From positions 5,179 to 69,178 of the forward strand of contig CAYPOT010000009.1 of the NCBI GenBank assembly GCA_964412455.1: a stretch of DNA of 64,000 nt, in the 5' to 3' direction. Shown piece after piece: positions 1-64,000 of the stretch. This DNA comes from an uncultured Nitrospiraceae bacterium. GTDB lineage: Bacteria; Nitrospirota; UBA9217. Numbering within the stretch: position 1 is the stretch's first letter; the number at the start of each line of letters is the position of its first letter. The notes beneath the pieces are model-generated. The model ran no database searches. It had not been told where the DNA came from and saw only the letters and a program-made list of their open reading frames with translations. The position numbers and the translations under genes are program-made.

Positions 1-440
1 CGCTAAAATGGGTCGAAAAGGCCGCCGCCGAGACCGCTGAGAACACCGGCATGGTCCTGAATCTTGCGCTCTCCTATGGCGGGCGCGGCGAGATATTGGA
101 GGCCGTCAGGCGCATGCAGGACTCCGGCGGTGTTCCCGGGGACCTCACGGAGGAGCGTTTCGCCTCCCATCTCGACACGGCGGGACTGCCCGATCCGGAC
201 CTGATCATCCGCACGAGCGGGGAGAAGCGGATCAGCAACTTTCTTCTGTGGCAGTCGGCCTACGCAGAGCTCTATTTCACGGACGTCCTGTGGCCGGATT
301 TCGATGAGAAAGAACTTCTCACGGCGTTCCTTGATTACCAGCGCCGGCAGCGCCGCTTTGGTCTCACCGAGGAGCAGCTTGGCGGAAATGCCGGGCATCC
401 TTCCGGGGTCCTGTCGTCCGCGAACAAATTACGGCAGTAA
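1..440 (+). CDS. uppS: Undecaprenyl-diphosphate synthase, C-terminal part (5' end outside window)
   Basis: Frame is open from base 3 to TAA at 438-440. Translation has LSYGGR...IRTSGEKRISNFLLWQSAYAELYF, the conserved cis-prenyltransferase C-terminal block. Sits in uppS-cdsA-dxr-rseP synteny. Confidence 0.9.
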   Translation, partial: LKWVEKAAAETAENTGMVLNLALSYGGRGEILEAVRRMQDSGGVPGDLTEERFASHLDTAGLPDPDLIIRTSGEKRISNFLLWQSAYAELYFTDVLWPDFDEKELLTAFLDYQRRQRRFGLTEEQLGGNAGHPSGVLSSANKLRQ

Positions 441-452
441 CGGAGTCCTTCG

Positions 453-1259
453 ATGAGCTCTACCCGTGTACTGACCAGTATCGTGCTGGTCCCCGTTCTT
501 TTCGTTGTCGTCTGGTACCTGCCGTCAGGGTATTTCGCAGCGTTGGCGATCATCGCCGCCGCGATCGGTCAATACGAGCTGTACAAGATGGCGCGGGTGC
601 GGGGTGGGATCACACCGTTGGCGCTCCTTGGAATCTTGCTCGGGGCCCTTGTTGTCCTCAATGTCTACCGCCCCATCCTTACCTACCGCGGCGGGCCGTA
701 CGTCTGGATCGCCCTGTGTGTGATGGCGGTCATCGTGGCCCGTCTTTTTTCCCGGCGGCCGGTGGAAGGAGCCCTTGATGATATTGCGGTCACGGTATTC
801 GGCATCGTTTACGTGGCCTTGCTGTTCGCGTTTCAGGTCGCGATCCATGCCGGTCCCTCCGGGAAGAAGTGGCTGGTATTCCTCTATCTGGTGATCTGGG
901 CGTCGGACACCGGCGCCTACTATGTGGGCACGGCCTTCGGGAAGCACCGCCTCTACGAGAAGATCAGCCCGAAGAAGAGCGTCGAGGGGCTTCTCGGCGG
1001 GCTCCTCGCTTCGGTCCTCGTCGCGGTACTTGGTAAACTATGGCTCGTGCCTTCGCTCGGGATCATCGAGGCCGCTGTTCTCGGGGCCGTCCTTGCGCTG
1101 GCCGGGACCGCGGGCGACCTTGCGGAATCGCTTATCAAACGGAGCGCGGGCGTCAAGGACTCCGGGACGATCATTCCCGGCCACGGAGGCCTCCTGGACC
1201 GCATGGACAGTATGCTGTTTGCAGCGCCGGTGCTGTTCTTTTATTTACGAATGAGATGA
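453..1259 (+). CDS. cdsA: Phosphatidate cytidylyltransferase
   Basis: 268-aa multi-TM protein with the C-terminal CdsA signature SLIKRSAGVKDSGTIIPGHGGLLDRMDS. Confidence 0.9.
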   Translation: MSSTRVLTSIVLVPVLFVVVWYLPSGYFAALAIIAAAIGQYELYKMARVRGGITPLALLGILLGALVVLNVYRPILTYRGGPYVWIALCVMAVIVARLFSRRPVEGALDDIAVTVFGIVYVALLFAFQVAIHAGPSGKKWLVFLYLVIWASDTGAYYVGTAFGKHRLYEKISPKKSVEGLLGGLLASVLVAVLGKLWLVPSLGIIEAAVLGAVLALAGTAGDLAESLIKRSAGVKDSGTIIPGHGGLLDRMDSMLFAAPVLFFYLRMR

Positions 1260-1283
1260 ATAATTTCGGTTTCTGAATGAACC

Positions 1284-1342
1284 GTAGGGGCAACCCTATG
1301 TGGTTGCCCTGCTCCAGGGCGGCCACGCAGGGCCGCCCCTAC
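1284..1342. repeat. REP-like GC-rich palindromic element, family A, copy 1
   Basis: 59 nt with GTAGGGGC...GCCCCTAC termini and two internal hairpins (GGGCAACC/GGTTGCCC; GGGCGGCC/GGCCGCCC). Near-identical copies lie at 15520-15578, 34149-34213 and 52587-52644. Confidence 0.85.
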
Positions 1343-1356
1343 CTGTTCCTGATCAT

Positions 1357-2517
1357 ATGATTAAAAGGATATCCATACTCGGCTCCACCGGCTCCATCGG
1401 CACTTCCACGCTTGCCGTGGTCGAACGATTCCCGGACCGATTCGCTGTCGTCGCGATCGCGGGAGGGAACAACAGCGAGCTGCTGGAGTCCCAGATCCGG
1501 AAGTTCAAACCCTCGATCGCCGCCATTGCGGGTGAGAAGGCCGCGGAAGAACTGCGGAAGCGGTGCGCGGACCTTCCGGTCACGATCCTCTCGGGCGTCG
1601 AGGGGACGATCCGGGTCGCCGCCGCGGAGAACGCGGACATCACGGTCTCTGCCATTGTCGGCACGGCCGGGCTGGTCCCGACGATGGCCGCGATCCAGGC
1701 AGGCAAGGACATCGCCCTGGCGAACAAAGAGGTGCTCGTCACCGCCGGCGAGCTGGTCATGGCCGAGTGCCGCAGCCGGAAAGTCAGGCTCTTTCCGGTG
1801 GACAGCGAGCACAGCGCCATATTCCAGTGCCTCCATTCCGGCGAACGGGGTGACGTCAGACGTCTCATCCTCACGGCGTCGGGCGGGCCTTTCCGGAACC
1901 ATACGAAGAAGGATCTCGCGAAGGCGACCCTGGCCCAGGCGCTGAAACATCCGAACTGGAACATGGGAAAAAAGATCACCATCGACTCGGCCACCCTGAT
2001 GAACAAAGGCCTCGAGGTGATCGAGGCGCACTGGCTTTTCGGCATGGGACCGGAACAGATCAACGTGCTGGTCCATCCGCAGAGCATTGTGCACTCGCTC
2101 GTCGAATACCAGGACGGCTCCGTCGTGGCCCAGCTCGGAATGCCCGACATGAAGGGGCCCATCGCGTACGCCCTTTCCTATCCGGACCGTCTTCCCGATG
2201 TTGCGCCGGGGCTCGACCTCGCGTCCATCGCAACGCTCACGTTCCAGGAGCCGGACCGCGACCTGTTCCCCTGCCTCGGCTTCGCCTATGACGCCCTCAG
2301 GGCAGGAGGCAGCATGCCGGCGGTGCTCTCCGCCGCGAATGAAGTTGCGGTCAGGTATTTTCTTGAAGAGAAGATCGGGTTCATGGACATCCCCCGCGTG
2401 CTCAAGGCGACCATGGACGCTCATACGCCGGTATCTTTCAAAAGCGTGGACGAGGCGCTCAAGGCGGACCTCTGGGCACGGCATGAAGCCGAGAAGATCA
2501 TTGCGGAGTGCGGGTAG
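1357..2517 (+). CDS. dxr: 1-deoxy-D-xylulose-5-phosphate reductoisomerase
   Basis: N-terminal MIKRISILGSTGSIGTST NADPH-binding motif, plus LANKE, DSEHSA and NKGLEVIEAHWLF blocks. Start set at ATG 1357 because the 19 upstream codons of ORF 1300.. read through repeat A. Confidence 0.92.
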   Translation: MIKRISILGSTGSIGTSTLAVVERFPDRFAVVAIAGGNNSELLESQIRKFKPSIAAIAGEKAAEELRKRCADLPVTILSGVEGTIRVAAAENADITVSAIVGTAGLVPTMAAIQAGKDIALANKEVLVTAGELVMAECRSRKVRLFPVDSEHSAIFQCLHSGERGDVRRLILTASGGPFRNHTKKDLAKATLAQALKHPNWNMGKKITIDSATLMNKGLEVIEAHWLFGMGPEQINVLVHPQSIVHSLVEYQDGSVVAQLGMPDMKGPIAYALSYPDRLPDVAPGLDLASIATLTFQEPDRDLFPCLGFAYDALRAGGSMPAVLSAANEVAVRYFLEEKIGFMDIPRVLKATMDAHTPVSFKSVDEALKADLWARHEAEKIIAECG

Positions 2518-2600
2518 ACATGACCCTCACCCCTGCCCCTCTCCCCTGGAGGGAGAGGGAAAAAGGGAGAGGGGGCTTTTTCAACGCCGAGTGCGGAATG
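2514..2600. repeat. Family B repeat (CCCTCACCC..CTCTCCCCTGGAGGGAGAGGG hairpin), long copy 1
   Basis: About 85 nt, nearly identical to 54901-54987. Shorter relatives at 23371-23406, 53210-53262, 57780-57816 and 58148-58181. Confidence 0.85.
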
Positions 2601-2606
2601 AAAGCC

Positions 2607-2635
2607 GTCATTCCCCCGAACGCGGGAATCCAGGG
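2607..2635. repeat. Family C hairpin repeat (GTCATTCCC..GGGAATCCAG)
   Basis: GTCAT-stem-loop-CCAG unit. Paired inverted copies at 39671-39753, 57108-57188 and 63566-63644. Confidence 0.75.
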
Positions 2636-2759
2636 TTGTTGCTTGAATATCACGCAGGGTCTTTGACGTATCCGCTTTTATCATAGCTTTTATCGGCTTC
2701 TATCCGTGTCAAAGATTTTGCTCTTAATCTGTGGTCACAACGGTATTTAAGGAGAGACA

Positions 2760-4043
2760 ATGACGCTTATCTATTTTTTGATCGTGATCGGCATCCTCGT
2801 GTTCGTGCACGAGTTCGGCCATTTCATCATGGCGAAGCGGGCCGGCGTGCGGGTGGAGAAGTTCTCCCTCGGCATGGGACCCCGGTTGTTCGGCTATAAG
2901 AAGGGCGACACGGACTACATCATTTCGGCGCTGCCGCTCGGCGGGTACGTGAAGATGGCGGGCGAGAACCCCGACGAGGAACCCACGGGCGCGGCGGACG
3001 AATTCCAGTCCAAGACCATCTGGCAGCGGGCGAAGATCGCGGCGGCCGGTTCCGTGACCAACATCGTCCTCGCGTTCCTGCTGATGCCGCTCGTGTTCAT
3101 GATCGGCACCTATACGTTGGGATCTTCGAGGGTAGGGGGTGTGGTCAAGGGATCTCCTGCTGAGCAGGCAGGGTTTTTGGCGGGGGATACGATCGAACGG
3201 ATAAGCGGCAAAGTGGTCACTGAATGGGAAAAGGTGGATATGTTGATCGCTGTGAATCCCAATACGGAAATCACGGTGGTGATCGATCGTAACGGGGAAA
3301 AAAAGACATTGACGCTCACGCCTCAGTTGGATGCGGAACGCAATATCGGCACTGCGGGCATATACCCTTCATTGTCAGCTGAAGTGGGACGACTTCGCCC
3401 GGGGCTGCCTGCGGAAAAGGCGGGCCTTAAGGTTAACGATAAGATCCTGGCTGTGGACGGCACGACCGTCTATTATTGGAATCAATTCTCCACCATGGTG
3501 AAAGAGAGCGGGGGAAAAAAGCTTTCCTTGCTGATCGAGCGGGAAGGAAAGCGCATGACGACTGCAATTACCCCGATCATGGACAGCGGCCGGCATGTCA
3601 TCGGCGTTGAGCCGTATGTTCGCCTGGATTTCAAGAAATATGGATTTTGGGAGTCCCTTCAGCTTGGTTTCATGAAGACCCTGGAGATCGCGGACCTGAC
3701 GTTCATCACCCTGAAGAAGCTGTTCTCGTTCTCGATCTCCATCAAGGCGCTGGGCGGGCCGGTGATGATCGCCCAGATGTCAGGACAGGCGGCGGCAGCG
3801 GGCCTGTCGGCCTTTATCGCGCTTATGGCCACCATCAGCCTGTCTCTCGGCATGCTGAACCTGCTGCCCATTCCGGTGCTGGACGGCGGCCTGCTCGTGT
3901 TTCTCGCCATCGAAGCGGTCCGGAAGAAACCCCTGAGCCAGAAGGTCATGGAAGTTTCCCAGAGCATCGGCGCCGCTTTGCTGATCACCCTGATCGCGGT
4001 GGTGTCGTACAACGATGTGATGAGGCTGTTCTTCAGTAAATAG
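2760..4043 (+). CDS. rseP: RIP (site-2) zinc metalloprotease RseP
   Basis: HEFGHF zinc motif in the first TM, central PDZ-like segments, and the C-terminal LNLLPIPVLDGG motif. Confidence 0.9.
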   Translation: MTLIYFLIVIGILVFVHEFGHFIMAKRAGVRVEKFSLGMGPRLFGYKKGDTDYIISALPLGGYVKMAGENPDEEPTGAADEFQSKTIWQRAKIAAAGSVTNIVLAFLLMPLVFMIGTYTLGSSRVGGVVKGSPAEQAGFLAGDTIERISGKVVTEWEKVDMLIAVNPNTEITVVIDRNGEKKTLTLTPQLDAERNIGTAGIYPSLSAEVGRLRPGLPAEKAGLKVNDKILAVDGTTVYYWNQFSTMVKESGGKKLSLLIEREGKRMTTAITPIMDSGRHVIGVEPYVRLDFKKYGFWESLQLGFMKTLEIADLTFITLKKLFSFSISIKALGGPVMIAQMSGQAAAAGLSAFIALMATISLSLGMLNLLPIPVLDGGLLVFLAIEAVRKKPLSQKVMEVSQSIGAALLITLIAVVSYNDVMRLFFSK

Positions 4044-4048
4044 AGAAA

Positions 4049-4153
4049 CACCAAATCTCAAACATCAAATAACAAATAATTTTCAATGACCGAAATTTTA
4101 AACATTGGTCATTGGAGTTTGGTGCTTATTTGATATTTGTATTTTGTAATTTG
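4049..4153. repeat. AT-rich palindromic intergenic element, family D, copy 1
   Basis: Inverted arms built of CAAAT/ATTTG-type short repeats around a CAATGACC..GGTCATTG core. The right arm (GCTTATTTGATATTTGTATTTTGTAATTTGGA) is nearly the same as in 51178-51305. Confidence 0.75.
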
Positions 4154-4164
4154 GAATTAAAGCA

Positions 4165-5262
4165 ATGAACCTTATCCCCCGCAAGAAGACTCGTTCGATC
4201 GCCCTCGGCAGCGTGAAGATCGGCTGGGGCTCGCCGGTTGCCGTCCAGTCCATGTGCAACACGGACACTCGGGACGCCGACACCACGCTCGTGCAGATCC
4301 GGCGTCTTGAAGCAGCCGGTTGCGAGATCGTCCGGCTTGCCGTGCCCGACACCGAGGCCGCGAAGGCCATCGGGAAGATCCGGAAAGGTACGACCGTTCC
4401 GCTCGTGGCCGATATCCACTTCGATCACCGGCTTGCCCTCGAAGCGGTGAAGCAGGGCGTTGATGGCCTTCGCATCAATCCGGGCAATATCGGAGGCAGG
4501 GACAAGGTCGCGGAAGTAGTGAGCGCCTGCAAGGACCGGCGTCTTCCCATTCGCATCGGGGTGAACGCGGGATCGCTCGAGAAGCACCTGCTAGAAAAGT
4601 ACGGCCACCCCACTCCTGAGGCTATCGTCGAGAGCGCGTTCGGCCATATTCGCATTCTTGAGGACCTGGATTACCGGGAGATCAAGGTCTCGCTCAAGGC
4701 GTCGGACGTTCTGACCACGGTCGAGGCCTACCGCCTGTTTGCGAAGCAGTCGGACTATCCTCTGCACATCGGCATCTCCGAGGCGGGCACGATCCACTCC
4801 GGCACGATCAAGTCGAGCGTCGGCCTCGGGATCCTGCTCGCCGAGGGCATCGGCGACACCATGCGGGTGTCGCTTACCGCGGACCCGGTCGAAGAGGTCC
4901 GCGTGGCCTACGGGATCCTTAAATCGCTCAAGATCCGTGAGCGGGGAGTGAATCTTATCTCCTGCCCCACCTGCGGCAGGACCGAGATCAATATCATCGG
5001 CCTTGCCGAAGAAGTGGAGCGCAGGCTCGGCCATATCACCGAGCCGCTCACCGTCGCGGTCATGGGCTGCGTGGTGAACGGGCCGGGCGAAGCGCGCGAG
5101 GCCGACATCGGCATCGCCGGCGGCAAAGGCGTGGGCATGCTGTTCAAGCACGGCGAGATCGTGAAAAGGTTCGACGAGAAAGAACTGGCGGATGTGCTGG
5201 TGAGGGAAGTTGAGAAGATGGTTCAATTACGTTCAAAGTTCAAGGTTCAAAGTTCAAAGTAG
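4165..5262 (+). CDS. ispG: 4-hydroxy-3-methylbut-2-enyl diphosphate synthase
   Basis: GcpE-family sequence throughout, with Fe-S cysteines in ISCPTCGRT and MGCVVNGPGE. The last ~13 codons are encoded by a GTTCAAAG-type tandem repeat. Confidence 0.92.
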   Translation: MNLIPRKKTRSIALGSVKIGWGSPVAVQSMCNTDTRDADTTLVQIRRLEAAGCEIVRLAVPDTEAAKAIGKIRKGTTVPLVADIHFDHRLALEAVKQGVDGLRINPGNIGGRDKVAEVVSACKDRRLPIRIGVNAGSLEKHLLEKYGHPTPEAIVESAFGHIRILEDLDYREIKVSLKASDVLTTVEAYRLFAKQSDYPLHIGISEAGTIHSGTIKSSVGLGILLAEGIGDTMRVSLTADPVEEVRVAYGILKSLKIRERGVNLISCPTCGRTEINIIGLAEEVERRLGHITEPLTVAVMGCVVNGPGEAREADIGIAGGKGVGMLFKHGEIVKRFDEKELADVLVREVEKMVQLRSKFKVQSSK

Positions 5263-5374
5263 GACTTCATTTTGCCGGATACCATTCCTTTTCGTTTGCA
5301 ATCAACGGGGTTCTCTGATAAATTAACACTATCGGCTGTAGGAGCGGTTAAAGCGCGCAGCCTGGAGGCATGCG

Positions 5375-5665
5375 ATGTCGACTATATCGATCAAAGGTGA
5401 TTCTTCGGAAACAGTCAGGTCACTCCTGACAAGTGCGTTGGACAGGGAAAAGCGCATTATTACTGACAGTTTGCGAACAACACGCGATAAGGTGAATGCC
5501 CTGGCAATAATGCTGTCGGTTGATGTTGAAAAGCTGATGCGGGGCGAGATCGAGCATGCTGAATCAAAGGACATGCAATTAATCGAACTCGAAGGGGAAG
5601 TCGAACTGCTCAGGCATCTTGAGACAGAGCTCAGGGAACTTGAAACCCTTGAAATATGCAGATAA
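5375..5665 (+). CDS. Small coiled-coil hypothetical protein (possible partner of the downstream TumE-like gene)
   Basis: 96-aa ORF preceded by GGAGG. Its end overlaps the next gene by 10 nt. No family recognised. Confidence 0.4.
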   Translation: MSTISIKGDSSETVRSLLTSALDREKRIITDSLRTTRDKVNALAIMLSVDVEKLMRGEIEHAESKDMQLIELEGEVELLRHLETELRELETLEICR

Positions 5666-6051
5666 AGGCATACCTTGACGGAATTCTCGATACACTTGCC
5701 GCGAATCCCCATGTGGAAGCCCAAAGTATTTCCTTTGAAGAACGCCCTCCCGATGCAGTCATCATAACAGGTATTGTCGCATTCATCGACGGCTCAAAAC
5801 TGCATATCAAAGAATTCCTGGTCCTGAAACCCGCTCATGCGGCTATCCTCAAGTATGGCTATCACTACGTGTCGAGTAAAGGTGAATTGATCTTCCGATA
5901 CGACAATGCGCTCGATCCCAAGGCGAGGGGATTGTCGACCTATCCGGAGCACAAACATGCTCCCGACGGATTAAAAGAAACCCGAAGACCATCGTGGCAG
6001 GATATTTTACGAGAAATTTCGAGCTCAATAGGCCAGTACATCAGGAAATAA
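5656..6051 (+). CDS. TumE-like (DUF6516) toxin-family protein
   Basis: YGYHY...FRYDNALDP...STYPEHKH resembles the RYDNAPHH..FPHHKH signature I recall for the TumE/DUF6516 family. Confidence 0.5.
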   Translation: MQIKAYLDGILDTLAANPHVEAQSISFEERPPDAVIITGIVAFIDGSKLHIKEFLVLKPAHAAILKYGYHYVSSKGELIFRYDNALDPKARGLSTYPEHKHAPDGLKETRRPSWQDILREISSSIGQYIRK

Positions 6052-6069
6052 AACATTTTCGGAGACCCC

Positions 6070-6171
6070 ATGCGTTATTCCCGTTTGTTCATCCCCACCC
6101 TGAAAGAAGCCCCGACCGACGCCGAGGCGGTCTCGCACAAGCTCATGGTGCGCGCGGGCTTCGTGCGATAA
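6070..6171 (+). pseudogene. Truncated duplicate of the proS 5' end (33 codons then TAA)
   Basis: [33 protein letters not shown] parallels the proS start at 13824. Segment 6112-6155 is identical to 13866-13909. Confidence 0.9.
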
Positions 6172-6210
6172 TCGGCGCCCTGCGGCAGCGTATGATGTAA
6201 ATAAATTTGA

Positions 6211-6239
6211 TTGACAATGGTTAGTATGAATATTATAAT
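6211..6239 (+). promoter_or_regulatory. Consensus sigma70-type promoter upstream of the AbrB/PIN pair
   Basis: TTGACA (6211-6216), 17-nt spacer, TATAAT (6234-6239). Confidence 0.6.
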
Positions 6240-6288
6240 AAAGTATGATATATATTTTTGAATCGTATCTGATGGCAGGAGCGGGACA

Positions 6289-6534
6289 ATGAAAACGCTG
6301 ATGAGCGAGAGGGGTCAGGTGGTGATCCCGAAAAAGATCCGGGAGACCATTCACCTCCATAAAGGCGACGAACTGGAGATCGAGGTGCGCGATGAGACGA
6401 TCGTGCTGAAGCCGCTTCGCAGGTTCAAGGCCAAAAAATGGCAGGATTACGCCGGAATCGGTGAAGGCATCGTGGCTGCCCATCTCAAGGACAAGAAGAA
6501 GGAAAAAGCCGATGAAGATGCTTATTCTCGATAG
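6289..6534 (+). CDS. AbrB/SpoVT-family antitoxin (VapB/MazE-like)
   Basis: N-terminal SERGQVVIPKKIRETIHLHKGDELEIEV swapped-hairpin motif. Overlaps the downstream PIN gene. Confidence 0.8.
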   Translation: MKTLMSERGQVVIPKKIRETIHLHKGDELEIEVRDETIVLKPLRRFKAKKWQDYAGIGEGIVAAHLKDKKKEKADEDAYSR

Positions 6535-6931
6535 CTACGCACTGCTCTGTCTTTTCGATAAAAAGCGCAGGACGGAGAAGGAAGCGATAATGTCCTATCT
6601 TGAGGATGCGGGCAAAGGCAAGGCGAAGCTTTATATCAGCAAGATCAACGAAGGTGAAGTGTTTTATAAGCTCTATAAGTATTTCGGCGCCGAGATCGCG
6701 ACCGGATTCAGGGCAGACCTCAAGCGGGGAATGTTCCCCCTGCATGTCGTGCCCGTGAATGATAAACGAATAGACGAAGCGTCCGTGATTAAGGCGAAAT
6801 ATCCGGTATCCTACGCCGACGCATTTTGCATAGAACTTGCCAGGGACATGAACCTGCCTGTGGTGACAGGTGATCCGGAATTCGAGGCTGTGAAGGACCT
6901 GATAAAGCTACAGCCGCTTGCGGAACAGTAG
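6512..6931 (+). CDS. PIN-domain toxin (VapC-like)
   Basis: MKMLILDSYAL (first acidic residue) ... EGEV ... YADAFCIELA ... VTGDPEF, a typical PIN acidic-residue pattern. Start taken at ATG 6512, overlapping the antitoxin. Confidence 0.75.
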   Translation: MKMLILDSYALLCLFDKKRRTEKEAIMSYLEDAGKGKAKLYISKINEGEVFYKLYKYFGAEIATGFRADLKRGMFPLHVVPVNDKRIDEASVIKAKYPVSYADAFCIELARDMNLPVVTGDPEFEAVKDLIKLQPLAEQ

Positions 6932-6950
6932 CTCCTATGCGGACTTTCCG

Positions 6951-7046
6951 CACGGCGAGATCGTGAAGAAGTCCGATGAGAAGGAATTGGCCGATGTGCT
7001 GGTGAGGGAAGTGGAAGATTTAGTTCGGCAAAAAAATAAAAGGTAA
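6951..7046 (+). pseudogene. Remnant of a diverged ispG 3' end (31 codons plus stop)
   Basis: HGEIVKKSDEKELADVLVREVEDLVRQKNKR* parallels the native ispG C-terminus HGEIVKRFDEKELADVLVREVEKMV (5147-5225). Confidence 0.85.
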
Positions 7047-7115
7047 GATCGTATTTCGTTTGGTGTCTCTTACATTGATAAAATGCACCAATGTTGTTTA
7101 AGAGAGATTTCAATT

Positions 7116-8435
7116 ATGAAAAAATATTATGATCCTTTATATGGTGAAATCAAGCTAGATGAGCTTGTCTTTAGTATTATTGAAAAATGTCCTGAAATAA
7201 AGCGGCTCAGATATGTCGGCCTCATGAATTTCAAATCTTTGAGCATGCTACCTTTAACAAGCATCACGAGGTTAGAACATACAATTGGTCTATCGTACCT
7301 AGCACAATTATTTGCCGACTCAAATTCTTTTTCAAAAACATCGAGGAACAATTTAATCGTCGCTTCACTTTTTCATGATGTTAACAGCGCGTCATTTGGA
7401 CATGCTATTGAATGGGCAGTGGATCGCTATACGCCTTATAACCACGAAAAGGAAACCGAGTGGTTAGCTGATAAAGAAAAGACCTCGTTTTTAAACAAAA
7501 AGCCAATATTTATTGAGCAATATGGTGTGACAAGATATGATTTGGAAAAAGAATATGGATTTAACTTGACTAAGGCTTATCAAATTATTAACGGAGTGGA
7601 TTCATTTACAATTAACAATAATGGAATAGATCTAGATAACGTTGACAACGTTTTTCGTATGGGTTTATACATGGGGCTGGAACCTTTCGAAAAGGGATGC
7701 CCTGTAAGGTTAGCCAAGAGTTTAAAGATAGTTGACGGGCGTGATAATTTTGTTATTAAAGAGGAAGCTATTGACTTAGTGATGACATGGTATCAATTAA
7801 GAGCGAATATTTACGGGAGATTTATTTACTCCGAAGAGTATATGGGTTATGAATATCTTTTATTTCAACTTATTGCTGAGTATGCAAAACACGTTGAGTT
7901 TGATAGCATAAGAAATCTTTTTAATTACACGGATGAAAATCTATTGTGGCATTTTTATGATAAGAAGAATTCGCTCCCGTCGGTAAGTAATATAGCGAGC
8001 ATGTTATTATTGCATGATATTCCTAAGACATACGCAATATTGCGCTCAGATGAATTTGACAAAAAAGAAAAACTAATTAAACCTGGAATTCTAGATGCTA
8101 TTGCCCAAAGTGTGAGTGAGTATTTGCACAATTCTAAAGAGGTTTCGAACACATCATCAGGGGAAATATTTTTGCATTTAACGACAGACGATAGAAAAAC
8201 CAACAGACAAATTGACTTTTATGTAGAGAAGAGTGGAGAAGTTGTTAAGCAATCTATAGGTTTCGATAAGAGATACATTGTTATTGGTGTATTGGGGAAA
8301 AAAAATCTGTCAGAAAAAGTAAAAACGCTAATCGCAGAAAAAACCATTGAAAAGCTTAGAAGCAGTAATTTGGGTAATTTCGATAATATTGAATTCGTCG
8401 AATCAAATGCGTTAAAGCAAAAAGTGCTATTCTAG
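7116..8435 (+). CDS. HD-domain phosphohydrolase, SAMHD1/dGTPase-like
   Basis: YDPLYGEIKL...EIKRLRYVGL...TRLEHTIGLSYLA...LFHDVNSASFGH parallels the dNTP-triphosphohydrolase N-terminal layout (H...HD). The region is AT-rich. Confidence 0.65.
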   Translation: MKKYYDPLYGEIKLDELVFSIIEKCPEIKRLRYVGLMNFKSLSMLPLTSITRLEHTIGLSYLAQLFADSNSFSKTSRNNLIVASLFHDVNSASFGHAIEWAVDRYTPYNHEKETEWLADKEKTSFLNKKPIFIEQYGVTRYDLEKEYGFNLTKAYQIINGVDSFTINNNGIDLDNVDNVFRMGLYMGLEPFEKGCPVRLAKSLKIVDGRDNFVIKEEAIDLVMTWYQLRANIYGRFIYSEEYMGYEYLLFQLIAEYAKHVEFDSIRNLFNYTDENLLWHFYDKKNSLPSVSNIASMLLLHDIPKTYAILRSDEFDKKEKLIKPGILDAIAQSVSEYLHNSKEVSNTSSGEIFLHLTTDDRKTNRQIDFYVEKSGEVVKQSIGFDKRYIVIGVLGKKNLSEKVKTLIAEKTIEKLRSSNLGNFDNIEFVESNALKQKVLF

Positions 8436-8451
8436 CCGCACCTTTTAATTT

Positions 8452-9660
8452 ATGGAAAAGAAAAAAGATATTTCGCATTTTGATTTGCTTGATTGGAATT
8501 TTACTAGAGAAGATTCGAGACTCTACTTGCACAATTTCTGTTGGTATCCTTCAAGATTCATCCCAATAATCCCAGCCCACTTAATTCAAGCCCTAAGCAA
8601 GACCAATGAAACTGTGCTGGATCCGTTTTGCGGAATAGGGACTACGTTAGTCGAGGCTTTGAAGCAGAGGCGAAATGCAATTGGCGTTGATTTAAATCCA
8701 ATCGCATGCTTTGTCTCTAAAACTAAAGGAAAAATATTGACAGGTCATAAAGTAAACCTGTCTCTAATTGAAGGCTTGTTAGAAAACCTGGCGCCGTTGA
8801 GTGGTGATGATCTATTCACAAAAAAACGCACAGGTAGAGGTCATTATAATTTACGGGAGAAGTCAATCCCAAATTACGCTGTCAATGTGGAATGGTTTCA
8901 TCCCGAAACTTTAAAAATGCTTTCGCATATATACTATTCTGTCGAAGATCTTCCGAGAGGACTTACGAGGGATATATGCAAAATATTTTTTATTTCAATT
9001 CTCATGCAGTCCTCCGGGCACGATTTGAATAAGCCATACACTTATTATGCAGACAATGTGAAGCCTAAAAAAGAAAAATTGATTAAAGACGCCTACAAAC
9101 TATATGTGCAAAAATTGGATAAATTTTTATGTGAATATAAGCTCATAGAGTTACCCGAGAAAAACAGGCTGGATTTTGCCGTATACAACGAAGATGCGAG
9201 AGGGTTAGAAGGTTTGGTGGATAAAAAAGTTGACCTTATAGTTACTTCGCCTCCGTATTTAAATGTTACTGACTATACAACTGGCTTTAGGTTAGCTCAT
9301 CTGTGGTATAGCTTTCAAAAGGATATGCGTATTGAGGACATTAAAAGAAGAGAAATTGGTGCTCGATACAGGCGGAAGTCACGTAACAGTTTAAATGAAT
9401 ATGTCGGGGATATGCAGTCAGTCCTTTGCAAAATGGACAGCGTTTTAAAGACCAATGGGTATCTTTGCTTGATTCTTGGTGAATCACAAAAATACTCCAA
9501 GATTGTGAATAAGATAATAATGGACTTTATGTCGAACGAATTGCGGTTAGAATATATTGATTCTTTTAGTCGTGAGATAATAAAAAAATTCTTCATTCAT
9601 CCAAATGGTGGGGGTGTCAGTACAGAAGAAATTATTATTTACAGAAAAAAAAGAAAGTGA
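8452..9660 (+). CDS. DNA methyltransferase (N6-A or N4-C type, SPPY catalytic motif)
   Basis: AdoMet motif VLDPFCGIGTT (about 8620-8646) and catalytic VTSPPYLNVTDY (9244-9258). Motif I precedes motif IV by about 200 aa. Confidence 0.8.
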   Translation: MEKKKDISHFDLLDWNFTREDSRLYLHNFCWYPSRFIPIIPAHLIQALSKTNETVLDPFCGIGTTLVEALKQRRNAIGVDLNPIACFVSKTKGKILTGHKVNLSLIEGLLENLAPLSGDDLFTKKRTGRGHYNLREKSIPNYAVNVEWFHPETLKMLSHIYYSVEDLPRGLTRDICKIFFISILMQSSGHDLNKPYTYYADNVKPKKEKLIKDAYKLYVQKLDKFLCEYKLIELPEKNRLDFAVYNEDARGLEGLVDKKVDLIVTSPPYLNVTDYTTGFRLAHLWYSFQKDMRIEDIKRREIGARYRRKSRNSLNEYVGDMQSVLCKMDSVLKTNGYLCLILGESQKYSKIVNKIIMDFMSNELRLEYIDSFSREIIKKFFIHPNGGGVSTEEIIIYRKKRK

Positions 9661-10766
9661 GGTGTGTCTGCGCTATGGAAAATCACATCGTCATGATGCC
9701 TAATATGATAATACCATATGGCTACGAAATAGTGCCAATTATGGCTTATCCTGCTGGTTTTATCTACAGATTTAGATTTGATGAGGAATGGCTTTCAGAT
9801 AGGATAAAAGCCGATGTGTCTTCATTGTCAGCGAAAAAGGGTTATATCGTTTTCAGAGATCCAGAAAGCGCTACGTTTTACCCCATAAGGCATATCACAA
9901 TCAAGGTGGCGCAAAGAATAGGTAAATACTATTATTTTGAATATGAATTAAATGAAATATTTGACTTTGATTCTAACGAAACATGGAGGACAAAGCAAAT
10001 AACTCAATTTAATGACTCTTTTAAGAGTTTTCATGAATCAGAGTTTAAAGACAACATTCCTGGTAAAGATATGAAGCCCCTCGTATTTTTGACTAATTTT
10101 GCACCAACCATAAATAATGAACATGTCCAATTTACAAATCCATTGGAAAATGAGTTGGAGCGATGGGGAAATATAATTTCAATTATTAAAAATATAAAGT
10201 TTTATGAAAACGTAGAATTTATAAAAATCCTTGATATAGTGCCAATGAAAAAGCGAGACGAGGAAGTGCAAGTTAAAGAGAATTATTTATTTGTACAAGA
10301 AGACGGCGATTATAAGTTGAGGATATTTCAGCTTAAGCCTAAAGGATCGGTAGAAAGGATCGAACCGAAAGATATTGAAGTAAGATCAGACGACAAATAT
10401 ATTAGCGTCATAAGAAATAAACAACGCGCAGTAGGGAAGTATGATGTGCTAAGTTTCGTTTTCCGCGTGCATGCCGGCAGTGGAGGCCAGAGAAGTTATT
10501 TAGATGTTCTACATGCTCCCAAAACAGAAGCAGCCCAGTACATTGCGCCGACACTGTATCTTCCAGTAGCTATTCAAGGAAAAAGAAAGCTAATGGTTAT
10601 AAGAATTTTATTTGCCTTTGTCTTAGTCTCATTCTATCTTTTTCCTGAGGCTATAAGTTTCATATCTGATCACAGGATTGTGAAGGATTTTGCTATGGTC
10701 CTCTTCACTATTTCTGTGATAGATATTCTGAAAGAAATACGGGACCTGTTTAAGGCGAATAGATAA
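9657..10766 (+). CDS. Hypothetical protein with C-terminal double transmembrane anchor
   Basis: 369-aa ORF (alternative ATG at 9675). Overlaps the upstream stop by 4 nt and the downstream start by 1 nt. C-terminus has LMVIRILFAFVLVSFYLF and FAMVLFTISVIDIL hydrophobic helices. No family recognised. Confidence 0.6.
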   Translation: MRCVCAMENHIVMMPNMIIPYGYEIVPIMAYPAGFIYRFRFDEEWLSDRIKADVSSLSAKKGYIVFRDPESATFYPIRHITIKVAQRIGKYYYFEYELNEIFDFDSNETWRTKQITQFNDSFKSFHESEFKDNIPGKDMKPLVFLTNFAPTINNEHVQFTNPLENELERWGNIISIIKNIKFYENVEFIKILDIVPMKKRDEEVQVKENYLFVQEDGDYKLRIFQLKPKGSVERIEPKDIEVRSDDKYISVIRNKQRAVGKYDVLSFVFRVHAGSGGQRSYLDVLHAPKTEAAQYIAPTLYLPVAIQGKRKLMVIRILFAFVLVSFYLFPEAISFISDHRIVKDFAMVLFTISVIDILKEIRDLFKANR

Positions 10767-12907
10767 TGGTTATCGTTGGCCTAAACCTTGGTTCAACAGA
10801 ATTTAATAAGAAATTACACGACGGAGGCATCTGTATTGTTGTTGATGGTAAAGTAAAATTCGCAGTGGCTGAAGAGCGTATTTCGCGCAGAAAGCGCTCA
10901 GGCGGATTCAGGGAATCACTGGACTATGCTCTTTCTTGTTTGAATTTAGATAGGAGTAATATCGATCTTGTTGTTTATTCAAGCTGTTGTGAGAGTATTA
11001 ACAATAGCATTAACATCGCAGAATTACAGAATATAAAATCAATTCCCTGTGACCATCATCTATCTCACGCTTTAAGTGTGTATCTGACATCTCCTTATGA
11101 AAAGGCACTTATTGCCGTTTTAGACGCAGGAGGAAATCTTCTCGGTAATGACAACCATAGTGACTGGTGGCTTCATTCCCGAGAGCAGCAATCATACTAT
11201 GTCGCAGAAGGGAACAATGTCACGCTAATTGATAGAGATTTTATCTTACCTGAAGCAGCAGGCATAGGGGAAATATATCGTGCCTTTACATATTATCTTG
11301 GGTGGGAATCTTCTCGATTTGCAGGCAAGACCATGGCGCTTGCCGCATATGGAGATCCTGGTGCATTTAAAGGTAACAACATATTTGACTTGGACATAAA
11401 TGGGAACATACGCTCACATATAAAAAATAATCCGATAGAGCCCTTGTCTATGGTTGAGCAGTTACTCGATAGATATGGGAGAAAAAATGTGCCTCCTCGG
11501 AAAGATGGTCAACCGATTCTACAAGTGCATAGTGATCTTGCTCGCTGGATACAAAATGAAACGGAGGACATAGTAACCGCAAAACTTAACTATTTAATGC
11601 GTAAGACAGGCATTTCTAATCTTTGTTTGGCAGGAGGAGTTGCCTATAATTGCTCGATGGTTGGAAAGATAATGAATAATACTATGGCAAATAATGTTTT
11701 TCTCCAGCCGGCATCGGGTGATCAAGGTCAATGTCTTGGCAATGCCATGTTTGGATACACTCAAATTAGAAATGCTTGGATAAGAGTTAATCCATTCAAT
11801 CCATATCTAGGATGCGGTATTGAAATAAACCATGATACAATTCGAGGCGCGTTAAAGAGTAATAATCAGGTTACAATTAATGCCCCGCGTGATATAGCAG
11901 TAACAACTGCAAAATTACTCTCGCAAGGAGAAATAGTGGCGTGGTTCCAAGATCGGAGTGAATTCGGTCCTCGTGCCTTGGGCAATCGAAGTATTCTTGC
12001 AAACCCCTGTCTTTCGAAGAGTAAGGAGAAATTGAATTCAATAAAGGGTCGTGAAGACTTTATGCCTTTTGCTCCGACTGTTCTATACGAAAGTGCAAAA
12101 GACTATTTTGTGATTTCCGATGAATGTCCTTTTATGACTGCAGCAGTTAAGGTGCGCCCAAACGTCAGAGAAACAATACCGGCAGCTGTCCATGTGGACG
12201 GAACATCTAGAGTCCAAACATTGAGAAAAGAAAATAATCCGCTATTTTACGATTTGATACATGAATTCTACAAGTTGACAAAAGTGCCATTAATTATTAA
12301 TACTTCATTCAATGCAGCTGGTGAGCCTATTGTTGAAACACTTAATAATGCAATAGACACTTTTATGAAATTAGACATAAGATTTATGGTAGCTGGTTCG
12401 TTCCTTCTGGAAAAGCCATTGGTTAGAACATCTATGCCTAGTGTCAAAGATGCAGGTCGGTTGTTGGATATTGTATTTGGGGCGGATCTGATCGTCAACG
12501 AGACGGAATTAAGTGCGCTGCTTAGTGAGCGCTTTCCGGGAATTAAATCCTTTCCTAGAGATAAATTTTTGCTCAATGAAAAATTTATTAATTGGTTAAA
12601 AAACGGCAGAAAAACGACAACCATTAGGTATAAGAAAGTGGGTATAGATTTCCCAGTGGCGACATGTTTGCCGCTAATTCCGACAAAAGATTTTTCAAAA
12701 AATCGAGGTGAAGCGCCAGTTGGCTTTTTGAAAATAAGAAAATATATAATAAAAAAATATCGGGATCTTAATGAAACAGATGCTCGTAATGATGGATTTA
12801 AAACTCTAACGGAGCTAAGAAGTGTTCTTTTCGATATCTATGGTGCTATACAAGAAGATGACTATGTTTCTATATACTATGTTCAAATAAAAAATAATCC
12901 AAGTTAA
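10766..12907 (+). CDS. NodU/CmcH/TobZ-family carbamoyltransferase fused to a C-terminal ASCH-like domain
   Basis: DHHLSHA, LDAGGN, GGVAYNC, PASGDQG, FGPRALGNRSILANP, HVDGTSRVQT and INTSFNAAGEPIV blocks match the carbamoyltransferase family. The last ~115 aa (NWLKNGRKTTTIRYKK...DDYVSIYYV) resemble ASCH. Confidence 0.8.
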   Translation: MVIVGLNLGSTEFNKKLHDGGICIVVDGKVKFAVAEERISRRKRSGGFRESLDYALSCLNLDRSNIDLVVYSSCCESINNSINIAELQNIKSIPCDHHLSHALSVYLTSPYEKALIAVLDAGGNLLGNDNHSDWWLHSREQQSYYVAEGNNVTLIDRDFILPEAAGIGEIYRAFTYYLGWESSRFAGKTMALAAYGDPGAFKGNNIFDLDINGNIRSHIKNNPIEPLSMVEQLLDRYGRKNVPPRKDGQPILQVHSDLARWIQNETEDIVTAKLNYLMRKTGISNLCLAGGVAYNCSMVGKIMNNTMANNVFLQPASGDQGQCLGNAMFGYTQIRNAWIRVNPFNPYLGCGIEINHDTIRGALKSNNQVTINAPRDIAVTTAKLLSQGEIVAWFQDRSEFGPRALGNRSILANPCLSKSKEKLNSIKGREDFMPFAPTVLYESAKDYFVISDECPFMTAAVKVRPNVRETIPAAVHVDGTSRVQTLRKENNPLFYDLIHEFYKLTKVPLIINTSFNAAGEPIVETLNNAIDTFMKLDIRFMVAGSFLLEKPLVRTSMPSVKDAGRLLDIVFGADLIVNETELSALLSERFPGIKSFPRDKFLLNEKFINWLKNGRKTTTIRYKKVGIDFPVATCLPLIPTKDFSKNRGEAPVGFLKIRKYIIKKYRDLNETDARNDGFKTLTELRSVLFDIYGAIQEDDYVSIYYVQIKNNPS

Positions 12908-12939
12908 TTAGTTGCTCTGCTAAACGACAAAACACAAAA

Positions 12940-13782
12940 ATGACGCAATTTTTGAAAGACTTGCTGCGAAACTATGGGCTCTTGTACATAACGCTTACGC
13001 AGCTTTTGAGTGAGCGACCAGGAAACAAGTATGCTTCGCTGGACGAGTACTATCACAGTCTGGGCATGCAGACGCCTGATAACCCAATGTTTTACGTGCA
13101 TCCGAGCTCGGATGGCAAAACGCGCTACTTAGACGAGGGAGAGCACGATATTGAAGCGCGTGATGATGCGGGTAACAAGGTTGGAAAAGTAGTTGGCGTT
13201 TTGGAACTTCCGGAAGACGAATTCTATTTTTTTCAAGCATTCCGTCCTGGCATGTTCGATTTAGAAAAGGATCTTCCTTCATTTCTTTTTGAAATGGCAT
13301 TAATTTATGCTAATTCTCTATTTGAAAATTACATATCTAGCATTATTCGTCTCAGGTTTCAAAAACACCCAGAACTGATGGGTGTCAATAAACAAGTGAC
13401 TTATGGTCAAGTAATTAAGAGCAATTCGAAACAAGATGTCATCGAGCACCTGATTAATCGAGAAGTCCAACAATTGATGTATGAGCCTATCGGTGCAGTA
13501 TTGGAACGAATGCGAGCAAAATACGGATTTCGAGATCTAACCACGAAGTACGACGAGGAAATAATTTATCTGTCACTTATAAGAAATTGCGTTATGCATA
13601 ATTCTCGGAAGGTTGATTCTAAGCTTGCCACCAATAAACCTAAGCTAGTATTAGGCGAAAGATTGCCTGTTGAAAAGAGTCTCGTGGACACAGCAATTCA
13701 TACTTACCGAAAATTTTGCTATGAAGTTGATATCATGTTAGAAGCTATTGGATCACTCAAACAAACAAGTGAGCCTCTATGA
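12940..13782 (+). CDS. HEPN-motif protein (putative RNase effector)
   Basis: 280-aa ORF with an Rx4H motif, IRNCVMHN (13582-13599), in an alpha-helical C-terminal half. It is the last gene of the AT-rich operon. Confidence 0.5.
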   Translation: MTQFLKDLLRNYGLLYITLTQLLSERPGNKYASLDEYYHSLGMQTPDNPMFYVHPSSDGKTRYLDEGEHDIEARDDAGNKVGKVVGVLELPEDEFYFFQAFRPGMFDLEKDLPSFLFEMALIYANSLFENYISSIIRLRFQKHPELMGVNKQVTYGQVIKSNSKQDVIEHLINREVQQLMYEPIGAVLERMRAKYGFRDLTTKYDEEIIYLSLIRNCVMHNSRKVDSKLATNKPKLVLGERLPVEKSLVDTAIHTYRKFCYEVDIMLEAIGSLKQTSEPL

Positions 13783-13823
13783 GGAATGTCGGCATATAGA
13801 AATTGCATGCACAGGGGGTATTG

Positions 13824-15518
13824 ATGCGCTACTCGAAACTGTTCATTCCTACATTAAAAGAGGCGCCGACCGACGCCGAGGCGGTCTCGCACAAGCTCAT
13901 GGTGCGCGCCGGCTTCGTGCGCCAGCTCGCGGCGGGGCTCTATATCTACCTTCCGCTGGGCATCCGGGTGATGGAGAAGATCAACCGCATTATCCGCGAG
14001 GAAATGAACGCCATCGGCGGCCAGGAAGTGACCATGCCGGTGCTGAATCCCGCCGAGGTGTGGCAGCAGACCGGGCGGTGGGATGCCATCGGCGGCGAGA
14101 TGTTCCGTCTCAAGGACCGCGGCGGCAGGGACATGTGCCTGGCCATGACCCACGAGGAGACCATGACCTGGCTCGCGGCGCACGATATCCGTTCCTACCG
14201 GGAACTGCCCCAGATCTGGTACCAGGTGCAGACGAAATTACGGGACGAAGCGCGGCCCAAGAGCGGCGTACTCCGGACGCGCGAGTTCACCATGAAGGAC
14301 TCCTACAGCTTCGACGCCGATGAGGCCGGGCTCGACCGGTCCTATCAACTTCATCTCGAGGCCTACAAGAAGATCTACTCCCGCTGCGGAATTCGATTTC
14401 ACGTGGTCCAGAGCGACACGGGCATGATGGGCGGCAGCATGGCGCACGAGTACATGGCGCCTTCTCCGGCGGGCGAGGACGACGTGGCGCTCTGCGATGG
14501 CTGCGGGTACGCGGCGAACACGGAGCTCGCGCTGTCCGTGCCGAAGGCGGCTGCATCATCGAACGACAGTTACGAGGAGATCGCTACGCCGGAACGGCGA
14601 ACCATCGACGAGGTGACCCGCTTCCTGAAGGTCACGCCGGACCGTTTGCTCAAGTCCATCCTCGTCACGACCGACCAGGGACCGCTGCTGGCGCTGGTGC
14701 GCGGCGACCAGACCCTGCATGAGAAGAAGCTGGCCAAGCTTATCGGACCCCATCGGCCCGCGCAGAAGGACGAGGTGAAGGCCGCTCTCGGCGTGCCTGT
14801 CGGATTCATCGGCCCCATGGGCCACAAGATCCGGAAGATCGCTGACCTGGTGCTGAAACAGGGGACCCACATCGCCGGCGCGAACAAGGAAGGCTTCCAT
14901 GTGAAGGGTGTCTCCGCGGACAAGCATTTCAGCGACGCCGAGTTCGCGGACATCCACACCGCGGCGGAAGGCGACGCCTGCGCCCAGTGCGGCAAGCCGC
15001 TGCGCATCGAGCGGGTCATCGAGATCGGGAACATCTTCAAGCTGGGCACCAAGTACTCCGTCCCGCTCAAGGCGAACTACCTTGACGAACAGGGGAATGA
15101 GAAGCCCATCATCATGGGGAGCTACGGCATCGGCCCGGCGCGCATCGCCGCCGCGGCCATCGAGCAGGGGAACGACGAGAACGGCATCATCTGGCCGGCG
15201 GCGATCGCGCCCTACCAGGTCCTGATCGTGCCGGTGAACGTGAAAGACCAGCGCTCCATGGACGTGGCCGAGGAGATGCACACGGCCCTTGAGGAAAAAG
15301 GGTTCGAGGCGCTCATGGACGACCGCGACGAACGGGCCGGCGTCAAGTTCAAGGACGCGGACCTTATCGGCATTCCGTACCGGGTCGTCATCGGCGAGAA
15401 GAACCTGAAGGAAGACCTGGTGGAGCTTAAGGAGCGGAAGACCGGGGTCGTGGTCAAGGTGAAGGTCGCCGACGCGGTGGCGGCGATCGTGAAGAAGATC
15501 GTGATGGAGAACGCGTAA
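13824..15518 (+). CDS. proS: Prolyl-tRNA synthetase
   Basis: Class II aaRS motifs (REFTMKDSYSF; GSYGIGPARI) with ProRS-type sequence throughout. Start at ATG 13824 ([15 protein letters not shown]). Confidence 0.93.
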   Translation: MRYSKLFIPTLKEAPTDAEAVSHKLMVRAGFVRQLAAGLYIYLPLGIRVMEKINRIIREEMNAIGGQEVTMPVLNPAEVWQQTGRWDAIGGEMFRLKDRGGRDMCLAMTHEETMTWLAAHDIRSYRELPQIWYQVQTKLRDEARPKSGVLRTREFTMKDSYSFDADEAGLDRSYQLHLEAYKKIYSRCGIRFHVVQSDTGMMGGSMAHEYMAPSPAGEDDVALCDGCGYAANTELALSVPKAAASSNDSYEEIATPERRTIDEVTRFLKVTPDRLLKSILVTTDQGPLLALVRGDQTLHEKKLAKLIGPHRPAQKDEVKAALGVPVGFIGPMGHKIRKIADLVLKQGTHIAGANKEGFHVKGVSADKHFSDAEFADIHTAAEGDACAQCGKPLRIERVIEIGNIFKLGTKYSVPLKANYLDEQGNEKPIIMGSYGIGPARIAAAAIEQGNDENGIIWPAAIAPYQVLIVPVNVKDQRSMDVAEEMHTALEEKGFEALMDDRDERAGVKFKDADLIGIPYRVVIGEKNLKEDLVELKERKTGVVVKVKVADAVAAIVKKIVMENA

Positions 15519-15519
15519 T

Positions 15520-15578
15520 TGCAGGGGAAACCCTATGTGGTTGCCCTGATCCGGGCGGCCACGCAGGGCCGCCCCTAC
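15520..15578. repeat. REP-like element family A, copy 2
   Basis: GCAGGGGAAACCCTATGTGGTTGCCCTGATCCGGGCGGCCACGCAGGGCCGCCCCTAC, immediately after the proS stop. Confidence 0.85.
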
Positions 15579-15607
15579 ATTAGATCAGGCGAGAGGGGCA
15601 AGGGGAA

Positions 15608-15871
15608 ATGCTAGAGCAGGACATCGACACAATCAAGGCGATCATCGCAAAAAAGGCGGAACGATTCAATGCCCGGGCGGGCGACGTGATCTTTGCGGGC
15701 GTCGAGGGCGGCACCGTCAAGATCGCTCCGTCGGGCTTCTGCTGGCGCTGACACGTGACCCGGATAGCCCTGGTCGAGGGCTTACAAAAGGAGCTCGCCG
15801 CGACGTTCCCCTGGGTGGAACAGGTTATCGTGGTACGGCCGGAGCAGGCGGAAACGGGAAAAAAGACTTGA
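15608..15871 (+). CDS. NifU C-terminal-domain-like protein with in-frame UGA (candidate selenocysteine, CxxU)
   Basis: ATG at 15608, in-frame TGA at 15749-15751, stop at 15869-15871. Read-through gives GDVIFAGVEGGTVKIAPSGFCWR-U-HVTRIALVEGLQKELAATFPWVEQVIVV, and U aligns with the second Cys of the NifU GxCxxC motif. Confidence 0.55.
15766..15782 (+). promoter_or_regulatory. SECIS-like hairpin downstream of the in-frame UGA
   Basis: AGCCCU-GGUCG-AGGGCU: a 6-bp stem with a G/U-containing apical loop about 23-27 nt after the UGA. The UGACACG context resembles the E. coli fdhF SECIS as I recall it. Confidence 0.4.
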
Positions 15872-15920
15872 ATTCCCGCTGTGAAGTGCCTATAATTTGA
15901 ACCATGGAGGGCGCATACCA

Positions 15921-16151
15921 ATGGCCGATGATTCTTTTACGCTGACACTTACTCCTCAGCAGTGCGTCGAGATAAAGAAACAGATCGGTTTCGACCTCAC
16001 CGAGATCCATATTACCAAGCGGTCGCTGAACAAGCTCAGGGTCTTCCGGCTCCGGCTGAGCGAAGAGCAGCAGCAGACCATCGCCGATGCCTGGGGCCAG
16101 AAGGTGAAAGAGCTGACGGTGACGCGCTCGGTGGCGACGCGGATCATGTGA
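15921..16151 (+). CDS. Small hypothetical protein
   Basis: 76 aa from ATG 15921 (MADDSFTLTLTPQQ...). No family recognised. Confidence 0.4.
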   Translation: MADDSFTLTLTPQQCVEIKKQIGFDLTEIHITKRSLNKLRVFRLRLSEEQQQTIADAWGQKVKELTVTRSVATRIM

Positions 16152-16234
16152 TACCGGTCATTTGCGGGGAGGCCCGCAATTCTCTCAAATCAGTTAACCC
16201 GGTTCATTCAGCAACCATGCCATGAAAGAAGGAG

Positions 16235-16432
16235 GTGAACCCCTTGAAAAAACTGTTTGCTGTCATGCTTTCATTGCTTATCGTAGCGGCATTCGTCTTT
16301 ATCGGCTGCGAGAAGAAACCCGAACCGCCGAAGCCCGCACCGGCCCCGGCAGTAGCACCGCCGCCTCCGGCACCAGCACCGGCCCCGGCTCCGGCCCCGG
16401 CACCCACGCCTGCGAAGCCTGCAAAGAAGTAA
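16235..16432 (+). CDS. Small lipoprotein with Pro/Ala-rich tail
   Basis: Signal peptide with lipobox (VFIGC) followed by KPEPPKPAPAPAVAPPPPAPAPAPAPAP. A terminator follows. Confidence 0.6.
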   Translation: MNPLKKLFAVMLSLLIVAAFVFIGCEKKPEPPKPAPAPAVAPPPPAPAPAPAPAPAPTPAKPAKK

Positions 16433-16468
16433 TGTACCGCGGGATCTATCAGCTTGTGACCCTATTGT

Positions 16469-16495
16469 GGCCCCCGTCAGGGGGCCTTTTCTTTG
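16469..16495 (+). terminator. Rho-independent terminator
   Basis: GGCCCCC-GTCA-GGGGGCC hairpin followed by TTTTCTTT. Confidence 0.7.
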
Positions 16496-16653
16496 GAAAG
16501 TACGCCATCATTTTAAAAAGCATTTGGACACGGAAGCATTAGGATTAACGCCTGATAAGGGCGGATAAAAAAACAGGAGACTCTCGCTGACAAAAGTTAA
16601 AGTACCTTCCCCTGAAATATCCGTTTTTATCCGGTTATTATCAGATTTGAGCC

Positions 16654-18498
16654 GTGACAAAAGTCGTTAGTAGGATCATCAAGGAAGCAAGAGAAAACCC
16701 TATGACCAGGCTTACGACGGACATGCTCGGCGAGATTCTCCTGAAGGCGGGGAAGCTTACGCCTGAGCAGGCGAAAGAGATCAGGATCAAACAGGACCAT
16801 CAGCGGATGAAGATCCTGAAGTCACGGGGCGAGACGATCCACCGCGGCAGGGTCCACCTCGAGGACGAAGTGTCAGCGATCGAGGTCGCCGCTTCGCTGG
16901 AGTTCGAACAGGCCGGTGCGCCGGGAAAGGTCCTTACCGAGGACCTCATTACCGAGGCCGTCGCCCTGCACGTCGGCATGCCCTTTAGAAAGATCGATCC
17001 CTTGAAGCTCAATCCGGAGATCGTCACCCAGATCCTGCCGCGGGCCTTTGCCCGCAGGAACGGCGCAGTGCCGATCGGTCGGGGTGAGGACAAGCTCACG
17101 GTCGCCGTATCGGACCCCTTCAACCTCGAGGTCGTGGAAAACATCGAGCGGATGGGATTCAAGGTTTCCCGGGTCCTCTCCCCCCGGACGGACATCCTGA
17201 AGATCATTACCGAGTTCTACGGGTTCCGCTCATCGGTGAGCGCCGCGGCCAAGGAATTGGGCTCCGAGGTGGATCTCGGGAACCTCGAACAGTTCGTCAA
17301 GATGAAGGCCGTGTCCGAGATCGAGGCCACGGACAAGCACATCGTGACCGCCGTGGAGTTCCTGTTCCGCTACGCCTTCGACCAGCGGGCCAGCGATATC
17401 CACATCGAGCCCAAGCGCGACGTTTCCGAGATCCGGTTTCGGATCGACGGCATGCTCCATGTGATCAACAAGGTCCCCAAACAGGTCCATCCCGCCTTCG
17501 TGTCCCGCATCAAAATGCTCTCCCGCATGGATATCGCCGAGAAGCGCCGGCCCCAGGATGGCCGTATCAAGACCGAATACAAGGGGCGTGAGGTCGAGTT
17601 TCGCGTGTCCACGATGCCGGTCGCGTTCGGTGAGAAAGTGGTGCTCAGGATCTTCGACCCCGATATCATCCTGCAGGACCTGGAGGAACTGGGTTTCTCG
17701 AAGCGGGAGTATGAGCTCTTTCGTTCCTTCATCGCCCGGCCTCATGGCATTGTTCTTGTCACGGGCCCCACGGGAAGCGGCAAGACCACCACGCTCTATT
17801 CCGCGCTCAAGACCGTCTCGACTCCCGAAGTGAACGTGATCACTGTCGAGGACCCCATCGAAATGGTCTACGACCGTTTTAATCAGGTGGCCGTCCAGCC
17901 GCAGATCGGCGTCACGTTCGGCACGACGCTTCGCACGATCCTCCGCCAGGACCCGGACATCATCATGGTGGGCGAGGTACGGGACCTTGATACCGCGGAG
18001 AACGCCGTCCAGGCGTCCCTGACCGGTCATCTGGTCTTTTCGACCCTGCACACCAACGACGCGCCGAGCTCCATCACGCGTCTCCTGGACCTGGGACTCC
18101 CCGCCTTCCTTATCGCGTCGACCGTGGTGGGGATCATGGCCCAGCGGCTGCTGCGGAAAGTCTGCAAGAACTGCGAACGGACGTACCAGCTTCTGCCCGA
18201 GGAGGCCGCGGCCGTCGGCCTTTCGTCCGATCTGAACCAGAAGATCATGGTAAAGTACGGCGAGGGCTGCGGTCAGTGCCGGGGCACCGGTTATCTCGGA
18301 AGGACCGGGATCTTTGAGGTCATGGAAGTGAACGAGAAGATCCGGCCGCTCATCACCGAGAAGGCGGACTCCGAGTTCATCAAGCGCACGGCCATCGGCG
18401 ACGGAATGGTGACGCTCCGCGAAGGCGCGGTGCGGAAGATGCTGAGCGGTGAGACCACCTTTGACGAGGTCATCCGCGTAACGGGGGAAAAAATCTAG
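16654..18498 (+). CDS. GspE/PilB-family secretion ATPase (orphan copy)
   Basis: T2SSE N-terminal domain, Walker A GPTGSGKTTT, Asp/His boxes, and a tetracysteine CKNC...CGQC motif. GTG start at 16654 or ATG at 16702. Confidence 0.88.
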   Translation: MTKVVSRIIKEARENPMTRLTTDMLGEILLKAGKLTPEQAKEIRIKQDHQRMKILKSRGETIHRGRVHLEDEVSAIEVAASLEFEQAGAPGKVLTEDLITEAVALHVGMPFRKIDPLKLNPEIVTQILPRAFARRNGAVPIGRGEDKLTVAVSDPFNLEVVENIERMGFKVSRVLSPRTDILKIITEFYGFRSSVSAAAKELGSEVDLGNLEQFVKMKAVSEIEATDKHIVTAVEFLFRYAFDQRASDIHIEPKRDVSEIRFRIDGMLHVINKVPKQVHPAFVSRIKMLSRMDIAEKRRPQDGRIKTEYKGREVEFRVSTMPVAFGEKVVLRIFDPDIILQDLEELGFSKREYELFRSFIARPHGIVLVTGPTGSGKTTTLYSALKTVSTPEVNVITVEDPIEMVYDRFNQVAVQPQIGVTFGTTLRTILRQDPDIIMVGEVRDLDTAENAVQASLTGHLVFSTLHTNDAPSSITRLLDLGLPAFLIASTVVGIMAQRLLRKVCKNCERTYQLLPEEAAAVGLSSDLNQKIMVKYGEGCGQCRGTGYLGRTGIFEVMEVNEKIRPLITEKADSEFIKRTAIGDGMVTLREGAVRKMLSGETTFDEVIRVTGEKI

Positions 18499-18581
18499 AA
18501 CGTAAGGTGATAGGTCATAGGGCACGGCAACTGGTTTTGCGGCCCTAACCTTTCACCTTTGACCTCTGACCTGGAATCATT

Positions 18582-19862
18582 ATGGACACCATCATCACAT
18601 TCCTCTCCGACAACTGGCTGCTTTTCTGCGGCGTATTCACCAGCATCCTGCTCGCGGCGTTCTTCGCCGCCTCGGAGACGGCCATGCTGTTCGCGAACAA
18701 GGCGCGTCTGCACCAGCTTGCCGATGAGGGCAACGTGCAGGCCGAAGCGGCGCTCGGACTGGCATTGGAGCGGAACCGCCTCCACAGCAGCCTGCTGCTG
18801 GTGGAGAACTTCTTTCTGGTCCTCGCGGTGGTCCAGTGCACCGTTATTGCCCTCATTCTCTTCAACGAAACGCTGCCAGCGGTCGCGGCCACCTCGGTCG
18901 TAATGAGCATCGTGGTGGTGGTGTTTGCCAAGCTCGCGCCCAAGGGCCTTGCCGCGCGGGACCCTGACCGCTTCGCGCTGGTGGTCGCGCGTCCGATGCG
19001 GTTCCTTCTGAAGCTGATCTCCCCGGTGTCCCGTGTCGTTACCGCCACGGCCGACTTTTTCTCCGGCTCTGCGTCATCCAGGGGCCTGTCGTGCACCGCG
19101 GTGGTCACGGAAGAGGACATCAAGGCGATGATCAACCTTGGTGAGGAGGAAGGGACGCTGGAGGAGGAGGAGAAAGAGCTTCTGCACAAGGTCTTCGAGT
19201 TCGGCGATACCCTGGCTGCGGAGGCCATGCGCCCGCGGACGGAGGTCGTCAGCATACCTGCCGCCGCGGCCATCAAGGACGTGCTCGCGCTTGTCTCCGG
19301 GTTTGGCTATTCCCGATACCCGGTCATTGAAAACACCGTGGACACGGTTATCGGAATCCTGTACGTGAAGGACATTCTCATCGCGATGTCCGCGGGTGAC
19401 GTGAAAGGCGACGATCCTATCCAGCGCTTCATTCGCCCGGCTAACTTCATTCCCGAAAACAAGCGCGTGAGCGAGCTCCTGGCCGAGATGCAGAGGGACA
19501 AGTTCCAGATAGCCATCGTCATCGACGAGTTCGGCGGCACTGCCGGTCTGGTGACCCTGGAGGACCTTATCGAGGAGATCGTCGGCAATATCCACGATGA
19601 GCTGGACTCGGTGGACAAGGACGTGGAGATCGTCGACGAGAAGAACTTCATGGTCTCCGGCCAGTCCGAGATCGACGAGGTGAACGAGCTCCTGGATGTC
19701 CGTCTCCAGACGAAGGATTTCAACACCATCGGAGGGTTCGTCTTCGGCCTTTTCGGCAGGATGCCCCGGGTGGGCGAGCAGCTCAAGTACAAGGACCTCA
19801 AGTTCGAGATCCTGGAGCTGGACGGCAGGAAGATCGACAAGATGAAAATTACAAAACTATAA
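18582..19862 (+). CDS. CNNM/DUF21-CBS-CorC_HlyC family transporter-associated protein
   Basis: N-terminal 4-TM DUF21 domain, a CBS pair (RYPV...AIVIDEFGGTAGLVTLEDL) and a CorC/HlyC C-terminal domain. Confidence 0.85.
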   Translation: MDTIITFLSDNWLLFCGVFTSILLAAFFAASETAMLFANKARLHQLADEGNVQAEAALGLALERNRLHSSLLLVENFFLVLAVVQCTVIALILFNETLPAVAATSVVMSIVVVVFAKLAPKGLAARDPDRFALVVARPMRFLLKLISPVSRVVTATADFFSGSASSRGLSCTAVVTEEDIKAMINLGEEEGTLEEEEKELLHKVFEFGDTLAAEAMRPRTEVVSIPAAAAIKDVLALVSGFGYSRYPVIENTVDTVIGILYVKDILIAMSAGDVKGDDPIQRFIRPANFIPENKRVSELLAEMQRDKFQIAIVIDEFGGTAGLVTLEDLIEEIVGNIHDELDSVDKDVEIVDEKNFMVSGQSEIDEVNELLDVRLQTKDFNTIGGFVFGLFGRMPRVGEQLKYKDLKFEILELDGRKIDKMKITKL

Positions 19863-19867
19863 AGATT

Positions 19868-20020
19868 TACCACGGAGGCACGGAGACACGGAGGAAAGCA
19901 GTAGGGGGCAAGATCAAATAATTCAAGCTTAAGAAAAAGCGTTGTCTTTATACGTTTGGATCTAACGCGTATTTATTGATTTTCTTCTGGTGTTCTCCGT
20001 GCCTCCGTGTCTCCGTGGTA
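19868..20020. repeat. Heptamer-array inverted repeat (CACGGAG units) with AT-rich spacer
   Basis: Left arm TACCACGGAGGCACGGAGACACGGAGG and right arm CTCCGTGCCTCCGTGTCTCCGTGGTA, about 90 nt apart. Confidence 0.7.
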
Positions 20021-20051
20021 GATTACATGTTGTTATTTTGGGAGGTGTATC

Positions 20052-20975
20052 GTGCGGAAGAAAGTAACGGTGGTCGGTGCAGGACATGTCGGGGCAACGC
20101 TCGCGCAGCGGATCGCGGAGATGGACCTCGCGGACGTGGTGCTTGTGGACGTGGCGGAGGGCGTTCCCCAGGGAAAGGCCCTGGACCTCATGGAGTGCGG
20201 TCCAATCCTGGGCTATGACTCGACGGTGACCGGCTCGAACGGGTATGACGAGACGGCCAACTCGGACGTGATCATTATCACGGCCGGCCTGGCAAGGAAG
20301 CCGGGTATGAGCCGGGACGACCTCCTGGCGGCGAACGGCGATATTGTCAAGGTCTGCGCAGCGAAATCCGGGAAGCGGTCGCCCAACGCGGTCATGATCG
20401 TCGTGACCAATCCCATGGATGTCATGGCGTTCGTGGCCATGAAGGCGACGGGATTTCCGCGGGAGCGGGTCTTCGGTATGGGCGGAGTGCTTGACTCGGC
20501 CCGGTTCCGGACGTTCATCGCCATGGAACTGAAGGTGTCGGTCGAGAACACCCATGCCTTCGTGCTCGGCGGCCACGGGGACACCATGGTCCCGCTGCCG
20601 CGCTATTCCACGGTGGCCGGGATACCGATCACGGAGCTCCTGAGCGCCGACCAGATCAACCGGCTCGTGGACCGGACGCGGAACGGAGGCGCCGAGATCG
20701 TCGCCCTGCTCAAGACCGGGAGCGCGTACTATGCACCTTCGGCCGCCGCGGCAGAAATGGTGGAGGCGATCCTGCTGGACAAAAAGAAGATCCTGCCCTG
20801 CTCGGTGCTCCTGGAGGGTGAGTACGGGGTCAAGAGCGTGTTCGCCGGGATCCCGGTGAAGCTGGGCGCGAAAGGGATCGAGCAGTTCGTTGAGGTGAAG
20901 CTCAATGCCGAGGAGACGTCTGCGTTCATGAAGTCCGTGGAGGCGGTAAAATCGGGATGCGCGAAATTCATGTAG
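20052..20975 (+). CDS. mdh: Malate dehydrogenase (LDH-like family)
   Basis: GTG start. [10 protein letters not shown] Rossmann motif, [11 protein letters not shown] and GGHGDTMVP. Confidence 0.9.
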
Positions 20976-21796
20976 ACGAGATACGGGACAACGTCGCGCA
21001 GATCTGCATTGACGCGGCGTACGATCTCAGCCAGGATGTCCTGACGGCCTTCGACCGGGCGCAGGAGGCAGAGACCTCGCCAGCGGCGAAGGAGGTCATC
21101 GGCCTCCTGAAGGAGAACGCGGCCGTCGCCCGCGAGGACCGCATTCCCATCTGCCAGGATACGGGCATCGCGGTCTTCTTCATAGAGATCGGCCAGGACC
21201 TTCGCATCAAGAACGGTTTCCTTATCGACGCTGTCAACGAGGGTGTGCGGAAGGGCTACAAGGAAGGGTATCTCAGGCGGTCCGTGGTGGACCCGCTTAC
21301 GCGGAAGAACACGGGCGATAACACTCCGGCGATCATCTACACGGAGCTGGTGCCCGGCGACAAGCTCAGGATATCCTTCATGCCCAAGGGCGCGGGAAGC
21401 GAGAACATGAGCGCCATCAGGATGCTTCGCCCCACTGAGGGTATCGAGGGCGTCAGGGCGTTCGTCCTGGAGTGCGTGAAAAACGCGGGTGCCAATCCCT
21501 GCCCGCCGATCGTCGTTGGCGTCGGCATCGGCGGCACGTTCGAGAAGGCCGCGGTCATGGCCAAAAAGTCGCTGCTCCGTCACATCGGTAGTCCCAATCC
21601 GAAACTGGAGCTCGCCTCGCTCGAAGAGGAACTGCTCAAGGCCGTGAACCGGACCGGCATCGGGCCTGCGGGGCTCGGCGGCAAGGTGACGGCAATGGCC
21701 GTGCATGTGGAGACCCACCCGTGCCACATCGCGAGCCTGCCGGTGGCGGTGAACATCAACTGTCACGCGGCGCGGCATAAAACAATAATTCTATAA
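20957..21796 (+). CDS. Fe-S class I fumarate hydratase, alpha subunit
   Basis: Fe-S hydro-lyase alpha-type sequence ([23 protein letters not shown]). Adjacent to the beta subunit and mdh. Confidence 0.85.
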
Positions 21797-21800
21797 ACGC

Positions 21801-21982
21801 TTTCACCGCAGAGGACGCAGAGGAAAGCGAAAAGAACGTCATTGAAAAAAAGCAGCCAGATATATAGGTTGAAATCTCTAAAACCAAATGGCGTTGCTCC
21901 CTTGAATGCTGTTAAATACCAAATGAATAGTTTGTCAGATTTCCGGTTGTTAAGGTGTCCTCTGCGTCCTCTGCGGTAAAAA
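21801..21982. repeat. Heptamer-array inverted repeat (GCAGAGG units) with AT-rich spacer
   Basis: TTTCACCGCAGAGGACGCAGAGGAAAGC versus GTGTCCTCTGCGTCCTCTGCGGTAAAAA. The arms are near-perfect complements, about 125 nt apart. Confidence 0.8.
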
Positions 21983-21991
21983 AGGTGAATT

Positions 21992-22561
21992 ATGAGCGTT
22001 CCCATCAAATTGACTCCTCCCCTGACTGACGAGGTCATCCTCAAGCTCAAGGCCGGCGACCGCGTCCTGATCACCGGGGTGATCTACACTGGCAGGGACA
22101 TGGCGCATAAATACATGGTCGAAGGACATGGAAAGGGCCAGGCATTTCCTTTCGACCTCAAGGGCCAGATCCTCTACTACACGGGCCCCACGCCGGCGCC
22201 GCCGGGAAGGCCCATCGGCGCTGCCGGACCGACCACGAGCTATCGGATGGACAAATACGCGCCCTATCTGCTTGAGCACGGTCTCAAGGCCATGATCGGA
22301 AAAGGCCCGCGCGGTGCGGAAGTTAAGGAATCCATCAAAAAGAACACAGCCGTCTATTTCGCCGCCATCGGCGGGGCCGGCGCTCTCATCTCCAAGGCCA
22401 TTAAAAAGGCTGAGGTCATCGCCTACCCGGAACTCGGCACCGAGGCAGTGATGCGGCTTGAGGTGGAGGATTTTCCGGTCTTCGTGGTGAACGATATCCA
22501 TGGCGGCGACCTGTACGAGAAGGGTGTGGCGGAGTACGGTGAAGAAAAAAACTACAAGTAA
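21992..22561 (+). CDS. Fe-S class I fumarate hydratase, beta subunit
   Basis: ITGVIYTGRDMAHK...GPTTSYRMD...GKG motifs of the beta-type hydro-lyase domain. Confidence 0.85.
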   Translation: MSVPIKLTPPLTDEVILKLKAGDRVLITGVIYTGRDMAHKYMVEGHGKGQAFPFDLKGQILYYTGPTPAPPGRPIGAAGPTTSYRMDKYAPYLLEHGLKAMIGKGPRGAEVKESIKKNTAVYFAAIGGAGALISKAIKKAEVIAYPELGTEAVMRLEVEDFPVFVVNDIHGGDLYEKGVAEYGEEKNYK

Positions 22562-22720
22562 CCACAGGCGGCTTTGCCGCACACGGTAAAGCGTTTTGTA
22601 AATAAATCAAAAAGTCTTTGTTTTAACCCGAATCCATCTGTGTGTCGCGTACACGCGACCCGTGGTTATGAGGTATTAATCCGAGTAGTTTTAAGGATTT
22701 TTGATATTCCTGGAGGATAA

Positions 22721-23254
22721 ATGACGATCAAGTCGAGGATCAGGACCGTGCCCGATTACCCCAAGAAAGGCATCATGTTCCGTGACATCACCACGCTCAT
22801 CAAGGACCCGGTTGGGTTCCGGCTGGTGATCGACACCATCACCCAGCGGTACATCACGGGCGACCATGACTTTAATGTCATCGTGGGCATCGAATCCCGG
22901 GGCTTCATCATCGGCGGCGCGCTTGCCTACACGCTCGGGAGGGGGTTCGTGCCCATCCGGAAGAAAGGGAAACTGCCCGGCGAGGTCGAGTTCCAGGAGT
23001 ATGAGCTCGAATACGGCACGGACCGCATCGAGATACACAAGGACGCGTTAAAGAAGGGCGACCGGGTGCTTCTGATCGACGACCTCCTCGCCACCGGCGG
23101 TACGGCCCTGGCCGCGGCGGCCCTGATAGAAAAGCTCGGCGGTACGGTCGTTGAAATGGCATTCATCGTGGACCTGCCGGACGTGGGCGGGAAGAAAAAA
23201 CTTCTGGACAAGGGCTACAGGGTCTTTGCGCTCACGGAGTTCGAAGGGGATTAA
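22721..23254 (+). CDS. apt: Adenine phosphoribosyltransferase
   Basis: Family sequence throughout, including the PRPP motif VLLIDDLLATGGT. Confidence 0.92.
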   Translation: MTIKSRIRTVPDYPKKGIMFRDITTLIKDPVGFRLVIDTITQRYITGDHDFNVIVGIESRGFIIGGALAYTLGRGFVPIRKKGKLPGEVEFQEYELEYGTDRIEIHKDALKKGDRVLLIDDLLATGGTALAAAALIEKLGGTVVEMAFIVDLPDVGGKKKLLDKGYRVFALTEFEGD

Positions 23255-23323
23255 GTGGCGTAGCAAAGGCAATTGGACGCGGATGTACGCGGATTTGCGC
23301 GGATTGAACGTCAAGATAACAAC

Positions 23324-23365
23324 AAAGCGGAGCAGGGTCATCATGCTCCGCTTTGTTGCGTTTTC
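23324..23365 (+). terminator. Rho-independent terminator after apt
   Basis: AAAGCGGAGC...GCTCCGCTTT hairpin followed by GTTGCGTTTTC. Confidence 0.7.
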
Positions 23366-23370
23366 ATTTG

Positions 23371-23406
23371 CCTCTCCCCTCGCGGGAGAGGGCAGGGTGA
23401 GGGGGC
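23371..23406. repeat. Family B repeat, short copy
   Basis: CCTCTCCCCTCGCGGGAGAGGGCAGGGTGAGGGGGC. Lies at the left edge of the second accessory region. Confidence 0.7.
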
Positions 23407-23430
23407 ATGGTTAGATAATCATACACTATA

Positions 23431-23459
23431 TTGACAGAATATCGTACACATGGTAATAT
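23431..23459 (+). promoter_or_regulatory. Sigma70-type promoter
   Basis: TTGACA (23431-23436), 17 nt, TAATAT (23454-23459), upstream of the XRE-Panacea gene. Confidence 0.55.
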
Positions 23460-23483
23460 GGTGCCACAGAGGGAGGGTTTACC

Positions 23484-24272
23484 ATGAGTGTGTCCAGTAA
23501 AATAGGGCTCCGGATCAAAGAGCTGCGGGAAAAGGCCGATATGAGCCAGGAGTCATTGGCGCAGAAGATGAAGATGTCCCGCCCTGCCATAACGCAGATC
23601 GAGAAAGGTACGAGAAAGGTCTCTGCCGAAGAACTGGTGAACTTTTCGCAAATGTTCCACGTACCTGTTGATGGCATTTTGAATCAGGGAAAAGAGCCGG
23701 AAGTCTTTCTTCAGGAGGAAAGGGCTGCAAAGGCGGCCAAGCCGCAGATGCGTATCAGCGTTCCGCAGAAGAACCTTCAAAAGTTCAAGGAGGTGCTGTT
23801 GTACATCCTGAACAAGGTGGGCGCAAAGGAGAACATCGGCGAGACCGTCGTCTACAAGCTGCTCTACTTCATAGATTTCGATTTCTACGAGAAATATGAG
23901 GACCAGCTGGTCGGCGCCACGTACATCAAGAACAAATATGGTCCTACACCGGTCGAGTTTGCTAAGATCGTCGAGAAGATGATCAAGGACGGTGAGATCG
24001 AGAAGGTCAAGAGCGAATACTTCAAGCTCCAGCAGACCAAGTACCTGCCCCGCCGGAAGCCGGACCTCACGAAGCTCCAGGCGACCGAGATCGAGGTGAT
24101 CGACGACGTGCTGAACCGGCTCTCGGAAATGAACGCCAACCAGATCAGCGCGTACTCGCACAGCGATGTTCCCTGGATGTCGACGAAGGACGGCGAAACC
24201 ATCGATTACGAATCGGTCTTTTACCGCACGCCGCCCTATTCCGTGCGGGCCTACACGGATGAGAACGGATGA
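23484..24272 (+). CDS. XRE-HTH / Panacea (DUF4065, SocA-like) domain antitoxin
   Basis: N-terminal LRIKELREKADMSQESLAQKMKMSRPAITQIEKG HTH. C-terminal VVYKLLYFIDFDFYEKYEDQLVGATYIKNKYGPTP resembles the DUF4065/Panacea core. Confidence 0.7.
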   Translation: MSVSSKIGLRIKELREKADMSQESLAQKMKMSRPAITQIEKGTRKVSAEELVNFSQMFHVPVDGILNQGKEPEVFLQEERAAKAAKPQMRISVPQKNLQKFKEVLLYILNKVGAKENIGETVVYKLLYFIDFDFYEKYEDQLVGATYIKNKYGPTPVEFAKIVEKMIKDGEIEKVKSEYFKLQQTKYLPRRKPDLTKLQATEIEVIDDVLNRLSEMNANQISAYSHSDVPWMSTKDGETIDYESVFYRTPPYSVRAYTDENG

Positions 24273-24784
24273 GCCGATCGTTCTACAGTGAATTCGACGG
24301 GACGCTGTTTGAAAAGATCACTCATGTCCCGGAGTTCGAGAAAGATCTAAAAAAGCTCTCCAAGCGATTCTCTTCGCTCGAAAAGGACCTGCAGACCTTC
24401 ATCAAGGTCGCGATGCATCTATTTCACAAGCAGAAGATCGACAGCAATGCGATCTTTCATATATCCGATCTCGGGATCAAGTCTCCGAATATATACAAGG
24501 CCAAGAAGTTTGCGTGCCGGGCGTTGAAGGGCAAAGGAGCGCAATCGGGAATCAGGGTTATTTATGCATATCATGAGGAAGCGGATTGGGTAGAGTTTGT
24601 CGAGATTTATTATAAGGGCGATAAGGAGAGCGAGGGCAGGGAGAGGATAGCTCGAATATATGGTAAACCTCGACAGGTAGGCGGACCGCTTGCGAGCCGC
24701 AAGGCCTTGAGAGAATCGCTCCGCGCCAAAGGAAAAGCGCCGTCCGAAGTCGTGATCGCATCGAGAAAACAGGAGAGGGATTAG
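24269..24784 (+). CDS. RelE/ParE-superfamily toxin (HigB-like)
   Basis: Overlaps the antitoxin stop by 4 nt. LKGKGAQSGIRVIYAYHEEADWVEFVEIYYKGDKE matches the K(S)GGxRVIY...IYxKxxKE toxin pattern. Confidence 0.65.
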   Translation: MSRSFYSEFDGTLFEKITHVPEFEKDLKKLSKRFSSLEKDLQTFIKVAMHLFHKQKIDSNAIFHISDLGIKSPNIYKAKKFACRALKGKGAQSGIRVIYAYHEEADWVEFVEIYYKGDKESEGRERIARIYGKPRQVGGPLASRKALRESLRAKGKAPSEVVIASRKQERD

Positions 24785-24839
24785 ATGCCCTCCCTATACG
24801 TTGACACGGCGTCGCGCAGAAATTATGCTGCCAACACCC

Positions 24840-24880
24840 TTGACAATGGCTTCAAGGCTGTTGTATTATAAATACAACAG
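24840..24880 (+). promoter_or_regulatory. Promoter with overlapping palindromic operator
   Basis: TTGACA (24840-24845), 18 nt, TATTAT (24864-24869). A 9-bp inverted repeat CTGTTGTAT-N5-ATACAACAG (24858-24880) overlaps the -10 element. Confidence 0.55.
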
Positions 24881-24901
24881 TAAGTAAGGGAGGTGCTCAC
24901 C

Positions 24902-25276
24902 ATGTCAACCAAAGCGACTTTCGGGGAATTCTTCAAACAAAAAAGGATCGAGCAGAAAAAGACCTTGCGGCAATTCTGTGCGGAGAACAAGCTGGACCCC
25001 GGCAATATCAGCAAGCTCGAACGGGGGCTCATGCAACCGCCGCAGGGGAAAGACAAACTCGAAGAGTATGCCAGGTATCTTACAATCAAAAAAGGAACCG
25101 ACGACTGGTATAAGTTCTTCGATCTGGCCGCTATTGAGGCCGGCCGGATACCTGAGGAGCTGCTGAGCGATGCTAAGATGGCCGCAAATCTGCCGATCCT
25201 GTTCCGGACCTTGCGGGGAAAGAAAATATCGGAAAAGAAACTCGACGAACTGGTGGAGATGATTCGCAAGGCATAG
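24902..25276 (+). CDS. XRE-family HTH transcriptional regulator
   Basis: FGEFFKQKRIEQKKTLRQFCAENKLDPGNISKLERG helix-turn-helix. Confidence 0.7.
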   Translation: MSTKATFGEFFKQKRIEQKKTLRQFCAENKLDPGNISKLERGLMQPPQGKDKLEEYARYLTIKKGTDDWYKFFDLAAIEAGRIPEELLSDAKMAANLPILFRTLRGKKISEKKLDELVEMIRKA

Positions 25277-25339
25277 CCTATCCATTTCTCAGTCTGTTTA
25301 ATTAGGTTTTCGAAAGAATGCGTATATCCAAGTAATGAC

Positions 25340-25504
25340 ATGGCAAACCAAGCGAAAAAGACAGAGCACTCAGGATCGAAGAAAGGTTGCGGCTCATACT
25401 GGGGACGAAAGAAGGACGCAAAGACAGAAAGCAACCGCAAGCGCCGCGAAGACGGCAAGAGATTGATTCGAGAGACAGCGAGAGTATATGAACCGAAGAA
25501 ATAA
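25340..25504 (+). CDS. Possible small basic protein (54 aa)
   Basis: ATG 25340 to TAA 25502-25504, absent from the ORF track because it is under 60 aa. MANQAKKTEHSGSKKGCGSYWGRKKDAK... No family recognised. Confidence 0.2.
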   Translation: MANQAKKTEHSGSKKGCGSYWGRKKDAKTESNRKRREDGKRLIRETARVYEPKK

Positions 25505-25751
25505 ATCCAGACCACAACGCACCGCTGATGCTCTTTGCCAGAAACACAAGGTCAGCGTCACGGGGAAATCCCATGACGTTGTACTCCATGCCGATACAGA
25601 AGACGGCGGCTTCTGGGTCGAGTGCCCCTCGCTTCCCGGCTGCGACTCGCAGGGCGACGCGGTAGAGGATGCGCTAAAGATGGTGAAGGACGCCATCAAG
25701 GGACATCTGGAGGTCGCGGCAGAGCGGAAGAAGAAGAGGGCGGCCGCGTAA
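25488..25751 (+). CDS. HicB-like antitoxin (UPF0150 fold)
   Basis: VVLHADTEDGGFWVECPSLPGCDSQGDAVEDALKMVKDAIKGHLE is the classic HicB N-terminal domain pattern. The true start may be internal. Confidence 0.7.
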   Translation: MNRRNKSRPQRTADALCQKHKVSVTGKSHDVVLHADTEDGGFWVECPSLPGCDSQGDAVEDALKMVKDAIKGHLEVAAERKKKRAAA

Positions 25752-26387
25752 ATGCCCTATATTTTCATGGACGAGTCAGGCGACCTTGGATTTGATTTCA
25801 CCAAGAAAGGGACTTCGCAATATTTTCTGATTACGTTCCTGTTCAGCAACAATAAGAGGGACATTGACAAATGCGTCAAAAAGGTCCATGCGGGCTTGCG
25901 CAAACGGTATAAGAGAGTTGGCGTACTGCATGCATATAAGGATGAACCGGTAACCAAAAAGCGATTACTTTCGCTACTTGCGGAGAAGGATTGCACTATC
26001 ATGGCAATCGTGCTGAACAAGAGAAAGGTCTACACAAACCTTCAGGATGAGAAGCCGGTCCTTTACAATTACGTGACCAATATCTTGCTCGACAGGATAT
26101 TCTCAAAAAAACTGCTGCGCGGCAACGAACCAATCGAGATCATCGCCTCGCGTAAGGACACGAGCAGGTTCCTGAATTTGAACTTCAAATCCTACCTGCA
26201 GTCGCAATTGGCCAAGAATCACAATGTGACGGTAAGCGTTACGATCAAGACCCCGGCGGAAGAGAAAGCACTTCAGGCGGTGGATTTCGTGAGCTGGGCG
26301 ATATTCAGGAAGTATGAGTCGAAGGACGAAGAGTACTACAGGATCATCAAAGGGCTGATCGTCGAAGAGAAACCGTTGTTCCCCTAG
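25752..26387 (+). CDS. DUF3800-family protein
   Basis: Starts MPYIFMDESGDLGF and ends ...ALQAVDFVSWAIFRKYE, the two DUF3800 hallmark blocks. Its ATG directly abuts the HicB stop codon. Confidence 0.7.
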   Translation: MPYIFMDESGDLGFDFTKKGTSQYFLITFLFSNNKRDIDKCVKKVHAGLRKRYKRVGVLHAYKDEPVTKKRLLSLLAEKDCTIMAIVLNKRKVYTNLQDEKPVLYNYVTNILLDRIFSKKLLRGNEPIEIIASRKDTSRFLNLNFKSYLQSQLAKNHNVTVSVTIKTPAEEKALQAVDFVSWAIFRKYESKDEEYYRIIKGLIVEEKPLFP

Positions 26388-26484
26388 AAACAACAAAGCC
26401 CCGTTCGCTAGTTTCGAGGCGCCCTGCGGTACCCCACGAACGAGGACTTACTTGTTGCTATTATGATAATGCAGGGGCGGAAGT

Positions 26485-26692
26485 ATGTCAAGGGTTTTGA
26501 GCAGTTTAATTCTCGGTCCGAGTGCAGCATAAAGGCTGGCGCGGCAGTCATGTGAAGCTGATGAAACCGGGTAATCCCGTCATTTTGTCGATCCCCCTGC
26601 ACAAGGGGAAACCGGTCAAGAAAGGCTTGCTGGTTGCTCAGGTCAAGAAGGCGGGGATGACGGTGGAGGAGTTCTTAAAATTGTACAAATAA
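26485..26692 (+). pseudogene. HicA-like toxin, apparently frameshifted
   Basis: Frame ending at 26692 reads FSVRVQHKGWRGSHVKLMKPGNPVILSIPLHKGKPVKKGLLVAQVKKAGMTVEEF (HicA GSHxxL core). The N-terminal ATG (26485) is in a different frame and stops at 26530-26532. Confidence 0.5.
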
Positions 26693-26734
26693 GCAATATG
26701 GTATCCAGTAAGATGTTGAAAATGAGTAGGCAAT

Positions 26735-27682
26735 TTGTTGATGACAGTTGGATTCTTACGAGCGAATGAAAATATGCCGATAGTAACTGATTCTAGACTG
26801 AACTCTGAAGCAGATATTAAATTCGAGACGTATCGCGGTTACCTCGATGCTGTCAGAAGGCACATATATCAAACATACGGATCTTGGAAGCACTTCGGAC
26901 GGACCTGCATTGATCAAACGCTACATATGCAAGGGATAGGTGTCTTTGATCAACCCTGGGTAGAACGGTTTCTCAAAATAGCATGGAATACTGAATTCAT
27001 TTTGTCTGACGGAGCCAAAGATGTAGAATTGGTCCGCATCAATAATCAGTGGTCACCGATTCAGGCGTATTATGCAATATATGCATGCGGGGAAGCCTTG
27101 GCCTATGTTCTTGACGGAAATAAAGCAGACGGCCATCAGAAAACTCTAACGAAGCTGACAGATTATTTTGAAAAAAACAGTCTCTCACCATGGAATCTAT
27201 CCTACGAGGGGCCACGAGGAAGGACTTGCCAGGACCACAAGCCTCATAATTTTTCTGCTGACATAAGAATACCGCATAACTTGCAGAGAAGCGACGTGAC
27301 ACCGCAGGAGTTGATTGCAAAGTGCCTTAAGGCAGAGCATGCCAACCGTGTTGATGATACATGGCAAAAAAGAAGGTGTCAGTTCAAATACAACTTCGAC
27401 CCGGGTCGGACCAGCCTATTGCACTTCATGTATAGACTCCGGATCAAATCCAACTACAAAGAGATTGATCTTTTCGTATCGCAGGCCCCGGCAGCTAAGA
27501 TCCTCAATTTCAACACATCTTTACAGTATATTTGTTTTTATACGCTTCTGTATATGGAGGTCGCGCTGGCCAGAAAATGTAAAAAGAGTTTTCTTCTTGC
27601 TCTGGGGGATAAGTATTTGACTGTGAATCCAAGAGCGCATAAATTAAAGCGTCGACTGGAATTCTATAATTCCCAGATATAA
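26735..27682 (+). CDS. Hypothetical protein (315 aa), first gene of the helicase cluster
   Basis: Long ORF in a lower-GC region, ending 40 nt upstream of the helicase gene. No family recognised. Confidence 0.55.
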   Translation: MLMTVGFLRANENMPIVTDSRLNSEADIKFETYRGYLDAVRRHIYQTYGSWKHFGRTCIDQTLHMQGIGVFDQPWVERFLKIAWNTEFILSDGAKDVELVRINNQWSPIQAYYAIYACGEALAYVLDGNKADGHQKTLTKLTDYFEKNSLSPWNLSYEGPRGRTCQDHKPHNFSADIRIPHNLQRSDVTPQELIAKCLKAEHANRVDDTWQKRRCQFKYNFDPGRTSLLHFMYRLRIKSNYKEIDLFVSQAPAAKILNFNTSLQYICFYTLLYMEVALARKCKKSFLLALGDKYLTVNPRAHKLKRRLEFYNSQI

Positions 27683-27722
27683 ATCTACCCGAGGTCAACG
27701 TCCTTCAAAGAGCACATTAACC

Positions 27723-30569
27723 ATGTCAAAGATGGACATCGCACGGAGCATTTCCGCATGTAACTGCTGGCAGGACTTCAAAGAAGCAATGCAGCCCTTG
27801 TCGAAGAAGGAAAAGGGTGACTGCTTTGAAGAACTGACCAAACAGTATTTGCTTATCGAGCCGAAGTATCAGACCCAGTTGCGTCACGTTTGGCGGCTCG
27901 AAGAAGTACCATCGAAGACCAGAAAGCATCTCAATCTCCCCGATTTAGATGAAGGGACCGACCTTGTAGCAGAAACAGTAGATGGAGGTTATTGGGCGAT
28001 CCAATCCAAGTATCGTGAAGACGAAACAACCTCCCTCACTCGCCGCGAACTCAGCACATTCACCGACCTGGCTTTCTCCATCTGTAAGAACATCGAACTT
28101 GGCCTGATATGTACCACCGCGGACCGCTTCAGCCACAAGCTGCGGCTTCATGGAGAGCGGCTCTCCTTCTGTGCCGGCGATGTCTGGTCAGCTCTTGATA
28201 AAGAGTTTTTCGGTCGTCTGCACGCTGTCCTTAAAGGCAGGGAAGTAAAGCTACGCCCCAAACATCCACGGGACCATCAAAAAAGCGCCATTCAGAACGC
28301 CTTTGATCATTTCATCCAGAATGGCAATGACCGCGGCAAGCTGATCATGCCATGCGGAACTGGGAAAAGTCTGGCCGCATACTGGATAGCCGAAAAACTG
28401 AACGCCCATTCGATCCTCATTGCGGTCCCGAGCCTTTCCCTTATCAAACAGACTCTGGAGGTCTGGGCGCGGGAATCGGTTGCTAATGGTCGGGCCATTC
28501 ACTGGATGGCTGTCTGCAGCGATGAAACCGTCGCGAAAAGCGAGAAAAAGGATATTGCAGTGCTGACCCAGGATCTTGGCGTCCTTGTGCATACAGACCC
28601 GGTGGAGATAGCCGACTGGCTCAGGAAAAAGGAGAAGGGAACGACGGTCGTATTCAGCACGTACCAAAGCGGAAAGGCCATAGCCGAAGCGGCCAAGATA
28701 GCGAAAGTCACCTTTGACATCGCGATCCTCGATGAAGCGCATAAAACAGTAGGCAAAAAGCAGGGATTGTTCAGTTATCTTCTGCATGATGAGAATATCC
28801 CGATCCGGAAGCGGATATTCATGACTGCGACTGAAAGGCGCTACCGGGGGCAGAGCGACGACATTGTCAGTATGGATGACATATCCCTGTACGGAGAGAC
28901 CTTTGAGCTGCTGAGTTTTAAGAGAGCGCTCGAATACAAAGAACCTATCCTGAGCGATTATAAGATCGTGACCGTAGCCGTTTCGCGACAAGAGATAGCC
29001 GACATGGTTAAGCGCAATGTCTTCGTAAGGCCGGACAAGGGTGAATGGGACGAGGATGTTGAAGCGGAATCGCTTGCGGCTCTGGTTGCCCTGCGAAAGG
29101 CCATGAACTCATATCCCATCCGTCACGCAATCTCCTACCACAGCAGTATTGCCCGCGCAAAGATGTTTAAAACAAATCAAGAGCAGTTCTCAGATACATT
29201 TTCTGAATATAACCGTATAAACACCTACCATGTTTCCGGAAAAACGCCCACTGCAGTCCGTGCCCGAGAGATCAGAGATTTTGCAAGCGCAGACCGCGCA
29301 CTTATAACGAATGCTCGTTGTATGGTCGAGGGAGTGGATATTCCTAATGTTGACTGTGTTCTTTTTGCCGATCCGAAGAACAGTATAGTGGATATTGTGC
29401 AAGCGGTTGGGCGTGCATTGAGACCGGCAATAGGAAAAGACTATGGCTATGTGATTGTTCCTGTCCTTCTGGAAAGAAACGACGGTACGGATGTATCAAT
29501 GCCCCAGAGCGCATACGCTACGATCATCACAGTCCTGCGAGCGCTGGCCGAGAATGACGAGAGGATTATAGAATATTTCAGAGGGATTTCGCAGGGAGCA
29601 CGGCGCGAGGGCAAGGAAAATGTATTTGAGATCAACATTCCAGAAAGTTTGCATATCAACCTGCCGGATTTCGTCCAATCTGTAGAACTTCAAGTCTGGT
29701 CTCGCATTGCACGTCTGGCATGGCGGCCGTTTGAAGAGGCCCGCGCTTTCGCCCGGTCGTTGGCACTAAGAAACCAAGATGATTGGAAATCCTATTATAA
29801 AGGCTACTTGTCACGCATGTATAAAAAGCCAGTGGATATTCCTGCAGCTCCCAATGAAGTGTATAAGTACAATGGCTGGAAGAGTTGGGTAGACTGGTTA
29901 TGGATAGAAGGCCTCGCGCCAAGTGATTATGCATGGCGGTCGTTTGAAGATGCCCGTGCTTTTGTACATTCATTGGGGCTCAGAGGTATAAATGACTGGA
30001 GGCTTTATTGTACGGATAAGCTGCCAGATAAAGGTAGTAAACCAGCGGACATACACGCAGACCCATATAAAGTATATAAAGACAAGGGCTGGAAGAATTG
30101 GGGGGATTGGCTAGGGCTTGGCGCGGGAACTATTGAACCCAGAAAACAATTATATCGGTCGTTTGAAGAAGCTCGTTCTTTTGTGCGATCGTTGGGGCTC
30201 TCTGGCCAAACGGAATGGACTCTCTACTGTAAAGGTCAATTGCCCGGCAGGGATAAGAAGCCGGATGATATACACTCTAATCCCTATAATACTTATAATA
30301 ACATATGCTGGAAGAGCTGGGATGACTGGCTTGGAACGGAAACCATAGCACCACAAAATCGAGTATTTCGGCTTTTTGAGGAAGCCCGCACTTTTGCGCG
30401 TTCGTTGGGGCTTCCAAGCGAAAAAGAATGGCGTCTCTACTGTAAGGGTGAGTTACCTGGTAAGGGAAAGAAACCTGATGACATACCGTCTGCTCCATGG
30501 TTAACTTATAAGGACGATGGCTGGAAGAGTTGGGGTGACTGGCTTGGAACTAGACGCGTTAAGAAGTAA
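27723..30569 (+). CDS. Nuclease-helicase fusion: N-terminal restriction-endonuclease-like domain, SF2 DEAH helicase, four C-terminal tandem repeats
   Basis: N-terminus GTDLVAETVDGGYWAIQSKY (PD-(D/E)xK-like). Helicase motifs MPCGTGKS (I), LDEAHK (II), MTATE (III) and QAVGRALR (VI). C-terminal W-rich repeats. Confidence 0.8.
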   Translation: MSKMDIARSISACNCWQDFKEAMQPLSKKEKGDCFEELTKQYLLIEPKYQTQLRHVWRLEEVPSKTRKHLNLPDLDEGTDLVAETVDGGYWAIQSKYREDETTSLTRRELSTFTDLAFSICKNIELGLICTTADRFSHKLRLHGERLSFCAGDVWSALDKEFFGRLHAVLKGREVKLRPKHPRDHQKSAIQNAFDHFIQNGNDRGKLIMPCGTGKSLAAYWIAEKLNAHSILIAVPSLSLIKQTLEVWARESVANGRAIHWMAVCSDETVAKSEKKDIAVLTQDLGVLVHTDPVEIADWLRKKEKGTTVVFSTYQSGKAIAEAAKIAKVTFDIAILDEAHKTVGKKQGLFSYLLHDENIPIRKRIFMTATERRYRGQSDDIVSMDDISLYGETFELLSFKRALEYKEPILSDYKIVTVAVSRQEIADMVKRNVFVRPDKGEWDEDVEAESLAALVALRKAMNSYPIRHAISYHSSIARAKMFKTNQEQFSDTFSEYNRINTYHVSGKTPTAVRAREIRDFASADRALITNARCMVEGVDIPNVDCVLFADPKNSIVDIVQAVGRALRPAIGKDYGYVIVPVLLERNDGTDVSMPQSAYATIITVLRALAENDERIIEYFRGISQGARREGKENVFEINIPESLHINLPDFVQSVELQVWSRIARLAWRPFEEARAFARSLALRNQDDWKSYYKGYLSRMYKKPVDIPAAPNEVYKYNGWKSWVDWLWIEGLAPSDYAWRSFEDARAFVHSLGLRGINDWRLYCTDKLPDKGSKPADIHADPYKVYKDKGWKNWGDWLGLGAGTIEPRKQLYRSFEEARSFVRSLGLSGQTEWTLYCKGQLPGRDKKPDDIHSNPYNTYNNICWKSWDDWLGTETIAPQNRVFRLFEEARTFARSLGLPSEKEWRLYCKGELPGKGKKPDDIPSAPWLTYKDDGWKSWGDWLGTRRVKK
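29721..30566 (+). repeat. Four tandem ~70-codon coding repeats at the helicase C-terminus
   Basis: The unit W/F-R-x-FEEARxFxRSLGL-x5-W-x-YCKG-LPGKGKKPDDI-x3-P-x3-YK-x2-GWKSWGDWLG recurs four times. Confidence 0.85.
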
Positions 30570-30607
30570 TAGTAATATCAATAGACGAAAGGTTAAACAG
30601 ATACGAA

Positions 30608-31408
30608 ATGAAAATCGAAGGTAATGGGTTTTTGACCACTCTTTTGCCAGACATATCGCAGACGGTTCCCGGCGTCAATAAGGCTTTATTTTGCTTACTG
30701 CAAGATGTCATCAATTATGCAGAGAGCCTAAAAGAATCATTGCAGGTCGCCAAACAGGAAACAGATCAAGAAAAGCAGAAAATTATCGCGACAGTTACTT
30801 ACATTCGACTTTTAGAAGTCGTTGAAGCGGCGTTCATCCTTTCCGCTTATGGAATTAGAGAAGAGTTGCAGTCGCTATTTCGCATATTCTTAGACGCTTA
30901 TTTTGTGCATGCCAACTGCTGTAGCAGCCCAGAATTTATCCCTGCCTATATTCTTAGTGACGAACAGTCACGTCTTAAAATGCTTAATGTGGCGACGAAG
31001 TATGATAGCGAGATGTTCAAAGCGACAAAAGAATATGCAACAGCCGAATTGAAAAACCAACTTGAAAACAAGATACGCGAGGAAAAAATTGAAGCATTCA
31101 ACTCGTACCTCTATGCGAAAAATGTTAATTGCGAACAAATATACGATTCTCTATACAGGCTGATGAGCGCCTCAGTGCATACAACTCCCAGATGTTTAAG
31201 CAATTATATAGAAACTGACGAACATGGGGTCATATTGCAAGTCTTGCATGGCTCTAGGCCGGAAGACACCAACCACGCATTGTTTGATATGTCGTGGTTT
31301 TTCTTAAAGGCTATACGCGGGATCTGTGAATTGTTCCAGCTCCCCATGGGGACGTTAGATTGTTTTGACAAACGGATAAAGGAATATGAAACCGAAAGAA
31401 AAGATTGA
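30608..31408 (+). CDS. Hypothetical protein (266 aa), third gene of the helicase cluster
   Basis: Helical protein 38 nt downstream of the helicase. Contains YRLMSASVHTTP (an Rx6H spacing), possibly DUF5677-like from memory. Confidence 0.5.
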   Translation: MKIEGNGFLTTLLPDISQTVPGVNKALFCLLQDVINYAESLKESLQVAKQETDQEKQKIIATVTYIRLLEVVEAAFILSAYGIREELQSLFRIFLDAYFVHANCCSSPEFIPAYILSDEQSRLKMLNVATKYDSEMFKATKEYATAELKNQLENKIREEKIEAFNSYLYAKNVNCEQIYDSLYRLMSASVHTTPRCLSNYIETDEHGVILQVLHGSRPEDTNHALFDMSWFFLKAIRGICELFQLPMGTLDCFDKRIKEYETERKD

Positions 31409-31578
31409 GAATGAGAGTCGAATATTGAATGTAATTTCGTTCATGGTCAGCCGAAAATTAGGCGCGAACGGATCCTGTATTTATTGATTCATGATGCGGA
31501 CTGAAAGCACTTATACTGAACTAAAAATAAGCGGCAGGCCATCTGGCCTGCCTTTGTCGTCTTCCGCATGCGCATCGC

Positions 31579-31827
31579 TCAATGCACCGAGCACGATATG
31601 CAAAGGTCGTAGGAGCGCACGAGCATCTGGGCGAGGAGCTCGATGTCCCGGTCCTTTTTCCCTTCCCGGGCATACTGCTCGGCAAGCGCCATCAGGTCGT
31701 GCTGAATATTGGCATGGTTCTGGCTCGTGGGGATCACGCAGTCGCTCTTGACGATCCCGCCTTCCTTGTCGAACTCGTAGCAATGATATAAGATCCCCCG
31801 GAGTATGCCTTGATTCTCGTATTGCAA
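31579..31827 (-). pseudogene. Diverged duplicate of the [NiFe]-hydrogenase large-subunit 3' end
   Basis: ...GILYHCYEFDKEGGIVKSDCVIPTSQNHANIQHDLMALAEQYAREGKKDRDIELLAQMLVRSYDLCISCSVH parallels the C-terminus of 32775..34049. It has DLC instead of DPC and includes a copy of the terminator hairpin. Confidence 0.9.
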
Positions 31828-31943
31828 ATTTGCCGCTAATCGGCTAAATTTCTGCCATGTTCTGAATCTACGTGTGTCATTTCAACTCTGGAAACTGAAA
31901 TTATTGATAGATGCGTAAAAATGAAATGGGGTGAATCGACGTC

Positions 31944-32276
31944 ATGATCAACCGATCAATTCTGGTAGTCAGGGCGAAAGAGCCGTTCGTGCAATGGATC
32001 AACTCCCTTCCCGATCCTGCTGGAGTCTCCCGGAAGCAGGTCGATCTCGATAATACAGCCTATCTTCTGCCGGAATACGCGTATGACGAAGAAAAAGAGG
32101 AGCTTCTCGCTCAGTTCTTCGATCTGATCTTTCAGGAACAATTGAGCGGCTGGTGGACTGATGAGAGTGGCTGGCCGCAGAAGCGGGACATTGCCATGTT
32201 CAACAAGTGGTTCGAAGTAGATTTTCATTCGGCAGTGCTCGATCTTGTTGATACGCCGCTGGAAGAGGACGAATAG
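31944..32276 (+). CDS. Hypothetical protein (110 aa)
   Basis: ORF between the duplicated hydrogenase 3' ends. No family recognised. Confidence 0.45.
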   Translation: MINRSILVVRAKEPFVQWINSLPDPAGVSRKQVDLDNTAYLLPEYAYDEEKEELLAQFFDLIFQEQLSGWWTDESGWPQKRDIAMFNKWFEVDFHSAVLDLVDTPLEEDE

Positions 32277-32315
32277 CGGTTAGTCAGTCCCGCTTGCTAC
32301 TGAGAGAGGTGAGTT

Positions 32316-32690
32316 ATGAAAGTGAAAAAGATCAACATAGGCATCAAAGATCTAGCGGAAAGCTTGAAGGATTTTGCCGCGACGTGGAAAAAGTCGGAAT
32401 CCGGCAAGAAGACGAGGAAAGAGGAGGGCATTTACTTTGACTCCATCGATTCGATGCGGTCTGTGTTGACGAACAACCGGCTGCTTATCCTGAAAACGAT
32501 CCGGGACCGCAATCCGGGCTCCGTCTACGAGTTGGCAAAAATACTGGAACGGGACCTAAAAAACGTTAACCAGGACCTGAAGCTCCTAGCCGACATCGGC
32601 CTGGTTACTCTGGTGAAGACGGACGCCGATAAGAAGCGTGTTGTGCCCCATGTTGATTACGGTAAGATCATGCTTGAAATACCGGTGTAA
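32316..32690 (+). CDS. Winged-helix DNA-binding protein (MarR/ArsR-like)
   Basis: LLILKTIRDRNPGSVYELAKILERDLKNVNQDLKLLADIGLV is a wHTH pattern. Confidence 0.55.
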   Translation: MKVKKINIGIKDLAESLKDFAATWKKSESGKKTRKEEGIYFDSIDSMRSVLTNNRLLILKTIRDRNPGSVYELAKILERDLKNVNQDLKLLADIGLVTLVKTDADKKRVVPHVDYGKIMLEIPV

Positions 32691-32720
32691 TGACTTTCAT
32701 GGAAGCACTCATACTGAACT

Positions 32721-32750
32721 AAAAAAGAGGCAGGCCATGTGGCCTGCCTC
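32721..32750 (-). terminator. Rho-independent terminator of the hydrogenase operon
   Basis: GAGGCAGGCC-ATGT-GGCCTGCCTC hairpin, followed on the minus strand by a T-run (A6 on the plus strand). Confidence 0.7.
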
Positions 32751-32774
32751 TTCTGTTCATGTGATGTTTGACGC

Positions 32775-34049
32775 TCAATGCACAGAACATGATATGCAGG
32801 GGTCGTAGGACCTGACAAGCATCTGGGCGAGGAGTTCGATGTCCCTGTCCTTCTTGCCTTCCCGGGCATACTGCTCCGCCAGCGCCATCAGATCGTGCTG
32901 GATGTTGGCGTGGTTCTGGCTCGTGGGGATCACGCAGTCGCTTTTGACGATCCTGCCTTCCTTGTCGAACTCGTAGTAATGATATAAGATGCCCCGCGGT
33001 ACTTCTACCGCTCCGACGCCGATCCCTTCCCGCGGCACCACCTTCTGTCGTGGCTCCTGCCATGCCCCATCCAACATTCCGTTGATCAGGTCGATCGAGT
33101 CCATCACCACATGCACGCATTCCACTAACTGGGCGACATTGTTCATGAAGGGATTGTGGTTCACCGGCTTGAGCCCGAAGCTTAGGGAGAGCTCTTTCGC
33201 GGCAGGATGCAGGAAGGCGAAGTTGTTGTTCAGGCGGGCGAGCGCGCCGACTGCCAGCGACGACCGCGAGAGCTTGCTCCACTTGGACGTGGACTGTCCG
33301 ACCATATACTCGTTCGTCATCAACCGGTACTCGTGCTCTTTCCTGACCACGCCGTCCGTCGAGACCAGGTCTCCGCCGATGAAAGGATAACTCCCCTTGC
33401 CCTTGAGCGAAACGAATTCGGTCTCCCGCTTGAAGTCAGGAACAACAAATTGCCGGAACAGGTCCGCGGTGAGGGTGAGGTCATCCACGACATCCTGCAG
33501 GCGGTACTTGAACTTCACCAGTTCATTTTTTTCCGGCAGCATGGTGAACCCGCCGATCACGGTCCGCGTGGGATGCATCCTCCGGCCGCCGACGCAGTCG
33601 CACATATCGTTCGCGAGCAGCTTGATCTTGGCCGCGCGTTTTATTACATCGGGATGGGAATCGATGAGCGGGAACACGCTTCCGACGTTCAGGAAGTCCG
33701 GGGCAGCCAGGAAATACAGGTGCAGGATATGGCTCTGGAGCGTTTCCATGTGCTTCAGCAGGAGCCGCAGTTTCCCCGTTTGCTCCGTGGGAACGATGCC
33801 GAAGGCGTTCTCGACCGCCCGGATGCTGGCCAGCGTATGGCCGATGGAGCAGATGCCGCAGATCCTGCCGCAGATCCAGGGAGCGTTCTCCCATTTCTTC
33901 CCGACCAGCATCGCCTCGAAGAAGCGCGGCGTCTCCACGACCTCCCAGGTCGCGTCTTCGACCTTTCCGTCTTTGATGGAGATCTTGATGTTGCCGTGGC
34001 CTTCCACCCGGGTGAGGTGGCGTATGTCGATGGACTGCGATAGCTTCAT
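32775..34049 (-). CDS. Cytosolic [NiFe]-hydrogenase large (alpha) subunit, group 3
   Basis: N-terminal RICGICSIGH and C-terminal DPCISCSVH nickel-binding motifs. Confidence 0.9.
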   Translation of the reverse strand: MKLSQSIDIRHLTRVEGHGNIKISIKDGKVEDATWEVVETPRFFEAMLVGKKWENAPWICGRICGICSIGHTLASIRAVENAFGIVPTEQTGKLRLLLKHMETLQSHILHLYFLAAPDFLNVGSVFPLIDSHPDVIKRAAKIKLLANDMCDCVGGRRMHPTRTVIGGFTMLPEKNELVKFKYRLQDVVDDLTLTADLFRQFVVPDFKRETEFVSLKGKGSYPFIGGDLVSTDGVVRKEHEYRLMTNEYMVGQSTSKWSKLSRSSLAVGALARLNNNFAFLHPAAKELSLSFGLKPVNHNPFMNNVAQLVECVHVVMDSIDLINGMLDGAWQEPRQKVVPREGIGVGAVEVPRGILYHYYEFDKEGRIVKSDCVIPTSQNHANIQHDLMALAEQYAREGKKDRDIELLAQMLVRSYDPCISCSVH

Positions 34050-34148
34050 TGCTGCCTCTCGGTTGTACGTATATCGTCAGATCTATTTACTGAATATCAT
34101 GCATTGCGGATTTCGGATTCCGGAATGAAGACCGTTCATACCGTTGTC

Positions 34149-34213
34149 GTAGGGGCAACCCTATGTGGTTGCCCTCATTCGGCGTTCGGGCGGCCACGCA
34201 GGGCCGCCCCTAC
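34149..34213. repeat. REP-like element family A, copy 3
   Basis: GTAGGGGCAACCCTATGTGGTTGCCC...GGGCGGCCACGCAGGGCCGCCCCTAC. Overlaps the last ~13 codons of the small-subunit ORF. Confidence 0.85.
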
Positions 34214-35017
34214 TGTCTTCCGCATTTCCGAAGCGTGCCCCGCGAACCCGCCGAAGCACTCCAGCCGGTCGAGCATGGTCTCCTCGGAGAACCCGTACTT
34301 CTTCATGATCTCTTGCATCTGCTCCACATTGGCGTCCACGGTCGGGCCGCGGCAGCCCCAGCAGCCGAAGCGGCTGTTCGGGCACCAGGAGTCGCACCCG
34401 CCGCGGGTGATGGGGCCGAGACAGGGTTCGCCCAGGTCGAAGAGGCAGGTATTCTCGTTCGCCTTGCATTCCATGCAGACGGGATACTTGGGCTGGACGA
34501 TGGACTTGCCGAGCACTACGTTCGTGACGATCTTCTCGACCTCTTCCTTCTTCACCGGGCAGCCGAAGATCTGGAGATCCACTTTCACGAAGTCCTCGAG
34601 CGGCCTTGCGGTGTCGTTGGTCTCGATGGGGTGGGCGCCGTACACCTCTTTTTTCACCCAGGCGGGGTCCTTGAAGCGGTTCTTGAGCTGGTTCACGCCG
34701 CCGAAGCAGGCACAGGACCCGAAGGCTACGAGTACCTTGGCCCTTTCCCGTATTGTCTTCAGCCGCTCGATCTCGTCGGCGCGGGTGACGCTCCCCTCCA
34801 CAAAGGCGATCGCGTAGTCGTCTTTCTCCTCGGTCATGGCCTCACGGAATGTCCGCACGTCGACGAGGGAAAGAAAGTCGAGAAGCGTGGCTTCGTTGTT
34901 CACGAGCTGGAGCTGGCAGCCCTCGCAGGACGAGAGCTCGAAGAAAGCGACCTTCGGACGGGGGATGGGAATGCCGAGATAGGTCCGTTGTGTCGGTTCG
35001 CTCTTATTCACGATCAT
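34175..35017 (-). CDS. [NiFe]-hydrogenase small (delta) subunit
   Basis: FELSSCEGCQ proximal-cluster motif and further Cys clusters (FGSCACFGG; CMECK; GCWGC). The C-terminal tail is encoded by repeat A. Confidence 0.8.
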   Translation of the reverse strand: MIVNKSEPTQRTYLGIPIPRPKVAFFELSSCEGCQLQLVNNEATLLDFLSLVDVRTFREAMTEEKDDYAIAFVEGSVTRADEIERLKTIRERAKVLVAFGSCACFGGVNQLKNRFKDPAWVKKEVYGAHPIETNDTARPLEDFVKVDLQIFGCPVKKEEVEKIVTNVVLGKSIVQPKYPVCMECKANENTCLFDLGEPCLGPITRGGCDSWCPNSRFGCWGCRGPTVDANVEQMQEIMKKYGFSEETMLDRLECFGGFAGHASEMRKTVGAALRGRPNAE

Positions 35018-35334
35018 CGCTCCTATAAAGCGGCACTATGAGCTTCAGATTTTCTCCAAGAAGCTGTGAATCAAGTCTTTGACACTGACCAACAGTAGGC
35101 GCTTCTAAGCGAGACCCTGAGAACGGCTATGATAACTGCGGATACAGCAAGAACTCTAAATATTTTATTTGAGAGTATTACAGAAAAAAGATCCGATGCC
35201 AGCGGGCACTATGCCTCATCCTGTTGATCCTGCAATCTTGTCTAATCCTGCTTCTTCAGGATTTTCATCCGCTTCTTCTGTGTCAAAGGTTCAATCTGTG
35301 TCCTCAGTGTCCAAAAAACGCAGTTCTGGTTGTA

Positions 35335-36240
35335 TCAAATGGCCTCTTTCAGGTTCAACACGCTCCAGTAATCGAACACCGGACCGGACAGACAGGTATA
35401 GGTCGAACCCACGTTGCAGCGGCAGCACTTGCCCATGCCGCAGTGCATTCTCCGTTCGAGGGAAACGAACATCTTTTGCATGGGGATGCCGAGCTCAGCG
35501 AGCAACGTGCAGACCGATTTGAACATGATCGGCGGGCCGCAGACGATGGCGAACGTATTGTCGATGAACGAGGCGGAGCGGTCCTTGCTGATGTCCCCGA
35601 GGACCCTGGTGGTGAACCCGACCGGGCCGGTCCACGCCGCGTCCGCCTTCTCGACAATGACATGAAGGTCGATGTCGTCTTTTTTCCACATCTCATACTG
35701 GTATTTGAACAGGAGTTTCGCCGGGTTCTTGGTGCCGTACACAATGTCCACGTGGTCGAACATGCTCCGGTGTTCCTGCACATGGGCAATGGGCGAACGC
35801 AATGGCACCAGTCCGAGCCCCCCGGCGATCAGCAGGATGTTCCCGCCGTGCATGCGCTCCATGGGGAAGCTGGTGCCGAAGGGGCCGCGGATGCCCACGC
35901 GCGTTCCCCGCTGGGCGCGCGCGAGGACACCGGTGAGATTTCCCACCACGCGGATGCAGAGCTCGATGTCCTCGTGGTTGCTCGACGAGGACGAGATGGA
36001 GAACGGCGCCTCGCCCACCCCGGGGATCTCGAGCATGATGAACTGGCCCGGACTGAAGGAAAAGTGCTTCCGGTCCTCGGCGTCCATGATCCGGACCCGG
36101 TAGAGGTTTTCCTGCTCCGTCAGGGCGTATACGCTGGTGATCTCGGCCTTGTAGGTGAACTCGAAGCTGTCGAGGTCGCCCTTCCGGTGGAACTTGTGGC
36201 GGTGCGGGGTCACGCTATGGAACGCGAGACGGTGGTCCAT
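35335..36240 (-). CDS. Hydrogenase gamma subunit (FAD/NAD(P)-binding, 2Fe-2S)
   Basis: Ferredoxin-reductase-like fold ([20 protein letters not shown]; [10 protein letters not shown]) and C-terminal CGMGKCCRC. Confidence 0.75.
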
Positions 36241-36241
36241 A

Positions 36242-37285
36242 TCACTGCTCCTCTCCCCGGACGCTTGCGATCACCTCGGGGACCGTGATGCCGGCAAGAC
36301 AGGCCTCGCCGCAGCGTCCGCAGCCCACGCAGAGGGACTCTTCATAGGCCTCGACGAACCCGCGGTGCTTGTGATAATAGCGGTACTTGAGCCGGGAACT
36401 GCGCTCCGGCCGGAAATTGTGGCCCCCGGCCACCTCGGCGAAGTCCACGACGTTGCAGGAATAGAGCGTTTTGGTCTTCCGCGCCGTTTTCAGGTCCGAG
36501 GCCACGGTCTCTTCGACGCCGTAGCAATAGCAGGTGGGGCAGACGTTGGCGCAGGTCCCGCAGCCCAGGCACTTGTCGCCCCACTGCTTCCAGACCGGGG
36601 ACTGGAACTCCATGTCCAGGATCTTGGTGAGGTCCGTGGTGTCCACGTGCGTCGTGAACAGCTTGTTCTTCTCCGCCACGGTCCTCATGTACTGCAGGTG
36701 GTCCGCTTCTTTCGGCGTTTCCGTTTTCAGGTCCTTGCTGATCGCGTAGGCCTCGGCTGACAGGATCTCGATGAAATATTTGTCGCCCATATCAGTGAGG
36801 AAGAGGTCGAACCCGTGGAGCACGGTGTCGGCGCCCATGGAACGGCAGAAGCAGAAGGGCTGGGGCCGGCAGTCCATGCCGATGATGAACATGTTCTTCC
36901 GCTTGGCGGCATAGTAGGGCATGGGATAGACGGAGCCCATCAGCACCTTGTCGAGCTTGTTGAGGGCGTTGATGTCGCAGGCATGAAGACCGAAGAACAC
37001 ATAGGGCCGGTCGATATGATAGTCTCTGTCCTTGGTCCAGTCCCTGCCGGAGATCTTGAAGGTCGCGAGGTCCTCGCGGAAGGGGAGGAAGTACCGTTTC
37101 GCGGGAAGCCTGGTCGCGGTGTAGCCCAGGTCGAGTTTCCGGTAGTCCGCGACCTGCTCGAAGGCGTAAAGGGGCGCGCCGTTCCGGTCCACGCCTGTCC
37201 GCACCGGCCCGACGACCGGGTTCTTTTCGGCGAGCAGGTCAAAGAGGGCTTTCATCTCTGTTTTTTCTGCAATGCGGAACAACAT
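36242..37285 (-). CDS. Hydrogenase beta subunit (4Fe-4S dicluster protein)
   Basis: [16 protein letters not shown] and [11 protein letters not shown] ferredoxin motifs. Start set at the internal ATG ([15 protein letters not shown]). The beta-gamma-delta-alpha gene order matches sulfhydrogenase-type operons. Confidence 0.72.
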
Positions 37286-37411
37286 GGCCGGTGTCCTTGT
37301 GTCGCTGTGACGATGGAGATGGTCCGGAATGACTGTATTGACCTGACCCGGACAAGCCGGAACCAAATATGCCACGAAGTCGCTAAGGCACAAAGAATGC
37401 AAAATCTATTA

Positions 37412-37481
37412 GCCGCAAAGAGGCACAAAAAGCACAAAAAAGCCCATTCCTATTTTTGCGTCTCTTGCGCTTTTTTGCGGC
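37412..37481. repeat. Heptamer-array inverted repeat (GCACAAA units)
   Basis: GCCGCAAAGAGGCACAAAAAGCACAAAAAAGC versus TTTTTGCGTCTCTTGCGCTTTTTTGCGGC. Confidence 0.65.
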
Positions 37482-37606
37482 AAAGATTCTTGCCCTTTTG
37501 ACTAGAATTTGATTCCTTAGTTCCTAAGTATAGCACAGGCAGGCAGGGGGATGCCGGTGATGGTTGCAGGATCATGATTTCAAGGGAAGGATGACGGCGG
37601 CAGCGG

Positions 37607-39556
37607 TCAGGACAGGCTCTGGACGAGATCGTAGAGGACCGGATAATCTCCGCGCGCGTTTCCGGTCTCCGACCGGAGCAGCCGGAGCGCCTCGGGAACG
37701 TACTTCAGGAAGTACTTCTTGCCCTTCTCGACAGAAAGGAACCCGTAGGCGCCGAGGGCCTGCATGTGGCGCTGGAGGCGGCAGGGGAGGAGCGTGTCAA
37801 GGAACGCGATCTCATCGAACTCCCGGGCCTCCTTGTTCATCCCCTCAATATAGTGCGCGACCAGCCGTTCACGCATGGTGTCGTCAAGCCGGTGGTAGGG
37901 GTCCCAGAGGATGGACGCGATATCGTAGGCAGGCGGGGCCATGCGCGCGCCCTGGAAATCGATAACATGAGGAGCGCCCCGCCGGACCATGATGTTCTGG
38001 CTCTGGAAGTCGCGATGAATGATCACCGGCAGGAAGGAATTGACGGTCTTCGCGAGAAGGTGGAGTTCCTCGTCCAGGGCCTTGCGATCGGAGATCTTCG
38101 CTTTTCGCAGACCCGTGACGAACCGTTCAAGAAAATAGGACGTCTCCCATCTCAGGTGGTCGTAGTCGAATATTCGCGACGCCAGGATCGGGCAGTCGAC
38201 CACATGTTCCGAGGCCCGGCTGTGGAGCTTGACCAGGATGTCGAGAACGCGGCGATACAGTGCCTCGACCACCTCGGCATCGTGAGGAAATCTGAGGTAG
38301 GAGTGCAGGGAAAGGTCGCCGAGGTCCTCGAAGAGCGCCCGCCTGCCCGGCTCATCCGTTCCGAGCAGCTGCGGGACCGGGATCCCCTGGGCATGGAAGA
38401 ACTTGGCGTAAAGGAGATGGCGCTCATAGTCGGGGTCGTCGCGTTTGCACTCCATCATGACCGCCGTCATTTCGCCTTTCAGCACGCGGAAATACCGGCG
38501 GTCCGAACCGCCGAGGCCGATGAGGACCGCTTTCGCGATGCTTCCCTTTCCCGCAGCCGGCGCTTCGAAGAAGGAGAAAAGGGGGCCTGCGAGGCCGACG
38601 TCCTTTCTCATCGCCGCCTGCGTCGATGGCTGCATCTCGACCTCCGTGAGCGGGAGCTCATAGCCGGGCCCGATGATGCAGTTCTCGTGGGCGCCCGTGA
38701 CCTCCGCGCCCGGCATGACGACGCAGTTCCGGAGGCGGCTGCCGCCCCGTACGGAACTGTTCTGTTCGATCACGGCATAGCCGTCCACGTCGATCTCGCC
38801 GACCCGCGCCGAGTGGGAGCAAAAGACCGTTTCACCGATCATCCCGAGCGTGTCAAGGACGGCGGCGGTGTAGCTCGCGGGCGTGCCGATATCGCTCCAG
38901 TAGGAGCCGGTGAAGTCCAGGGTCTTCACCTTGTAGCCGGCCTTCGACGCTGCGATCCATGCTTCCGTGGCGTGGGAGACACCGGGTGACAGGAACCGGA
39001 GGATGTCGGGCGAATAGACCGCGACGCCGGTGTAGGCGACCTTCCTCGCGATGCGCGCCGGATCGGGCCGCGAGGCGCCGGGATTCTCCACGTCGATCAC
39101 GCAGTCATTATCGTCGATGACGACATTGCTCAGGTCGGGATGCCGGTGGGTCACGAGCGTGGCGATGTTGCCCGAGGCGAAATGGTCCTCCACGAGCTTG
39201 TTGAACGAGATGTCCAGCAGGATGTCCGCGTTATGGACGATAAAATGTCCGCCGGCGAGAAATGATTCGGCGTTCTTGAGCGCGCCGCCGGTGCCCAGAA
39301 TGGTATTTTCCTGAAAGAACGTGACCTGATCCGCATAGGGCGAGCCCTGGAACCATTCGCGGATCATCTCCGGCTTGTGATGGAGGTTGACGCCGATCTG
39401 CCCCTCGCAGATGGAGGTGAGCTTTCCGAGGATTATCCCGATGAGGGGCCTGCCGAGAAGCGGCAGCAGCGGCTTCGGGATGTGGTTCGTGACCGGCCTG
39501 AGCCGTTCGCCGAGGCCGGCCGCGGGGAGGAATATGTTAAGAGGTATTTTCGGCAT
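37607..39556 (-). CDS. Fusion of a sugar-1-phosphate nucleotidyltransferase and an aminoglycoside-phosphotransferase-type kinase (MurU/AmgK-like)
   Basis: N-terminus LPAAGLGERLRPVTNHIPKPLLPL (NTP-transferase). The C-terminal half has an APH/kinase pattern (IHRDFQSQNIMV...VIDFQGA). Confidence 0.6.
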   Translation of the reverse strand: MPKIPLNIFLPAAGLGERLRPVTNHIPKPLLPLLGRPLIGIILGKLTSICEGQIGVNLHHKPEMIREWFQGSPYADQVTFFQENTILGTGGALKNAESFLAGGHFIVHNADILLDISFNKLVEDHFASGNIATLVTHRHPDLSNVVIDDNDCVIDVENPGASRPDPARIARKVAYTGVAVYSPDILRFLSPGVSHATEAWIAASKAGYKVKTLDFTGSYWSDIGTPASYTAAVLDTLGMIGETVFCSHSARVGEIDVDGYAVIEQNSSVRGGSRLRNCVVMPGAEVTGAHENCIIGPGYELPLTEVEMQPSTQAAMRKDVGLAGPLFSFFEAPAAGKGSIAKAVLIGLGGSDRRYFRVLKGEMTAVMMECKRDDPDYERHLLYAKFFHAQGIPVPQLLGTDEPGRRALFEDLGDLSLHSYLRFPHDAEVVEALYRRVLDILVKLHSRASEHVVDCPILASRIFDYDHLRWETSYFLERFVTGLRKAKISDRKALDEELHLLAKTVNSFLPVIIHRDFQSQNIMVRRGAPHVIDFQGARMAPPAYDIASILWDPYHRLDDTMRERLVAHYIEGMNKEAREFDEIAFLDTLLPCRLQRHMQALGAYGFLSVEKGKKYFLKYVPEALRLLRSETGNARGDYPVLYDLVQSLS

Positions 39557-39670
39557 AGGTCTTTACTTCAGGAGACAGGAGCCAGGAGTCAGGAGTCCAG
39601 AAGAAAAGCGGGTACCGGCCTTCCTCCTGCATTCAGAATCTCGATTACGTATGATTGTTCAGTAAAAAAA

Positions 39671-39753
39671 GTCGTCATACCCGCGAAAGCGGGTATCCAG
39701 GGAGCAAGAATATGCTAGAGAATACTGGATTCCCGTTTACACGGGAATGACGG
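39671..39753. repeat. Family C hairpin repeats, inverted pair
   Basis: GTCGTCATACCCGCGAAAGCGGGTATCCAGGG ... CTGGATTCCCGTTTACACGGGAATGACGG. Confidence 0.75.
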
Positions 39754-39787
39754 AATATACAAGAAGTCGACTTTTTTTGCGAGTTCA

Positions 39788-40972
39788 TCACGTATACAAT
39801 AAGTATTTTTTCCTGATCTTCTCGAACTCCTTCAGCTCGTCCTTCCACCACACTTCCATGTCCCTGATGTCCTTCCAGGATTCGATGTCCGTCCGGAGCT
39901 GCCCGCTGCCGGCAAGGATATCGATCGGCATCTTTATCTCTTCATATTCATAGGGAGGTTGTTTCCAGGCGAAGTCCCTCGGCCAGGTATTATGGACCGC
40001 CTTCAGGATGGCAACGCCGGTCTTGAAGGGCTTGAACTTTTCCCGGTCCGTTACGTGGATCTGGGCGCCGCCGCAGAGGATGCCTGTGTGCTTCTGAAAG
40101 GTCGGCTCGAAAAAAAGCGGACGGAACATCACGCCGGGAAGCTTGAACTCCCGGAGCTGGTCCACAAGGGTCTGCGGGTGGATGAAGGGAGCGCCGAAGA
40201 TCTCGAAGGGGCGCGTCGTGCCGCGACCTTCGGACAGGTTCGTTCCCTCCAGGAGGCACATCCCGGGATAGACGAGCGCCGCGTCCAACGTCGGCATGTT
40301 GGGCGAAGGCATGACCCAGGGGAGCAGGGTCTGGTCGAACCATGACTTCCGCTTCCAGCCCTGCATGGGGACCACGCGGTAGTGGATGCCGGGATGGAAG
40401 GTGTCCTCAAGGTAATGACCGATCTCCCCGATGGTCATGCCGTGCCGGACGGGGAGCGGTCTGAGGCCGACAAAGGAATGGTAGCCCTGCCGCAGGACCG
40501 GTCCTTCGGTGATATGCCCGCCGATGGGGTTCGGCCGATCCAGAACAACGACCGTTTTCCCCGCCTCGCGGCAGGCCTGCATGCAGAGGTCGAGGGTCCA
40601 GATGAAGGTGTAATAGCGGGTGCCCACGTCCTGGAGGTCGATGGCCAGGACGTCGATGTTCTCGAGCATGGCGGCAGTTGGTTTGCGTACGGACCCATAA
40701 AGGCTGGCGACCGGCAGGTCCGTGGCCGTATCGCGGAAGCCCTCCCATTCGACCATATTGTCCTGGGTCTGGCCGTAGATCCCGTGCTGCGGGCCGAAGA
40801 GTGCGGCGAGCCGGAACTTCTTCGAGCGGCGGAAAACGTCCACTGCGTGCCCGATCTTCCGGTCCACACTGGCGGGATGCGCCACGAGACCGACGCGCGC
40901 GCCTTTCAGGTCCCTGGGCCAGAGCTTCTCGACGAGGTCGAGGCCGGTGAGTGTTGCTTTCTTGACGGCCAT
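39788..40972 (-). CDS. DUF1343-family protein (NamZ-like exo-beta-N-acetylmuramidase)
   Basis: LKGARVGLVAHPASV...DLQDVGTRYYTFIWT... is typical DUF1343 sequence. Confidence 0.65.
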   Translation of the reverse strand: MAVKKATLTGLDLVEKLWPRDLKGARVGLVAHPASVDRKIGHAVDVFRRSKKFRLAALFGPQHGIYGQTQDNMVEWEGFRDTATDLPVASLYGSVRKPTAAMLENIDVLAIDLQDVGTRYYTFIWTLDLCMQACREAGKTVVVLDRPNPIGGHITEGPVLRQGYHSFVGLRPLPVRHGMTIGEIGHYLEDTFHPGIHYRVVPMQGWKRKSWFDQTLLPWVMPSPNMPTLDAALVYPGMCLLEGTNLSEGRGTTRPFEIFGAPFIHPQTLVDQLREFKLPGVMFRPLFFEPTFQKHTGILCGGAQIHVTDREKFKPFKTGVAILKAVHNTWPRDFAWKQPPYEYEEIKMPIDILAGSGQLRTDIESWKDIRDMEVWWKDELKEFEKIRKKYLLYT

Positions 40973-41061
40973 GAGCGGATTATAGGTTGGATCAGTCCGG
41001 ATGGCAACAGAAATTTCCCCGCCCGGTTGAAAAAAGCGGAAGTATCCTCTATAATGCCGCC

Positions 41062-41268
41062 ATGATATACAAGGTTGTGGAGACGTGCACCGTCACGGAC
41101 GTCGAGATCGAACGCATTCTGAACGAGTGGACCGGGCGGGGGTACTCGTTCGCCAGCATTCAATTCGTCAGCACCGAGGCTTCGCGCAGGCCGGGGATGG
41201 CCTTTGTCTTCTTCACGCAACGGGAAGAGGGCGATCCCGCGGGCACGGCAGGGAGGACGGCCACGTGA
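41062..41268 (+). CDS. Small hypothetical protein (DUF4177-like?)
   Basis: 68 aa from ATG 41062 (MIYKVVETCTVTDVEIERILNEWTGRGYSF). Confidence 0.3.
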   Translation: MIYKVVETCTVTDVEIERILNEWTGRGYSFASIQFVSTEASRRPGMAFVFFTQREEGDPAGTAGRTAT

Positions 41269-41448
41269 CCGTTCACCCTGTTCTCACTGCGTTTTGACAG
41301 GACATGCGGCACCTTCCTCTTGCCAAGAGCGGGGGAAGTATCGTATACTGTGCATGCCTTGTTTCTCCCTTCTCCGTTCAGGGAGCATCTCGCACAGGGA
41401 CGTAATTTCGCCCGCGCCGGTATGGCGGAAGTAAAGGACATCTTATCT

Positions 41449-42108
41449 ATGAAACGAAGTACGATCGCTCTCGCTCTTATCTTGTCGCTGCTGTCCCTTG
41501 CCGCCGTGGGCTTCAATGGCTGCGGGAAAGGGAACACCATCACCTCGATCACCGTGACGCCGGCAGCGCCGTTCATTGTCAAGGACACGGCGCTGCAGCT
41601 TTCCGTTACCGCTCATTTCTCCGACGGGATGACTTTGTCCTCGTGGACCCAGGTAACATGGCAATCATCGGACACCGCTGTCGCGACCGTCAGCGGCGCC
41701 GGGCTTGTCACCGCGGGTACAGCTACAACAGGTACGGTCGTTATCACGGCGATCGATAAAGCCCACCCGGAGATCACGGCCAGCGTTACTGCCACCATTG
41801 TTGATCTTACTTCTATAGAAATAAAGCCATTGAGTGCGGATGCATTCATCAGCGCCGGGACATCAACGCAATTTACCGCAACGGGGACGTACTCAGCCGG
41901 GACTACCGGGCCGTCAAACCTGACGGAGTTGGTCTCCTGGGCTTCGTCGAGCACCAATATCGCGGTGATCAGCAATGTTACGGAATCGAAGGGGATCGCC
42001 ACTGCAGGAACAACGACAGGAACAACGACGATCACGGCAAAAGTTTTGGCGACAAGCATAACGGGAACACCCATAATAGGAACCGAGACATTGACAGTCG
42101 TTCCCTAG
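41449..42108 (+). CDS. Lipoprotein with bacterial Ig-like (Big_2-type) repeats
   Basis: Signal peptide with lipobox (FNGC). Two ITVTPA...LQLSVTAHFSDG / IEIKPL...TQFTATGTYS Ig-like units. Confidence 0.65.
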   Translation: MKRSTIALALILSLLSLAAVGFNGCGKGNTITSITVTPAAPFIVKDTALQLSVTAHFSDGMTLSSWTQVTWQSSDTAVATVSGAGLVTAGTATTGTVVITAIDKAHPEITASVTATIVDLTSIEIKPLSADAFISAGTSTQFTATGTYSAGTTGPSNLTELVSWASSSTNIAVISNVTESKGIATAGTTTGTTTITAKVLATSITGTPIIGTETLTVVP

Positions 42109-42134
42109 GAGCGTTCCGCTGCGGCAGGTGATCC

Positions 42135-42815
42135 ATGAACGTCCTCATCATCCAGAACGTGACGTCCGAGGGTCCCGGCACCATCGCGGACCACCTACAT
42201 ACGACGAATACTCCCTTTACCTGCATCGACCTCGAACAAGGTCAATCCCTCCCGCCTATCGACGCATTCACCCACCTCACTATCATGGGCGGTCCCATGG
42301 CGGTCTATGAGATGGACCGCACGCCCTACCTCAAGGACGAGGCTGCTTTCATCGAGAAGGCGATCAAAGCGGGCACGCATGTGCTCGGCGTCTGCCTGGG
42401 AGCGCAGCTGCTCGCCCATGTCCTCGGCGCCCGCGTCTATCCCGGCGGCACGCAAGAGGTCGGCTGGGGAGAGGTGACGCTCACCGGCGAGGGCATGGGG
42501 GACCGGTGCATGCGGTACCTCGCTGTTGACGGAAGGAATATCTCGCAGGTCTTCCAGTGGCATGGTGACACCTTCGACCTGCCCGAGGGCGCGGTGAGGC
42601 TCGCGTCATCGGACGTCTATCCAAACCAGGCATTTCGTTATGGCGACCGCGTCTACGCGCTCCAGTTCCACATCGAGGTCACGCCGGCTATCGTGAGCGG
42701 CTGGCTCAGGAATGAACAAGGGATCGATCTTCCCGTGATCGACAAACGGTCGCAGGAGATCTACGGCCCTTATCGCGAACGGGCAGAGGGTTTTTACAAG
42801 AGTTTTTTCCAGTAG
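42135..42815 (+). CDS. Class I glutamine amidotransferase-like protein
   Basis: GVCLGAQLLA nucleophile elbow and a later QFHIE motif. Confidence 0.75.
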   Translation: MNVLIIQNVTSEGPGTIADHLHTTNTPFTCIDLEQGQSLPPIDAFTHLTIMGGPMAVYEMDRTPYLKDEAAFIEKAIKAGTHVLGVCLGAQLLAHVLGARVYPGGTQEVGWGEVTLTGEGMGDRCMRYLAVDGRNISQVFQWHGDTFDLPEGAVRLASSDVYPNQAFRYGDRVYALQFHIEVTPAIVSGWLRNEQGIDLPVIDKRSQEIYGPYRERAEGFYKSFFQ

Positions 42816-42890
42816 ACCGCCTGCGCGCAATTCCCTGTCCGTCATCGCGCCGATTGCATTCACACTATTATTTGGCGGATATTGTTTTGT

Positions 42891-42919
42891 TTGACAGCGC
42901 CGGGATTAGTTGCTATACT
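42891..42919 (+). promoter_or_regulatory. Sigma70-type promoter
   Basis: TTGACA (42891-42896), 17 nt, TATACT (42914-42919). Confidence 0.55.
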
Positions 42920-42977
42920 TTTAAAACCGTTAAGGGATTATCGGTGAGACCAATTCGGCGATCATAAGGAGGAGAAG

Positions 42978-45566
42978 ATGAAAAGCATCAAATGGCTCTT
43001 TGCAGGTGTGCTGCTTCTGGGTATTTCGTTCGTCCTTGCGGCATGCGGAGGAGGCGGAGGTGGAGGAAGCGCCCCACCGGCGACGTACACCATTTCGGGC
43101 GTGGTAAGCGGCGCCACCACGACGGGGGTGACGATCAACCTGACCGGCGCGTCAACGGCGACTACGACCACCGCTACGGACGGGAGCTACAGTTTCACGG
43201 GGCTCGCGAACGGTAGTTATACGGTGACACCATCCAAGTCCTTGTTTACCTTCAATCCAACAAGTTTGGCTGTAAGCGTGAGCGGTGCGAACGTGACCGG
43301 CAGGAACTTTACGGCCATATCCAACCCAACTGGTATAACCTACAGCATTTCCGGTACGGTAAGCGGGGCCAGCGGTGTGACGATCAACCTGAGCGGCGAC
43401 AACACCGGATCCGTGGTAACGGGCGGGACATACACTTTCTCCGGCCTTGTGGCAGGGAGCTACACGGTGACACCTTCCCTCTCCGGTTATACATTCAGCC
43501 CCACAAATAGAGCCATAACGTTGTCAGCGGATTCAACGGCGAATGATTTCGTTGCGATGGCGATACCGGTGGCCTACAGCATCTCCGGCAATGTCAGCGG
43601 CACAACGGGCGTGACAATCACTGTGACCGGCGGCACGGCCAATACGGGCGCCATCACTGACGGTTCTGGCAACTACACCGTCACGGGCCTCTATGACGGA
43701 AACTACACGGTCACGCCGTCCAAGACGGGATTTACGTTCAACCCAATTAGTACCGCCGTACCCATTAGCGGTGCGAACGTGACCGGCAAGAACTTTACGG
43801 CTACGGCCAATACCGCGCCCACCTACACCCTTTCCGGCGCGGTAAGCGGTCCTTATTTCGAGGGCGTGACGATCACGATGACCGGTGACGGGACCGGGAC
43901 GACGACCACCAACGCGAGCGGAAATTACAGCTTTGCGAACCTGCCGGCGGGGACGTATACCCTTACCCCGTCTCTGGCGGGCTACACCTACAGCCCTGCC
44001 GCTCCGGCGGTTGCTGTCAGCGCAAACACGGTACAGAACTTCACTGCTTCGTCAGCGGTAGTTTCCTATAGCATCTCCGGCACGGTGAGCGAGACCACCG
44101 CGAAGACCGGCCGTATCTATATCCAGGCGTACTGGAGCACCTGCCCGGATTGCGGTCCCGTCGCGGGAACGAGCCTTGCCTCCGCGGGGACGTACACGAT
44201 CAGAGGCCTCCAGTCCGGAGACTATGTGGTGGTTGCGGGAATGGATTATATGGACACGGGAGCAATAAATGCCACTAACCCGGCTGGGGGTCCGGTTGCG
44301 GCTACTATTGCATCGGCCAATCTTGCCGGTGTCAACATTACTGTCGCCGACCGGACGCTCCCTGCGCCGGTAACCCCGACCGGGCTGATGATCTTTCCGT
44401 CAAGCGGCGCGGCATTTGTTGTCTGGGATACGCCTTGGAATGCTAACTACGAAGAGATCGCTACATCGTATAAGATTTACTGGGGCACGGACACTGCCGC
44501 ATCGAACGGCGGTACCATAACCGTCGCCGCGCGTGACGATGCCCACTATCTCCAGGCCGGCCTCACCAACGGTGCCATGTATTACAAGATAACCGCGCTG
44601 GTGGACGCCACGGAAAGCACGGCGTCTACGGTAGTAGCGGTGACCATCGGCGCCACGACCGGAGCCAACACCGTGTCCGGCACGGTCACTTTCCCCGGAA
44701 CGGCCACGGGACCGATGGTGGTCGGCGTATACAGCGATACCATCGGTATTTATTTCACCACCATCGCGAGTCCCGTGAGCCCCCAGTCGTACAGCGTTGC
44801 CGGGGTCACTGACGGGAGCTACGATGTTTTCGCCGTCATTGACATGAACAGCAACGGAGTGTTTGGCAGCGGGGATATAGGCAGCACGGAGGACAATCCG
44901 GTTACGGTGAGCGGCAACACCAACACAACGAAGAACCTCACCCTCTCCTCGGCCAGCGCGAGCGCCAAAGTCACCACGGACCACCAGTTCGATGGGACGA
45001 ACCACAACTACCAGGTCCAGTCCGAAGTGGAGGATGGGGTCAAACGCGCTGTTGCCGTGACGCTGGTCTCGGGTCTGAACGTGGCCGTGCCGTCCGACAT
45101 GGGCAAGGAATGGAACTTCCAGATGAATCAGTGGCTTGGCGCCACAAGCCCGACCGTGGGGGATAGCTATGTATTCAAGGTGACCTACTCCGACGCGACC
45201 ACTGAGACCCTATCGGGCAGCGTGACCGCGGTGCTCGGAACGACTGCTATGGCGCAGAACCTGGCAGCCGTGACAGATGGGACGGGTGGCAGCAGCGCTT
45301 CGGTTCCGTTGTTCACCTGGGCCGCGCCCGCATCTCCCCCGGCGACCTACACTTATAGAGTGAATCTCTATGGCAATGACGCTAACTGGTGGTACCCGCA
45401 GGATAACGGTCTGCCGAGCACGACGACTCCGCTTCAAGTGCTGTATAATGCGGATGGCCGGGCTTCCAAAGCAAGCCTGACGCAGGGGACCACGTACACC
45501 TGGCAAGTTAAAGTTCAAGACGCCGCTAGGAATAGCGCGACGCGTCAAGCCACCTACAGTTATTAG
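42978..45566 (+). CDS. Large secreted lipoprotein with five carboxypeptidase-regulatory/Cna-B-like repeats and an FN3-like region
   Basis: Lipobox (VLAAC) and a poly-Gly linker. Repeats follow Y(S/T)ISG-VSG...GSGNY(T/S)F-GL--G-YTVTPS--G(Y/F)TF-P. Confidence 0.7.
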   Translation: MKSIKWLFAGVLLLGISFVLAACGGGGGGGSAPPATYTISGVVSGATTTGVTINLTGASTATTTTATDGSYSFTGLANGSYTVTPSKSLFTFNPTSLAVSVSGANVTGRNFTAISNPTGITYSISGTVSGASGVTINLSGDNTGSVVTGGTYTFSGLVAGSYTVTPSLSGYTFSPTNRAITLSADSTANDFVAMAIPVAYSISGNVSGTTGVTITVTGGTANTGAITDGSGNYTVTGLYDGNYTVTPSKTGFTFNPISTAVPISGANVTGKNFTATANTAPTYTLSGAVSGPYFEGVTITMTGDGTGTTTTNASGNYSFANLPAGTYTLTPSLAGYTYSPAAPAVAVSANTVQNFTASSAVVSYSISGTVSETTAKTGRIYIQAYWSTCPDCGPVAGTSLASAGTYTIRGLQSGDYVVVAGMDYMDTGAINATNPAGGPVAATIASANLAGVNITVADRTLPAPVTPTGLMIFPSSGAAFVVWDTPWNANYEEIATSYKIYWGTDTAASNGGTITVAARDDAHYLQAGLTNGAMYYKITALVDATESTASTVVAVTIGATTGANTVSGTVTFPGTATGPMVVGVYSDTIGIYFTTIASPVSPQSYSVAGVTDGSYDVFAVIDMNSNGVFGSGDIGSTEDNPVTVSGNTNTTKNLTLSSASASAKVTTDHQFDGTNHNYQVQSEVEDGVKRAVAVTLVSGLNVAVPSDMGKEWNFQMNQWLGATSPTVGDSYVFKVTYSDATTETLSGSVTAVLGTTAMAQNLAAVTDGTGGSSASVPLFTWAAPASPPATYTYRVNLYGNDANWWYPQDNGLPSTTTPLQVLYNADGRASKASLTQGTTYTWQVKVQDAARNSATRQATYSY

Positions 45567-45593
45567 CGAATCTGTGATAAAGCCGTAAATATA

Positions 45594-45620
45594 AAAGGGG
45601 CCTTCGGGCCCCTTTTTTTT
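45594..45620 (+). terminator. Rho-independent terminator
   Basis: AGGGGCC-TTCG-GGCCCCT hairpin followed by T8. Confidence 0.85.
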
Positions 45621-45861
45621 GGTATGCCAGGCATGACGCTCTGTACTTCGATACAGGCCGGTCAGGTGTGGCGCCTGACTGGCGACTTGGAGGTGCAAAT
45701 CCTCTACGGACCTTGATGGGAGGAACCGTTAGCCGAACAGCAAGGGTGTCCGGGGCGACCCGGAATCTGAAGGAAGCTGTAAGCAAAGTCCCGGCCTGAC
45801 GAACAGAAATCGCCTATCCGCCCATTGCACAGCGGACCTTAAAGCTATGCGGGGGAGGTCA

Positions 45862-45890
45862 TTGACATCCTGCTCGCCGGTCCGTATACT
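45862..45890 (+). promoter_or_regulatory. Sigma70-type promoter of the gsp operon
   Basis: TTGACA (45862-45867), 17 nt, TATACT (45885-45890). Confidence 0.55.
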
Positions 45891-45928
45891 GCTTTCGGAA
45901 AGGCGGTATAGCGCGCTGCCGGTGCCTG

Positions 45929-46486
45929 ATGAAGATCGACAATGACAGGATGCACAAAGTATTCGCAGCTCTTCTATTCATAGCGGGGAGCATGCTCGCC
46001 GCCATGGCCGCGCCTGTACCGGTCTGCCATGCGCAGACATCGGCGTACCGCCTGGTCGGAACGGTCGAGAGCGGGCCGTTCACCGGCGCGGTGCTGGACG
46101 ACTCCACGGACGGCCAGACCTTTTACCGGTTGAACGAGAAACTGGCTGACGAATCGCGGATCGTGAAAGTGAAGAGCGATCATGTCGTCCTGAAATGGCC
46201 GGACGGCGCAACGACCGAGCTTTACGTATCACAGGGAAGTGCGGTCAGTGCGGCCGGAGCTGCGCAACCGCGATCAACGCCGGACGTTCGGAACAGAGTG
46301 AAGCCTGTTCAGCCGCCATCGGTCCGTCCGGAGCCGAGCCCGGGCGGCGACGCCTTGGAGGAAAGACGCGCAAGGATAGAGCAAAACCGCAGGGATCTGG
46401 ATGCCAGGTTTGACAAGCAGAAAGGCCCGAGACAGGGAAGCAGCAGAAAGAGGAGCCGCTCCTCCGGCACAGACGAGGGGGACTGA
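45929..46486 (+). CDS. GspC-like protein (HR domain only, no PDZ)
   Basis: Signal/TM segment. YRLVGTVESGPFTGAVLDD...FYRLNEKLADESRIVKVKSDHVVLKWPDG is paralogous to the HR region of the next gene. Confidence 0.6.
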   Translation: MKIDNDRMHKVFAALLFIAGSMLAAMAAPVPVCHAQTSAYRLVGTVESGPFTGAVLDDSTDGQTFYRLNEKLADESRIVKVKSDHVVLKWPDGATTELYVSQGSAVSAAGAAQPRSTPDVRNRVKPVQPPSVRPEPSPGGDALEERRARIEQNRRDLDARFDKQKGPRQGSSRKRSRSSGTDEGD

Positions 46487-46593
46487 CGACGCCTTGTGCG
46501 GCAAGCAAAAAACACCCGTTTTTCCATGATGTTCCGCACCAAAAAAATTGACAATGCAGGAGCATGAGAGTATAATTTTTCAGGTGGCTTATT

Positions 46594-47427
46594 ATGAAGG
46601 AAGGCAGCAAACTATACACATTGGCCCTGCTCGCGCTCCTGACGCTGTCGGCGTACCTGCTTGCCGATACGGTGGACGCCATGATCGGCAGAAGCCTTGA
46701 CGCGTCCGCGAAGGTTTCGACGCCGGTCAACCAGGAGCGGGCGGGCATCGAGCCGCGCAAGGAACTATCCGATTATTCTTCGATCCTGGAGCGGGGGCTG
46801 TTCGGCGACGGCAAAGGGCCCTCGAGCGGTCCCGCGGCGGCGGAAACGTACACCACCCATACCCTCATCGGCACGGTCGAGGGCGACAGCTTTGCCGGCG
46901 CCGTGCTTGCCGATGCGGCGAACCTGCAGGCCTTCTACCGCCGGGGCCAGAAACTGCCCGACGGCGCTCAACTCGTCAAGGTGAACCGCGACCATGTCTC
47001 GCTCAAGCGGCCCGACGGCGTGATCGTCGAGATCCAGCTCGTCGACGATACGAAGATCGTGAACATTGCGAAGGCGGTCCCGGACAGCGGCGTCAGGAAA
47101 CTATCCGAGGGCAAGTACGTGGTCGATCAGCGCGAGGTCGCGTCCAGCACGGAGAACCTGAGCCAGCTCCTGACGCAGGCCCGCGCCCTTCCTTTTATCG
47201 AACAGGGAAAGACCGTGGGGTTCCGCATCAGCGAGATCGTACCCGGCAGCCTTTACGAGAAGATCGGACTGGTGAACGGCGACGTCATCCAGCGGGTGAA
47301 CTCGCAGGATGTGGACGATCCGGGCAAATTTTTCCAGATGTATCAGGGGCTGAAGGACGAGAGGCAGGTTTCCATCGATCTGCTCAGGAACGGCCAGCGG
47401 CAGACCGTGAACTACGATATCCGGTAA
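46594..47427 (+). CDS. gspC: Type II secretion system protein C
   Basis: N-terminal TM, HR domain (LIGTVEGDSFAGAVLAD...VKVNRDHVSLKRPDG) and C-terminal PDZ (GFRISEIVPGSLYEKIGLVNGDVI). Confidence 0.8.
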   Translation: MKEGSKLYTLALLALLTLSAYLLADTVDAMIGRSLDASAKVSTPVNQERAGIEPRKELSDYSSILERGLFGDGKGPSSGPAAAETYTTHTLIGTVEGDSFAGAVLADAANLQAFYRRGQKLPDGAQLVKVNRDHVSLKRPDGVIVEIQLVDDTKIVNIAKAVPDSGVRKLSEGKYVVDQREVASSTENLSQLLTQARALPFIEQGKTVGFRISEIVPGSLYEKIGLVNGDVIQRVNSQDVDDPGKFFQMYQGLKDERQVSIDLLRNGQRQTVNYDIR

Positions 47428-47527
47428 TAACTGCCGAAACGGGGAACAGAACGACCGTTTCTTTCCTGCTCCCCTGCTCCCCGGTCCTGATCTTCCAGCA
47501 GTTTCAGTAATTACGGAGGCCCATTAC

Positions 47528-49489
47528 GTGAAAATGATCCCGGCCCTGCTCCTCGCAGGGCTTCTTAGCATTAGTGTGACCTACGCGCAGGCCCCCGATC
47601 CCCCGGCGGCCGACCAGCAGGACCTTCCGAAGATCACCCGGACCAGGGATGATTATATCACGCTGAACTTTTCGAACATCGACATCGCCGCGCTGGTGAA
47701 GGTCATGAGCGAATTCACGCGCAAGAACTTCATTCTCGACGAAAAGGTCGCCGGGAAGGTGACGCTGATGACACCGACCAAGATATCACCGGAGGAGGCT
47801 TACCAGATATTTCTCTCGGCGCTTGAGATCAAGGGTTTCACCGCCGTGGAGGACGGCAGTATCATCCGTATCGTTCCCACTGCCCAGGCCCGGCAGAGCG
47901 GCCTCAGGGTGATGCTGGAAGGTGATATGCAGGGCGAGGGCTACGTCACCAAGATCATCCGCCTGTCCTATGTGAACCCCCAGGAGCTCGTCCGGACGCT
48001 TACGCCGCTCATCACCAGGGACGGCAACCTCATCGCCTCTCCCTCCACGAATTCGCTCATTATCACCGACTCCGTGTCCGCCATCAGGAAGATCGAGCAG
48101 CTGGTCGCCGCCCTGGACGTCCAGACCCCCACGGGCCAGGGCAAGATCAATGTGTATTACCTCAAACACGCGAGCGCGGAGGACATCTCCAAGGTGATGC
48201 AGGCGCTGGTGTCCCGGCTGCCGGTGCCGCCGCCGGGCGGCGCGGCCCAGCCCGCGGGCCCGGCAACGATCCTGGAGGGCGCGGTCACCATCACCGCGGA
48301 CAAGCTTACCAACTCGCTTATTGTCGTCGCCTCGCCCATCGACTACGAGACCATGAAGGACGTTATACAGAAGCTCGATATACGGCGGCGGCAGGTGTAC
48401 GTCGAGGCCGCCATCGTCGAGATGGGGCTCTCCAAATCGCGCGAGCTGGGATTCGAGTTCCAGGCGGCGAACCTCAACAAGCTCGAGGGAAGCAACCAGA
48501 CCAGCATCATTGGCGGCACGAACTTCGGCAATATCGCTACTGCGGCAAGCGGCCCGGTAGGCCTCGCGATGCTGCCCGGATTGAACGTAGGCGCCGTGAA
48601 GGGTACCTTCACGTACGATGGCCGGCAATTCCTGAACATCGGCGCGCTGCTGCACGCTCTCCAGTCCGACGGTGATGTGAACGTGCTGTCCACGCCCAAC
48701 ATCCTGACGAGCGACAACCAGAAGGCAGAGATCATGGTGGGCGAGAACGTGCCGTTCAAGACCGGCCAGTCCCAGAACGCGGCGACAGGCGGCAGTTCGA
48801 TCCTGACCACCATCGAGCGGAAGGACGTGGGCATCAGCCTCAAGATCACGCCCCAGATCACCTCCGAGGACAACGTGCGGCTCGAGATATACCAGGAGAT
48901 ATCGAACGTGGTCGAGAGCGCGACGCCTAACGCCGACGGCCCCACCACGAGCAAGCGCTCGGCGAGCACCACGGTGGTGATCAAGGACCGTGAGACCATG
49001 ATCATCGGCGGACTGATCCGCGACAACGTGACCACATCGGAGCGCAAGGTGCCGTTCCTGGGAGACATCCCTCTTCTCGGCTGGCTCTTCAAGTATAAGA
49101 GCACCAGGGTCGAGAAGGTCAATCTCATGATCTTCATCACGCCCTACATCATCAAAAACGAACAGGATGCCGCCGAGATCACGCGCCGGCAGAACGCGAC
49201 ACAGGAGGACTTCCGGAAGGACCAGCGCTTCGAGAAGAAGGGCATGGAGCCGGTCATGCCTGCACCTGATAAGCAGGACAGGGAAAAGAAGGATGCCGAA
49301 AAGAAGGCCCTCGTGACGCCGCCGGCGGCGGAACAACCGGTCGCTGTTGAAAGTGCGCCTGTCCCTGCGCCGAAAGCGGCGGAGGCCGGGAAAGAGGAGC
49401 CCGCCGCGACATCTGCTTCCCCCGCTTCTGCGGAACAGCCGGCAGCGCCTGCCGGGAATATCCCTGTCCCTGCCGAGGGCGCGCGGTGA
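47528..49489 (+). CDS. gspD: Type II secretion system secretin
   Basis: N0/N1-N3 domains and a secretin C-domain (VLSTPNILTSDNQKAEI...VPFLGDIPLLGWLF). Confidence 0.9.
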   Translation: MKMIPALLLAGLLSISVTYAQAPDPPAADQQDLPKITRTRDDYITLNFSNIDIAALVKVMSEFTRKNFILDEKVAGKVTLMTPTKISPEEAYQIFLSALEIKGFTAVEDGSIIRIVPTAQARQSGLRVMLEGDMQGEGYVTKIIRLSYVNPQELVRTLTPLITRDGNLIASPSTNSLIITDSVSAIRKIEQLVAALDVQTPTGQGKINVYYLKHASAEDISKVMQALVSRLPVPPPGGAAQPAGPATILEGAVTITADKLTNSLIVVASPIDYETMKDVIQKLDIRRRQVYVEAAIVEMGLSKSRELGFEFQAANLNKLEGSNQTSIIGGTNFGNIATAASGPVGLAMLPGLNVGAVKGTFTYDGRQFLNIGALLHALQSDGDVNVLSTPNILTSDNQKAEIMVGENVPFKTGQSQNAATGGSSILTTIERKDVGISLKITPQITSEDNVRLEIYQEISNVVESATPNADGPTTSKRSASTTVVIKDRETMIIGGLIRDNVTTSERKVPFLGDIPLLGWLFKYKSTRVEKVNLMIFITPYIIKNEQDAAEITRRQNATQEDFRKDQRFEKKGMEPVMPAPDKQDREKKDAEKKALVTPPAAEQPVAVESAPVPAPKAAEAGKEEPAATSASPASAEQPAAPAGNIPVPAEGAR

Positions 49490-51174
49490 GACGCCTGCTC
49501 GGCGAGATACTCGTTGAGTCAGGACTTTCCCCCGAACGGCTCAATAAGACCCTTGAACTCCAGAAAAAACGGGGTGGCCGCATCGGCACGCTCCTCATGC
49601 GGCTGAACTTCGCCACCGAGGCCGAGGTGCTCACGGCCCTGGGCGCCCAGCTCGGCCTTCCCTTCCAGCCAACGATCGGCGAGCTCGACCGCGAGCTTGC
49701 TCTCAAACTTCCCATCACCTACGCCAAGAAAGCCGTTGTCATTCCCCTTCGCCGGGAGGACGGGACCGTCCTCGCCGCGACGGCGGAGCCGCTCCTCCTG
49801 TCCACGGTGGACGACCTTGCCGTGCTGTTCGCTTCGCCTGTCGAACTTTGCCTCGCTCCGTCCGATGCGATCCTTGACAATCTGAACCGGCTGCACAGCG
49901 AGGGGCTGAACAAGGCCGAGGACACGGCGCAGGAAATGGAGGAGGAAGACCTGTCGTTCCTGGCCGCGGAGCTCGAAGAGCCTACGGACCTTCTTGAGGC
50001 GACCGACGACGCGCCGATCATCCGGCTCGTGAACTCGCTCCTGTCCCAGGCCATTCGCGAGCGGGCCAGTGATATTCACATCGAACCGTTCGAGAAGGAG
50101 GTCGTGGCGCGGTTCCGCATCGACGGCATCCTGTACAACATCCTGACCATCCAGAAGCGCTTCCAGGTCAGCATCGCCTCGCGCGTCAAGATCATGTCGG
50201 GGCTGAATATCGCCGAGAAACGGCTGCCCCAGGACGGCGGCATGCGGATCAAGATCGGCGGCAAGGACGTGGACATCCGCGTTTCCATCGTGCCCACGGC
50301 CTTCGGCGAGCGCATCGTGCTGCGCCTCCTGTATCGGGAAAGCGCGCTCCTGCCGCTGGACCAGATCGGTTTCACCGGCGAGACCCTCCGGCGGTTCGAA
50401 GAGTTCATCACCAAGCCGCACGGCATCATCCTCGTCACCGGTCCGACCGGCAGCGGCAAGACCACGACGCTCTATGGCGCGCTCTCCAAGATCAACTCGC
50501 CGGACAAGAACATCATCACCATTGAAGATCCCGTGGAATACCAGCTCAAGGGCATCGGCCAGATCCAGGTGAACGCCAAGATCCAGCTGACCTTCGCCGC
50601 CGGCCTCCGGTCCGTGCTGCGCCAGGACCCGGACGTGATCCTCGTGGGCGAGATACGGGACTCCGAGACCGCCGAGATCGCGATCCAGGCGGCGCTCACC
50701 GGTCACCTCGTCTTCTCCACGCTCCACACGAACGACGCGGCCGGGTCCATAACGCGCCTCCTGGACATGAAGGTCGAACCGTTCCTTATTTCCTCATCGG
50801 TCATGGCCATTCTGGCCCAGCGGCTGGTGCGCGTGCTCTGTACGCAATGCCGCGAGATCTATGAGCTGACGCCGCTGGAGATGAAGGAGCTCGAGGTCGT
50901 CCCGACCGGCCAGAACCCCATGGCGTACCGCGCCAAGGGATGTCCGGTGTGCTTTCAGACCGGGTATCTGGGACGGTCCGCCATATATGAACTGCTGGAG
51001 ATCGACGACGAGGTCCGCCAGCTCATCATGAAGAACGCCGACGCGTCGACGATCAAGGCCCTGGCGGTGAAGAAGGGGATGACGACCCTCCGCCAGGACG
51101 GCGCCGACAAGGTGCTGAAAGGCATCACGTCGGTGGACGAGGTCGTGCGGGTGACGCAGAAAGAAACGCAATAA
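49486..51174 (+). CDS. gspE: Type II secretion system ATPase
   Basis: Walker A GPTGSGKTTT, Asp/His boxes and a tetracysteine CTQC...CPVC motif. Overlaps the gspD stop. Confidence 0.9.
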   Translation: MRRLLGEILVESGLSPERLNKTLELQKKRGGRIGTLLMRLNFATEAEVLTALGAQLGLPFQPTIGELDRELALKLPITYAKKAVVIPLRREDGTVLAATAEPLLLSTVDDLAVLFASPVELCLAPSDAILDNLNRLHSEGLNKAEDTAQEMEEEDLSFLAAELEEPTDLLEATDDAPIIRLVNSLLSQAIRERASDIHIEPFEKEVVARFRIDGILYNILTIQKRFQVSIASRVKIMSGLNIAEKRLPQDGGMRIKIGGKDVDIRVSIVPTAFGERIVLRLLYRESALLPLDQIGFTGETLRRFEEFITKPHGIILVTGPTGSGKTTTLYGALSKINSPDKNIITIEDPVEYQLKGIGQIQVNAKIQLTFAAGLRSVLRQDPDVILVGEIRDSETAEIAIQAALTGHLVFSTLHTNDAAGSITRLLDMKVEPFLISSSVMAILAQRLVRVLCTQCREIYELTPLEMKELEVVPTGQNPMAYRAKGCPVCFQTGYLGRSAIYELLEIDDEVRQLIMKNADASTIKALAVKKGMTTLRQDGADKVLKGITSVDEVVRVTQKETQ

Positions 51175-51177
51175 TAA

Positions 51178-51305
51178 GCGCCAAATGACAAGAATCAAAT
51201 CACAAATAAATTTCAATTTTCAAACGCCAAATTCCAACCGTTTGGGATATTGATATTTGAATTTTGGAGCTTATTTGAGATTTGCTATTTGTAATTTGGA
51301 GCTTG
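51178..51305. repeat. AT-rich palindromic intergenic element, family D, copy 2
   Basis: CAAATCACAAATAAATTTCAA ... GCTTATTTGAGATTTGCTATTTGTAATTTGGAGC. Shares its right arm with 4049-4153. Confidence 0.75.
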
Positions 51306-51314
51306 TACCAATCC

Positions 51315-52532
51315 ATGCCCATCTACGAATACAAAGGCGTCAACGCAATCGGCAAGAGCATCTCCGGCGTCCTGGACGGCGAGAGCCTGAAGACCGTGAA
51401 GGCGAAGCTCAGGAAGGACGGCATCGTCGTTCTTGAGGTCCGTGAGGGCAGCGCGGTGCGGGCGGCGCGCTCACGGGAGTTCCACTTCGGCGGGGGAAGG
51501 GTCAAGGCCGGTGACCTCGCCAATGCCACGCGCCAGCTTGCCACGCTCCTTTCGGCCGGCCTCCCGCTCATGGAGGCGCTGAACGTGCTTGTGGACCAGG
51601 AGGAGGGCCAGGCGCTCAAAGGAGCGCTCGCGTCGGTGCGCGATTCGGTGCGCGGCGGATCCTCCCTCGCCGACGCCCTCAAGACGAACGCAAAGGTCTT
51701 CTCCCCGCTCTATGGGAACATGGTGACGGCCGGCGAGGCGAGCGGGACCCTCGAGATCACGCTGGACCGGCTCGCCGATTTTCTCGAGGAGCAGGTCCGT
51801 TTCCAGGGCAGGCTCACGGCGGCGCTGGCGTATCCCGCGCTCATGACCGTCATCGGCATCGGCGTTCTGTTCTTCCTGTTCAGCTTTGTCCTGCCCCGGG
51901 TCGTCGGGATGTTCGAGGATATGCGGCAGCAGCTCCCGTTCATTACCGTGGTCCTTCTGGCGGTGGTGCGGGTCCTGTCGGGATTCTGGTGGCTGATCCT
52001 GCTTACGGTGGGTGGCGCGGGTTGGTACGTGCAGCGGTATTTCAGCACGGCCGCGGGCAAGGTGAACCTGGACGGTTGGCTGCTACGCATGCCGGTGTTC
52101 GGGACGCTCATCCGGATGATCGCCGTGTCGCGGTTCACCCGGACCCTGGGGACGCTGCTGCAGAGCGGGGTGCCGACGCTCACGGCGCTGGACATCGTGC
52201 AGAACGTCATCGGGAACACGGTGCTTGCCGAGGCGGTCCGGAAGGCGCGCGAGAACGTGCGCGAGGGCGAATCCATCGCCGATCCCCTGCGGCGGAGCCG
52301 CCTCTTCCCGCCCGTGGTGGTCCAGATGATCTCGGTCGGTGAAAAGAGCGGCGAACTGGAAAAAATGCTCCTTAAAGTGTCGGATTCCTTCGACCGGACC
52401 GTGGAGTCGCGCATCGCCGCACTGATGTCCCTCGTGGAACCGGCGATCATCCTGGTGATGGGGCTCATTATCGGATTCATCGTCATCGCCATCCTGCTGC
52501 CGATCCTGCAGATGAGCTCGGCGGTGAGATAA
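51315..52532 (+). CDS. gspF: Type II secretion system inner-membrane platform protein
   Basis: Starts MPIYEYKGVN. Two GspF repeats with TM segments. Confidence 0.9.
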   Translation: MPIYEYKGVNAIGKSISGVLDGESLKTVKAKLRKDGIVVLEVREGSAVRAARSREFHFGGGRVKAGDLANATRQLATLLSAGLPLMEALNVLVDQEEGQALKGALASVRDSVRGGSSLADALKTNAKVFSPLYGNMVTAGEASGTLEITLDRLADFLEEQVRFQGRLTAALAYPALMTVIGIGVLFFLFSFVLPRVVGMFEDMRQQLPFITVVLLAVVRVLSGFWWLILLTVGGAGWYVQRYFSTAAGKVNLDGWLLRMPVFGTLIRMIAVSRFTRTLGTLLQSGVPTLTALDIVQNVIGNTVLAEAVRKARENVREGESIADPLRRSRLFPPVVVQMISVGEKSGELEKMLLKVSDSFDRTVESRIAALMSLVEPAIILVMGLIIGFIVIAILLPILQMSSAVR

Positions 52533-52586
52533 GTCGATTGCGGATTGCGGAGTGCGGAACGAGAACAGCCGATCCTGCGGTAAACC

Positions 52587-52644
52587 GTAGGGGCAACCCC
52601 ATGTGGTTGCCCCCGGGCGGGCGGCCACGCAGGACCGCCCCTAC
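52587..52644. repeat. REP-like element family A, copy 4
   Basis: GTAGGGGCAACCCCATGTGGTTGCCCCCGGGCGGGCGGCCACGCAGGACCGCCCCTAC. Confidence 0.85.
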
Positions 52645-52700
52645 GAATAGGGTTTCACCCGTGTCCATCTGTCGTTACTAAGGTTGTCAGGAGGTTCTTC

Positions 52701-53135
52701 ATGAAAAACCAGAAAGGTTTCACCCTCATCGAGATCATGGTCGTGGTGATCATTCTCGGGCTCCTGGCGGGTCTCGTCCTGCCGAAGATCCTCGGCCGCG
52801 AGGAAGAGGCGCGTGTCAGCTCTGCCAGGCTGCAGATCAAGTCCCTGGAGAACGCCCTCGACGGGTACAAGCTGGACAATGGTTTCTATCCGACGACGGA
52901 CCAGGGGCTCGAGGCGCTCATCAAAAAACCGGAGGCCGGCCGAATTCCGAACAAGTGGCGCGAGGGAGGATACCTGAAGCCGGCGCGCATTCCCAAGGAC
53001 CCCTGGGGCATTGACTTCCACTACTATTCCCCCGGCAACGAGAACCGTGAGTACGAGATCATTTCGTACGGTCCCGACGGCGAGCCGGGCGGCGAGGGCA
53101 AGAGCGCCGATGTTGAGAGCTGGAAGATAGAATAA
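52701..53135 (+). CDS. gspG: Type II secretion major pseudopilin
   Basis: Prepilin leader MKNQKG|FTLIEIMVVVIILG and the GspG core (ISYGPDGEPGG). Confidence 0.9.
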   Translation: MKNQKGFTLIEIMVVVIILGLLAGLVLPKILGREEEARVSSARLQIKSLENALDGYKLDNGFYPTTDQGLEALIKKPEAGRIPNKWREGGYLKPARIPKDPWGIDFHYYSPGNENREYEIISYGPDGEPGGEGKSADVESWKIE

Positions 53136-53209
53136 AGAAATGGGGATTGCGGATGGTTCGACGGGGCTCACCATCATGAGTGTGTCGACTGATTGCGGAT
53201 TGCGGAATG

Positions 53210-53262
53210 CCCCCTCACCCTGCCCTCTCCCCTCAGGGGAGAGGATTAAGGTGAGGGGTGGT
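53210..53262. repeat. Family B repeat, short copy
   Basis: CCCCCTCACCCTGCCCTCTCCCCTCAGGGGAGAGGATTAAGGTGAGGGGTGG. Confidence 0.7.
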
Positions 53263-53757
53263 GTTTCTTCCGGCTTCACGCTCATCGAGCTGGCGATGGT
53301 GATCGTGGTGCTGGGTGTCATGATCTCGCTCGTGATCCCGACCCTGGGCGAGATGACCGGGGCGAACCTGAAACGGAGCGCCCGGCACCTGACCGGCATG
53401 ATCCGTTTCCTGCGGGACGAGGCCGAGGCGAAAAAAACCGTGTACCGGCTCCGGTTCGATGTCACCGGCGGACACTACTGGGCCGAGACCCTGACCGTGA
53501 CCTCTGACCGGACCGCCGAGTTCAAACGGCTGTCGTCGGCCATTTCCACAGAAGGGAGCCTTTCGGGCAATACCACGTTCAAGGACGTCAAAGCCGGGAG
53601 CCATCCAGACGACCCGTATATCCTGTTCACCCCCGACGGCTGGGTGGAGAAGACCTTCATCCACCTGCGGGACGGCAATGGGAAGGATTTCACACTCCTC
53701 GTCCAGCCGCTCACCGGAGAAACCGAGCTCCGCGAGGGAGAGGTGGAGGAGAGATGA
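53251..53757 (+). CDS. gspH: Type II secretion minor pseudopilin H
   Basis: SSGFTLIELAMVIVVLGV prepilin N-terminus. GTG 53251 chosen because the upstream part of ORF 53140.. is repeat-derived. Confidence 0.7.
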   Translation: MRGGVSSGFTLIELAMVIVVLGVMISLVIPTLGEMTGANLKRSARHLTGMIRFLRDEAEAKKTVYRLRFDVTGGHYWAETLTVTSDRTAEFKRLSSAISTEGSLSGNTTFKDVKAGSHPDDPYILFTPDGWVEKTFIHLRDGNGKDFTLLVQPLTGETELREGEVEER

Positions 53758-54185
53758 GGCATTGCGGATTGCGAATTGCGGATTGCGAATTGCAAAAGAC
53801 GGATTTAAATCCACAATCCGCAATTCGCAATCCGCAATTAAATGGTTTTACCCTCCTTGAAGTGATGCTGGCGGTGGCGATCTTGTCCCTCGTGGTCGTT
53901 TCGCTGATGGGACTGAGCAGCCGAAGCACGCAGGATGTGATGCTTGCCGAACACATCACGACGGCGACGCTTCTGGCGAAGCGGGTCATGACCGAGACGC
54001 TCTTGATCCGCATCCAGCTTCCCCGGGAGGATGAGGGCGAGTTCGAAGAGGAGGAGTTCGGGGACTATGCCTGGAAGATGATCGTCGCTCCCACACCGGT
54101 GCCGCTTATCATGGAGGTGCGGGTGGCGGTCCTCTGGAAGGAAGGGGAGCGGGAAGAGAAAGTTGAGCTGGTGAGCTATGAATAG
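53754..54185 (+). CDS. gspI: Type II secretion minor pseudopilin I
   Basis: NGFTLLEVMLAVAILSLVVVSL prepilin N-terminus. The true start is uncertain: the ATG 53754 leader is encoded by a repeat, and an in-frame TTG lies closer. Confidence 0.7.
   Translation: MRHCGLRIADCELQKTDLNPQSAIRNPQLNGFTLLEVMLAVAILSLVVVSLMGLSSRSTQDVMLAEHITTATLLAKRVMTETLLIRIQLPREDEGEFEEEEFGDYAWKMIVAPTPVPLIMEVRVAVLWKEGEREEKVELVSYE
53759..53839. repeat. ATTGCGG/ATTGCGA tandem-heptamer inverted repeat
   Basis: GCATTGCGGATTGCGAATTGCGGATTGCGAATTGC ... AATCCGCAATTCGCAATCCGCAATT. Overlaps the annotated 5' end of gspI. Confidence 0.8.
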
Positions 54186-54879
54186 GACCAGTTCGGAGTT
54201 CGGAGTTCGGAGTGCGGAATGGAACAACAGGTGCTCTGGCGATCATGATCATACTCCGCAATCCGCAATCCGCAATCCGCACTCGAGTGGCTTCACGCTT
54301 CTCGAAGTGCTCCTGGCGCTGTCGATCCTGGCGGTCATCGCGACCACGATCTACAGCAGCTTTTCGACCGCTGGAAGGAATGTGGAGAGCGCCGAAGAAG
54401 TCCGTGACGGGACGGACCGGGCGCGGACCCTGCTTGCCCGGCTGACAAACGACATTGCGAACGCTTACGTCGGAATGAGCGGGACTTTCCTTTACGGCAA
54501 GAAGGTCGAGACGGAGGAGGACAAACTGCGTTTCGACAGCATCTATCTCACGACGCTGACGAACTGGCGGAAGCCGGACTCGAAAGAGATGGAGCTCTGG
54601 GAAGTCGGATATTTCTTCCAGGAGAGGCCCGACGGCAGCGGCCGCGTTCTGATGCGCAAGGAAAAGCGGGAGCTATCCAGCGACGTTCCTCCCCGCGAGG
54701 GCGGCATTGACTACGAGTTAACGGATACTGTTGCGGGTCTTCAACTTCGATATTCCTCTGACGGCGCGAAGTGGACCGATGAGTGGACCCAGGGTGGTCT
54801 GCCCAAGGCAGTGGACATCGTCCTGACCCTTGATGACGGCAGGGTCTACGCGACGAAGGTCGACATCGGGCATCAATAA
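54178..54879 (+). CDS. gspJ: Type II secretion minor pseudopilin J
   Basis: SGFTLLEVLLALSILAVIATTIYSSF prepilin N-terminus. The long leader overlaps the CGGAGTT/CCGCAAT heptamer arrays (54191-54285). Confidence 0.7.
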   Translation: MNRTSSEFGVRSAEWNNRCSGDHDHTPQSAIRNPHSSGFTLLEVLLALSILAVIATTIYSSFSTAGRNVESAEEVRDGTDRARTLLARLTNDIANAYVGMSGTFLYGKKVETEEDKLRFDSIYLTTLTNWRKPDSKEMELWEVGYFFQERPDGSGRVLMRKEKRELSSDVPPREGGIDYELTDTVAGLQLRYSSDGAKWTDEWTQGGLPKAVDIVLTLDDGRVYATKVDIGHQ

Positions 54880-54900
54880 AAAGAAAGTGCGGAGTGCGCG

Positions 54901-54987
54901 TAGACATGACCCTCACCCCTGCCCCTCTCCCCTGGAGGGAGAGGGAAAAAGGGAGAGGGGGGCTTTTTCAATGCGGAGTGCGGAAGG
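54901..54987. repeat. Family B repeat, long copy 2
   Basis: Nearly identical to 2514-2600 (TAGACATGACCCTCACCCCTGCCCCTCTCCCCTGGAGGGAGAGGGAAAAAGGGAGAGGGG...). Confidence 0.85.
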
Positions 54988-55777
54988 ACGAAATATAAGC
55001 AATAACAACCGCGGGGTAGCGCTTCTGATCGCGCTGCTGGTCACGACGCTGCTCATGGCGCTCATTGTCGAGTTTGCCTACGGGACGCGGGTGAGCCTCC
55101 GCGCGGCGGTGAATTTCCGGGACAGCCAGCGGGCCTACTTTCTTGCGCGGTCCGGCGTGAACTTCGCGGGTAAGATCCTCGCCGAGAACCTGAAAAATGG
55201 AAAGCTCCAGGACAACCTGGAACAACGCGAGTGGCAGGTGGTGCCTATCGTGAGCGAAGGCGACACCGAGCTCCGGGTGCGCTGGGAGGACGAGGCAGGA
55301 AAGATCAATATTGCGCCCCCGTTCTACAATAACAACCAGGATTGGTTCGGGGAACTATTGTTCAATACGGTCGTCAGTCAGGAGGTCGTCGATAAGATCA
55401 AGGACGCAACAGGAAACAAGGTCTATCTTCTCGGCCAGCTTCATCAGGTCATGAGTGACGAGGAATACGGCAAAGTGCAGGATTTCCTGACAACGTACTC
55501 TGCCGGAGCGATCAACGTCAATACCGCAACGGAAACGGTCCTCAGGAGCGTGTTGAAAGGCAAGATAGCAACTCCGGACTTTATCATGATGAAGCGGAAA
55601 GATAAACCTATCCCCGATCTGGGCGGCATGGACATAAATAACGAGAGGTACTCGACGACAAGCAACACGTTCTTTGTCCAGTCCTACGCGACAGTCGGCG
55701 GGTATACGAAGAAGGCGGAAGCCATGATAACAAGGCACAGCGGGGGATTCACCGTTCAGTACTGGAAAATATTATGA
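54971..55777 (+). CDS. gspK: Type II secretion minor pseudopilin K
   Basis: RGVALLIALLVTTLLMALIVEFAY... is a GspK-type N-terminus. Start set at ATG 54971, downstream of the repeat-encoded ORF extension. Confidence 0.75.
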   Translation: MRSAEGRNISNNNRGVALLIALLVTTLLMALIVEFAYGTRVSLRAAVNFRDSQRAYFLARSGVNFAGKILAENLKNGKLQDNLEQREWQVVPIVSEGDTELRVRWEDEAGKINIAPPFYNNNQDWFGELLFNTVVSQEVVDKIKDATGNKVYLLGQLHQVMSDEEYGKVQDFLTTYSAGAINVNTATETVLRSVLKGKIATPDFIMMKRKDKPIPDLGGMDINNERYSTTSNTFFVQSYATVGGYTKKAEAMITRHSGGFTVQYWKIL

Positions 55778-57099
55778 AAGTTGTTGGCTTGAACATAGAC
55801 ACGGGGCGGCTTGCGGTCTCCGTGGTGCAGCGAAAGTTCGGCAAGTCCGAGCTGATGGATTCGTTCATCCGCTCCTTCGTCACCGACGCCGAACTGGTTG
55901 AGGTCCTCCGGGAGCAGTCTGCGGTCTGGGCAGGGGCGAAGATCGTCCTTGCCATCCCCGGCCGGTTCTTCAGCCAGCGCGTGCTCACGCTCCCTTTTGC
56001 CGACAGGAAACGCGTCGAGAAGGCCCTGCCTTTCGAGGTCGAGGACATCATACCTTTTGATCTCGAAGACGTCGTGCTTGATCATCTCGTGCTGGGGAGC
56101 GCGGGGGTCGGGAAGGAATCGGAAACGCAGGTGCTCTGCATGATGCTGCCGAAGGCGGTCCTGCGTCAACACCTGGACCTGCTGGCGGGCGCGGGGATCG
56201 ACCCCCAGGCCGTTGTGCCGTCCTATGCCGGGCTCTTTTCCATCGCGAACATGATGCCTATAGAGTCCGGCACGCTCCTGCTCTGCGGTTCCGACGCCTG
56301 CCTCAGGTCCCCGGTCGCGCTGAAGGCCCTCCGGAGCTTCTCCGGCAGCCAGTCCACCGGTGGTCTCCGTCATGTTCTGCAGGCGCTCGTGACCGAGCAT
56401 CGGGAGCCAGTGGAGAAGGCGGCGCTGCTGATCGACAATGAGGCTGCGCTGGCGGTCCTTGTCGAGGCCGGTGTTGCGGCGGAGCCGGTGACGCCGGAGA
56501 TCAACGGGAAGAAGGCGCAGGACCCGGTCAGCCTGGGGATCGCGCTCCTGGACGAGTTGAACTTCCGCAGGGGCGAGTTTGCGTATCGTGCGGCGGACGA
56601 AGGTACACGCCGCAAGAGGCGCATGCTCATCATCGCCGGGGCGGTCGCTGCCGTCCTGTTCACCGTGAATGTCGCGGTGAAACTGTCCATCGTCCGTTCC
56701 GGCTATGGAAAGCTCGACGCCGAGATCAAGGAGCTCTATCGTCAGACCTTTCCCGACGGCAGGCCGGCTGACGATCCAGTGAGGCAGATGCAGGACAAAA
56801 TGAACGAGGCGAAGAAGCGTTTCGGGGTTTTGGGCTCCGGGACATCGGCGCTGGACGTGATGAAGACGGTCACCGACGGCATCCCGAAAGAGGTCCGGGT
56901 CAATTTTACCGAATTCGTCCTGGAGAGCGAACGGCTGAAGCTCCAGGGAGAGGCGTCCTCGTTCGAGGCCGTGGACAAGATCAAGGCCGAGCTCCAGAAA
57001 TCGCCGCTCTTTGCCGATGTCGCGGTGCAGGATACCCGCATGGGTGTTGATAACAAGGTGAAGTTCCGGTTCGAGATGAAGTTGAAGCAGGGGATGTGA
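55774..57099 (+). CDS. gspL: Type II secretion protein L (actin-like cytoplasmic domain, TM, periplasmic domain)
   Basis: Position between gspK and gspM. MKVVGLNIDTGRLAVSVV PilM/GspL-like N-terminus, a single TM (MLIIAGAVAAVLFTVNVAV), and a start overlapping the gspK stop. Confidence 0.7.
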   Translation: MKVVGLNIDTGRLAVSVVQRKFGKSELMDSFIRSFVTDAELVEVLREQSAVWAGAKIVLAIPGRFFSQRVLTLPFADRKRVEKALPFEVEDIIPFDLEDVVLDHLVLGSAGVGKESETQVLCMMLPKAVLRQHLDLLAGAGIDPQAVVPSYAGLFSIANMMPIESGTLLLCGSDACLRSPVALKALRSFSGSQSTGGLRHVLQALVTEHREPVEKAALLIDNEAALAVLVEAGVAAEPVTPEINGKKAQDPVSLGIALLDELNFRRGEFAYRAADEGTRRKRRMLIIAGAVAAVLFTVNVAVKLSIVRSGYGKLDAEIKELYRQTFPDGRPADDPVRQMQDKMNEAKKRFGVLGSGTSALDVMKTVTDGIPKEVRVNFTEFVLESERLKLQGEASSFEAVDKIKAELQKSPLFADVAVQDTRMGVDNKVKFRFEMKLKQGM

Positions 57100-57107
57100 A
57101 CTCTTTC

Positions 57108-57188
57108 GTCATTCCAGTGGAAACGGGAATCCAGTCTTTGCATGCTGTTCCTTGGGTCCTGGGTACCCGCTGTCGCGGGTATGACGAC
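57108..57188. repeat. Family C hairpin repeats, inverted pair
   Basis: CGTCATTCCAGTGGAAACGGGAATCCAG ... CTGGGTACCCGCTGTCGCGGGTATGACGAC. Confidence 0.75.
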
Positions 57189-57259
57189 ATATAGTGAGTA
57201 CATTGCAGTTCGAAAGAAGGCTGACCGTGTTCATCCGTGGTTGCCCTTAGAGGTTTTAT

Positions 57260-57763
57260 TTGAAGCTGGAATCGAAGGATAAAAAGACACTCATCATCGG
57301 CGGATCGATCGCGGCGGCGATCCTGCTGTACGCGTTCGTCCTGTCTCCGTTCATGGAGGACCTTGGCCGGAAGCGCGACCTCATTCCGAAAAAGCAGCGC
57401 GACCTCGAGGACATGAAGAAGCTCCGCGACGAGTACGGGGAGATCCAGAAACAGCTGCAGCTGGTCCAGGACGCGGCTGCCAAGCGCGGCCCGCTCCTGA
57501 CGGAGATCGAGAACATCACGAAGCGAGCTAACCTGAACAGCAAGATCGTATCCCTCAAACCCCAGCCAGGGGCCCAGACCGACGGTTTCAAGGAGAGCAT
57601 CGTCGAGATCAAGCTCGACAACATCACGCTCTACGACGTGGTGAACTATGTCTACCTCCTGGAGAAAGCGACAGTCCGCGTCCGGAAGCTCTCGTTCAAA
57701 CCCCGGTATGATAACCCGAAGATCCTGAACGCCACGCTGCTCGTATCAAGCGCCGGTTTATGA
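57260..57763 (+). CDS. gspM: Type II secretion protein M
   Basis: TTG start. Single N-terminal TM (LIIGGSIAAAILLYAFVL) followed by a coiled-coil. Called by position after gspL. Confidence 0.6.
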   Translation: MKLESKDKKTLIIGGSIAAAILLYAFVLSPFMEDLGRKRDLIPKKQRDLEDMKKLRDEYGEIQKQLQLVQDAAAKRGPLLTEIENITKRANLNSKIVSLKPQPGAQTDGFKESIVEIKLDNITLYDVVNYVYLLEKATVRVRKLSFKPRYDNPKILNATLLVSSAGL

Positions 57764-57823
57764 TGGGTCAGTATTTTTTCACCTCCCCCTTGAGGGGGGA
57801 GGGTAGGGTGAGGGTGAAGAGAT

Positions 57824-58204
57824 TTGAAGAATAATCTTTTAGTACTCGCCAAAGACCTCAGGAAAAACTCAACTGACGCAGAACGACTATTGTGGAAACA
57901 TCTTCGAGGCAAGCAATTTGACAGGATGAAATTCAGAAGACAACAGCCGATTGGCAGGTATATTGTTGATTTCGTCTGTTTCGAAAGGAAAATAGTCGTT
58001 GAAGTCGATGGTGGTCAGCATACAGATGCGAAAGATCAGGATGCAATCCGGGATTCCTGGTTGCATGGTCAAGGGTACACGGTGTTTCGCTTCTGGAACC
58101 ATGATGTTTTGCAAAATATCGAAGGTGCGTTAATCAAAATCCTGAATCACCCTCCCCAAACCCCTCCCCTCAAGGGAGGGGATAATTATTATCATGATCG
58201 ATAG
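57824..58204 (+). mobile_element. DUF559 (Vsr-like endonuclease-domain) ORF bounded by ~35-nt imperfect inverted repeats
   Basis: LRKNSTDAERLLWKHLRGKQ...FRRQQPIGRYIVDFVC...VVEVDGGQH...GYTVFRFWNHDV is the DUF559 pattern. Flanks 57780-57816 and 58148-58181 are reverse-complement related (family B). Confidence 0.75.
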
Positions 58205-59024
58205 AACAACGCTCATTCGCAGGCTTTCCTTTGCCCTCTACTTCGTCATTGCCTTTCTGACGTTCCTTGTATTCCTGTTCCCTTTTGAGCGGATCAAAAC
58301 CAGGCTGGAATCAGAGGTCCGGTCGCGAACTCCGCTGGAACTGAGCATTACGCGCATTTCGCCGCTGTTTATAAACCGGTTCGTGCTCTCGGAGGTGGTT
58401 GTGGCCGACCGAACCGGCAGGGTGCTGTTCGAGAGCCCGTCGGTCCGCACGCATGTGTCGCTTTTCAGATTCCTCCGGGGCCTCCTGACCGTGAACATCA
58501 AGGCGAAGGCCTACGGCGGGGCCGTGTCCCTGAGAACGGAGCAGGGCGCGAAACGCCAGTACATCGCCCTGGACGCTGAAGGGCTGGACATCGGCTCGTA
58601 TACGCTCTTAAAGAACCTCGGCATCACGTTGTCGGGAAGGCTGGGCGGATCGTATGAGGCGACCGGAGATGCGGGCAAAGGACGTCTGGTGATCAAGAAC
58701 CTGGCGAGCCGCGAGCTCAAGATCATGGGGTTCCCGGTGCCGGACCTGGATTTCGATCAGGCGTGGCTCGAAGGCGAGGTCAAGGGGGACCGTTTCACCA
58801 TCCGGAAGCTGGAGCTCGACGGAAAAGAACTGAAGGTCCGGATCACGGGTGACCTGGTGATGCGGGAGCGGGGGACCCTCAATCTGGTGGTGAAGTTAAA
58901 GCCGTCGGAGCGTCTCGCAACGGAACAGGCAGGGCTTCTTTCATTCCTCAAGAACAGGGACGCCGAGGGGTTCTACCAGTTCACGCTCGGGGGAACGGTG
59001 ACTGAACCGATGCCGCGGCTGTGA
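58194..59024 (+). CDS. gspN: Type II secretion protein N
   Basis: N-terminal TM (FALYFVIAFLTFLVFLF), a GspN-like beta-rich body, and the last position in the operon. Confidence 0.65.
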   Translation: MIDRTTLIRRLSFALYFVIAFLTFLVFLFPFERIKTRLESEVRSRTPLELSITRISPLFINRFVLSEVVVADRTGRVLFESPSVRTHVSLFRFLRGLLTVNIKAKAYGGAVSLRTEQGAKRQYIALDAEGLDIGSYTLLKNLGITLSGRLGGSYEATGDAGKGRLVIKNLASRELKIMGFPVPDLDFDQAWLEGEVKGDRFTIRKLELDGKELKVRITGDLVMRERGTLNLVVKLKPSERLATEQAGLLSFLKNRDAEGFYQFTLGGTVTEPMPRL

Positions 59025-59069
59025 TCTTTTCGCACCCCTGTCCTGTCGTTCTACCGCATCTCTTTCCGC

Positions 59070-59870
59070 TCAGAATTTCAGGATGAACTTTACGCCGATC
59101 TCGGTAGAGTTGTTGTCCGGTTCGACCAGGCCCCAACCGGTGGGTGCTCCATAGTAGGTGAGGGGCTTCATATTCGATCTGTCGATCTTCCAATACTTGT
59201 AGAAGGGTTCGATGATGATGTCTTGTTTGCCGGACCGAACGAACCGGAGGGAGACGCGATAGCCGTGGCCCGTTGACTGCTGGTTCTCAACGTCATTGAA
59301 GCCTTGATCCGCGTCGCTCAGGTAGCTCTTTTGTGTCCCCGAGATGAATAGATCGTACTCGAGGGTATACCCGAAGCTCCAGTCGTCGCGGCTCTTTGGG
59401 GCGCCTTCAATGCCGATCGGGATGTAGAGATAGGTCGATTCCCGCCTATAGCCGCCGGGACCCTTGTTCGCTCCGTCGAACAGGTACCGGTAACCGAATC
59501 CTATATAGGGAAGGTAGTATTCCGACAGGTACACGAAATCAGTCGGACCGATAACCCCACGGGTCTCGAACATCGTGTCGCTGATGCCCTTCACGGTGAG
59601 CGATGTGCCATCCTGGTAGGAACCGACATAATCCACCTTGCCGGTGGTCAGAGTGCCATCGACCTTCCACATCAGCGCTTTGCCGATCCTGGCATAAGAG
59701 GCGTTTACCCCGTACATGTATCCGCTTTCCCGCATGAGGCCCGGCTCTTTGTAAGTTATGTGCGAGAGCTGTATCCCGGCGTCGAACATCTCGGGTTTCA
59801 AGGTGAGCGCTGATGCTTCGGACATCCCGGTCAGGACGAGGCATGCAACGAGCAGGACCGATCTTTTCAT
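59070..59870 (-). CDS. Outer-membrane beta-barrel protein
   Basis: Signal peptide (MKRSVLLVACLVLTGMSEA), alternating beta-strand pattern and a C-terminal ...FILKF. Confidence 0.6.
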   Translation of the reverse strand: MKRSVLLVACLVLTGMSEASALTLKPEMFDAGIQLSHITYKEPGLMRESGYMYGVNASYARIGKALMWKVDGTLTTGKVDYVGSYQDGTSLTVKGISDTMFETRGVIGPTDFVYLSEYYLPYIGFGYRYLFDGANKGPGGYRRESTYLYIPIGIEGAPKSRDDWSFGYTLEYDLFISGTQKSYLSDADQGFNDVENQQSTGHGYRVSLRFVRSGKQDIIIEPFYKYWKIDRSNMKPLTYYGAPTGWGLVEPDNNSTEIGVKFILKF

Positions 59871-60130
59871 TCTCTCCTCCGCGTACATGTTGGGGTTTCA
59901 GAAAACGATCAGGCGATGGCCGATCCGGTGCCATGCTGTTCATGAGAGCAGGTCATGAAAAAATGTCAAGAATGGCCCGCCCGTCAGGCAGGACAATGCC
60001 CCCGTCGCGTCATAGGCACTGACATGGTAGAGCGTGCTTCCGTTCATGTAGCCCAGTCCGAAGCCGAACAGGCCTTCACCCGACATAACCTTCGCCGGGC
60101 GAGTGTTGTTTTCCTGTGTCGTCGAAAACT

Positions 60131-61330
60131 TCAGAACCTTAACGCCAGACTCGCCGAGGCCTGCGCTTCCTGTTCCTCGAAGTCGTACGCACCAGCAAGG
60201 TCGAAGCGCAGGAAGAACACGCGCAGACCCAGCCCGGCCGTATAAACGACATTGGCGAGGTCGTTCGCTGTGTTCTTGTAGGCGCCTGCCCGAAGGCTCA
60301 GGATCTCGTTCAACACGGTGAGCTCGATTCCGCCCGCGATGGTCTGGTCCTCGGTGCTTTCCGTGAAGGACTTGTTCTTGGACAGGTCGAAGTCCGCCGA
60401 CAGCGTCAGGTTGTCGATGGGCTTCCAGGCCACGCCCGCCCGGTACTGGGGCTTGATCTCGATCTCGCCTGCCGCCACCGCCGCGAGTGACACGTCGCCC
60501 GTCCCGTTCTTCACCGCGGCAACTCCGGCGATTGGGAACGAAGGCGAATTGAGATACCGGCCCACGACGCCGATGTCGAGGCCGGCAACGGGCTTATACA
60601 GGATGCCCGCGTCGACCGAAGCCTTGCTGCTCGTCGTCTCGCTGTTATTCATGGTGTCGCTGAAGGTGTCATAATTGCCCGTGCGGATGCTTTCCGAATG
60701 GAGGAAGGTGCTGGCATAGATCATCTTGGCGTTGGCGCCGATCAGGACGTGGTCTCCCAGCGGGGTCGCAAAGGAGATGGCCGGTTCCACCAGGACGACG
60801 CCGACCGCGGTGACCGCCGAGTTGTTGTTCTGGATGGACGGCGTTGGCAGCGCAGTGCCCAGGTTCAGTGTGTCGATGGTTGGGAATATCTCCGCGTAGC
60901 CTATGCCGATCGCACTGAACGCCAGCGCTGAACTGGAAACGGGGAACGACACGAGCAGCCCTCCCGACACATCAGCGTTCGTGACGGCGTTCGGGCGGTC
61001 CAGGTCGAGGAGAAACGCCTTCAGTTCGTTCACGGCCGAATAGTTTAAGGCGTTCATCTCGTCGTAGATGACATTAATGCGGTCCCAGTTGTTGCTGAGG
61101 TCCATGTAGTCCCGGAGCGCCACGCCGACCGGGATGCGTATGTCCACCTTCCGGAAGTTGGCCAGCGCGGCCGGGTTCCAGTATACAGCTGTCGAGTCGT
61201 TCACCGCGGCCACCGACGCGCCGCCCATCCCGAGGGCCCGCGGGCCGAGGACGGCGAACTGCGCCGCCTGCGCCAGGACCGGGACTAGGACCAGTGAAAG
61301 TGCAAGCAGGACCGAACAATATCTTTTCAT
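60131..61330 (-). CDS. Outer-membrane beta-barrel protein (TraF/UPF0164-like)
   Basis: Signal peptide (..VLAQA), GPRALGMGGASVAAVNDSTAVYWNPAALA N-terminal motif and a C-terminal ...LALRF. Confidence 0.55.
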   Translation of the reverse strand: MKRYCSVLLALSLVLVPVLAQAAQFAVLGPRALGMGGASVAAVNDSTAVYWNPAALANFRKVDIRIPVGVALRDYMDLSNNWDRINVIYDEMNALNYSAVNELKAFLLDLDRPNAVTNADVSGGLLVSFPVSSSALAFSAIGIGYAEIFPTIDTLNLGTALPTPSIQNNNSAVTAVGVVLVEPAISFATPLGDHVLIGANAKMIYASTFLHSESIRTGNYDTFSDTMNNSETTSSKASVDAGILYKPVAGLDIGVVGRYLNSPSFPIAGVAAVKNGTGDVSLAAVAAGEIEIKPQYRAGVAWKPIDNLTLSADFDLSKNKSFTESTEDQTIAGGIELTVLNEILSLRAGAYKNTANDLANVVYTAGLGLRVFFLRFDLAGAYDFEEQEAQASASLALRF

Positions 61331-61454
61331 GACCATACCTCCCCTATCGAATATTGAGTGATGGAAGCATATCACGGAAGCTTTCATAAATCAAGGTTCC
61401 GGTTGGGAAATAGAATTTGACAACCCCTATGGTAAGCAATAGAATGACCGCACC

Positions 61455-62825
61455 ATGAAAGCAAAGGTCAAAACGGTCTATGTATGCCAGTCCTGCGGCT
61501 CGCAGTCGCCGCGGTGGATGGGAAAATGCCCCGACTGCAACCAGTGGAACACGCTGGTCGAGGAGCGGGTCGAGAAGCAGAAGGACATCGGGGCCGCCAA
61601 GCGCGGCAAGGGGTCGGAGCCGCTCTCCCTGAACGAGATCACGATCGGCGACGAGGACCGGTTCGTCACGAAGATCGGCGAGCTCGACCGGGTGCTGGGC
61701 GGCGGTATCGTGACCGGGTCCGTCGTGCTGATCGGCGGCGACCCGGGCATAGGAAAATCCACGCTGGTGCTTCAGATGCTCAGGCAGGTGTCGGAGCTTC
61801 GCGGCAAGGCGCTCTACGTATCGGGCGAGGAATCACCCGCCCAGATCAAGATGCGCGCGCAGCGCCTGGGCGTCAAGGCGGAGAACCTTTACGTACTGGC
61901 CGAGACGTCGCTCGACGAGATCCTGCGCGCTGCCGATGAGCTTCAGCCCCAGGTCATCGTTATCGACTCGGTCCAGACGGTCTATACGTCGGAGTTGCCG
62001 TCAGCTCCCGGGAGCGTGGGCCAGGTGCGCGAAGTGTCCGGCAGGCTCATGATCCATGCCAAGAAGACGGGCATCCCGACCTTCCTCATCGGCCACGTGA
62101 CCAAGGACGGCGCCATCGCCGGTCCACGCGTGCTCGAACATATCGTGGATACGGTTCTCTATTTCGAGGGCGACCGGGGCCATGCCTTCCGCATCCTGCG
62201 GGCCGTTAAGAACCGCTTCGGGTCCACGAACGAGATCGGCGTGTTCGAGATGAAGGAATCAGGTCTCGCCGAAGTGGCGAATCCGTCGGAGATGTTCCTT
62301 GCCGAGCGGCCGAAGGACGCAACGGGTTCCGTGGTCGTCTCGTCCCTCGAAGGCACGCGGCCCATCCTGGCCGAGCTCCAAGCGCTCGTAACCCCCACCA
62401 AGATGACCATGCCGCGCAGGACCAGCATCGGCGTGGACTACAACCGCGTATCGCTGCTCATCGCCGTGCTCGAAAAACGGGTCGGCATGCATCTCATGGG
62501 TATGGACGTGTTCGTGAACGTGGTCGGCGGCCTCAAGATCGACGAGCCCGCCGTGGACCTCGGCATTATCGCTGCTGTTGCTTCGAGCTTCCGTGATAAG
62601 CCTATCAACGCCAATACCGTCGTGATGGGCGAGGTGGGCCTTGCCGGAGAGGTCCGCGCCATCAGCCAGGCTGAGGTGCGGTTGAAGGACGCGGCGAAGC
62701 TCGGATTCACGCGGTGCATCCTGCCCGCAGTGAACGTGGAAAAGCTGGACAAGGCCGCGGGCCTCGGGAAGATGCAGCTCATGGGAGTGCGGACCGTGGA
62801 TGAAGCGATGGAGAGGTTGTTTTGA
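61455..62825 (+). CDS. radA: DNA repair protein RadA/Sms
   Basis: CQSCGSQSPRWMGKCPDC zinc finger, Walker A GDPGIGKST, KNRFG motif and a Lon-like C-terminal domain. Confidence 0.93.
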   Translation: MKAKVKTVYVCQSCGSQSPRWMGKCPDCNQWNTLVEERVEKQKDIGAAKRGKGSEPLSLNEITIGDEDRFVTKIGELDRVLGGGIVTGSVVLIGGDPGIGKSTLVLQMLRQVSELRGKALYVSGEESPAQIKMRAQRLGVKAENLYVLAETSLDEILRAADELQPQVIVIDSVQTVYTSELPSAPGSVGQVREVSGRLMIHAKKTGIPTFLIGHVTKDGAIAGPRVLEHIVDTVLYFEGDRGHAFRILRAVKNRFGSTNEIGVFEMKESGLAEVANPSEMFLAERPKDATGSVVVSSLEGTRPILAELQALVTPTKMTMPRRTSIGVDYNRVSLLIAVLEKRVGMHLMGMDVFVNVVGGLKIDEPAVDLGIIAAVASSFRDKPINANTVVMGEVGLAGEVRAISQAEVRLKDAAKLGFTRCILPAVNVEKLDKAAGLGKMQLMGVRTVDEAMERLF

Positions 62826-62939
62826 GGGACGGGTCGACAAGTTCCCAGGATTCGCGAAAATTGCCGATGAATGGTGTTGGATGTCGATGCAATTTGGTAT
62901 AGTATAAAAGAGAACGATCGTAATGCGGAGGTGTCAGAC

Positions 62940-63161
62940 ATGAAATTTACGAGAATAACCGTTGATCCTGAGGTAATGTTCGGAAAACCATGCATACGCG
63001 GTTTGCGGTTTCCCGTGTCCCGTGTTCTCGGGTTGCTTTCAGCCGGAGAATCAAAAGATTCAATTCTAAAAGCCTACCCCTACCTTGAGCCGCAGGATAT
63101 CGATGAAACGCTTGCATACGCGGCGGCGTTCGCGGATGAGGAAATCATGGAGTTTGCGTGA
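62940..63161 (+). CDS. DUF433 antitoxin-like protein
   Basis: ITVDPEVMFGKPCIRGLRFPVSRVLGLLSAGES...ILKAYPYLEPQDI is the DUF433 pattern. Overlaps the next gene by 4 nt. Confidence 0.7.
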   Translation: MKFTRITVDPEVMFGKPCIRGLRFPVSRVLGLLSAGESKDSILKAYPYLEPQDIDETLAYAAAFADEEIMEFA

Positions 63162-63522
63162 GATTTCTCATTGACATGCCGCTTTCACCGGGACTTGCAA
63201 CATGGCTCAGGGAACGCGGCCACGAGGCTGATCATGCGTCTGCTGTCGGTCTTCATAACGCAAAGGACCAGCGGATCATCGAGGTCGCGCGAGAACAGAA
63301 CCGCATCATTGTTACAGCCGACCTTGACTATCCTCAACTTCTTGCCGTTAGCCGCGCCAAAGATCCGGGTGTCTTTTGTTCCGAGGCGGAAACTACAATG
63401 AGCAAGAGATGCTGCGGCTTCTGGAACGAGTTCTTGAACGCTCTCCCGAAGAGAAGCTTCGCAATACTGTTACGGTTGTAGATAAAGTCCGGATCAGGCG
63501 TTGTCCGTTGCCGATAGACTAG
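63158..63522 (+). pseudogene. DUF5615 (PIN-like) toxin gene with an apparent frameshift
   Basis: MRFLIDMPLSPGLATWLRERGHEADH...IIVTADLDY is in frame with 63158. The family-typical C-terminus (LLFRGGNYNEQEMLRLLERVL...VVDKVRIRRCPLPID*) continues in another frame to 63522. The switch lies near 63362-63372. Confidence 0.6.
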
Positions 63523-63565
63523 TACAGTGTAAATTTAATTCCTGATGGTGTCGCGCCCTTTTTCT

Positions 63566-63644
63566 CGTCACCCCGGCATGATTTTAGCCGGGGTCCAGAG
63601 GTTTAAATCCCTGGATTCCGGCTTAGAACGTGCCGGAATGACGG
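63566..63644. repeat. Family C hairpin repeats, inverted pair
   Basis: CGTCACCCCGGCATGATTTTAGCCGGGGTCCAGAG ... CTGGATTCCGGCTTAGAACGTGCCGGAATGACGG. Confidence 0.7.
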
Positions 63645-63843
63645 CGTTGAACCATTAACAACTATGTTTACAGTGTACTAGAGTTGTCGAAAATCGCCTG
63701 ATACGATGCTCATGTCACCGCTTGCTGGCCGACATCCGGACCGTGGACGAAACGAGGGCGCGGCTGTTTTGAGAGGAAACTGCTCGACGAAGGCGCACCG
63801 AGTGAAAAGGCATGGTCAATTGTCGGTTCAGGAGGAAAAAGCC

Positions 63844-64000
63844 ATGAAGTGCGTTTTTTGCGATGGTGAAACGAAGAAACAGGCGGTGACGTTCAGTTAC
63901 GAAGAGGGCGACAGATACTTTCTTGTTGAACATGTTCCCGCCGAGGTATGCGAGCGGTGCGGTGAAAAGACATATTCGCCCGATGTCGCGGATGAGATGC
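63844..64000 (+). CDS. YgiT-type zinc-finger protein (MqsA-like antitoxin N-terminus), 3' end outside window
   Basis: MKCVFCDGETKKQAVTFSYEEGDRYFLVEHVPAEVCERCGEKTYSP shows the CxxC...CxxC YgiT pattern. Confidence 0.65.
   Translation, partial: MKCVFCDGETKKQAVTFSYEEGDRYFLVEHVPAEVCERCGEKTYSPDVADEM

What the first reader, a model, noticed from the sequence alone, without database searches (positions are those of the whole stretch)
15608..15871. NifU-like protein with an in-frame UGA replacing the second Cys of CxxC: candidate selenoprotein missed by ORF calling
Seen in sequence: ATG at 15608, TGA at 15749-15751 (codon 48), then 39 further sense codons to TGA at 15869-15871. Both halves are under 60 aa, so they are absent from the ORF track. 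The track instead shows an antisense 113-aa ORF here. The joined translation, GDVIFAGVEGGTVKIAPSGFCWR-U-HVTRIALVEGLQKELAATFPWVEQVIVV, follows the NifU C-terminal domain pattern (dGGdv..v.....v.v.l.GaCxxC....T....ie..l......v..V). The UGA falls exactly at the second cysteine. A hairpin, AGCCCU-GGUCG-AGGGCU (15766-15782), lies at SECIS-like distance. TGA is used as an ordinary stop elsewhere in the window (for example cdsA), so a reassigned code is unlikely.
Basis: partly seen in the sequence, partly recalled or inferred. Interest (0 to 1): 0.6.

Follow-up and report, generated by a model that had tools for sequence, protein, structure and literature searches.

The report
Selenocysteine-containing Nfu-type iron-sulfur protein gene
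A small gene that annotation pipelines cut in half at a UGA "stop" almost certainly encodes an 87-residue iron-sulfur-carrier-like (Nfu) protein. Selenocysteine replaces the second cysteine of its metal-binding CxxC motif, and this selenoprotein family does not appear in current catalogues.

Summary
One link is untested: I could not check whether this genome carries Sec machinery.

- **Reading frame.** ATG 15608, in-frame TGA 15749-15751 and stop 15869-15871 are as described.
- **Family.** With Cys in place of the UGA, the 87-aa product passes Pfam's NifU threshold (32.2 bits against a cutoff of 27). The first half alone scores 14 bits.
- **Motif position.** Gapless alignments to solved Nfu domains put C45 and the UGA on the two CxxC cysteines.
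- **Orthologues.** All 65 syntenic loci come from one clade; the 12 that come from named genomes are Nitrospirota MAGs. The internal codon is always TGA followed by C. Genuine terminal stops in the same loci drift among TGA, TAA and TAG.
- **Downstream frame.** The 28 codons analysed after the UGA are under purifying selection (dN/dS 0.12, no stops).
- **Hairpin.** Synonymous change collapses over the hairpin at 15766-15782 (pS 0.126). None of 220 control windows goes that low. The stem is kept through wobble changes and loop bases G24 and U26 are invariant.
- **Caveats.** The hairpin's stability in a single sequence is not exceptional. No selA, selB, selC or selD lies in the ~475 kb I hold, and only the literature shows Sec decoding in Nitrospirota.
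- **Novelty.** No NifU/Nfu selenoprotein appears in NCBIfam or in the 2026 catalogue of more than 110 families.

Verdict: a new selenoprotein family of a known kind, of moderate interest.

The parts
15591..15605 (+). Purine-rich Shine-Dalgarno-like tract (GAGAGGGGCAAGGGG) upstream of the start codon
   Evidence: Read directly from the sequence. Not tested further.
15608..15748 (+). First part of the CDS, codons 1-47 (MLEQD...APSGFCWR): helix 1, strands 1-2 and the first Cys (C45, TGC 15740-15742) of the CxxU motif
   Evidence: The database holds 48 orthologues truncated at exactly ...CW[R/Q]. dN/dS is 0.25.
15740..15751 (+). C-W-R-U motif, the counterpart of the Nfu CxxC cluster-binding motif
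   Evidence: Gapless alignment to 2M5O, 1VEH, 1XHJ and 2JNV. C45 and W46 are invariant and residue 47 is R, Q or D.
15749..15751 (+). In-frame UGA, the predicted selenocysteine codon (residue 48)
   Evidence: TGA followed by C in 56 of 56 unique loci and 65 of 65 in total. It is never TAA, TAG, TGC or TGT, although the preceding Arg codon varies synonymously and terminal stops drift.
15752..15868 (+). Second part of the CDS, codons 49-87 (HVTRIALVEGLQKELAATFPWVEQVIVVRPEQAETGKKT): helix 2 and strand 3 of the Nfu fold
   Evidence: No stops in frame in 51 of 51 alignments. dN/dS is 0.12 outside the hairpin. The other two frames show 109 and 9 stops. This half raises the Pfam score from 14 to 32 bits.
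15766..15782 (+). 17-nt SECIS-like hairpin: 6-bp stem AGCCCU/AGGGCU with a 5-nt loop GGUCG (loop 15772-15776), starting 14 nt after the UGA
   Evidence: The five core pairs are paired in 229 of 230 cells. All 13 one-sided changes are wobble changes. The closing pair is A-U in 25, G-C in 8 and unpaired in 10. G24 and U26 are invariant. pS is 0.126 here against 0.43-0.82 at windows clear of the hairpin, and 0 of 220 windows in flanking genes go as low. The rare Ile codon ATA is fixed in 35 of 37. The single-sequence z-score is only -0.99.
15869..15871 (+). True stop codon (TGA) of the 87-codon gene
   Evidence: In orthologues the terminal stop is TGA in 40, TAA in 12 and TAG in 1.

Best explanation
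Window 15608-15871 is a single gene for an 87-residue selenoprotein. It consists of one Nfu-type (NifU C-terminal) domain, and selenocysteine, encoded by UGA at 15749-15751, replaces the second cysteine of the CxxC motif to give C-W-R-U.

Recoding is most likely directed by the 17-nt hairpin 14 nt downstream. A selenocysteine-specific elongation factor (SelB) would bind its GGUC loop and deliver Sec-tRNA to the UGA-C site, as in the E. coli fdhF paradigm.

**Shown:** the conserved UGA, the translated downstream frame, the Nfu fold and the motif position, and RNA-level constraint on the hairpin.

**Inferred:** that the inserted residue is Sec, and that SelB binds this hairpin.

**Inferred function:** by analogy with Nfu carriers, two monomers would hold a [4Fe-4S] cluster between their C-x-x-U motifs (two thiolate and two selenolate ligands) and pass it to client proteins. 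Alternatively, the C-x-x-U pair could cycle as a redox-active selenosulfide, as in most CxxU selenoproteins. I favour a cluster- or metal-handling role slightly, about 55:45.
For: - The joined product passes Pfam NifU (32.2 bits, cutoff 27; the N-terminal half alone scores 14.2).
- Gapless phmmer alignments to NFU1 2M5O, HIRIP5 1VEH, 1XHJ and 2JNV put C45 and U48 on CxxC.
- The AF2 model (pLDDT 71) has topology alpha-beta-beta-alpha-beta, and its top Foldseek hits are 2M5O, 2Z51, 2JNV and 1VEH.
- There are 65 syntenic orthologous loci; the 12 from named genomes are all Nitrospirota MAGs.
- The internal codon is TGA+C in 56 of 56 unique loci. Terminal stops of this gene, proS and orf76 drift among TGA, TAA and TAG in the same loci.
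- The downstream frame has no stops and dN/dS 0.12.
- Synonymous diversity reaches its minimum exactly over the hairpin codons (pS 0.126). None of 220 six-codon windows in flanking genes is that low; their minimum is 0.278.
- The stem is preserved through wobble-only changes, with A-U/G-C switching at the closing pair. Loop bases G and U are invariant.
- TGA is a normal stop in 21 of 48 long ORFs.
- Sec machinery and Sec-containing proteins are documented in Nitrospirae/Nitrospirota, including a groundwater lineage (PMC8124441; PMC13510729).
Against: - No selA, selB, selD or tRNA-Sec was found in the window, the rest of its contig or any flank, about 475 kb in all. These genes need not be linked to this locus, and I could not scan whole genomes.
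- The hairpin's folding energy is not better than shuffles (z = -0.99). It has only one covarying pair, and the protein sequence there is also conserved, so part of the nucleotide conservation is due to coding.
- No Cys-containing orthologue exists in 1.84 billion representatives. That is unusual for selenoproteins, and it removes the classic Sec/Cys pairing among close relatives.
- The gene is not next to isc, suf or nif genes, so the Fe-S function rests on analogy only.
- All loci come from one fairly narrow clade (proS at least ~77% identical over well-covered matches), so they are not independent inventions.
Confidence: 0.85

Rival explanations
1. The UGA is recoded through the same SECIS-like hairpin, but to cysteine. 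A tRNA-Sec-like tRNA-Cys (selC*) would be delivered by a SelB-type factor, giving an ordinary CxxC Nfu protein.
For: selC* tRNA-Cys genes are reported in anaerobic Nitrospirae (Thermodesulfovibrio) and in metagenomic contigs probably from Nitrospirae (PMC5389517). All the comparative evidence fits this rival as well as it fits Sec.
Against: According to the same paper, the genomes carrying selC* also held the complete Sec apparatus. If Cys were the product, TGC or TGT replacements should be nearly neutral, yet none occurs in 65 loci at saturated synonymous divergence. No selC* was seen in the sequence I hold.
Confidence: 0.05
2. The UGA is a genuine stop and the 47-residue peptide is the product. 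The downstream conservation would then reflect something else, such as a separately translated 38-aa peptide starting at GTG 15755, or regulatory DNA for the downstream gene orf76.
For: Gene callers output the two pieces separately (P0002 and P0061). A sigma-70-like promoter for orf76 overlaps the 3' end of the gene.
Against: - Downstream conservation is codon-periodic and frame-specific: dN/dS 0.12 with no stops, against 109 and 9 stops in the other two frames.
- The downstream half completes the Nfu domain in both sequence and fold.
- The GTG at 15755 is present in only 18 of 51 orthologues and has no ribosome-binding site.
- An ordinary stop would drift to TAA or TAG, as the true stops do.
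- The promoter occupies only 15868-15896.
Confidence: 0.04
3. Low-level, SECIS-independent read-through of a leaky UGA-C by a near-cognate tRNA (for example Trp), giving a regulated mixture of truncated and full-length protein.
For: UGA followed by C is the weakest RF2 termination context (general knowledge, not tested here). The C is invariant.
Against: This does not explain the roughly four-fold drop in synonymous diversity confined to the hairpin, or the invariant G and U in the loop. The invariant C is also forced by the conserved His/Gln codon. Trp at a position homologous to a cluster-binding Cys would be non-functional, and TGG is never seen.
Confidence: 0.04
4. The locus is a pseudogene or an assembly artefact, or the real gene is the antisense 113-aa ORF.
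For: The antisense ORF 15580-15921 is the only ORF longer than 60 aa here.
Against: The antisense frame is interrupted in 19 of 51 orthologues and has no Pfam hit. The sense gene is conserved in 65 loci from independent assemblies and is under purifying selection.
Confidence: 0.02

Closest known systems
Nfu / NifU C-terminal domain Fe-S cluster carriers (Pfam PF01106; human NFU1 2M5O, Arabidopsis CnfU 2Z51, S. epidermidis SE0630 1XHJ)
   Same: A single domain of about 70 residues with the same alpha-beta-beta-alpha-beta fold. The two-ligand motif sits in the same place, at the start of helix 2. The Pfam score is above the gathering threshold, and the alignments across the motif are gapless.
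   Different: - The second ligand is encoded by UGA (CxxU in place of CxxC).
- The motif reads C-W-R-U-H-V-T instead of the usual C-x-x-C-P-S-S.
- The subfamily is so diverged that ordinary Nfu proteins do not reach significance in a whole-database search.
- There is no isc, suf or nif neighbourhood.
- The distribution appears restricted to one Nitrospirota clade.
HesB-like (A-type Fe-S carrier) selenoprotein, TIGR01911, listed in the 2026 selenoproteome review (PMC13188914)
   Same: It is the precedent for a small Fe-S cluster carrier or assembly protein in which Sec replaces a cluster-ligand cysteine.
   Different: It has an unrelated fold and motif (UxGP). The protein here does not match that model or any other NCBIfam selenoprotein model.
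Bacterial SECIS elements, with E. coli fdhF as the paradigm (recalled from the literature, not tested here)
   Same: [quoted passage not shown] The UGA is followed by C. [quoted passage not shown]
   Different: The spacer is 14 nt, compared with the 11 nt I recall for fdhF. There is no conserved bulged U in the stem. A lower stem is only partly supported: pair 15-36 is unpaired in 31 of 46 sequences. Rfam has no model that matches.
CxxU redox selenoproteins (SelW-like, AhpD-like, GrdA and others; Table 1 of PMC13188914)
   Same: A CxxU dyad at the start of a helix, which in those families forms a reversible selenosulfide.
   Different: Those families have thioredoxin-like or AhpD folds. Here the dyad sits on an Nfu scaffold, where the homologous CxxC is a metal-cluster ligand pair.

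Membership tests
Bacterial selenoprotein gene (UGA-Sec with SECIS) | In-frame UGA conserved across orthologues and never replaced by another stop codon | tested here: met
   TGA in 65 of 65 loci and 56 of 56 unique ones, while terminal stops drift among TGA, TAA and TAG.
Bacterial selenoprotein gene (UGA-Sec with SECIS) | Protein-coding conservation continues in frame downstream of the UGA | tested here: met
   dN/dS is 0.12 and there are no stops in 51 alignments. The other two frames are full of stops.
Bacterial selenoprotein gene (UGA-Sec with SECIS) | UGA aligns with a (redox or metal-ligand) Cys in Cys-containing homologues | tested here: met
   It aligns with the second Cys of CxxC in four solved Nfu proteins. 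However, no close Cys orthologue exists.
Bacterial selenoprotein gene (UGA-Sec with SECIS) | Stem-loop immediately 3' of the UGA with a small apical loop containing G | tested here: met
   Hairpin at 15766-15782 with loop GGUCG. G24 and U26 are invariant. The stem is kept in 229 of 230 cells. pS is at its minimum here, and 0 of 220 null windows go as low. The single-sequence energy is not significant.
Bacterial selenoprotein gene (UGA-Sec with SECIS) | selA, selB, selC (tRNA-Sec) and selD present in the same genome | not testable with these tools
The literature shows the machinery in Nitrospirae, including a groundwater lineage, and Sec-containing proteins in Nitrospirota MAGs.
Bacterial selenoprotein gene (UGA-Sec with SECIS) | Selenium physically incorporated at the UGA position | not testable with these tools
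   This needs 75Se labelling or mass spectrometry.
Nfu / NifU C-terminal domain (PF01106) | Score above the Pfam gathering threshold | tested here: met
   32.2 bits against a cutoff of 27, with U modelled as C.
Nfu / NifU C-terminal domain (PF01106) | Nfu fold | tested here: met
   The AF2 model has pLDDT 71. Its top Foldseek hits are 2M5O (rmsd 2.2 A over 72 columns, TM 0.57-0.59), 2Z51, 2JNV and 1VEH. The model was built from P0001, a member that probably carries sequencing errors.
Nfu / NifU C-terminal domain (PF01106) | CxxC cluster-binding motif | tested here: inconclusive
   The first Cys is invariant and the second position is UGA, giving CxxU. The feature is met only if Sec or Cys is inserted there.
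Nfu / NifU C-terminal domain (PF01106) | Binds and transfers a [4Fe-4S] cluster | not testable with these tools
   This is a biochemical property.
Nfu / NifU C-terminal domain (PF01106) | Genomic association with Fe-S biogenesis genes (typical but not obligatory) | tested here: not met
   The conserved neighbours are proS, orf76, a PilB-like ATPase, CNNM and mdh.
HesB-like selenoprotein and the other catalogued selenoprotein families with NCBIfam models | Match to the family HMM | tested here: not met
   The NCBIfam release 20 scan gave only a 16.9-bit match to the C-terminal part of NifU proper (cutoff 273).

The most novel reading that the evidence does not exclude
This would be an obligately Sec-containing Nfu-type carrier, the first known Nfu with selenium. 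Selenolate would serve directly as a ligand of a transiently bound [4Fe-4S] cluster (mixed two-Cys, two-Sec coordination at a dimer interface). Every known member uses Sec and no Cys form exists, which would imply that selenium is essential to the carrier's chemistry, for example faster cluster release or resistance to oxidative trapping.
Probability: 0.35. Interest if true: 0.65.

Novelty: new member of a known kind. Interest (0 to 1): 0.5.

Why it matters
- **Annotation.** This adds a selenoprotein family that current annotation misses. NCBI, JGI and ENA all list it only as 47-62-aa hypothetical fragments.
- **Catalogues.** It is absent from the 2026 catalogue of more than 110 prokaryotic selenoprotein families and from NCBIfam.
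- **Fe-S biogenesis.** It would extend selenium use to a second class of Fe-S cluster carrier, after HesB-like proteins. It also offers a natural Cys-to-Sec ligand swap for studying how ligand chemistry tunes cluster transfer.
- **Unusual distribution.** All known members use Sec, which is uncommon among selenoprotein families.
- **Ecology.** It marks a groundwater, wetland and sediment clade of Nitrospirota as likely to depend on selenium.
- **Testability.** The comparative signature gives a clean case: peptides from the second half should be detectable in existing groundwater metaproteomes.

Tried and rejected
- **Rfam.** A gathering-threshold scan of the window and a permissive scan of 15500-16000 found no SECIS-type match. 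I saw no sign that Rfam holds a suitable bacterial SECIS model.
- **Thermodynamic test of the hairpin.** Not significant, so the case for the hairpin rests on comparative data only.
- **Search for tRNA-Sec.** ARAGORN on the window and 22 loci found no tRNAs at all.
- **Search for sel genes.** I ran tblastn with E. coli SelA, SelB and SelD sequences recalled from memory, plus regexes for classic Sec motifs, over 432 kb. There were no hits. This only generates leads, and the negative result is uninformative.
- **Extending the contig.** I looked up the window's edge genes to reach the rest of its contig. It holds no sel genes.
- **Second selenoprotein gene.** A GC3-based screen for in-frame TGA in the window, and a screen for TGA plus a stem with a GGUC loop over 475 kb, gave only off-frame artefacts.
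- **Cys-containing orthologues.** The exhaustive HMMER search with P0001 found none. The long hits P0050 and P0057 are repeat artefacts.
- **P0001, the one 'read-through' database entry (FWWRG).** Rejected as evidence. It comes from a 0.47x-coverage contig with four substitutions clustered in 15 nt.
- **L012, the apparent exception.** A 1-nt deletion lies upstream of the motif and the TGA is intact.
- **Misalignment.** MAFFT misaligned the short C-terminal half.
- **Lower-stem extension (14-16 with 35-37).** Only partly supported, so I do not claim it.
- **Antisense ORF.** Rejected.

Full report
**1. The observation**

An ATG at 15608 opens a frame that meets TGA at 15749-15751 (codon 48). The frame continues for 39 sense codons to TGA at 15869-15871. 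The mechanical ORF list shows the two pieces (47 aa, and 38 aa from an internal GTG) and a 113-aa antisense ORF at 15580-15921. The hairpin AGCCCU-GGUCG-AGGGCU lies at 15766-15782. TGA ends 21 of the 48 long ORFs in the window. One of them is cdsA at 453-1259 (PF01148). UGA is therefore not reassigned in this organism.

**2. What the protein is**

With Cys placed at the UGA, the 87-residue product matches Pfam NifU (PF01106) at 32.2 bits, above the curated cutoff of 27. The first half alone scores 14.2 bits, and the antisense ORF matches nothing.

phmmer against PDB sequences finds only Nfu-type domains: mouse HIRIP5 1VEH and human NFU1 2M5O (E = 7e-5), S. epidermidis 1XHJ, and plant Nfu 2JNV and 2Z51. 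The alignments are gapless across the motif. C45 falls on the first cysteine of CxxC and the UGA on the second.

An AlphaFold model of the only full-length database member has mean pLDDT 71 and topology helix-strand-strand-helix-strand. Its best Foldseek matches in the PDB are 2M5O (rmsd 2.2 A over 72 columns), 2Z51, 2JNV and 1VEH. The domain assignment and the position of the UGA are both confirmed.

**3. Evidence that the UGA is decoded**

*The stop position is shared.* A word-indexed search of 5.8 billion proteins returned 49 relatives, and 48 of them end at exactly ...GFCWR. A full HMMER search of 1.84 billion representatives again returned only truncated members, plus one C-terminal half called as a separate ORF.

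*The orthologues.* DNA-level retrieval gave 12 loci from GTDB species representatives, all Nitrospirota MAGs, and 53 metagenome loci. All share the gene order proS, this gene, orf76, PilB-like ATPase, CNNM, mdh, so they are orthologues from one clade.

*The codon is always TGA.* It is TGA in every locus. The one apparent exception, L012, has a 1-nt deletion upstream of the motif and an intact TGA. Among 56 unique sequences the internal codon is TGA followed by C in all 56. In the same loci the gene's true terminal stop is TGA in 40, TAA in 12 and TAG in 1. The proS stop is TAA in 27, TGA in 14 and TAG in 13. The orf76 stop is TGA in 25, TAG in 20 and TAA in 13. An ordinary stop would have drifted in the same way.

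*The downstream half is translated.* In 51 unique codon alignments the downstream frame has no stops, while the other two frames have 109 and 9. Mean pairwise amino-acid identity downstream is 75%. dN/dS is 0.25 upstream of the UGA and 0.12 downstream of it, outside the hairpin, at saturated synonymous divergence (dS of at least 1).

**4. The hairpin**

On its own the hairpin is unremarkable. The window sequence folds no better than shuffles (z = -0.99), and Rfam has no matching family.

The comparative signal is strong.

- Proportional synonymous difference in six-codon windows is 0.43-0.82 across the parts of the gene clear of the hairpin. It falls to 0.126 at codons +5 to +10 (ATA GCC CTG GTC GAG GGC), exactly over the hairpin.
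- None of 220 equivalent windows in the flanking genes proS and orf76 falls below 0.278.
- The Ile codon at +5 is the otherwise rare ATA in 35 of 37 sequences. ATA makes up 7% of the gene's other Ile codons.
- The five core base pairs are formed in 229 of 230 cells. All 13 one-sided substitutions keep pairing through G-U wobble. The closing pair alternates between A-U (25) and G-C (8), with 10 unpaired.
- Loop positions G24 and U26 are invariant.

[quoted passage not shown] From my own recollection it also resembles the minimal 17-nt fdhF element with its G-U loop. Covariation is limited to one pair, and the peptide IALVEGL is itself conserved. The RNA argument therefore rests mainly on the synonymous sites.

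**5. What could not be shown**

I could not test whether the genome has selA, selB, selC and selD. None lies in the window, in the rest of its contig, or in the flanks of related loci, about 475 kb in all. No second selenoprotein gene is present in the sequence I hold.

The literature supplies indirect support.

- selB overlapping selC is described in a groundwater lineage of Nitrospirae (PMC8124441).
- A Sec-containing multihaem cytochrome with SECIS-like elements occurs in Nitrospirota MAGs from aquatic and groundwater sites (PMC13510729).
- Some anaerobic Nitrospirae also carry selC* tRNA-Cys, which can decode SECIS-dependent UGA as Cys (PMC5389517). This leaves a small rival in which the product is a plain CxxC Nfu. 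The complete absence of TGC or TGT at this codon argues against that rival.

**6. Mechanism**

*Shown:* a conserved UGA-C, a translated downstream half, an Nfu fold with C-x-x-UGA at the ligand motif, and an RNA-constrained hairpin 14 nt downstream.

*Inferred:* SelB bound to Sec-tRNA recognises the GGUC loop and inserts Sec at residue 48.

*Function, by analogy with Nfu carriers (established knowledge of NFU1, NfuA and CnfU):* two monomers would bridge a [4Fe-4S] cluster through their C-x-x-U motifs, giving two thiolate and two selenolate ligands, and hand it on to client proteins. The alternative is a selenosulfide redox couple, as in other CxxU selenoproteins. The neighbourhood contains no isc, suf or nif genes, so neither role has contextual support.

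**7. Comparison with what is known, and novelty**

The protein is a member of the Nfu domain family by score and by fold. It is a divergent, clade-restricted branch: ordinary Nfu proteins do not reach significance in the exhaustive search. Its motif is unusual, reading C-W-[R/Q/D]-U-H.

It matches no NCBIfam selenoprotein model. The 2026 review that tabulates more than 110 prokaryotic selenoprotein families never mentions NifU, Nfu or PF01106. The held deep-Sep supplements do not either, and the BSepDB main text does not. Only five papers in the library contain NifU, selenoprotein and UGA together, and none describes such a protein.

The nearest precedent in concept is the HesB-like selenoprotein, an A-type Fe-S carrier. 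I therefore class this as a new family within a well-known kind, bacterial UGA/SECIS selenoproteins. Its unusual feature is that all known members use Sec.

**8. Verdict**

- The main gap is direct evidence for Sec machinery and for selenium incorporation.
- Interest is moderate (0.5). New selenoprotein families are still reported regularly, but a Sec-liganded Nfu would matter to Fe-S biogenesis, and it can be tested directly with existing metaproteomes.

Noticed in passing
window 7083-13782: Five consecutive ORFs have GC3 of 0.32-0.40, against about 0.8 in the neighbouring genes. They are an HD-domain protein, an N6/N4 DNA methyltransferase, a hypothetical protein, a carbamoyltransferase with an ASCH domain, and a 280-aa hypothetical protein. 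They sit beside TumE and MazE/PIN toxin-antitoxin genes, just upstream of proS. The 280-aa ORF has no counterpart in any related locus. This looks like a strain-specific, horizontally acquired island of the restriction-modification or defence type.
   Followed up: partly
window 15921-16151 (orf76) and 15868-15896: A 76-aa ORF with no Pfam or NCBIfam match lies immediately downstream of the Sec-Nfu gene in 62 of 69 loci. It has its own sigma-70-like promoter (TTGAAT, 17-nt spacer, TATAAT; 10 of 12 matches) that overlaps the Nfu gene's stop codon, and the promoter sequence is conserved in relatives. Its function is unknown and it may be functionally linked to the Nfu gene.
   Followed up: partly
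window 16222-16542: A 106-aa ORF with no family match is present in only 18 of 69 related loci and is poorly conserved (48-82% identity). It is a variable insert between orf76 and the PilB-like ATPase gene.
   Followed up: no
window 45749-45930: Rfam match to group II intron domains D1-D4 (RF02001, 53.6 bits, E = 6e-8). It is the only RNA family in the window that passes its gathering threshold.
   Followed up: no
window ~15553-15574: A GC-rich perfect palindrome (GGGCGGCC-ACGCAG-GGCCGCCC) lies in the proS/Nfu intergenic region. In relatives, gene callers start spurious N-terminal extensions (MKCGVRNAECG..., VALIRAATQGRPY...) inside similar repeat-like sequence. It could be a REP-like element or the proS terminator.
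   Followed up: no
L069 860-875 (protein P0001): The only database protein that reads through the UGA (FWWRG) comes from a 0.47x-coverage contig. It has four substitutions clustered within 15 nt of an otherwise invariant stretch, so it is almost certainly a sequencing artefact. It should not be used as evidence of a sense-codon variant.
   Followed up: yes
window 51282-57763 and 16654-18498: The window carries a full type II secretion / type IV pilus-like gene set (T2SSF, pseudopilins, GspL/M) and a separate PilB/TfpB-like ATPase two genes downstream of the Sec-Nfu gene. No functional link is evident.
   Followed up: no

Follow-up and report, generated by a model that had tools for sequence, protein, structure and literature searches.

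Judged by its sequence, gene B of the three-gene cluster analysed here encodes a stand-alone protein that is related to the Type ISP restriction enzymes and built on the same chassis but devoid of a methylase, and the locus in which it lies is a defence-island mosaic, neither a named nor a new multi-gene system. The cluster is probably part of an islet of independent modules, with B as an ISP-derived nuclease-translocase, A as an RM-linked HEPN protein, and C as a solo gene.

In the window (the whole 64,000-nt stretch of DNA that was analysed), all three genes are located on the forward strand. Gene A occupies positions 26735–27682 when read from a TTG start (315 aa); the ATG starts at 26741 (313 aa) and 26774 (302 aa, 26774–27682) are favoured over TTG 26735 because of the gene calls on identical contigs and the alignment of homologues. 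It is followed by gene B (27723–30569, 948 aa; an alternative call from ATG 27732 gives 945 aa) and gene C (30608–31408, 266 aa). The three co-directional ORFs with gaps of 40 and 38 nt, as given by the sequence-only reading, were matched exactly by ORF analysis. All three are real genes, with 63, more than 4,800, and 45 clusters of homologues, respectively. Consensus matching revealed no terminator-like sites on the forward strand between A, B, and C, and the first such hairpin past C is found at 31533–31552 (forward strand, consensus match only). Based on the tight spacing and the lack of a predicted terminator between the genes, A, B, and C are probably co-transcribed. DNA self-comparison revealed that the hairpin at 31533–31552 belongs also to a duplicated hydrogenase 3′ end. 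No tRNA genes, Rfam families, or DNA tandem repeats were found in the region.

The lower-GC island described earlier was borne out: the GC content is 0.44–0.52 over 26–32 kb and 0.56–0.63 on either side, the patch being flanked by housekeeping genes of ~60% GC. The A-B-C cluster is part of a variable defence/toxin-antitoxin (TA) islet of ~9 kb (~23.4–32.7 kb), bordered by an adenine phosphoribosyltransferase gene on one side and a NiFe hydrogenase operon on the other. A defence-type setting had also been supposed, and Pfam and gene calls identified a Panacea-type TA pair, HicB-like and HicA genes, and a DUF3800 gene nearby. The block upstream of A, all on the forward strand, comprises the HicB-like ORF (25488–25751, Pfam), the DUF3800 gene (25752–26387, Pfam), and the HicA gene (26522–26692, identified by translation and, on the identical contig L147, by its call as HicA_toxin); this block (25488–26692) and A are present or absent as one. 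No methylase genes were found within the islet by analysis of its ORFs and Pfam.

Pfam and repeat mapping showed the architecture of the 948-aa protein to be as first described, with a PD-(D/E)xK-like nuclease, an SF2 DEAH helicase, and four C-terminal repeats. The nuclease domain matches Mrr_cat_2 (aa 45–140, 27855–28142, forward strand; Pfam, E = 2 × 10−14) and carries the residues D76, D80, Q94, and K96, with the motif I residue E36 located just upstream of the Mrr_cat_2 stretch. Across 35 B homologues, the four residues within the domain show no variation, and the conservation of E36 is at least 90%. These five residues align with E38, D74, D78, Q92, and K94 of LlaGI, the mutation of which abolishes or reduces cleavage (PMC2790908). 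The SF2 helicase-like motor (aa 181–578, 28263–29456, forward strand) was delimited by the Pfam matches to ResIII/DEAD (aa 181–370) and Helicase_C (aa 480–567) and by invariant motif columns. Its motifs I, II, III, and VI, namely the Walker A GTGKS (K215), DEAH (337–340), TAT (368–370), and QxxGRxxR (560–567), are invariant in the same 35 homologues.

Among the sequences of solved structures, B best matches LlaBIII (4xqk; E = 2 × 10−65), with aa 28–616 of B aligned to aa 30–649 of LlaBIII, followed by LlaGI (5ffj; E = 8 × 10−54). The homology reaches both RecA lobes of LlaBIII and ends at aa 616 of B, which corresponds to aa 649 of the 1578 in LlaBIII. In PADLOC, the REase_MTase_IIG model was matched with an E-value of 4 × 10−99, covering only model positions 15–643 of 1646; the matches to mREase_IV are weak and limited to the C-lobe of the helicase (E = 1 × 10−6), and the other matches are to single-protein restriction-enzyme models and to generic helicase regions in PbeA, Cas3, and DpdF. 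According to the PDB alignment, PADLOC, and Pfam, B has no coupler, methyltransferase, or target-recognition domain, and no methylase Pfam match was obtained.

The place of these domains is occupied by the repeat array, which consists of four units of ~71 aa (aa 666–942, 29718–30548, forward strand; repeat mapping) ending at aa 727, 798, 871, and 942 and having the consensus FxEARxFVxxLxLKxxxEWxxYCKGxLPxKGxxPxDIPxxPxxTYKDxGWKGxGDWLG. At the DNA level, 29718–30337 matches 29931–30550 with 66% identity at an offset of 213 nt. Of 37 repeat units sampled from the B family, 25 match PF14882 (INT_rpt) weakly, with a best E-value of 5 × 10−4. No B unit is listed at E ≤ 1, unit 1 having zero Pfam families at this threshold and units 2–4 carrying no individual scores, and in the homologues the precomputed PF14882 and PF26016 flags are marked as faint. 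A profile search of PDB sequences revealed no solved structure related to the repeat unit. By an approximate motif count, the number of repeats ranges from ~4 to 14 across B and 34 homologues; there are four in B and eight in an 80%-identical orthologue found at the same chromosomal site in the closest syntenic relative (L009). In a homologue from a Rhodococcus plasmid, the same nuclease and motor as in B are followed by eight HA repeats, and DNA binding by the HA domain has been reported (Mills et al. 2013, cited in PMC12191111). Based on the position of the array and the analogy with HA repeats, the repeats of B may constitute a DNA-engaging or target-selecting module. No relation between the INT_rpt and HA repeats was detectable by hhalign.

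The homologues of B range from 945 to 1656 aa, and all of the 120 best share its chassis and INT_rpt/ExoI_C-flagged repeats, with an N6_Mtase domain listed in none. They appear in public databases as "DEAD/DEAH box helicase family protein", "integrase repeat-containing protein", or "restriction endonuclease". A scan of the representatives of 185,579 species revealed at least 462 confirmed relatives, other branches of the nuclease-motor family included, among the 599 pattern matches listed; these were obtained with an alignment query, a single-sequence query having given no confirmed relative. The distribution among the species representatives is patchy. The best 80 loci are spread over many phyla, and their neighbours include Fic, TA genes, and integrases, the commonest being a Fic protein at only six of the 80. 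B is probably an accessory and not a housekeeping gene, as indicated by its patchy distribution, its location in a low-GC islet beside TA genes, and the difference in repeat number at the same site. No functional study of the A, B, or C families was found in the literature.

The product of gene A is confidently predicted to have the HEPN fold, with four helices in an up-and-down arrangement, and represents a clade not described before. The predicted structure is all-alpha except for two short strands and has a large insertion within the HEPN bundle. Depending on the start, A is 302–315 aa in length, and it belongs to no Pfam family. At E ≤ 10, a Pfam search with all A-family members gave only noise for the close members and no significant HEPN match; no meaningful match was obtained in a profile search of PDB sequences, and none at all in PADLOC, NCBIfam, or PHROGs. 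A superfamily-invariant motif, R221-x-R223-x3-N227-Y228, is encoded at 27434–27457, and upstream of it lies H121 (27134–27136), which is 98% conserved. The motif has no histidine and so differs from the canonical Rx4-6H; because this histidine is missing, A may be non-catalytic. This arrangement, in which the arginine is kept, the histidine is lost, and a second conserved histidine lies upstream, agrees with the motif variant reported in the AF0298/2hsb and AbiV families (PMC3710099). No P-loop or ABC match was found in A with Pfam, NCBIfam, or PADLOC.

Eight of 22 distinct A loci contain Type I RM genes no farther than 5 kb from A, as opposed to none of 63 control (B) loci (Fisher p = 7 × 10−6), a comparison in which detection at the A loci could be inflated relative to the controls, since the RM reference proteins were taken from two of the A loci. 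A directly precedes HsdR in two loci (L001 and L103) and HsdS-HsdR in two others (L006 and L104). Other neighbours of the family are GmrSD, a Type III-like Res, a Type IIG methylase, an OLD nuclease, Schlafen, and AbiJ, and in ~12 of the 22 loci a restriction gene is absent within 5 kb. In the window, the neighbour of A is the Type ISP-like motor-nuclease B, not hsdMSR. Genes of ~200 aa beside A homologues were considered as C-like partners and rejected, as all-against-all BLAST revealed no shared family.

The protein encoded by C matches DUF5677 (PF18928; score 73.5 bits, gathering threshold 27.1, E = 3 × 10−20), as do all of the 41 aligned members of its family. The Rx6H spacing (RLMSASVH) pointed out by the sequence-only reading is present (R184-x6-H191, 31157–31180), with both R184 and H191 invariant in the 41 members. 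The predicted fold is ambiguous, and C is possibly a divergent HEPN protein. No HEPN-clan match was obtained for any member of the C family with Pfam at E ≤ 10, no significant match with Foldseek against the PDB, and no meaningful match in a profile search of PDB sequences; PADLOC and PHROGs gave no match, and NCBIfam gave one at chance level only. A and C were also compared as candidate relatives and appear to be unrelated (hhalign, probability 1.4%). Elsewhere, C is found as a solo gene beside MazE/PemK, ParDE, TIR, FRG, and group II introns, and no relatives were found in viral contigs. C is thus a solo gene of the DUF5677 family, of a kind typical of TA/defence islets, with no demonstrable tie to B. 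In Enterococcus, a tested DUF5677 ORF was outside the five ORFs giving phage defence (PMC12632615).

The three genes had been proposed to form one module, and a lack of conserved gene order elsewhere had been set beforehand as evidence against it; the order was found not to be co-conserved. A lineage-specific three-gene defence operon, in which B would sense or process foreign DNA and the HEPN-like A and C would serve as effectors or regulators, agrees with the co-directional arrangement, the two short gaps, the first terminator-like site lying only after C, the HEPN fold of A, the invariant Rx6H of C, and the recurrence of the arrangement on every contig with an identical C protein. However, these contigs all represent a single locus in a single organism. 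No relatives of A or C were found at the best 80 B loci from other species, none of B or C at the 22 distinct A loci, and none of A or B in five C contexts; in addition, PADLOC (PADLOC-DB v2) found no multi-gene system, with no match for A or C and only single-protein models for B. The intact 1229-aa B of L009 occurs without A or C: the block from HicB to A is lost there, and an unrelated 306-aa gene stands where C is found in the window. Of the HicB-like ORF, L009 keeps no more than the initial 13 codons, directly upstream of its B gene, and, because they remain at the junction, a deletion in L009 was preferred to an insertion of the block in the window. Taken together, the operon is improbable, with the tight spacing and lack of predicted terminators leaving room for lineage-specific cooperation of the three genes. 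Pairing of A and B alone, as a restriction enzyme plus a HEPN back-up, is plausible, since the HEPN-fold family of A recurs beside restriction motor subunits. In its specific form, A would be a PrrC-like back-up held inactive by B and freed for RNA cleavage once B is blocked by a phage, with C as a bystander. The A-family genes immediately upstream of HsdR and HsdS-HsdR, the nature of B as a single-chain analogue of a restriction motor/nuclease subunit, and the description of RM-linked HEPN clades and a PrrC-type model (PMC3710099) speak for such a coupling, which nevertheless appears rather unlikely: the 80 B loci harbour no relative of A, B persists without A in L009, more than half of the A loci have no restriction gene nearby, and A possesses neither the canonical motif histidine nor an ABC ATPase domain like the one by which PrrC is regulated.

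It is also conceivable that B is a housekeeping-type helicase-nuclease of DNA repair or recombination, the position of which among TA genes is incidental. Its NCBIfam matches include RadD, XPB, and UvrB along with restriction and CRISPR helicases, all far below the cut-offs, it has no methylase or recognised specificity domain, and methylase-less nuclease-helicases act in repair too. We regard this role as highly improbable, as restriction enzymes match best by far (2 × 10−65 for LlaBIII against 1 × 10−4 for RadD), and the patchy distribution of the family, the low-GC variable islet, the fast change in repeat copy number, and the Fic, TA, and integrase neighbours all argue against it. According to the preferred explanation, the islet of independent modules, B would act alone as a single-polypeptide, ATP-dependent nuclease-translocase: the repeat array would engage DNA or select the target, the motor, once loaded, would translocate on dsDNA like a Type ISP enzyme, and the Mrr nuclease would then cut foreign DNA. 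A point against this reading of B is that host DNA must somehow be spared by a translocating nuclease that has no methylase. In the absence of a methylase from B, discrimination of self from non-self would have to be methylase-independent; it is perhaps Type IV-like, relying on a base modification or some other feature that the invading DNA presents. A might be a second-line RNase-type effector, as proposed for RM-linked HEPN proteins by analogy with PrrC, and perhaps monitors B. An extension of these ideas, which we consider a distinctly unlikely one, is that the B family represents widespread, unrecognised, methyltransferase-independent, ATP-driven restriction enzymes, in which the INT_rpt array (~4 to 14 units) would read a feature of invading DNA, e.g., hypermodified bases, and changes in copy number would retune specificity, with A as a general back-up docking on HsdR or B and firing when these are blocked.

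If B-type proteins restrict without a methylase, they would form a large overlooked branch of restriction enzymes, matched by PADLOC in part only, to Type IIG/ISP models, and the Type ISP nuclease-motor would be a reusable chassis with three C-terminal modules (MTase-TRD, HA repeats, and INT_rpt repeats). The RM-linked HEPN genes gain a previously unannotated clade in family A, through which the notion of a "restriction enzyme guarded by an RNase" could be examined in a compact candidate other than PrrC. For genome scanning, the locus teaches that co-orientation and tight spacing in a defence islet are no evidence of a system.

Among known systems, the Type ISP enzymes LlaBIII and LlaGI resemble B in being single polypeptides in which an N-terminal Mrr-family nuclease (E/D-x3-D/Q-x-K) is followed by an SF2 dsDNA translocase, translocation by B being predicted from its sequence. 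Unlike B, which has four INT_rpt-like repeats, they carry a coupler, a gamma-class N6-adenine methyltransferase, and a target-recognition domain in the same chain; lacking these, B has no means of methylating the host DNA or of recognising a site in the manner of Type ISP enzymes. The actinobacterial Mrr_cat_2-helicase-HA proteins, represented by WP_064689746.1 from Rhodococcus qingshengii plasmid RQCS_2, share the chassis of B (34% identity over aa 19–658 of B), tandem short (~65–70 aa) helical repeats, and the absence of a methylase, whereas their repeats are of the PF03457 HA type and those of B are PF14882-like INT_rpt; this family is likewise uncharacterised. SauUSI and the END nucleases (PMC12191111) are similar to B in that a nuclease, accompanied by a motor in the case of SauUSI, is fused to a C-terminal substrate-selecting module, putative in B, and there is no cognate methylase; they differ in having a PLD/HxK nuclease fold instead of the Mrr PD-(D/E)xK fold, and also in their sensor domains. 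In PrrC and RloC, an N-terminal ABC/Rad50-like NTPase is fused to the HEPN domain, whereas A has no ABC ATPase domain, and its RNase role is putative. A shares with the RM-linked HEPN proteins of the PrrC paradigm (Anantharaman et al. 2013, PMC3710099) the HEPN fold and adjoining Type I RM operons, the hsdMSR setting of PrrC/RloC being found for the A family in the eight of 22 loci described above.

Genes A (26735–27682, + strand; 315 aa from a TTG start), B (27723–30569, + strand; 948 aa) and C (30608–31408, + strand; 266 aa) are separated by gaps of 40 nt (A–B) and 38 nt (B–C), exactly as described in an earlier sequence-only reading. The lower-GC island noted on that occasion was also recovered, with a G–C content of 0.44–0.52 across 26–32 kb versus 0.56–0.63 on both flanks. 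In the gene calls on identical public contigs, A starts at ATG 26741 or ATG 26774, yielding proteins of 313 or 302 aa, and these shorter forms are favoured by homologue alignment as well; residues of A are numbered here from ATG 26774. All three are real genes, and their homologues are numerous, forming 63 clusters in the case of A, over 4,800 in that of B and 45 in that of C. The genes are probably co-transcribed, because no terminator-like site was found on the + strand from A to C, the first being located at 31533. Co-transcription within a defence islet is, however, no evidence for joint function.

The sequence-only reading had also suggested that A, B and C might form a three-gene defence module, but the gene order is not conserved. 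When one genome of each species was scanned with an alignment as query, at least 462 relatives of B were confirmed, and the best 80 of these loci were analysed with a flank of up to 10 kb. The A and C family HMMs matched none of the six-frame ORFs of these 80 loci, and the commonest neighbour family of B, a Fic protein, was present in just six of them. Out of 57 gathered loci with an A relative, 22 were distinct and had at least 3 kb of flank, and none of the 22 harbored a B-type or DUF5677 protein near A. The relatives of C are solo in five distinct contexts, with neighbours that include a LysR regulator, an FRG protein with group II introns, MazE/PemK, and ParDE with a TIR protein, while every contig encoding the identical C protein represents the window's own locus. 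The closest syntenic relative (L009/L010), with flanks showing 81–88% DNA identity to the window, occupies the same site between the apt gene and the NiFe hydrogenase operon; its B is intact (1229 aa) and lacks both A and C as neighbours. This relative most likely lost the HicB-like/DUF3800/HicA/A block by deletion, because all that remains of it upstream of B is the 13-codon start of the HicB-like ORF. Thus, A–B–C is not a real conserved system unit, and B is maintained independently of A and C, an outcome that refutes the module by the standard which the sequence-only reading itself had set. In L009, the slot of C is taken by an unrelated gene for a 306-aa protein (L009 13607–14527; no Pfam match), which makes the downstream side of B a place where different genes are swapped.

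Several other elements were observed in the window. At 25488–26692, a HicB-like gene (87 aa), a DUF3800 gene (211 aa) and a HicA gene (56 aa) follow in that order, and DUF3800 therefore splits a hicAB-type pair. At 23484–24784, the gene of an antitoxin with HTH and SocA/Panacea domains (262 aa) overlaps that of a 171-aa partner, for which Pfam, PADLOC and NCBIfam gave no family. The two probably form a toxin-antitoxin pair of the Panacea type whose toxin is undescribed, and they are kept in L009 at ~83% aa identity. A 300-bp direct repeat (31502–31800 and 32700–32996, 86% identity) duplicates the 3′ end of the NiFe hydrogenase large-subunit gene (32775–34049, minus strand) together with its terminator hairpin, and flanks a 110-aa ORF (31944–32276) and an HVO_A0114-type HTH gene (32316–32690). 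The repeat is missing in L009 and looks like an insertion scar at the 3′ end of the hydrogenase gene. A second island of much lower GC (35–41%), located at 6461–13782 directly upstream of prolyl-tRNA synthetase, encodes a PIN protein, an HD-domain protein (450 aa), an N6/N4 DNA methylase (402 aa), a 369-aa protein, a carbamoyltransferase-ASCH fusion (713 aa) and a 280-aa protein. These genes may together serve in defence or in the modification of nucleic acids.

Pfam analysis revealed that C is a clear member of DUF5677, an already known DUF. The Rx6H spacing pointed out earlier in this protein corresponds to R184-x6-H191, which is invariant across the family, and profile comparison showed that A and C are unrelated. 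DUF5677 is enriched near serine-recombinase-marked defence islands, and of the ORFs tested for phage defence, five conferred it, the single DUF5677 ORF being none of these (preprint, PMC12632615). C may represent an independent toxin-like or Abi-like gene. FRG-domain proteins (PF08867) adjoin an A homologue at L002 11754–13175 and a C homologue at L014 8866–9966, which hints that they belong to the same islet gene pool.

Searches of Pfam, PADLOC, NCBIfam and PHROGs gave no match for A. According to an exhaustive profile search, it belongs to a superfamily of ~320-aa proteins comprising 854 50%-identity clusters at E ≤ 1e-3, and the residues conserved across 124 of its members are Y23, W71, E74, W93, Y99, Y100, H121, P139, R221, R223, N227, Y228, E262 and R294. 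Three of ten distant members gave sub-threshold Pfam HEPN matches, and in one of these three the motif RLRIRSNY falls where the alignment covers the C-terminal portion of the HEPN model. The superfamily motif, YRLRxxxNY, is devoid of histidine, and an invariant His is found upstream. This is exactly the variant described for AF0298 (2hsb) and AbiV, which retain the Arg of the motif but not its His, and have another conserved His on the N-terminal side (Anantharaman et al., PMC3710099); A may be catalytic.

The only recurrent neighbours of A are Type I RM subunits, found within 5 kb in 8 of the 22 distinct loci versus 0 of 63 control B loci (523 kb of flank; Fisher p = 7e-6; RM reference proteins drawn from two A loci). 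HsdR follows A directly in L001 and L103, as HsdS-HsdR does in L006 and L104. Defence genes also make up its other neighbours: a GmrSD protein together with a Type III-like Res; a Type IIG Eco57I/MmeI-type methylase; an OLD-family nuclease; Schlafen/AlbA_2; and AbiJ. Such a neighbourhood is what has been published for RM-linked HEPN clades, for which a PrrC-type "second line of defence" model exists (PMC3710099). A is a new addition to the RM-linked HEPN proteins, would act as a restriction-linked HEPN effector and, being compact, suits tests of HEPN proteins that guard restriction. Since the gene 40 nt downstream of A in the window encodes a Type ISP-like motor-nuclease, functional coupling of A and B is plausible, if rather doubtful; B does not require it. 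A small protein family without a Pfam match was observed directly upstream of A homologues at three loci (L007 2628–3203, L107 6728–7108 and L109 236–505). The L007 protein contains an R-x4-H string (RHSFQH), and may be a second HEPN-like gene product paired with A in some loci; L007 and L107/L115 have common flanking sequence and are perhaps not independent.

The nuclease domain and SF2 DEAH helicase read earlier in B were confirmed by Pfam matches to Mrr_cat_2 (aa 45–140), ResIII/DEAD (181–370) and Helicase_C (480–567). In PADLOC, B scored best against the model of a Type IIG/ISP restriction enzyme-methyltransferase (E = 4e-99), with the match limited to the first 643 of 1646 positions. Among solved structures, B aa 28–616 match aa 30–649 of the 1578-aa Type ISP enzyme LlaBIII (4xqk; E = 2e-65), followed by LlaGI (5ffj; E = 8e-54) and then RadD (E = 1e-4). 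Mutagenesis of LlaGI showed that D74, D78 and K94 are essential for cleavage, and that changes of E38 and Q92 cause partial loss (PMC2790908). The counterparts in B (D76, D80, K96, E36 and Q94, respectively) show full invariance or at least 90% conservation across 35 homologues, as do the motor motifs: Walker A (G214, K215), DEAH (337–340), TAT (368–370) and QxxGRxxR (560–567). B is hence a nuclease and motor of the Type ISP kind that looks catalytically intact.

The four C-terminal repeats noticed previously were mapped as four 71-aa units (aa 666–942). Based on motif counts, 34 homologues of B carry about 4 to 14 units per protein, and an 80%-identity orthologue has 8. PF14882 (INT_rpt) was weakly matched by 25 of 37 sampled units (best E, 5e-4), with no unit of the window protein at E ≤ 1, and a search of solved structures found none related to the repeat unit. 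A Rhodococcus plasmid protein shares 34% identity with B over the nuclease and motor, and then continues with eight HA repeats (PF03457), which have no detectable relation to the INT_rpt units. The nuclease-motor chassis is found with a Type ISP module, an INT_rpt array or HA repeats, and therefore with at least three alternative C-terminal modules. The HA domain is reported as DNA-binding (Mills et al. 2013, cited in PMC12191111); by this analogy, and from its position in B, the INT_rpt array may engage DNA. The Rhodococcus protein (1201 aa; L145 5992–9597, Rhodococcus qingshengii plasmid RQCS_2) adjoins a NACHT protein, and of the 765 matched plasmid records, 409 are from Streptomyces. The repeat region of B (aa 669–948) also matches hypothetical proteins of jumbo phages at 28–29% identity (Xanthomonas phage Xoo-sp13 gp307, L146 2665–3702; uncultured 485-kb phage LR745208), so the repeat module circulates in large phage genomes too.

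B is a stand-alone gene of patchy distribution in variable regions. Literature searches found no functional study of its family, the interest of which is that it is large and uncharacterised. It may be envisaged that the repeat array loads B onto DNA, that ATP hydrolysis powers dsDNA translocation, and that the Mrr nuclease then cuts; self-sparing would necessarily be methylase-independent, possibly via modified bases, as for SauUSI or END nucleases. Type ISP enzymes are defined by coupler, methyltransferase and target-recognition domains (PMC4666363), whereas B is without all three and falls outside the Type ISP family. B is a new variation, a Type ISP chassis in which a repeat array replaces the MTase-TRD.

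Follow-up and report, generated by a model that had tools for sequence, protein, structure and literature searches.

Displaced hydA 3′-end as the probable scar of an additive gene acquisition beside a [NiFe]-hydrogenase operon in an uncultured Nitrospiraceae bacterium

Integration hotspots, defense islands, and "minimal mobile elements" located between core genes exchange their contents by homologous recombination in the flanking sequences. Prophage e14 and phage 21 in E. coli icd, and ICESt1 and ICESt3 in the 3′-end of fda, encode an integrase and possess a defined att core, and their substitute 3′-end is part of the element itself. [quoted passage not shown] At these loci (the T6SS being that of Vibrio cholerae) an anchor is shared, a new 3′-end arrives with its downstream genes, and the old 3′-end remains as a distal stub in the same orientation together with the genes that followed it; no recombinase takes part, and events can be layered.

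The window, that is, the whole stretch of DNA analyzed here, comprises 64,000 nucleotides of an uncultured Nitrospiraceae bacterium (GCA_964412455.1, CAYPOT010000009.1:5179-69178) and derives from a metagenome contig assembled with MEGAHIT at k=141; positions are counted from its first letter. It carries a diverged direct repeat of the 3′-end of hydA, which we read, with a probability of about 0.6, as a scar left when DNA was added, by homology-anchored acquisition, at a hotspot of gene exchange, and not as a working device. The features are as follows:

22721-23254, plus strand: apt, adenine phosphoribosyltransferase-type (Pfam Pribosyltran), conserved left flank of the variable region
23255-31501: older accessory cargo (HTH+Panacea antitoxin with orf171, HicAB, DUF3800, orf313, Mrr-nuclease/helicase, DUF5677)
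31502-31808, minus strand: copy A, displaced hydA 3′ stub, in frame with zero internal stops; codons ~351-424 and stop codon at 31579-31803, core hairpin at 31533-31552, tail at 31502-31527
31808/31809: junction J1, joining hydA nt ~1046-1051 (codon 350/351) to DNA upstream of ORF110; hydA homology ends here
31944-32276, plus strand: ORF110, small acidic Trp-rich conserved protein, first gene of the putative incoming cargo
32305/32306: deletion joint, at which 3.1 kb (UPF0158, SWIM protein, most of TumE) are gone relative to L084, a contig from a sister sample
32316-32690, plus strand: ORF124, TumA-type antitoxin, HVO_A0114 winged helix-turn-helix (PF25212, 76.5 bits, E = 1.4e-21, cut-off 27.6)
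32700-33004, minus strand: copy B, functional hydA 3′-end with extended bidirectional terminator; core hairpin at 32729-32748, stop codon at 32775-32777
32775-34049, minus strand: hydA, group-3b-like [NiFe]-hydrogenase large subunit (PF00374), anchor gene of the hotspot
34175-37402, minus strand: hydD, hydG, and hydB, the remaining operon genes (Oxidored_q6; FAD/NAD-binding plus DHODB Fe-S; Fer4_22)

The order is thus intact gene, new cargo, same-orientation stub with its own terminator, and older cargo, and the acquisition would be analogous to the "C-terminal displacement" described at Rhs, CDI, and T6SS loci. The stub is distal, has the orientation of hydA, and is followed by resident downstream sequence (stop codon, native terminator, and older cargo), and the new and old ends represent different lineages of the same gene. 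Here, however, what has been displaced is a conserved gene end, that of a housekeeping-type metabolic gene; the old and new ends encode nearly the same peptide, nothing is gained in hydA itself, and the variable payload lies wholly downstream. As at those loci, the recombination route here is inferred rather than demonstrated. As with e14, phage 21, and the ICESt elements, the substitute 3′-end differs mostly synonymously and the displaced original end survives on the opposite side of the insert as a pseudogene stub, but at hydA there is no integrase and the cargo-adjacent copy does not co-diverge with the cargo. Campbell-type (insertion-duplication) integration likewise produces a direct duplication of the homology flanking heterologous DNA; it needs a circle, in this case formed by illegitimate end-joining at J1, whereas neither a circle nor a replicon nor an excised form was observed. 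The empty, small, and large apt-hydA alleles, with their toxin-antitoxin and restriction-like genes and without mobility genes, resemble those of hotspots and minimal mobile elements. Plain flank-to-flank replacement leaves no stubs, however, and those found here would record rarer, additive events.

The initial annotation had described a diverged direct repeat of about 300 bp, made up of the last hydrogenase codons and a terminator hairpin, with only a 110-aa ORF and a wHTH protein between the copies. Repeat search, blastn, and MAFFT alignment all recover it, and the two intervening genes are ORF110 and ORF124. Each copy spans the last ~74 codons of hydA with their stop codon as well as the terminator GGCAGGCC..GGCCTGCC, the full extent according to MAFFT being 31502-31808 versus 32700-33004. 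A blastn comparison of the window against itself gave 86% identity over 300 nt (31502-31800 versus 32700-32996, E = 4e-94) and no third copy within the window, and the repeat search returned blocks at 31576-31805/32772-33001 (230 nt, 89% ungapped), 31525-31553/32721-32749, and 31502-31527/32700-32725. The longest words common to both copies (32, 22, and 20 nt) all lie inside the repeat, and its J1-side edge differs between them. The coding portions differ at 25 of 225 positions (88.9% identity), 19 of which are third-codon positions, resulting in 18 synonymous and 3-5 non-synonymous codon differences. Translation of copy A in frame on the minus strand yields ...LRGILYHCYEFDKEGGIVKSDCVIPTSQNHANIQHDLMALAEQYAREGKKDRDIELLAQMLVRSYDLCISCSVH, and that of copy B, with which the 424-aa HydA terminates, ...PRGILYHYYEFDKEGRIVKSDCVIPTSQ...SYDPCISCSVH. 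The private non-synonymous changes of copy A are R to G and, in the DPCxxC motif, P to L, the DPC to DLC change in the Ni-binding motif that had been noticed earlier; where the stub reads HCY and the intact gene HYY, it is the intact copy that has changed and not the stub that has decayed. For annotation purposes, the stretch at 31579-31827 is a pseudogene stub and not an 82-aa "gene".

The best NCBIfam match of HydA is sulfhyd_HydA (NF040832; 1.8e-81), but its 274 bits fall below the cut-off of 880, so that the protein is related to the archaeal enzyme without being its equivalog. Orthologs that are 72-92% identical occur in 80 Nitrospirota and Desulfobulbia genomes, and the hydD-hydG-hydB synteny is kept in all relatives. 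Pfam matches reveal the group 3b (sulfhydrogenase-type) architecture of Fe-S beta, FAD/NAD gamma, small delta, and large alpha subunits, the last of these terminating at the His of DPCxxCxxH. In copy B the gene is followed by an extended stem (-35.5 kcal/mol, z -5.9), the 3′ arm of which is the 26-nt tail, and then by UUUUUU; in copy A the extended stem is degraded (z -1.8) and the core hairpin is intact, scoring as an intrinsic (rho-independent) terminator on both strands. Copy B is missing from the output of the terminator scan, probably because some of the T run is taken up into its stem. The same native terminator follows hydA in two relatives (L004 and L007); it is the clade's own, it is present in both copies, and its end coincides exactly with the end of the repeat.

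In two genomes with an empty site, apt and hydA are convergent neighbors 97-102 bp apart, and in three others (L004, L008, and L009) the position is occupied by other cargo. The apt/hydrogenase junction of relatives, the comparison that had been suggested, thus reveals the hydA-apt spacer of this Nitrospirota clade to be a site where toxin-antitoxin and defense-type genes come and go, and the repeat does mark the hydA-side boundary of the accessory region, as had been proposed. The older cargo of the window has a GC content of 41-52% against ~60% in the flanks; of its genes, only Panacea and orf171 recur, as a pair, in L004 and L008. No integrase, transposase, or recombinase domain was detected in the ORFs between 23.3 and 33 kb or in the cargo of L084 (Pfam, NCBIfam, PADLOC), in agreement with precomputed Pfam matches of the contig, and the window contains no tRNA gene. 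Among 80 GTDB hydA loci and 80 JGI ORF110 loci, the insert is carried only by the lineage of the window and by that of L084, L105, and L086. No hydA stubs were found at the DNA level in the cargo of L004, L008, or L009, nor was a pre-insertion variant of the window's own lineage, every contig with the exact DUF5677 protein running into the stub.

What had been described as a two-gene cassette does not hold up as a unit, and a search at other loci did not recover it as a mobile one. L084 possesses the same stub and J1, followed by an intact five-gene cargo (ORF110, UPF0158, SWIM, TumE, and TumA); window positions 31502-32305 correspond to L084 1550-2352, and 32306-33679 to L084 5452-6786. Since the five-gene block is complete there behind the same stub and junction, the window version appears to be its 3.1-kb deletion derivative. 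The deletion joint reads ACTGAGA|GAGGTGAG, with a microhomology of 2-3 nt, and the ~10 nt of the tumE end that have been retained carry the ribosome-binding site of TumA. A conserved ORF110-TumA gene pair was also considered and rejected: outside this lineage ORF110 homologs never adjoin a TumA gene, their neighbors being HhH-GPD and radical-SAM genes (one locus), a defense island with MazE-PIN (four loci), or UPF0158 (three loci).

TumE-TumA is an experimentally validated toxin-antitoxin family (PMC10584680), to which ORF124 and, in L084, the TumE gene (PF20126, 51.5 bits) that lies upstream of the ORF124 ortholog and overlaps with it correspond. In the window, by contrast, the TumE (DUF6516) toxin gene next to ORF124 is absent, and ORF124 is predicted to be an orphan TumA antitoxin left after loss of its toxin gene; we suggest that it be annotated in this sense. 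A split toxin-antitoxin system, in which ORF124 would neutralize the only TumE of the window (5656-6051), is unsupported, as that protein is unrelated to the L084 toxin (BLASTP E = 13). ORF110 had no Pfam, NCBIfam, or PADLOC match, and its AlphaFold model (pLDDT 85) gave nothing below E 0.1 in a Foldseek search of the PDB. Its 82 homologs, all of ~110 aa, are unnamed, and a dN/dS of 0.18 against L084 indicates purifying selection. No viral relatives of the cargo were found. A distant ORF110 homolog on a Burkholderia gladioli plasmid occupies the immunity-gene position after a PAAR and a 538-aa protein, which we mention as a lead only.

Beyond the stub, L084 and L105 differ from the window in carrying HigBA instead of DUF5677, the homology to the window beginning exactly at the outer edge of the repeat. 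On the copy B side L084 has a 24-nt fragment of the start of HigA (23 of 24 positions identical to L105), which makes it probable that more than 300 bp were duplicated originally.

Copies A and B are each 90% identical to the species-level relatives L004 and L005. Their divergence from one another is mostly synonymous and equal to that between species; hence, the two copies come from different lineages, each having evolved within a working gene. Distance failed to identify the native copy, as A and B are equidistant from both relatives, and no clean switch point between A and B was found among informative sites. The four hydA 3′ copies have star-like, mosaic relationships. Between the window and L084, dS is 0.63 for core hydA and 0.49-0.91 for pairs of 3′ copies (copy B versus copy B, 0.81; stub versus stub, 0.51), and the two stubs, which share J1, have a dN/dS of 0.10 and no derived change in common except at the joint. 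The dS of the cargo, however, is 0.20-0.22, making it about three times less diverged between the lineages than hydA or either copy, and 121 of 135 positions match in the spacer between J1 and ORF110. This low value argues that the cargo moved horizontally and that the pieces of hydA are not fixed ends of an element. The earlier notion of a carried hydrogenase 3′ homology is therefore retained in part, in that one copy stems from another lineage, but the homology does not behave as though it had traveled with the present cargo.

As to mechanism, DNA from a related lineage would have arrived with its hydA (at least the 3′ part), terminator, and downstream cargo, namely ORF110, UPF0158, SWIM protein, TumE, TumA, and then probably the HigA gene. 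One end may have recombined with the resident hydA by homology, and the other been joined illegitimately within it at ~nucleotide 1049, forming J1; alternatively, the fragment could have circularized at J1 and entered by a single crossover, and the sequences allow both routes. Recombination within hydA homology, as had been envisaged, is the most economical route, but its circular (Campbell-type) and one-sided forms are indistinguishable in sequence. The search for a donor lineage whose sequence upstream of ORF110 continues beyond J1 into anything but a hydA stub returned none, so that the illegitimate step itself is one that we infer. The gene hydA would have stayed intact, with a newly acquired 3′-end and terminator (copy B) adjoining the new cargo, and the former 3′-end, still followed by its own terminator (copy A), would have been displaced outward along with the older cargo. 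Later, the lineage of the window would have lost 3.1 kb, leaving ORF110 and the orphan TumA, as well as the HigA copy beside copy B, while homologous exchange may have rearranged the hydA segments among lineages and also transferred the cargo from one to another. These additional recombination events are assumed because the simple model predicts one hydA copy as little diverged as the cargo, and neither is; similarly, stubs with the same J1 could differ mainly synonymously only if functional alleles later overwrote the greater part of the stub sequence.

Several other explanations deserve consideration. Stitching of hydA 3′-end strain variants in tandem during metagenome assembly might be suspected of a MEGAHIT contig, particularly since the k=31 Logan contigs break at the shared 32-nt word, and a k=31 graph alone would also permit resolution into an excised form plus a circle. 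Path switching, however, needs shared k-mers, and the 32-nt word is the longest that A and B have in common; the k=141 path crosses it with copy-specific variants on both sides. Moreover, J1 joins hydA codon ~351 to unrelated DNA, a joint that assemblers cannot make. An independent k=31 Logan contig from a different assembler (same sample series) reproduces J1 and the cassette exactly (window 31717-32940, 100%), the identical J1 lies within diverged sequence in three other datasets (ENA ERZ27247852, L084; JGI 3300027900, L105; Logan SRR5272222, L086), and the same neighborhood is found on two long contigs. The artifact to which the initial annotation had been vulnerable can thus be practically dismissed. 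Retention of the stub for a function, such as an expressed ~80-aa HydA C-terminal peptide or a needed terminator, would account for the reading frames of both known stubs being open over all 74 codons, for their low dN/dS, and for the core hairpin that scores on both strands. We consider it highly improbable, as a recent origin from functional alleles explains the low dN/dS equally well, the only start codon upstream is a TTG to which the joint gave rise, the joint is also the one place where the stubs have a derived change in common, and each stub has private non-conservative changes in the Ni-binding DPCxxCxxH region (P to L in that of the window; S to Y as well as S to F in those of L084 and L105).

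The architecture would also fit a decayed site-specific integrative element of the e14/icd or ICESt/fda type, or a cis-mobilizable remnant, in the 3′ part of hydA, with its integrase lost or acting from elsewhere and with A and B as attR and attL. Such elements make this arrangement of substitute 3′-end, cargo, and displaced original 3′-end; two diverged lineages have an identical J1, the cargo moves horizontally, and L096, an unrelated rearrangement, breaks hydA within ~6 nt of J1, in the GC-rich near-palindrome GTRCC(N)CG(N)GG. We nevertheless regard it as unlikely. Neither the 10-kb region, nor the L084 cargo, nor the second set of stubs described below contains a recombinase; the cargo-adjacent copy does not follow the cargo in its divergence (dS 0.81 versus 0.20); the homology takes in the non-coding terminator of the clade's own hydA locus; the longest identical core lies mid-repeat rather than at an edge; among the 80 GTDB and 80 JGI loci the insert was found in two close lineages only; and the cargo lacks viral relatives. 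The L096 breakpoint may hint at a site preference outside our model, but L096 was picked because it began with LRGILY, which makes the coincidence partly one of selection, and it has microhomology at its joint. L096 and L097 had been taken for a third independent insertion, a candidate rejected when their "cargo" proved 91% identical to the native hydB-upstream flank of a relative, the event being a 3.8-kb operon deletion. Still less likely is a tandem duplication in place, from upstream of ORF110 to hydA nt ~1049, with later allele replacement of the intact copy or stub and turnover of the left cargo. One illegitimate joint plus a direct repeat is its expected trace, the HigA-start fragment of L084 indicates that the duplicated segment was once longer, and the mosaic of the four copies attests to allelic replacement at this locus. 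It would, however, have doubled the cargo, and neither lineage has a second copy or any trace of ORF110...TumA left of the stub; HigA in that position in L084 is preceded by HigB and not by TumA, and several extra replacements would be needed to reach the 11%, mostly synonymous, divergence. We therefore retain homology-anchored additive acquisition, with J1 as a putative illegitimate joint.

A more speculative and very doubtful proposition is that the five-gene block is itself an integrase-free mobile module that targets the near-palindrome GTRCC(N)CG(N)GG at hydA codon ~350 and brings a replacement 3′-end. If this were true, mobility would come from an uncharacterized cargo protein or a host factor, and the near-coincidence of J1 and L096 would reflect a real recombination or cleavage hotspot. 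Recurrence of the breakpoint among database proteins was rejected as a sign of site specificity: the 75-82-aa HydA tails beginning with (M/V)EVPRGILYH, retrieved with the 82-aa stub as the query, are not stubs but the last pieces of frameshifted hydA in three error-prone long-read assemblies that have all operon genes broken into pieces. Most of the short HydA "tail proteins" listed in public catalogues are fragments of this type.

As a scar of horizontal gene transfer the repeat is genuine, though of a fairly ordinary sort, and it leaves the understanding of hydrogenases or of gene transfer unchanged. Its value is as a clean example, from uncultured Nitrospirota, of toxin-antitoxin and defense-type genes accumulating beside a conserved metabolic operon without a dedicated mobility gene. 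The leftovers of the flanking gene give the order of acquisition, the newest cargo being beside the anchor gene and the older pushed outward, and stubs surveyed across genomes could measure the frequency of additive acquisition relative to replacement.

Stubs of this kind are also present at another hotspot of the genome. A remnant-plus-intact-gene signature had been noted at proS, and it is found there and at gcpE as well: the second accessory block of the window, which is without an integrase, contains a proS 5′ stub (~6070-6168) and a gcpE 3′ stub (~6949-7019), comparable with the layered events at Rhs, CDI, and T6SS loci. Both stubs are in frame and come from diverged alleles.

The window carries a four-gene [NiFe]-hydrogenase operon of the group-3b (sulfhydrogenase-like) type on its minus strand, with apt, mdh and the fumarase alpha and beta genes upstream of it on the plus strand. 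The source is a MEGAHIT metagenome contig (ENA ERZ27247837, k141_2157167), and the hydA orthologs retrieved place it in a Nitrospirota bacterium of the Thermodesulfovibrionia type.

Features of the apt-hydA region
22721-23254, plus strand: apt
31502-31808: copy A, the displaced hydA 3′ end (stub)
31944-32276, plus strand: ORF110
32316-32690, plus strand: ORF124, winged helix-turn-helix protein
32700-33004: copy B, the 3′ end of intact hydA
32775-34049, minus strand: hydA, large subunit, 424 aa, C-terminus ...DPCISCSVH and stop
34175-35017, minus strand: hydD
35335-36240, minus strand: hydG
36242-37402, minus strand: hydB

The apt-hydA interval (~9.4 kb) possesses a GC content of 41-52%, versus ~60% in the flanks, and contains an HTH+Panacea antitoxin gene with its partner ORF, HicAB, DUF3800, Mrr-nuclease/helicase and DUF5677 genes, then the stub, ORF110 and ORF124. 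The restriction-like Mrr-nuclease/helicase gene (27723-30569; 948 aa) ends in four tandem repeats of 213-219 nt (71-73 aa; 61-73% identical; 29718-30550); a Logan variant (L180) encodes a 945-aa version.

Pairwise alignment of copies A and B, the only two in the window, agrees with the initial annotation's diverged direct repeat of about 300 bp covering the hydA 3′ end and terminator: they are 86% identical over 300 nt (blastn; E 4e-94) at a spacing of 1196-1198 nt, and their coding parts are 89% identical, ungapped, over 230 nt. The duplication is genuine and well supported, and chance does not account for it. Copy B is the working hydA 3′ end with its terminator, and copy A is an in-frame stub of hydA codons ~351-424 with the stop codon and the same hairpin, GGCAGGCC-N4-GGCCTGCC. 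Synonymous changes account for 18 of the 23 codon differences, and 19 of the 25-26 nucleotide differences fall at third codon positions. Comparison with seven orthologs reveals two private non-synonymous changes in the stub, R to G and P to L; the latter, already noted as DPC to DLC, strikes the DPCxxC nickel-ligand motif. A third difference, HCY in the stub versus HYY in intact hydA, is private to the intact gene.

The hydA terminator in both copies is native to the clade: it follows hydA in the related locus L007 and, as a diverged version, in L004. In copy B the terminator has a longer stem (-35.5 kcal/mol; z -5.9), to which a 26-nt tail past the hairpin contributes the 3′ arm; on its outer side, the repeat thus stops where the hydA transcription unit does. 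Copy A retains just the 8-bp core hairpin (z -1.8). Over the last 225 nt the copies are 88.9% identical to each other, and each shares 90% identity with L004 and L005. On this evidence neither is identifiably "native", and both resemble the termini of functional genes that belong to separate species-level lineages.

At the junction J1 (31808/31809) hydA codon ~351 is fused to unrelated DNA. An assembly artefact is ruled out, since window 31717-32940 is matched exactly by a Logan (k=31) contig from run ERR3094292 and diverged J1 junctions, 88-91% identical to the window, were assembled in ENA ERZ27247852 (L084, a sister sample), JGI 3300027900 (L105) and Logan SRR5272222 (L086). Both ends of the ERR3094292 contig fall in a 32-nt word common to copies A and B, and the same word terminates further Logan contigs that extend from DUF5677 into the stub.

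Short HydA "tail proteins" starting VEVPRGILYH in public catalogues were considered as further stubs and rejected as pieces of frameshifted genes from long-read assemblies. In three of these (L093, L094 and L095), frameshifts split hydA and its operon neighbours, and the last pieces, of 77-82 aa, are catalogued as separate proteins. In another Nitrospirota lineage (L096 4943-5177, and L097; compare L022 7224 and 11048), a 3.8-kb deletion has removed hydBGD and most of hydA, and a decaying 75-codon hydA stub persists before the native tRNA flank. The L096 breakpoint lies at most ~6 nt from the position of J1, and both fall in the GC-rich sequence GTRCC(N)CG(N)GG; this closeness may reflect either chance or a fragile site.

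The initial annotation treated ORF110 and ORF124 as a two-gene cassette. Comparison with L084, where the hydA core is 85.5% identical, reveals instead a deletion derivative. The gene order in L084 is HigB, HigA, terminator, stub, J1, ORF110, UPF0158, SWIM-domain protein (664 aa, matching the candidate-defence model PDC-S62), TumE, TumA and intact hydA. Window 31502-32305 aligns with L084 1550-2352 and window 32306-33679 with L084 5452-6786, and hence 3.1 kb is missing from the window; the joint reads ACTGAGA/GAGGTGAG, with the final ~10 nt of tumE retained. Since the loss includes the TumE gene, ORF124 is a TumA-type antitoxin (PF25212) without its toxin. The TumE-TumA toxin-antitoxin family, which targets translation, has been validated experimentally (PMC10584680).

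ORF110 belongs to a small family of acidic, Trp-rich proteins of ~110 aa with 82 homologs, whose members are also found in several other gene contexts. Its predicted fold is confident and matches no solved structure. A distant homolog (35% identity; E 1e-15) on Burkholderia gladioli plasmid NZ_CP045575.1 (L182, 95507-95869) sits straight after a PAAR gene and one for a hypothetical protein of 538 aa. Genes that confer immunity to secreted toxins usually occupy this position, which offers a tentative lead to ORF110 function. Neisseria gonorrhoeae carries two ORF110 homologs per genome.

The DNA on the left of the stub is unrelated, being HigBA in L084 and L105 and DUF5677 in the window; homology between the window and these contigs starts precisely at the repeat's outer edge. 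Beside copy B, L084 has no hairpin but a 24-nt fragment, 23/24 identical to the start of L105 HigA. From these alignments we infer that the duplicated segment once spanned at least ~800 bp, reaching from HigA to hydA nt ~1049, and that different deletions later trimmed it in the two lineages. The sequence TAATGACTTTC/ATGGAAGC in the window is consistent with loss of DNA between two ATGGAA words.

Synonymous divergence (Nei-Gojobori dS), window versus L084 unless stated
ORF110: 0.22
TumA: 0.20
hydA core: 0.63
copy B versus copy B: 0.81
stub versus stub: 0.51 (dN/dS 0.10)
copy A versus copy B within the window: 0.64

The low cargo values, together with a match at 121/135 positions of the J1-ORF110 spacer, indicate that the cargo became common to both lineages later than the core genes diverged. 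Set against the cargo, the hydA values indicate that neither hydA copy behaves like the fixed end of a travelling element. The four hydA 3′ copies show star-like, mosaic relationships, and the sole derived change common to all stubs is C to T at codon 351, at the joint.

Comparison of the apt-hydA junction in relatives, proposed as a check in the initial annotation, recovered both empty sites and alternative cargo. In L006 and L011, hydA and apt are convergent and separated by just 97-102 bp containing a hairpin. L009 carries a VapBC-like pair at this site; in L004 an uncharacterised 231-aa gene and an HTH pair precede a Panacea pair, and in L008 a kinase-like gene and two uncharacterised genes do so. 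ORF110, ORF124 and a second hydA piece are absent from all of these relatives, which come from the 80 GTDB hydA loci compared, in protein as well as DNA comparisons. In the window (23484-24784), L004 (10088-11268) and L008 (14075-15219), apt is adjoined by the HTH+SocA/Panacea antitoxin gene and a 171-aa partner overlapping it, with 82-87% identity; the site lacks both in L006, L009 and L011. The pair represents a layer of the hotspot that is older and vertically shared.

The repeat is best read as the scar of additive horizontal acquisition at a hotspot flanked by core genes. The layout runs from an anchor gene that has acquired a new end, through new cargo, to the old end with its own terminator and then old cargo, as expected of homology-anchored additive recombination. 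Integration through hydA 3′ homology, as first suggested, is right in outline, with the "cassette" wrong as the unit. Incoming DNA could have recombined homologously with hydA at one end and joined illegitimately inside the resident hydA at the other (homology-facilitated illegitimate recombination); equally compatible with the sequences, a fragment could have circularised at J1 and integrated by a single crossover. Searches for ORF110-linked loci found no donor arrangement in which stub-free cargo lies downstream of hydA, and contigs with the exact DUF5677 protein yielded no pre-insertion allele of the window lineage. Thereafter the stub-cargo-gene arrangement could have passed to relatives by ordinary double crossover, which is possible because the stub is homologous to the recipient's hydA end, and which would account for most of each stub resembling a recently functional local allele despite a common J1. 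RecA could still remove the cassette through the direct repeats, whose longest perfect match is just 32 nt at ~89% overall identity.

An integrase-driven element of the e14/icd type disagrees with the hydA stub on three of four testable points; no tRNA gene was found in the window, and no integrase, transposase or other recombinase domain from apt to hydA or in the L084 cargo. Tandem duplication in place would yield a repeated end, but does not explain the single copy of the cargo. Among described systems, the acquisition scar most closely resembles C-terminal displacement at Rhs, CDI and Vibrio T6SS loci, where orphan arrays also occur and homology-facilitated illegitimate recombination has likewise been proposed (PMC5361080). 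The hydA stub is a handy worked example that would not surprise a specialist.

The initial annotation also recognized a stub with an intact gene at proS; the proS 5′ stub is indeed present, together with a gcpE 3′ stub.

Features of the gcpE-proS region
4165-5262: gcpE
5656-6051: TumE-family toxin gene, 131 aa
~6070-6168: proS 5′ stub
6461-6931: PIN toxin
~6949-7019: gcpE 3′ stub, in frame, C-terminus differs
13803-15518: proS

In this second hotspot, nested stubs of both flanking core genes lie among TumE, PIN toxin, HD, methylase and other cargo, which contains no integrase, and the order fits repeated additions beside gcpE. Over its initial ~45 nt the proS stub diverges from proS mainly synonymously and it then matches at 52/53 nt, a switch that suggests a crossover point. 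This TumE gene is followed directly by the proS stub rather than a TumA gene, and is unrelated to the L084 TumE, the partner of the ORF124 ortholog.

Several dispersed repeats were also observed. A ~60-nt intergenic element, REP- or MITE-like with two GC-rich hairpins (GGGGCAACCC..GGTTGCCC and GGGCGGCC..GGCCGCCC), occurs in four copies, 74-95% identical (1283-1342, 15523-15578, 34148-34213 and 52583-52644), one of them between hydD and hydA. A 100-nt repeat (2502-2601 and 54888-54988; 95% identical), with the hairpin CCCTCTCCCCTGGAGGGAGAGGG and then a T run, is probably another dispersed terminator-like element. Segments 17728-18155 and 50404-50831 are 69% identical over 430 nt and lie in a 614-aa ORF (16654-18498) and a 562-aa ORF (49486-51174), which are probably paralogs.
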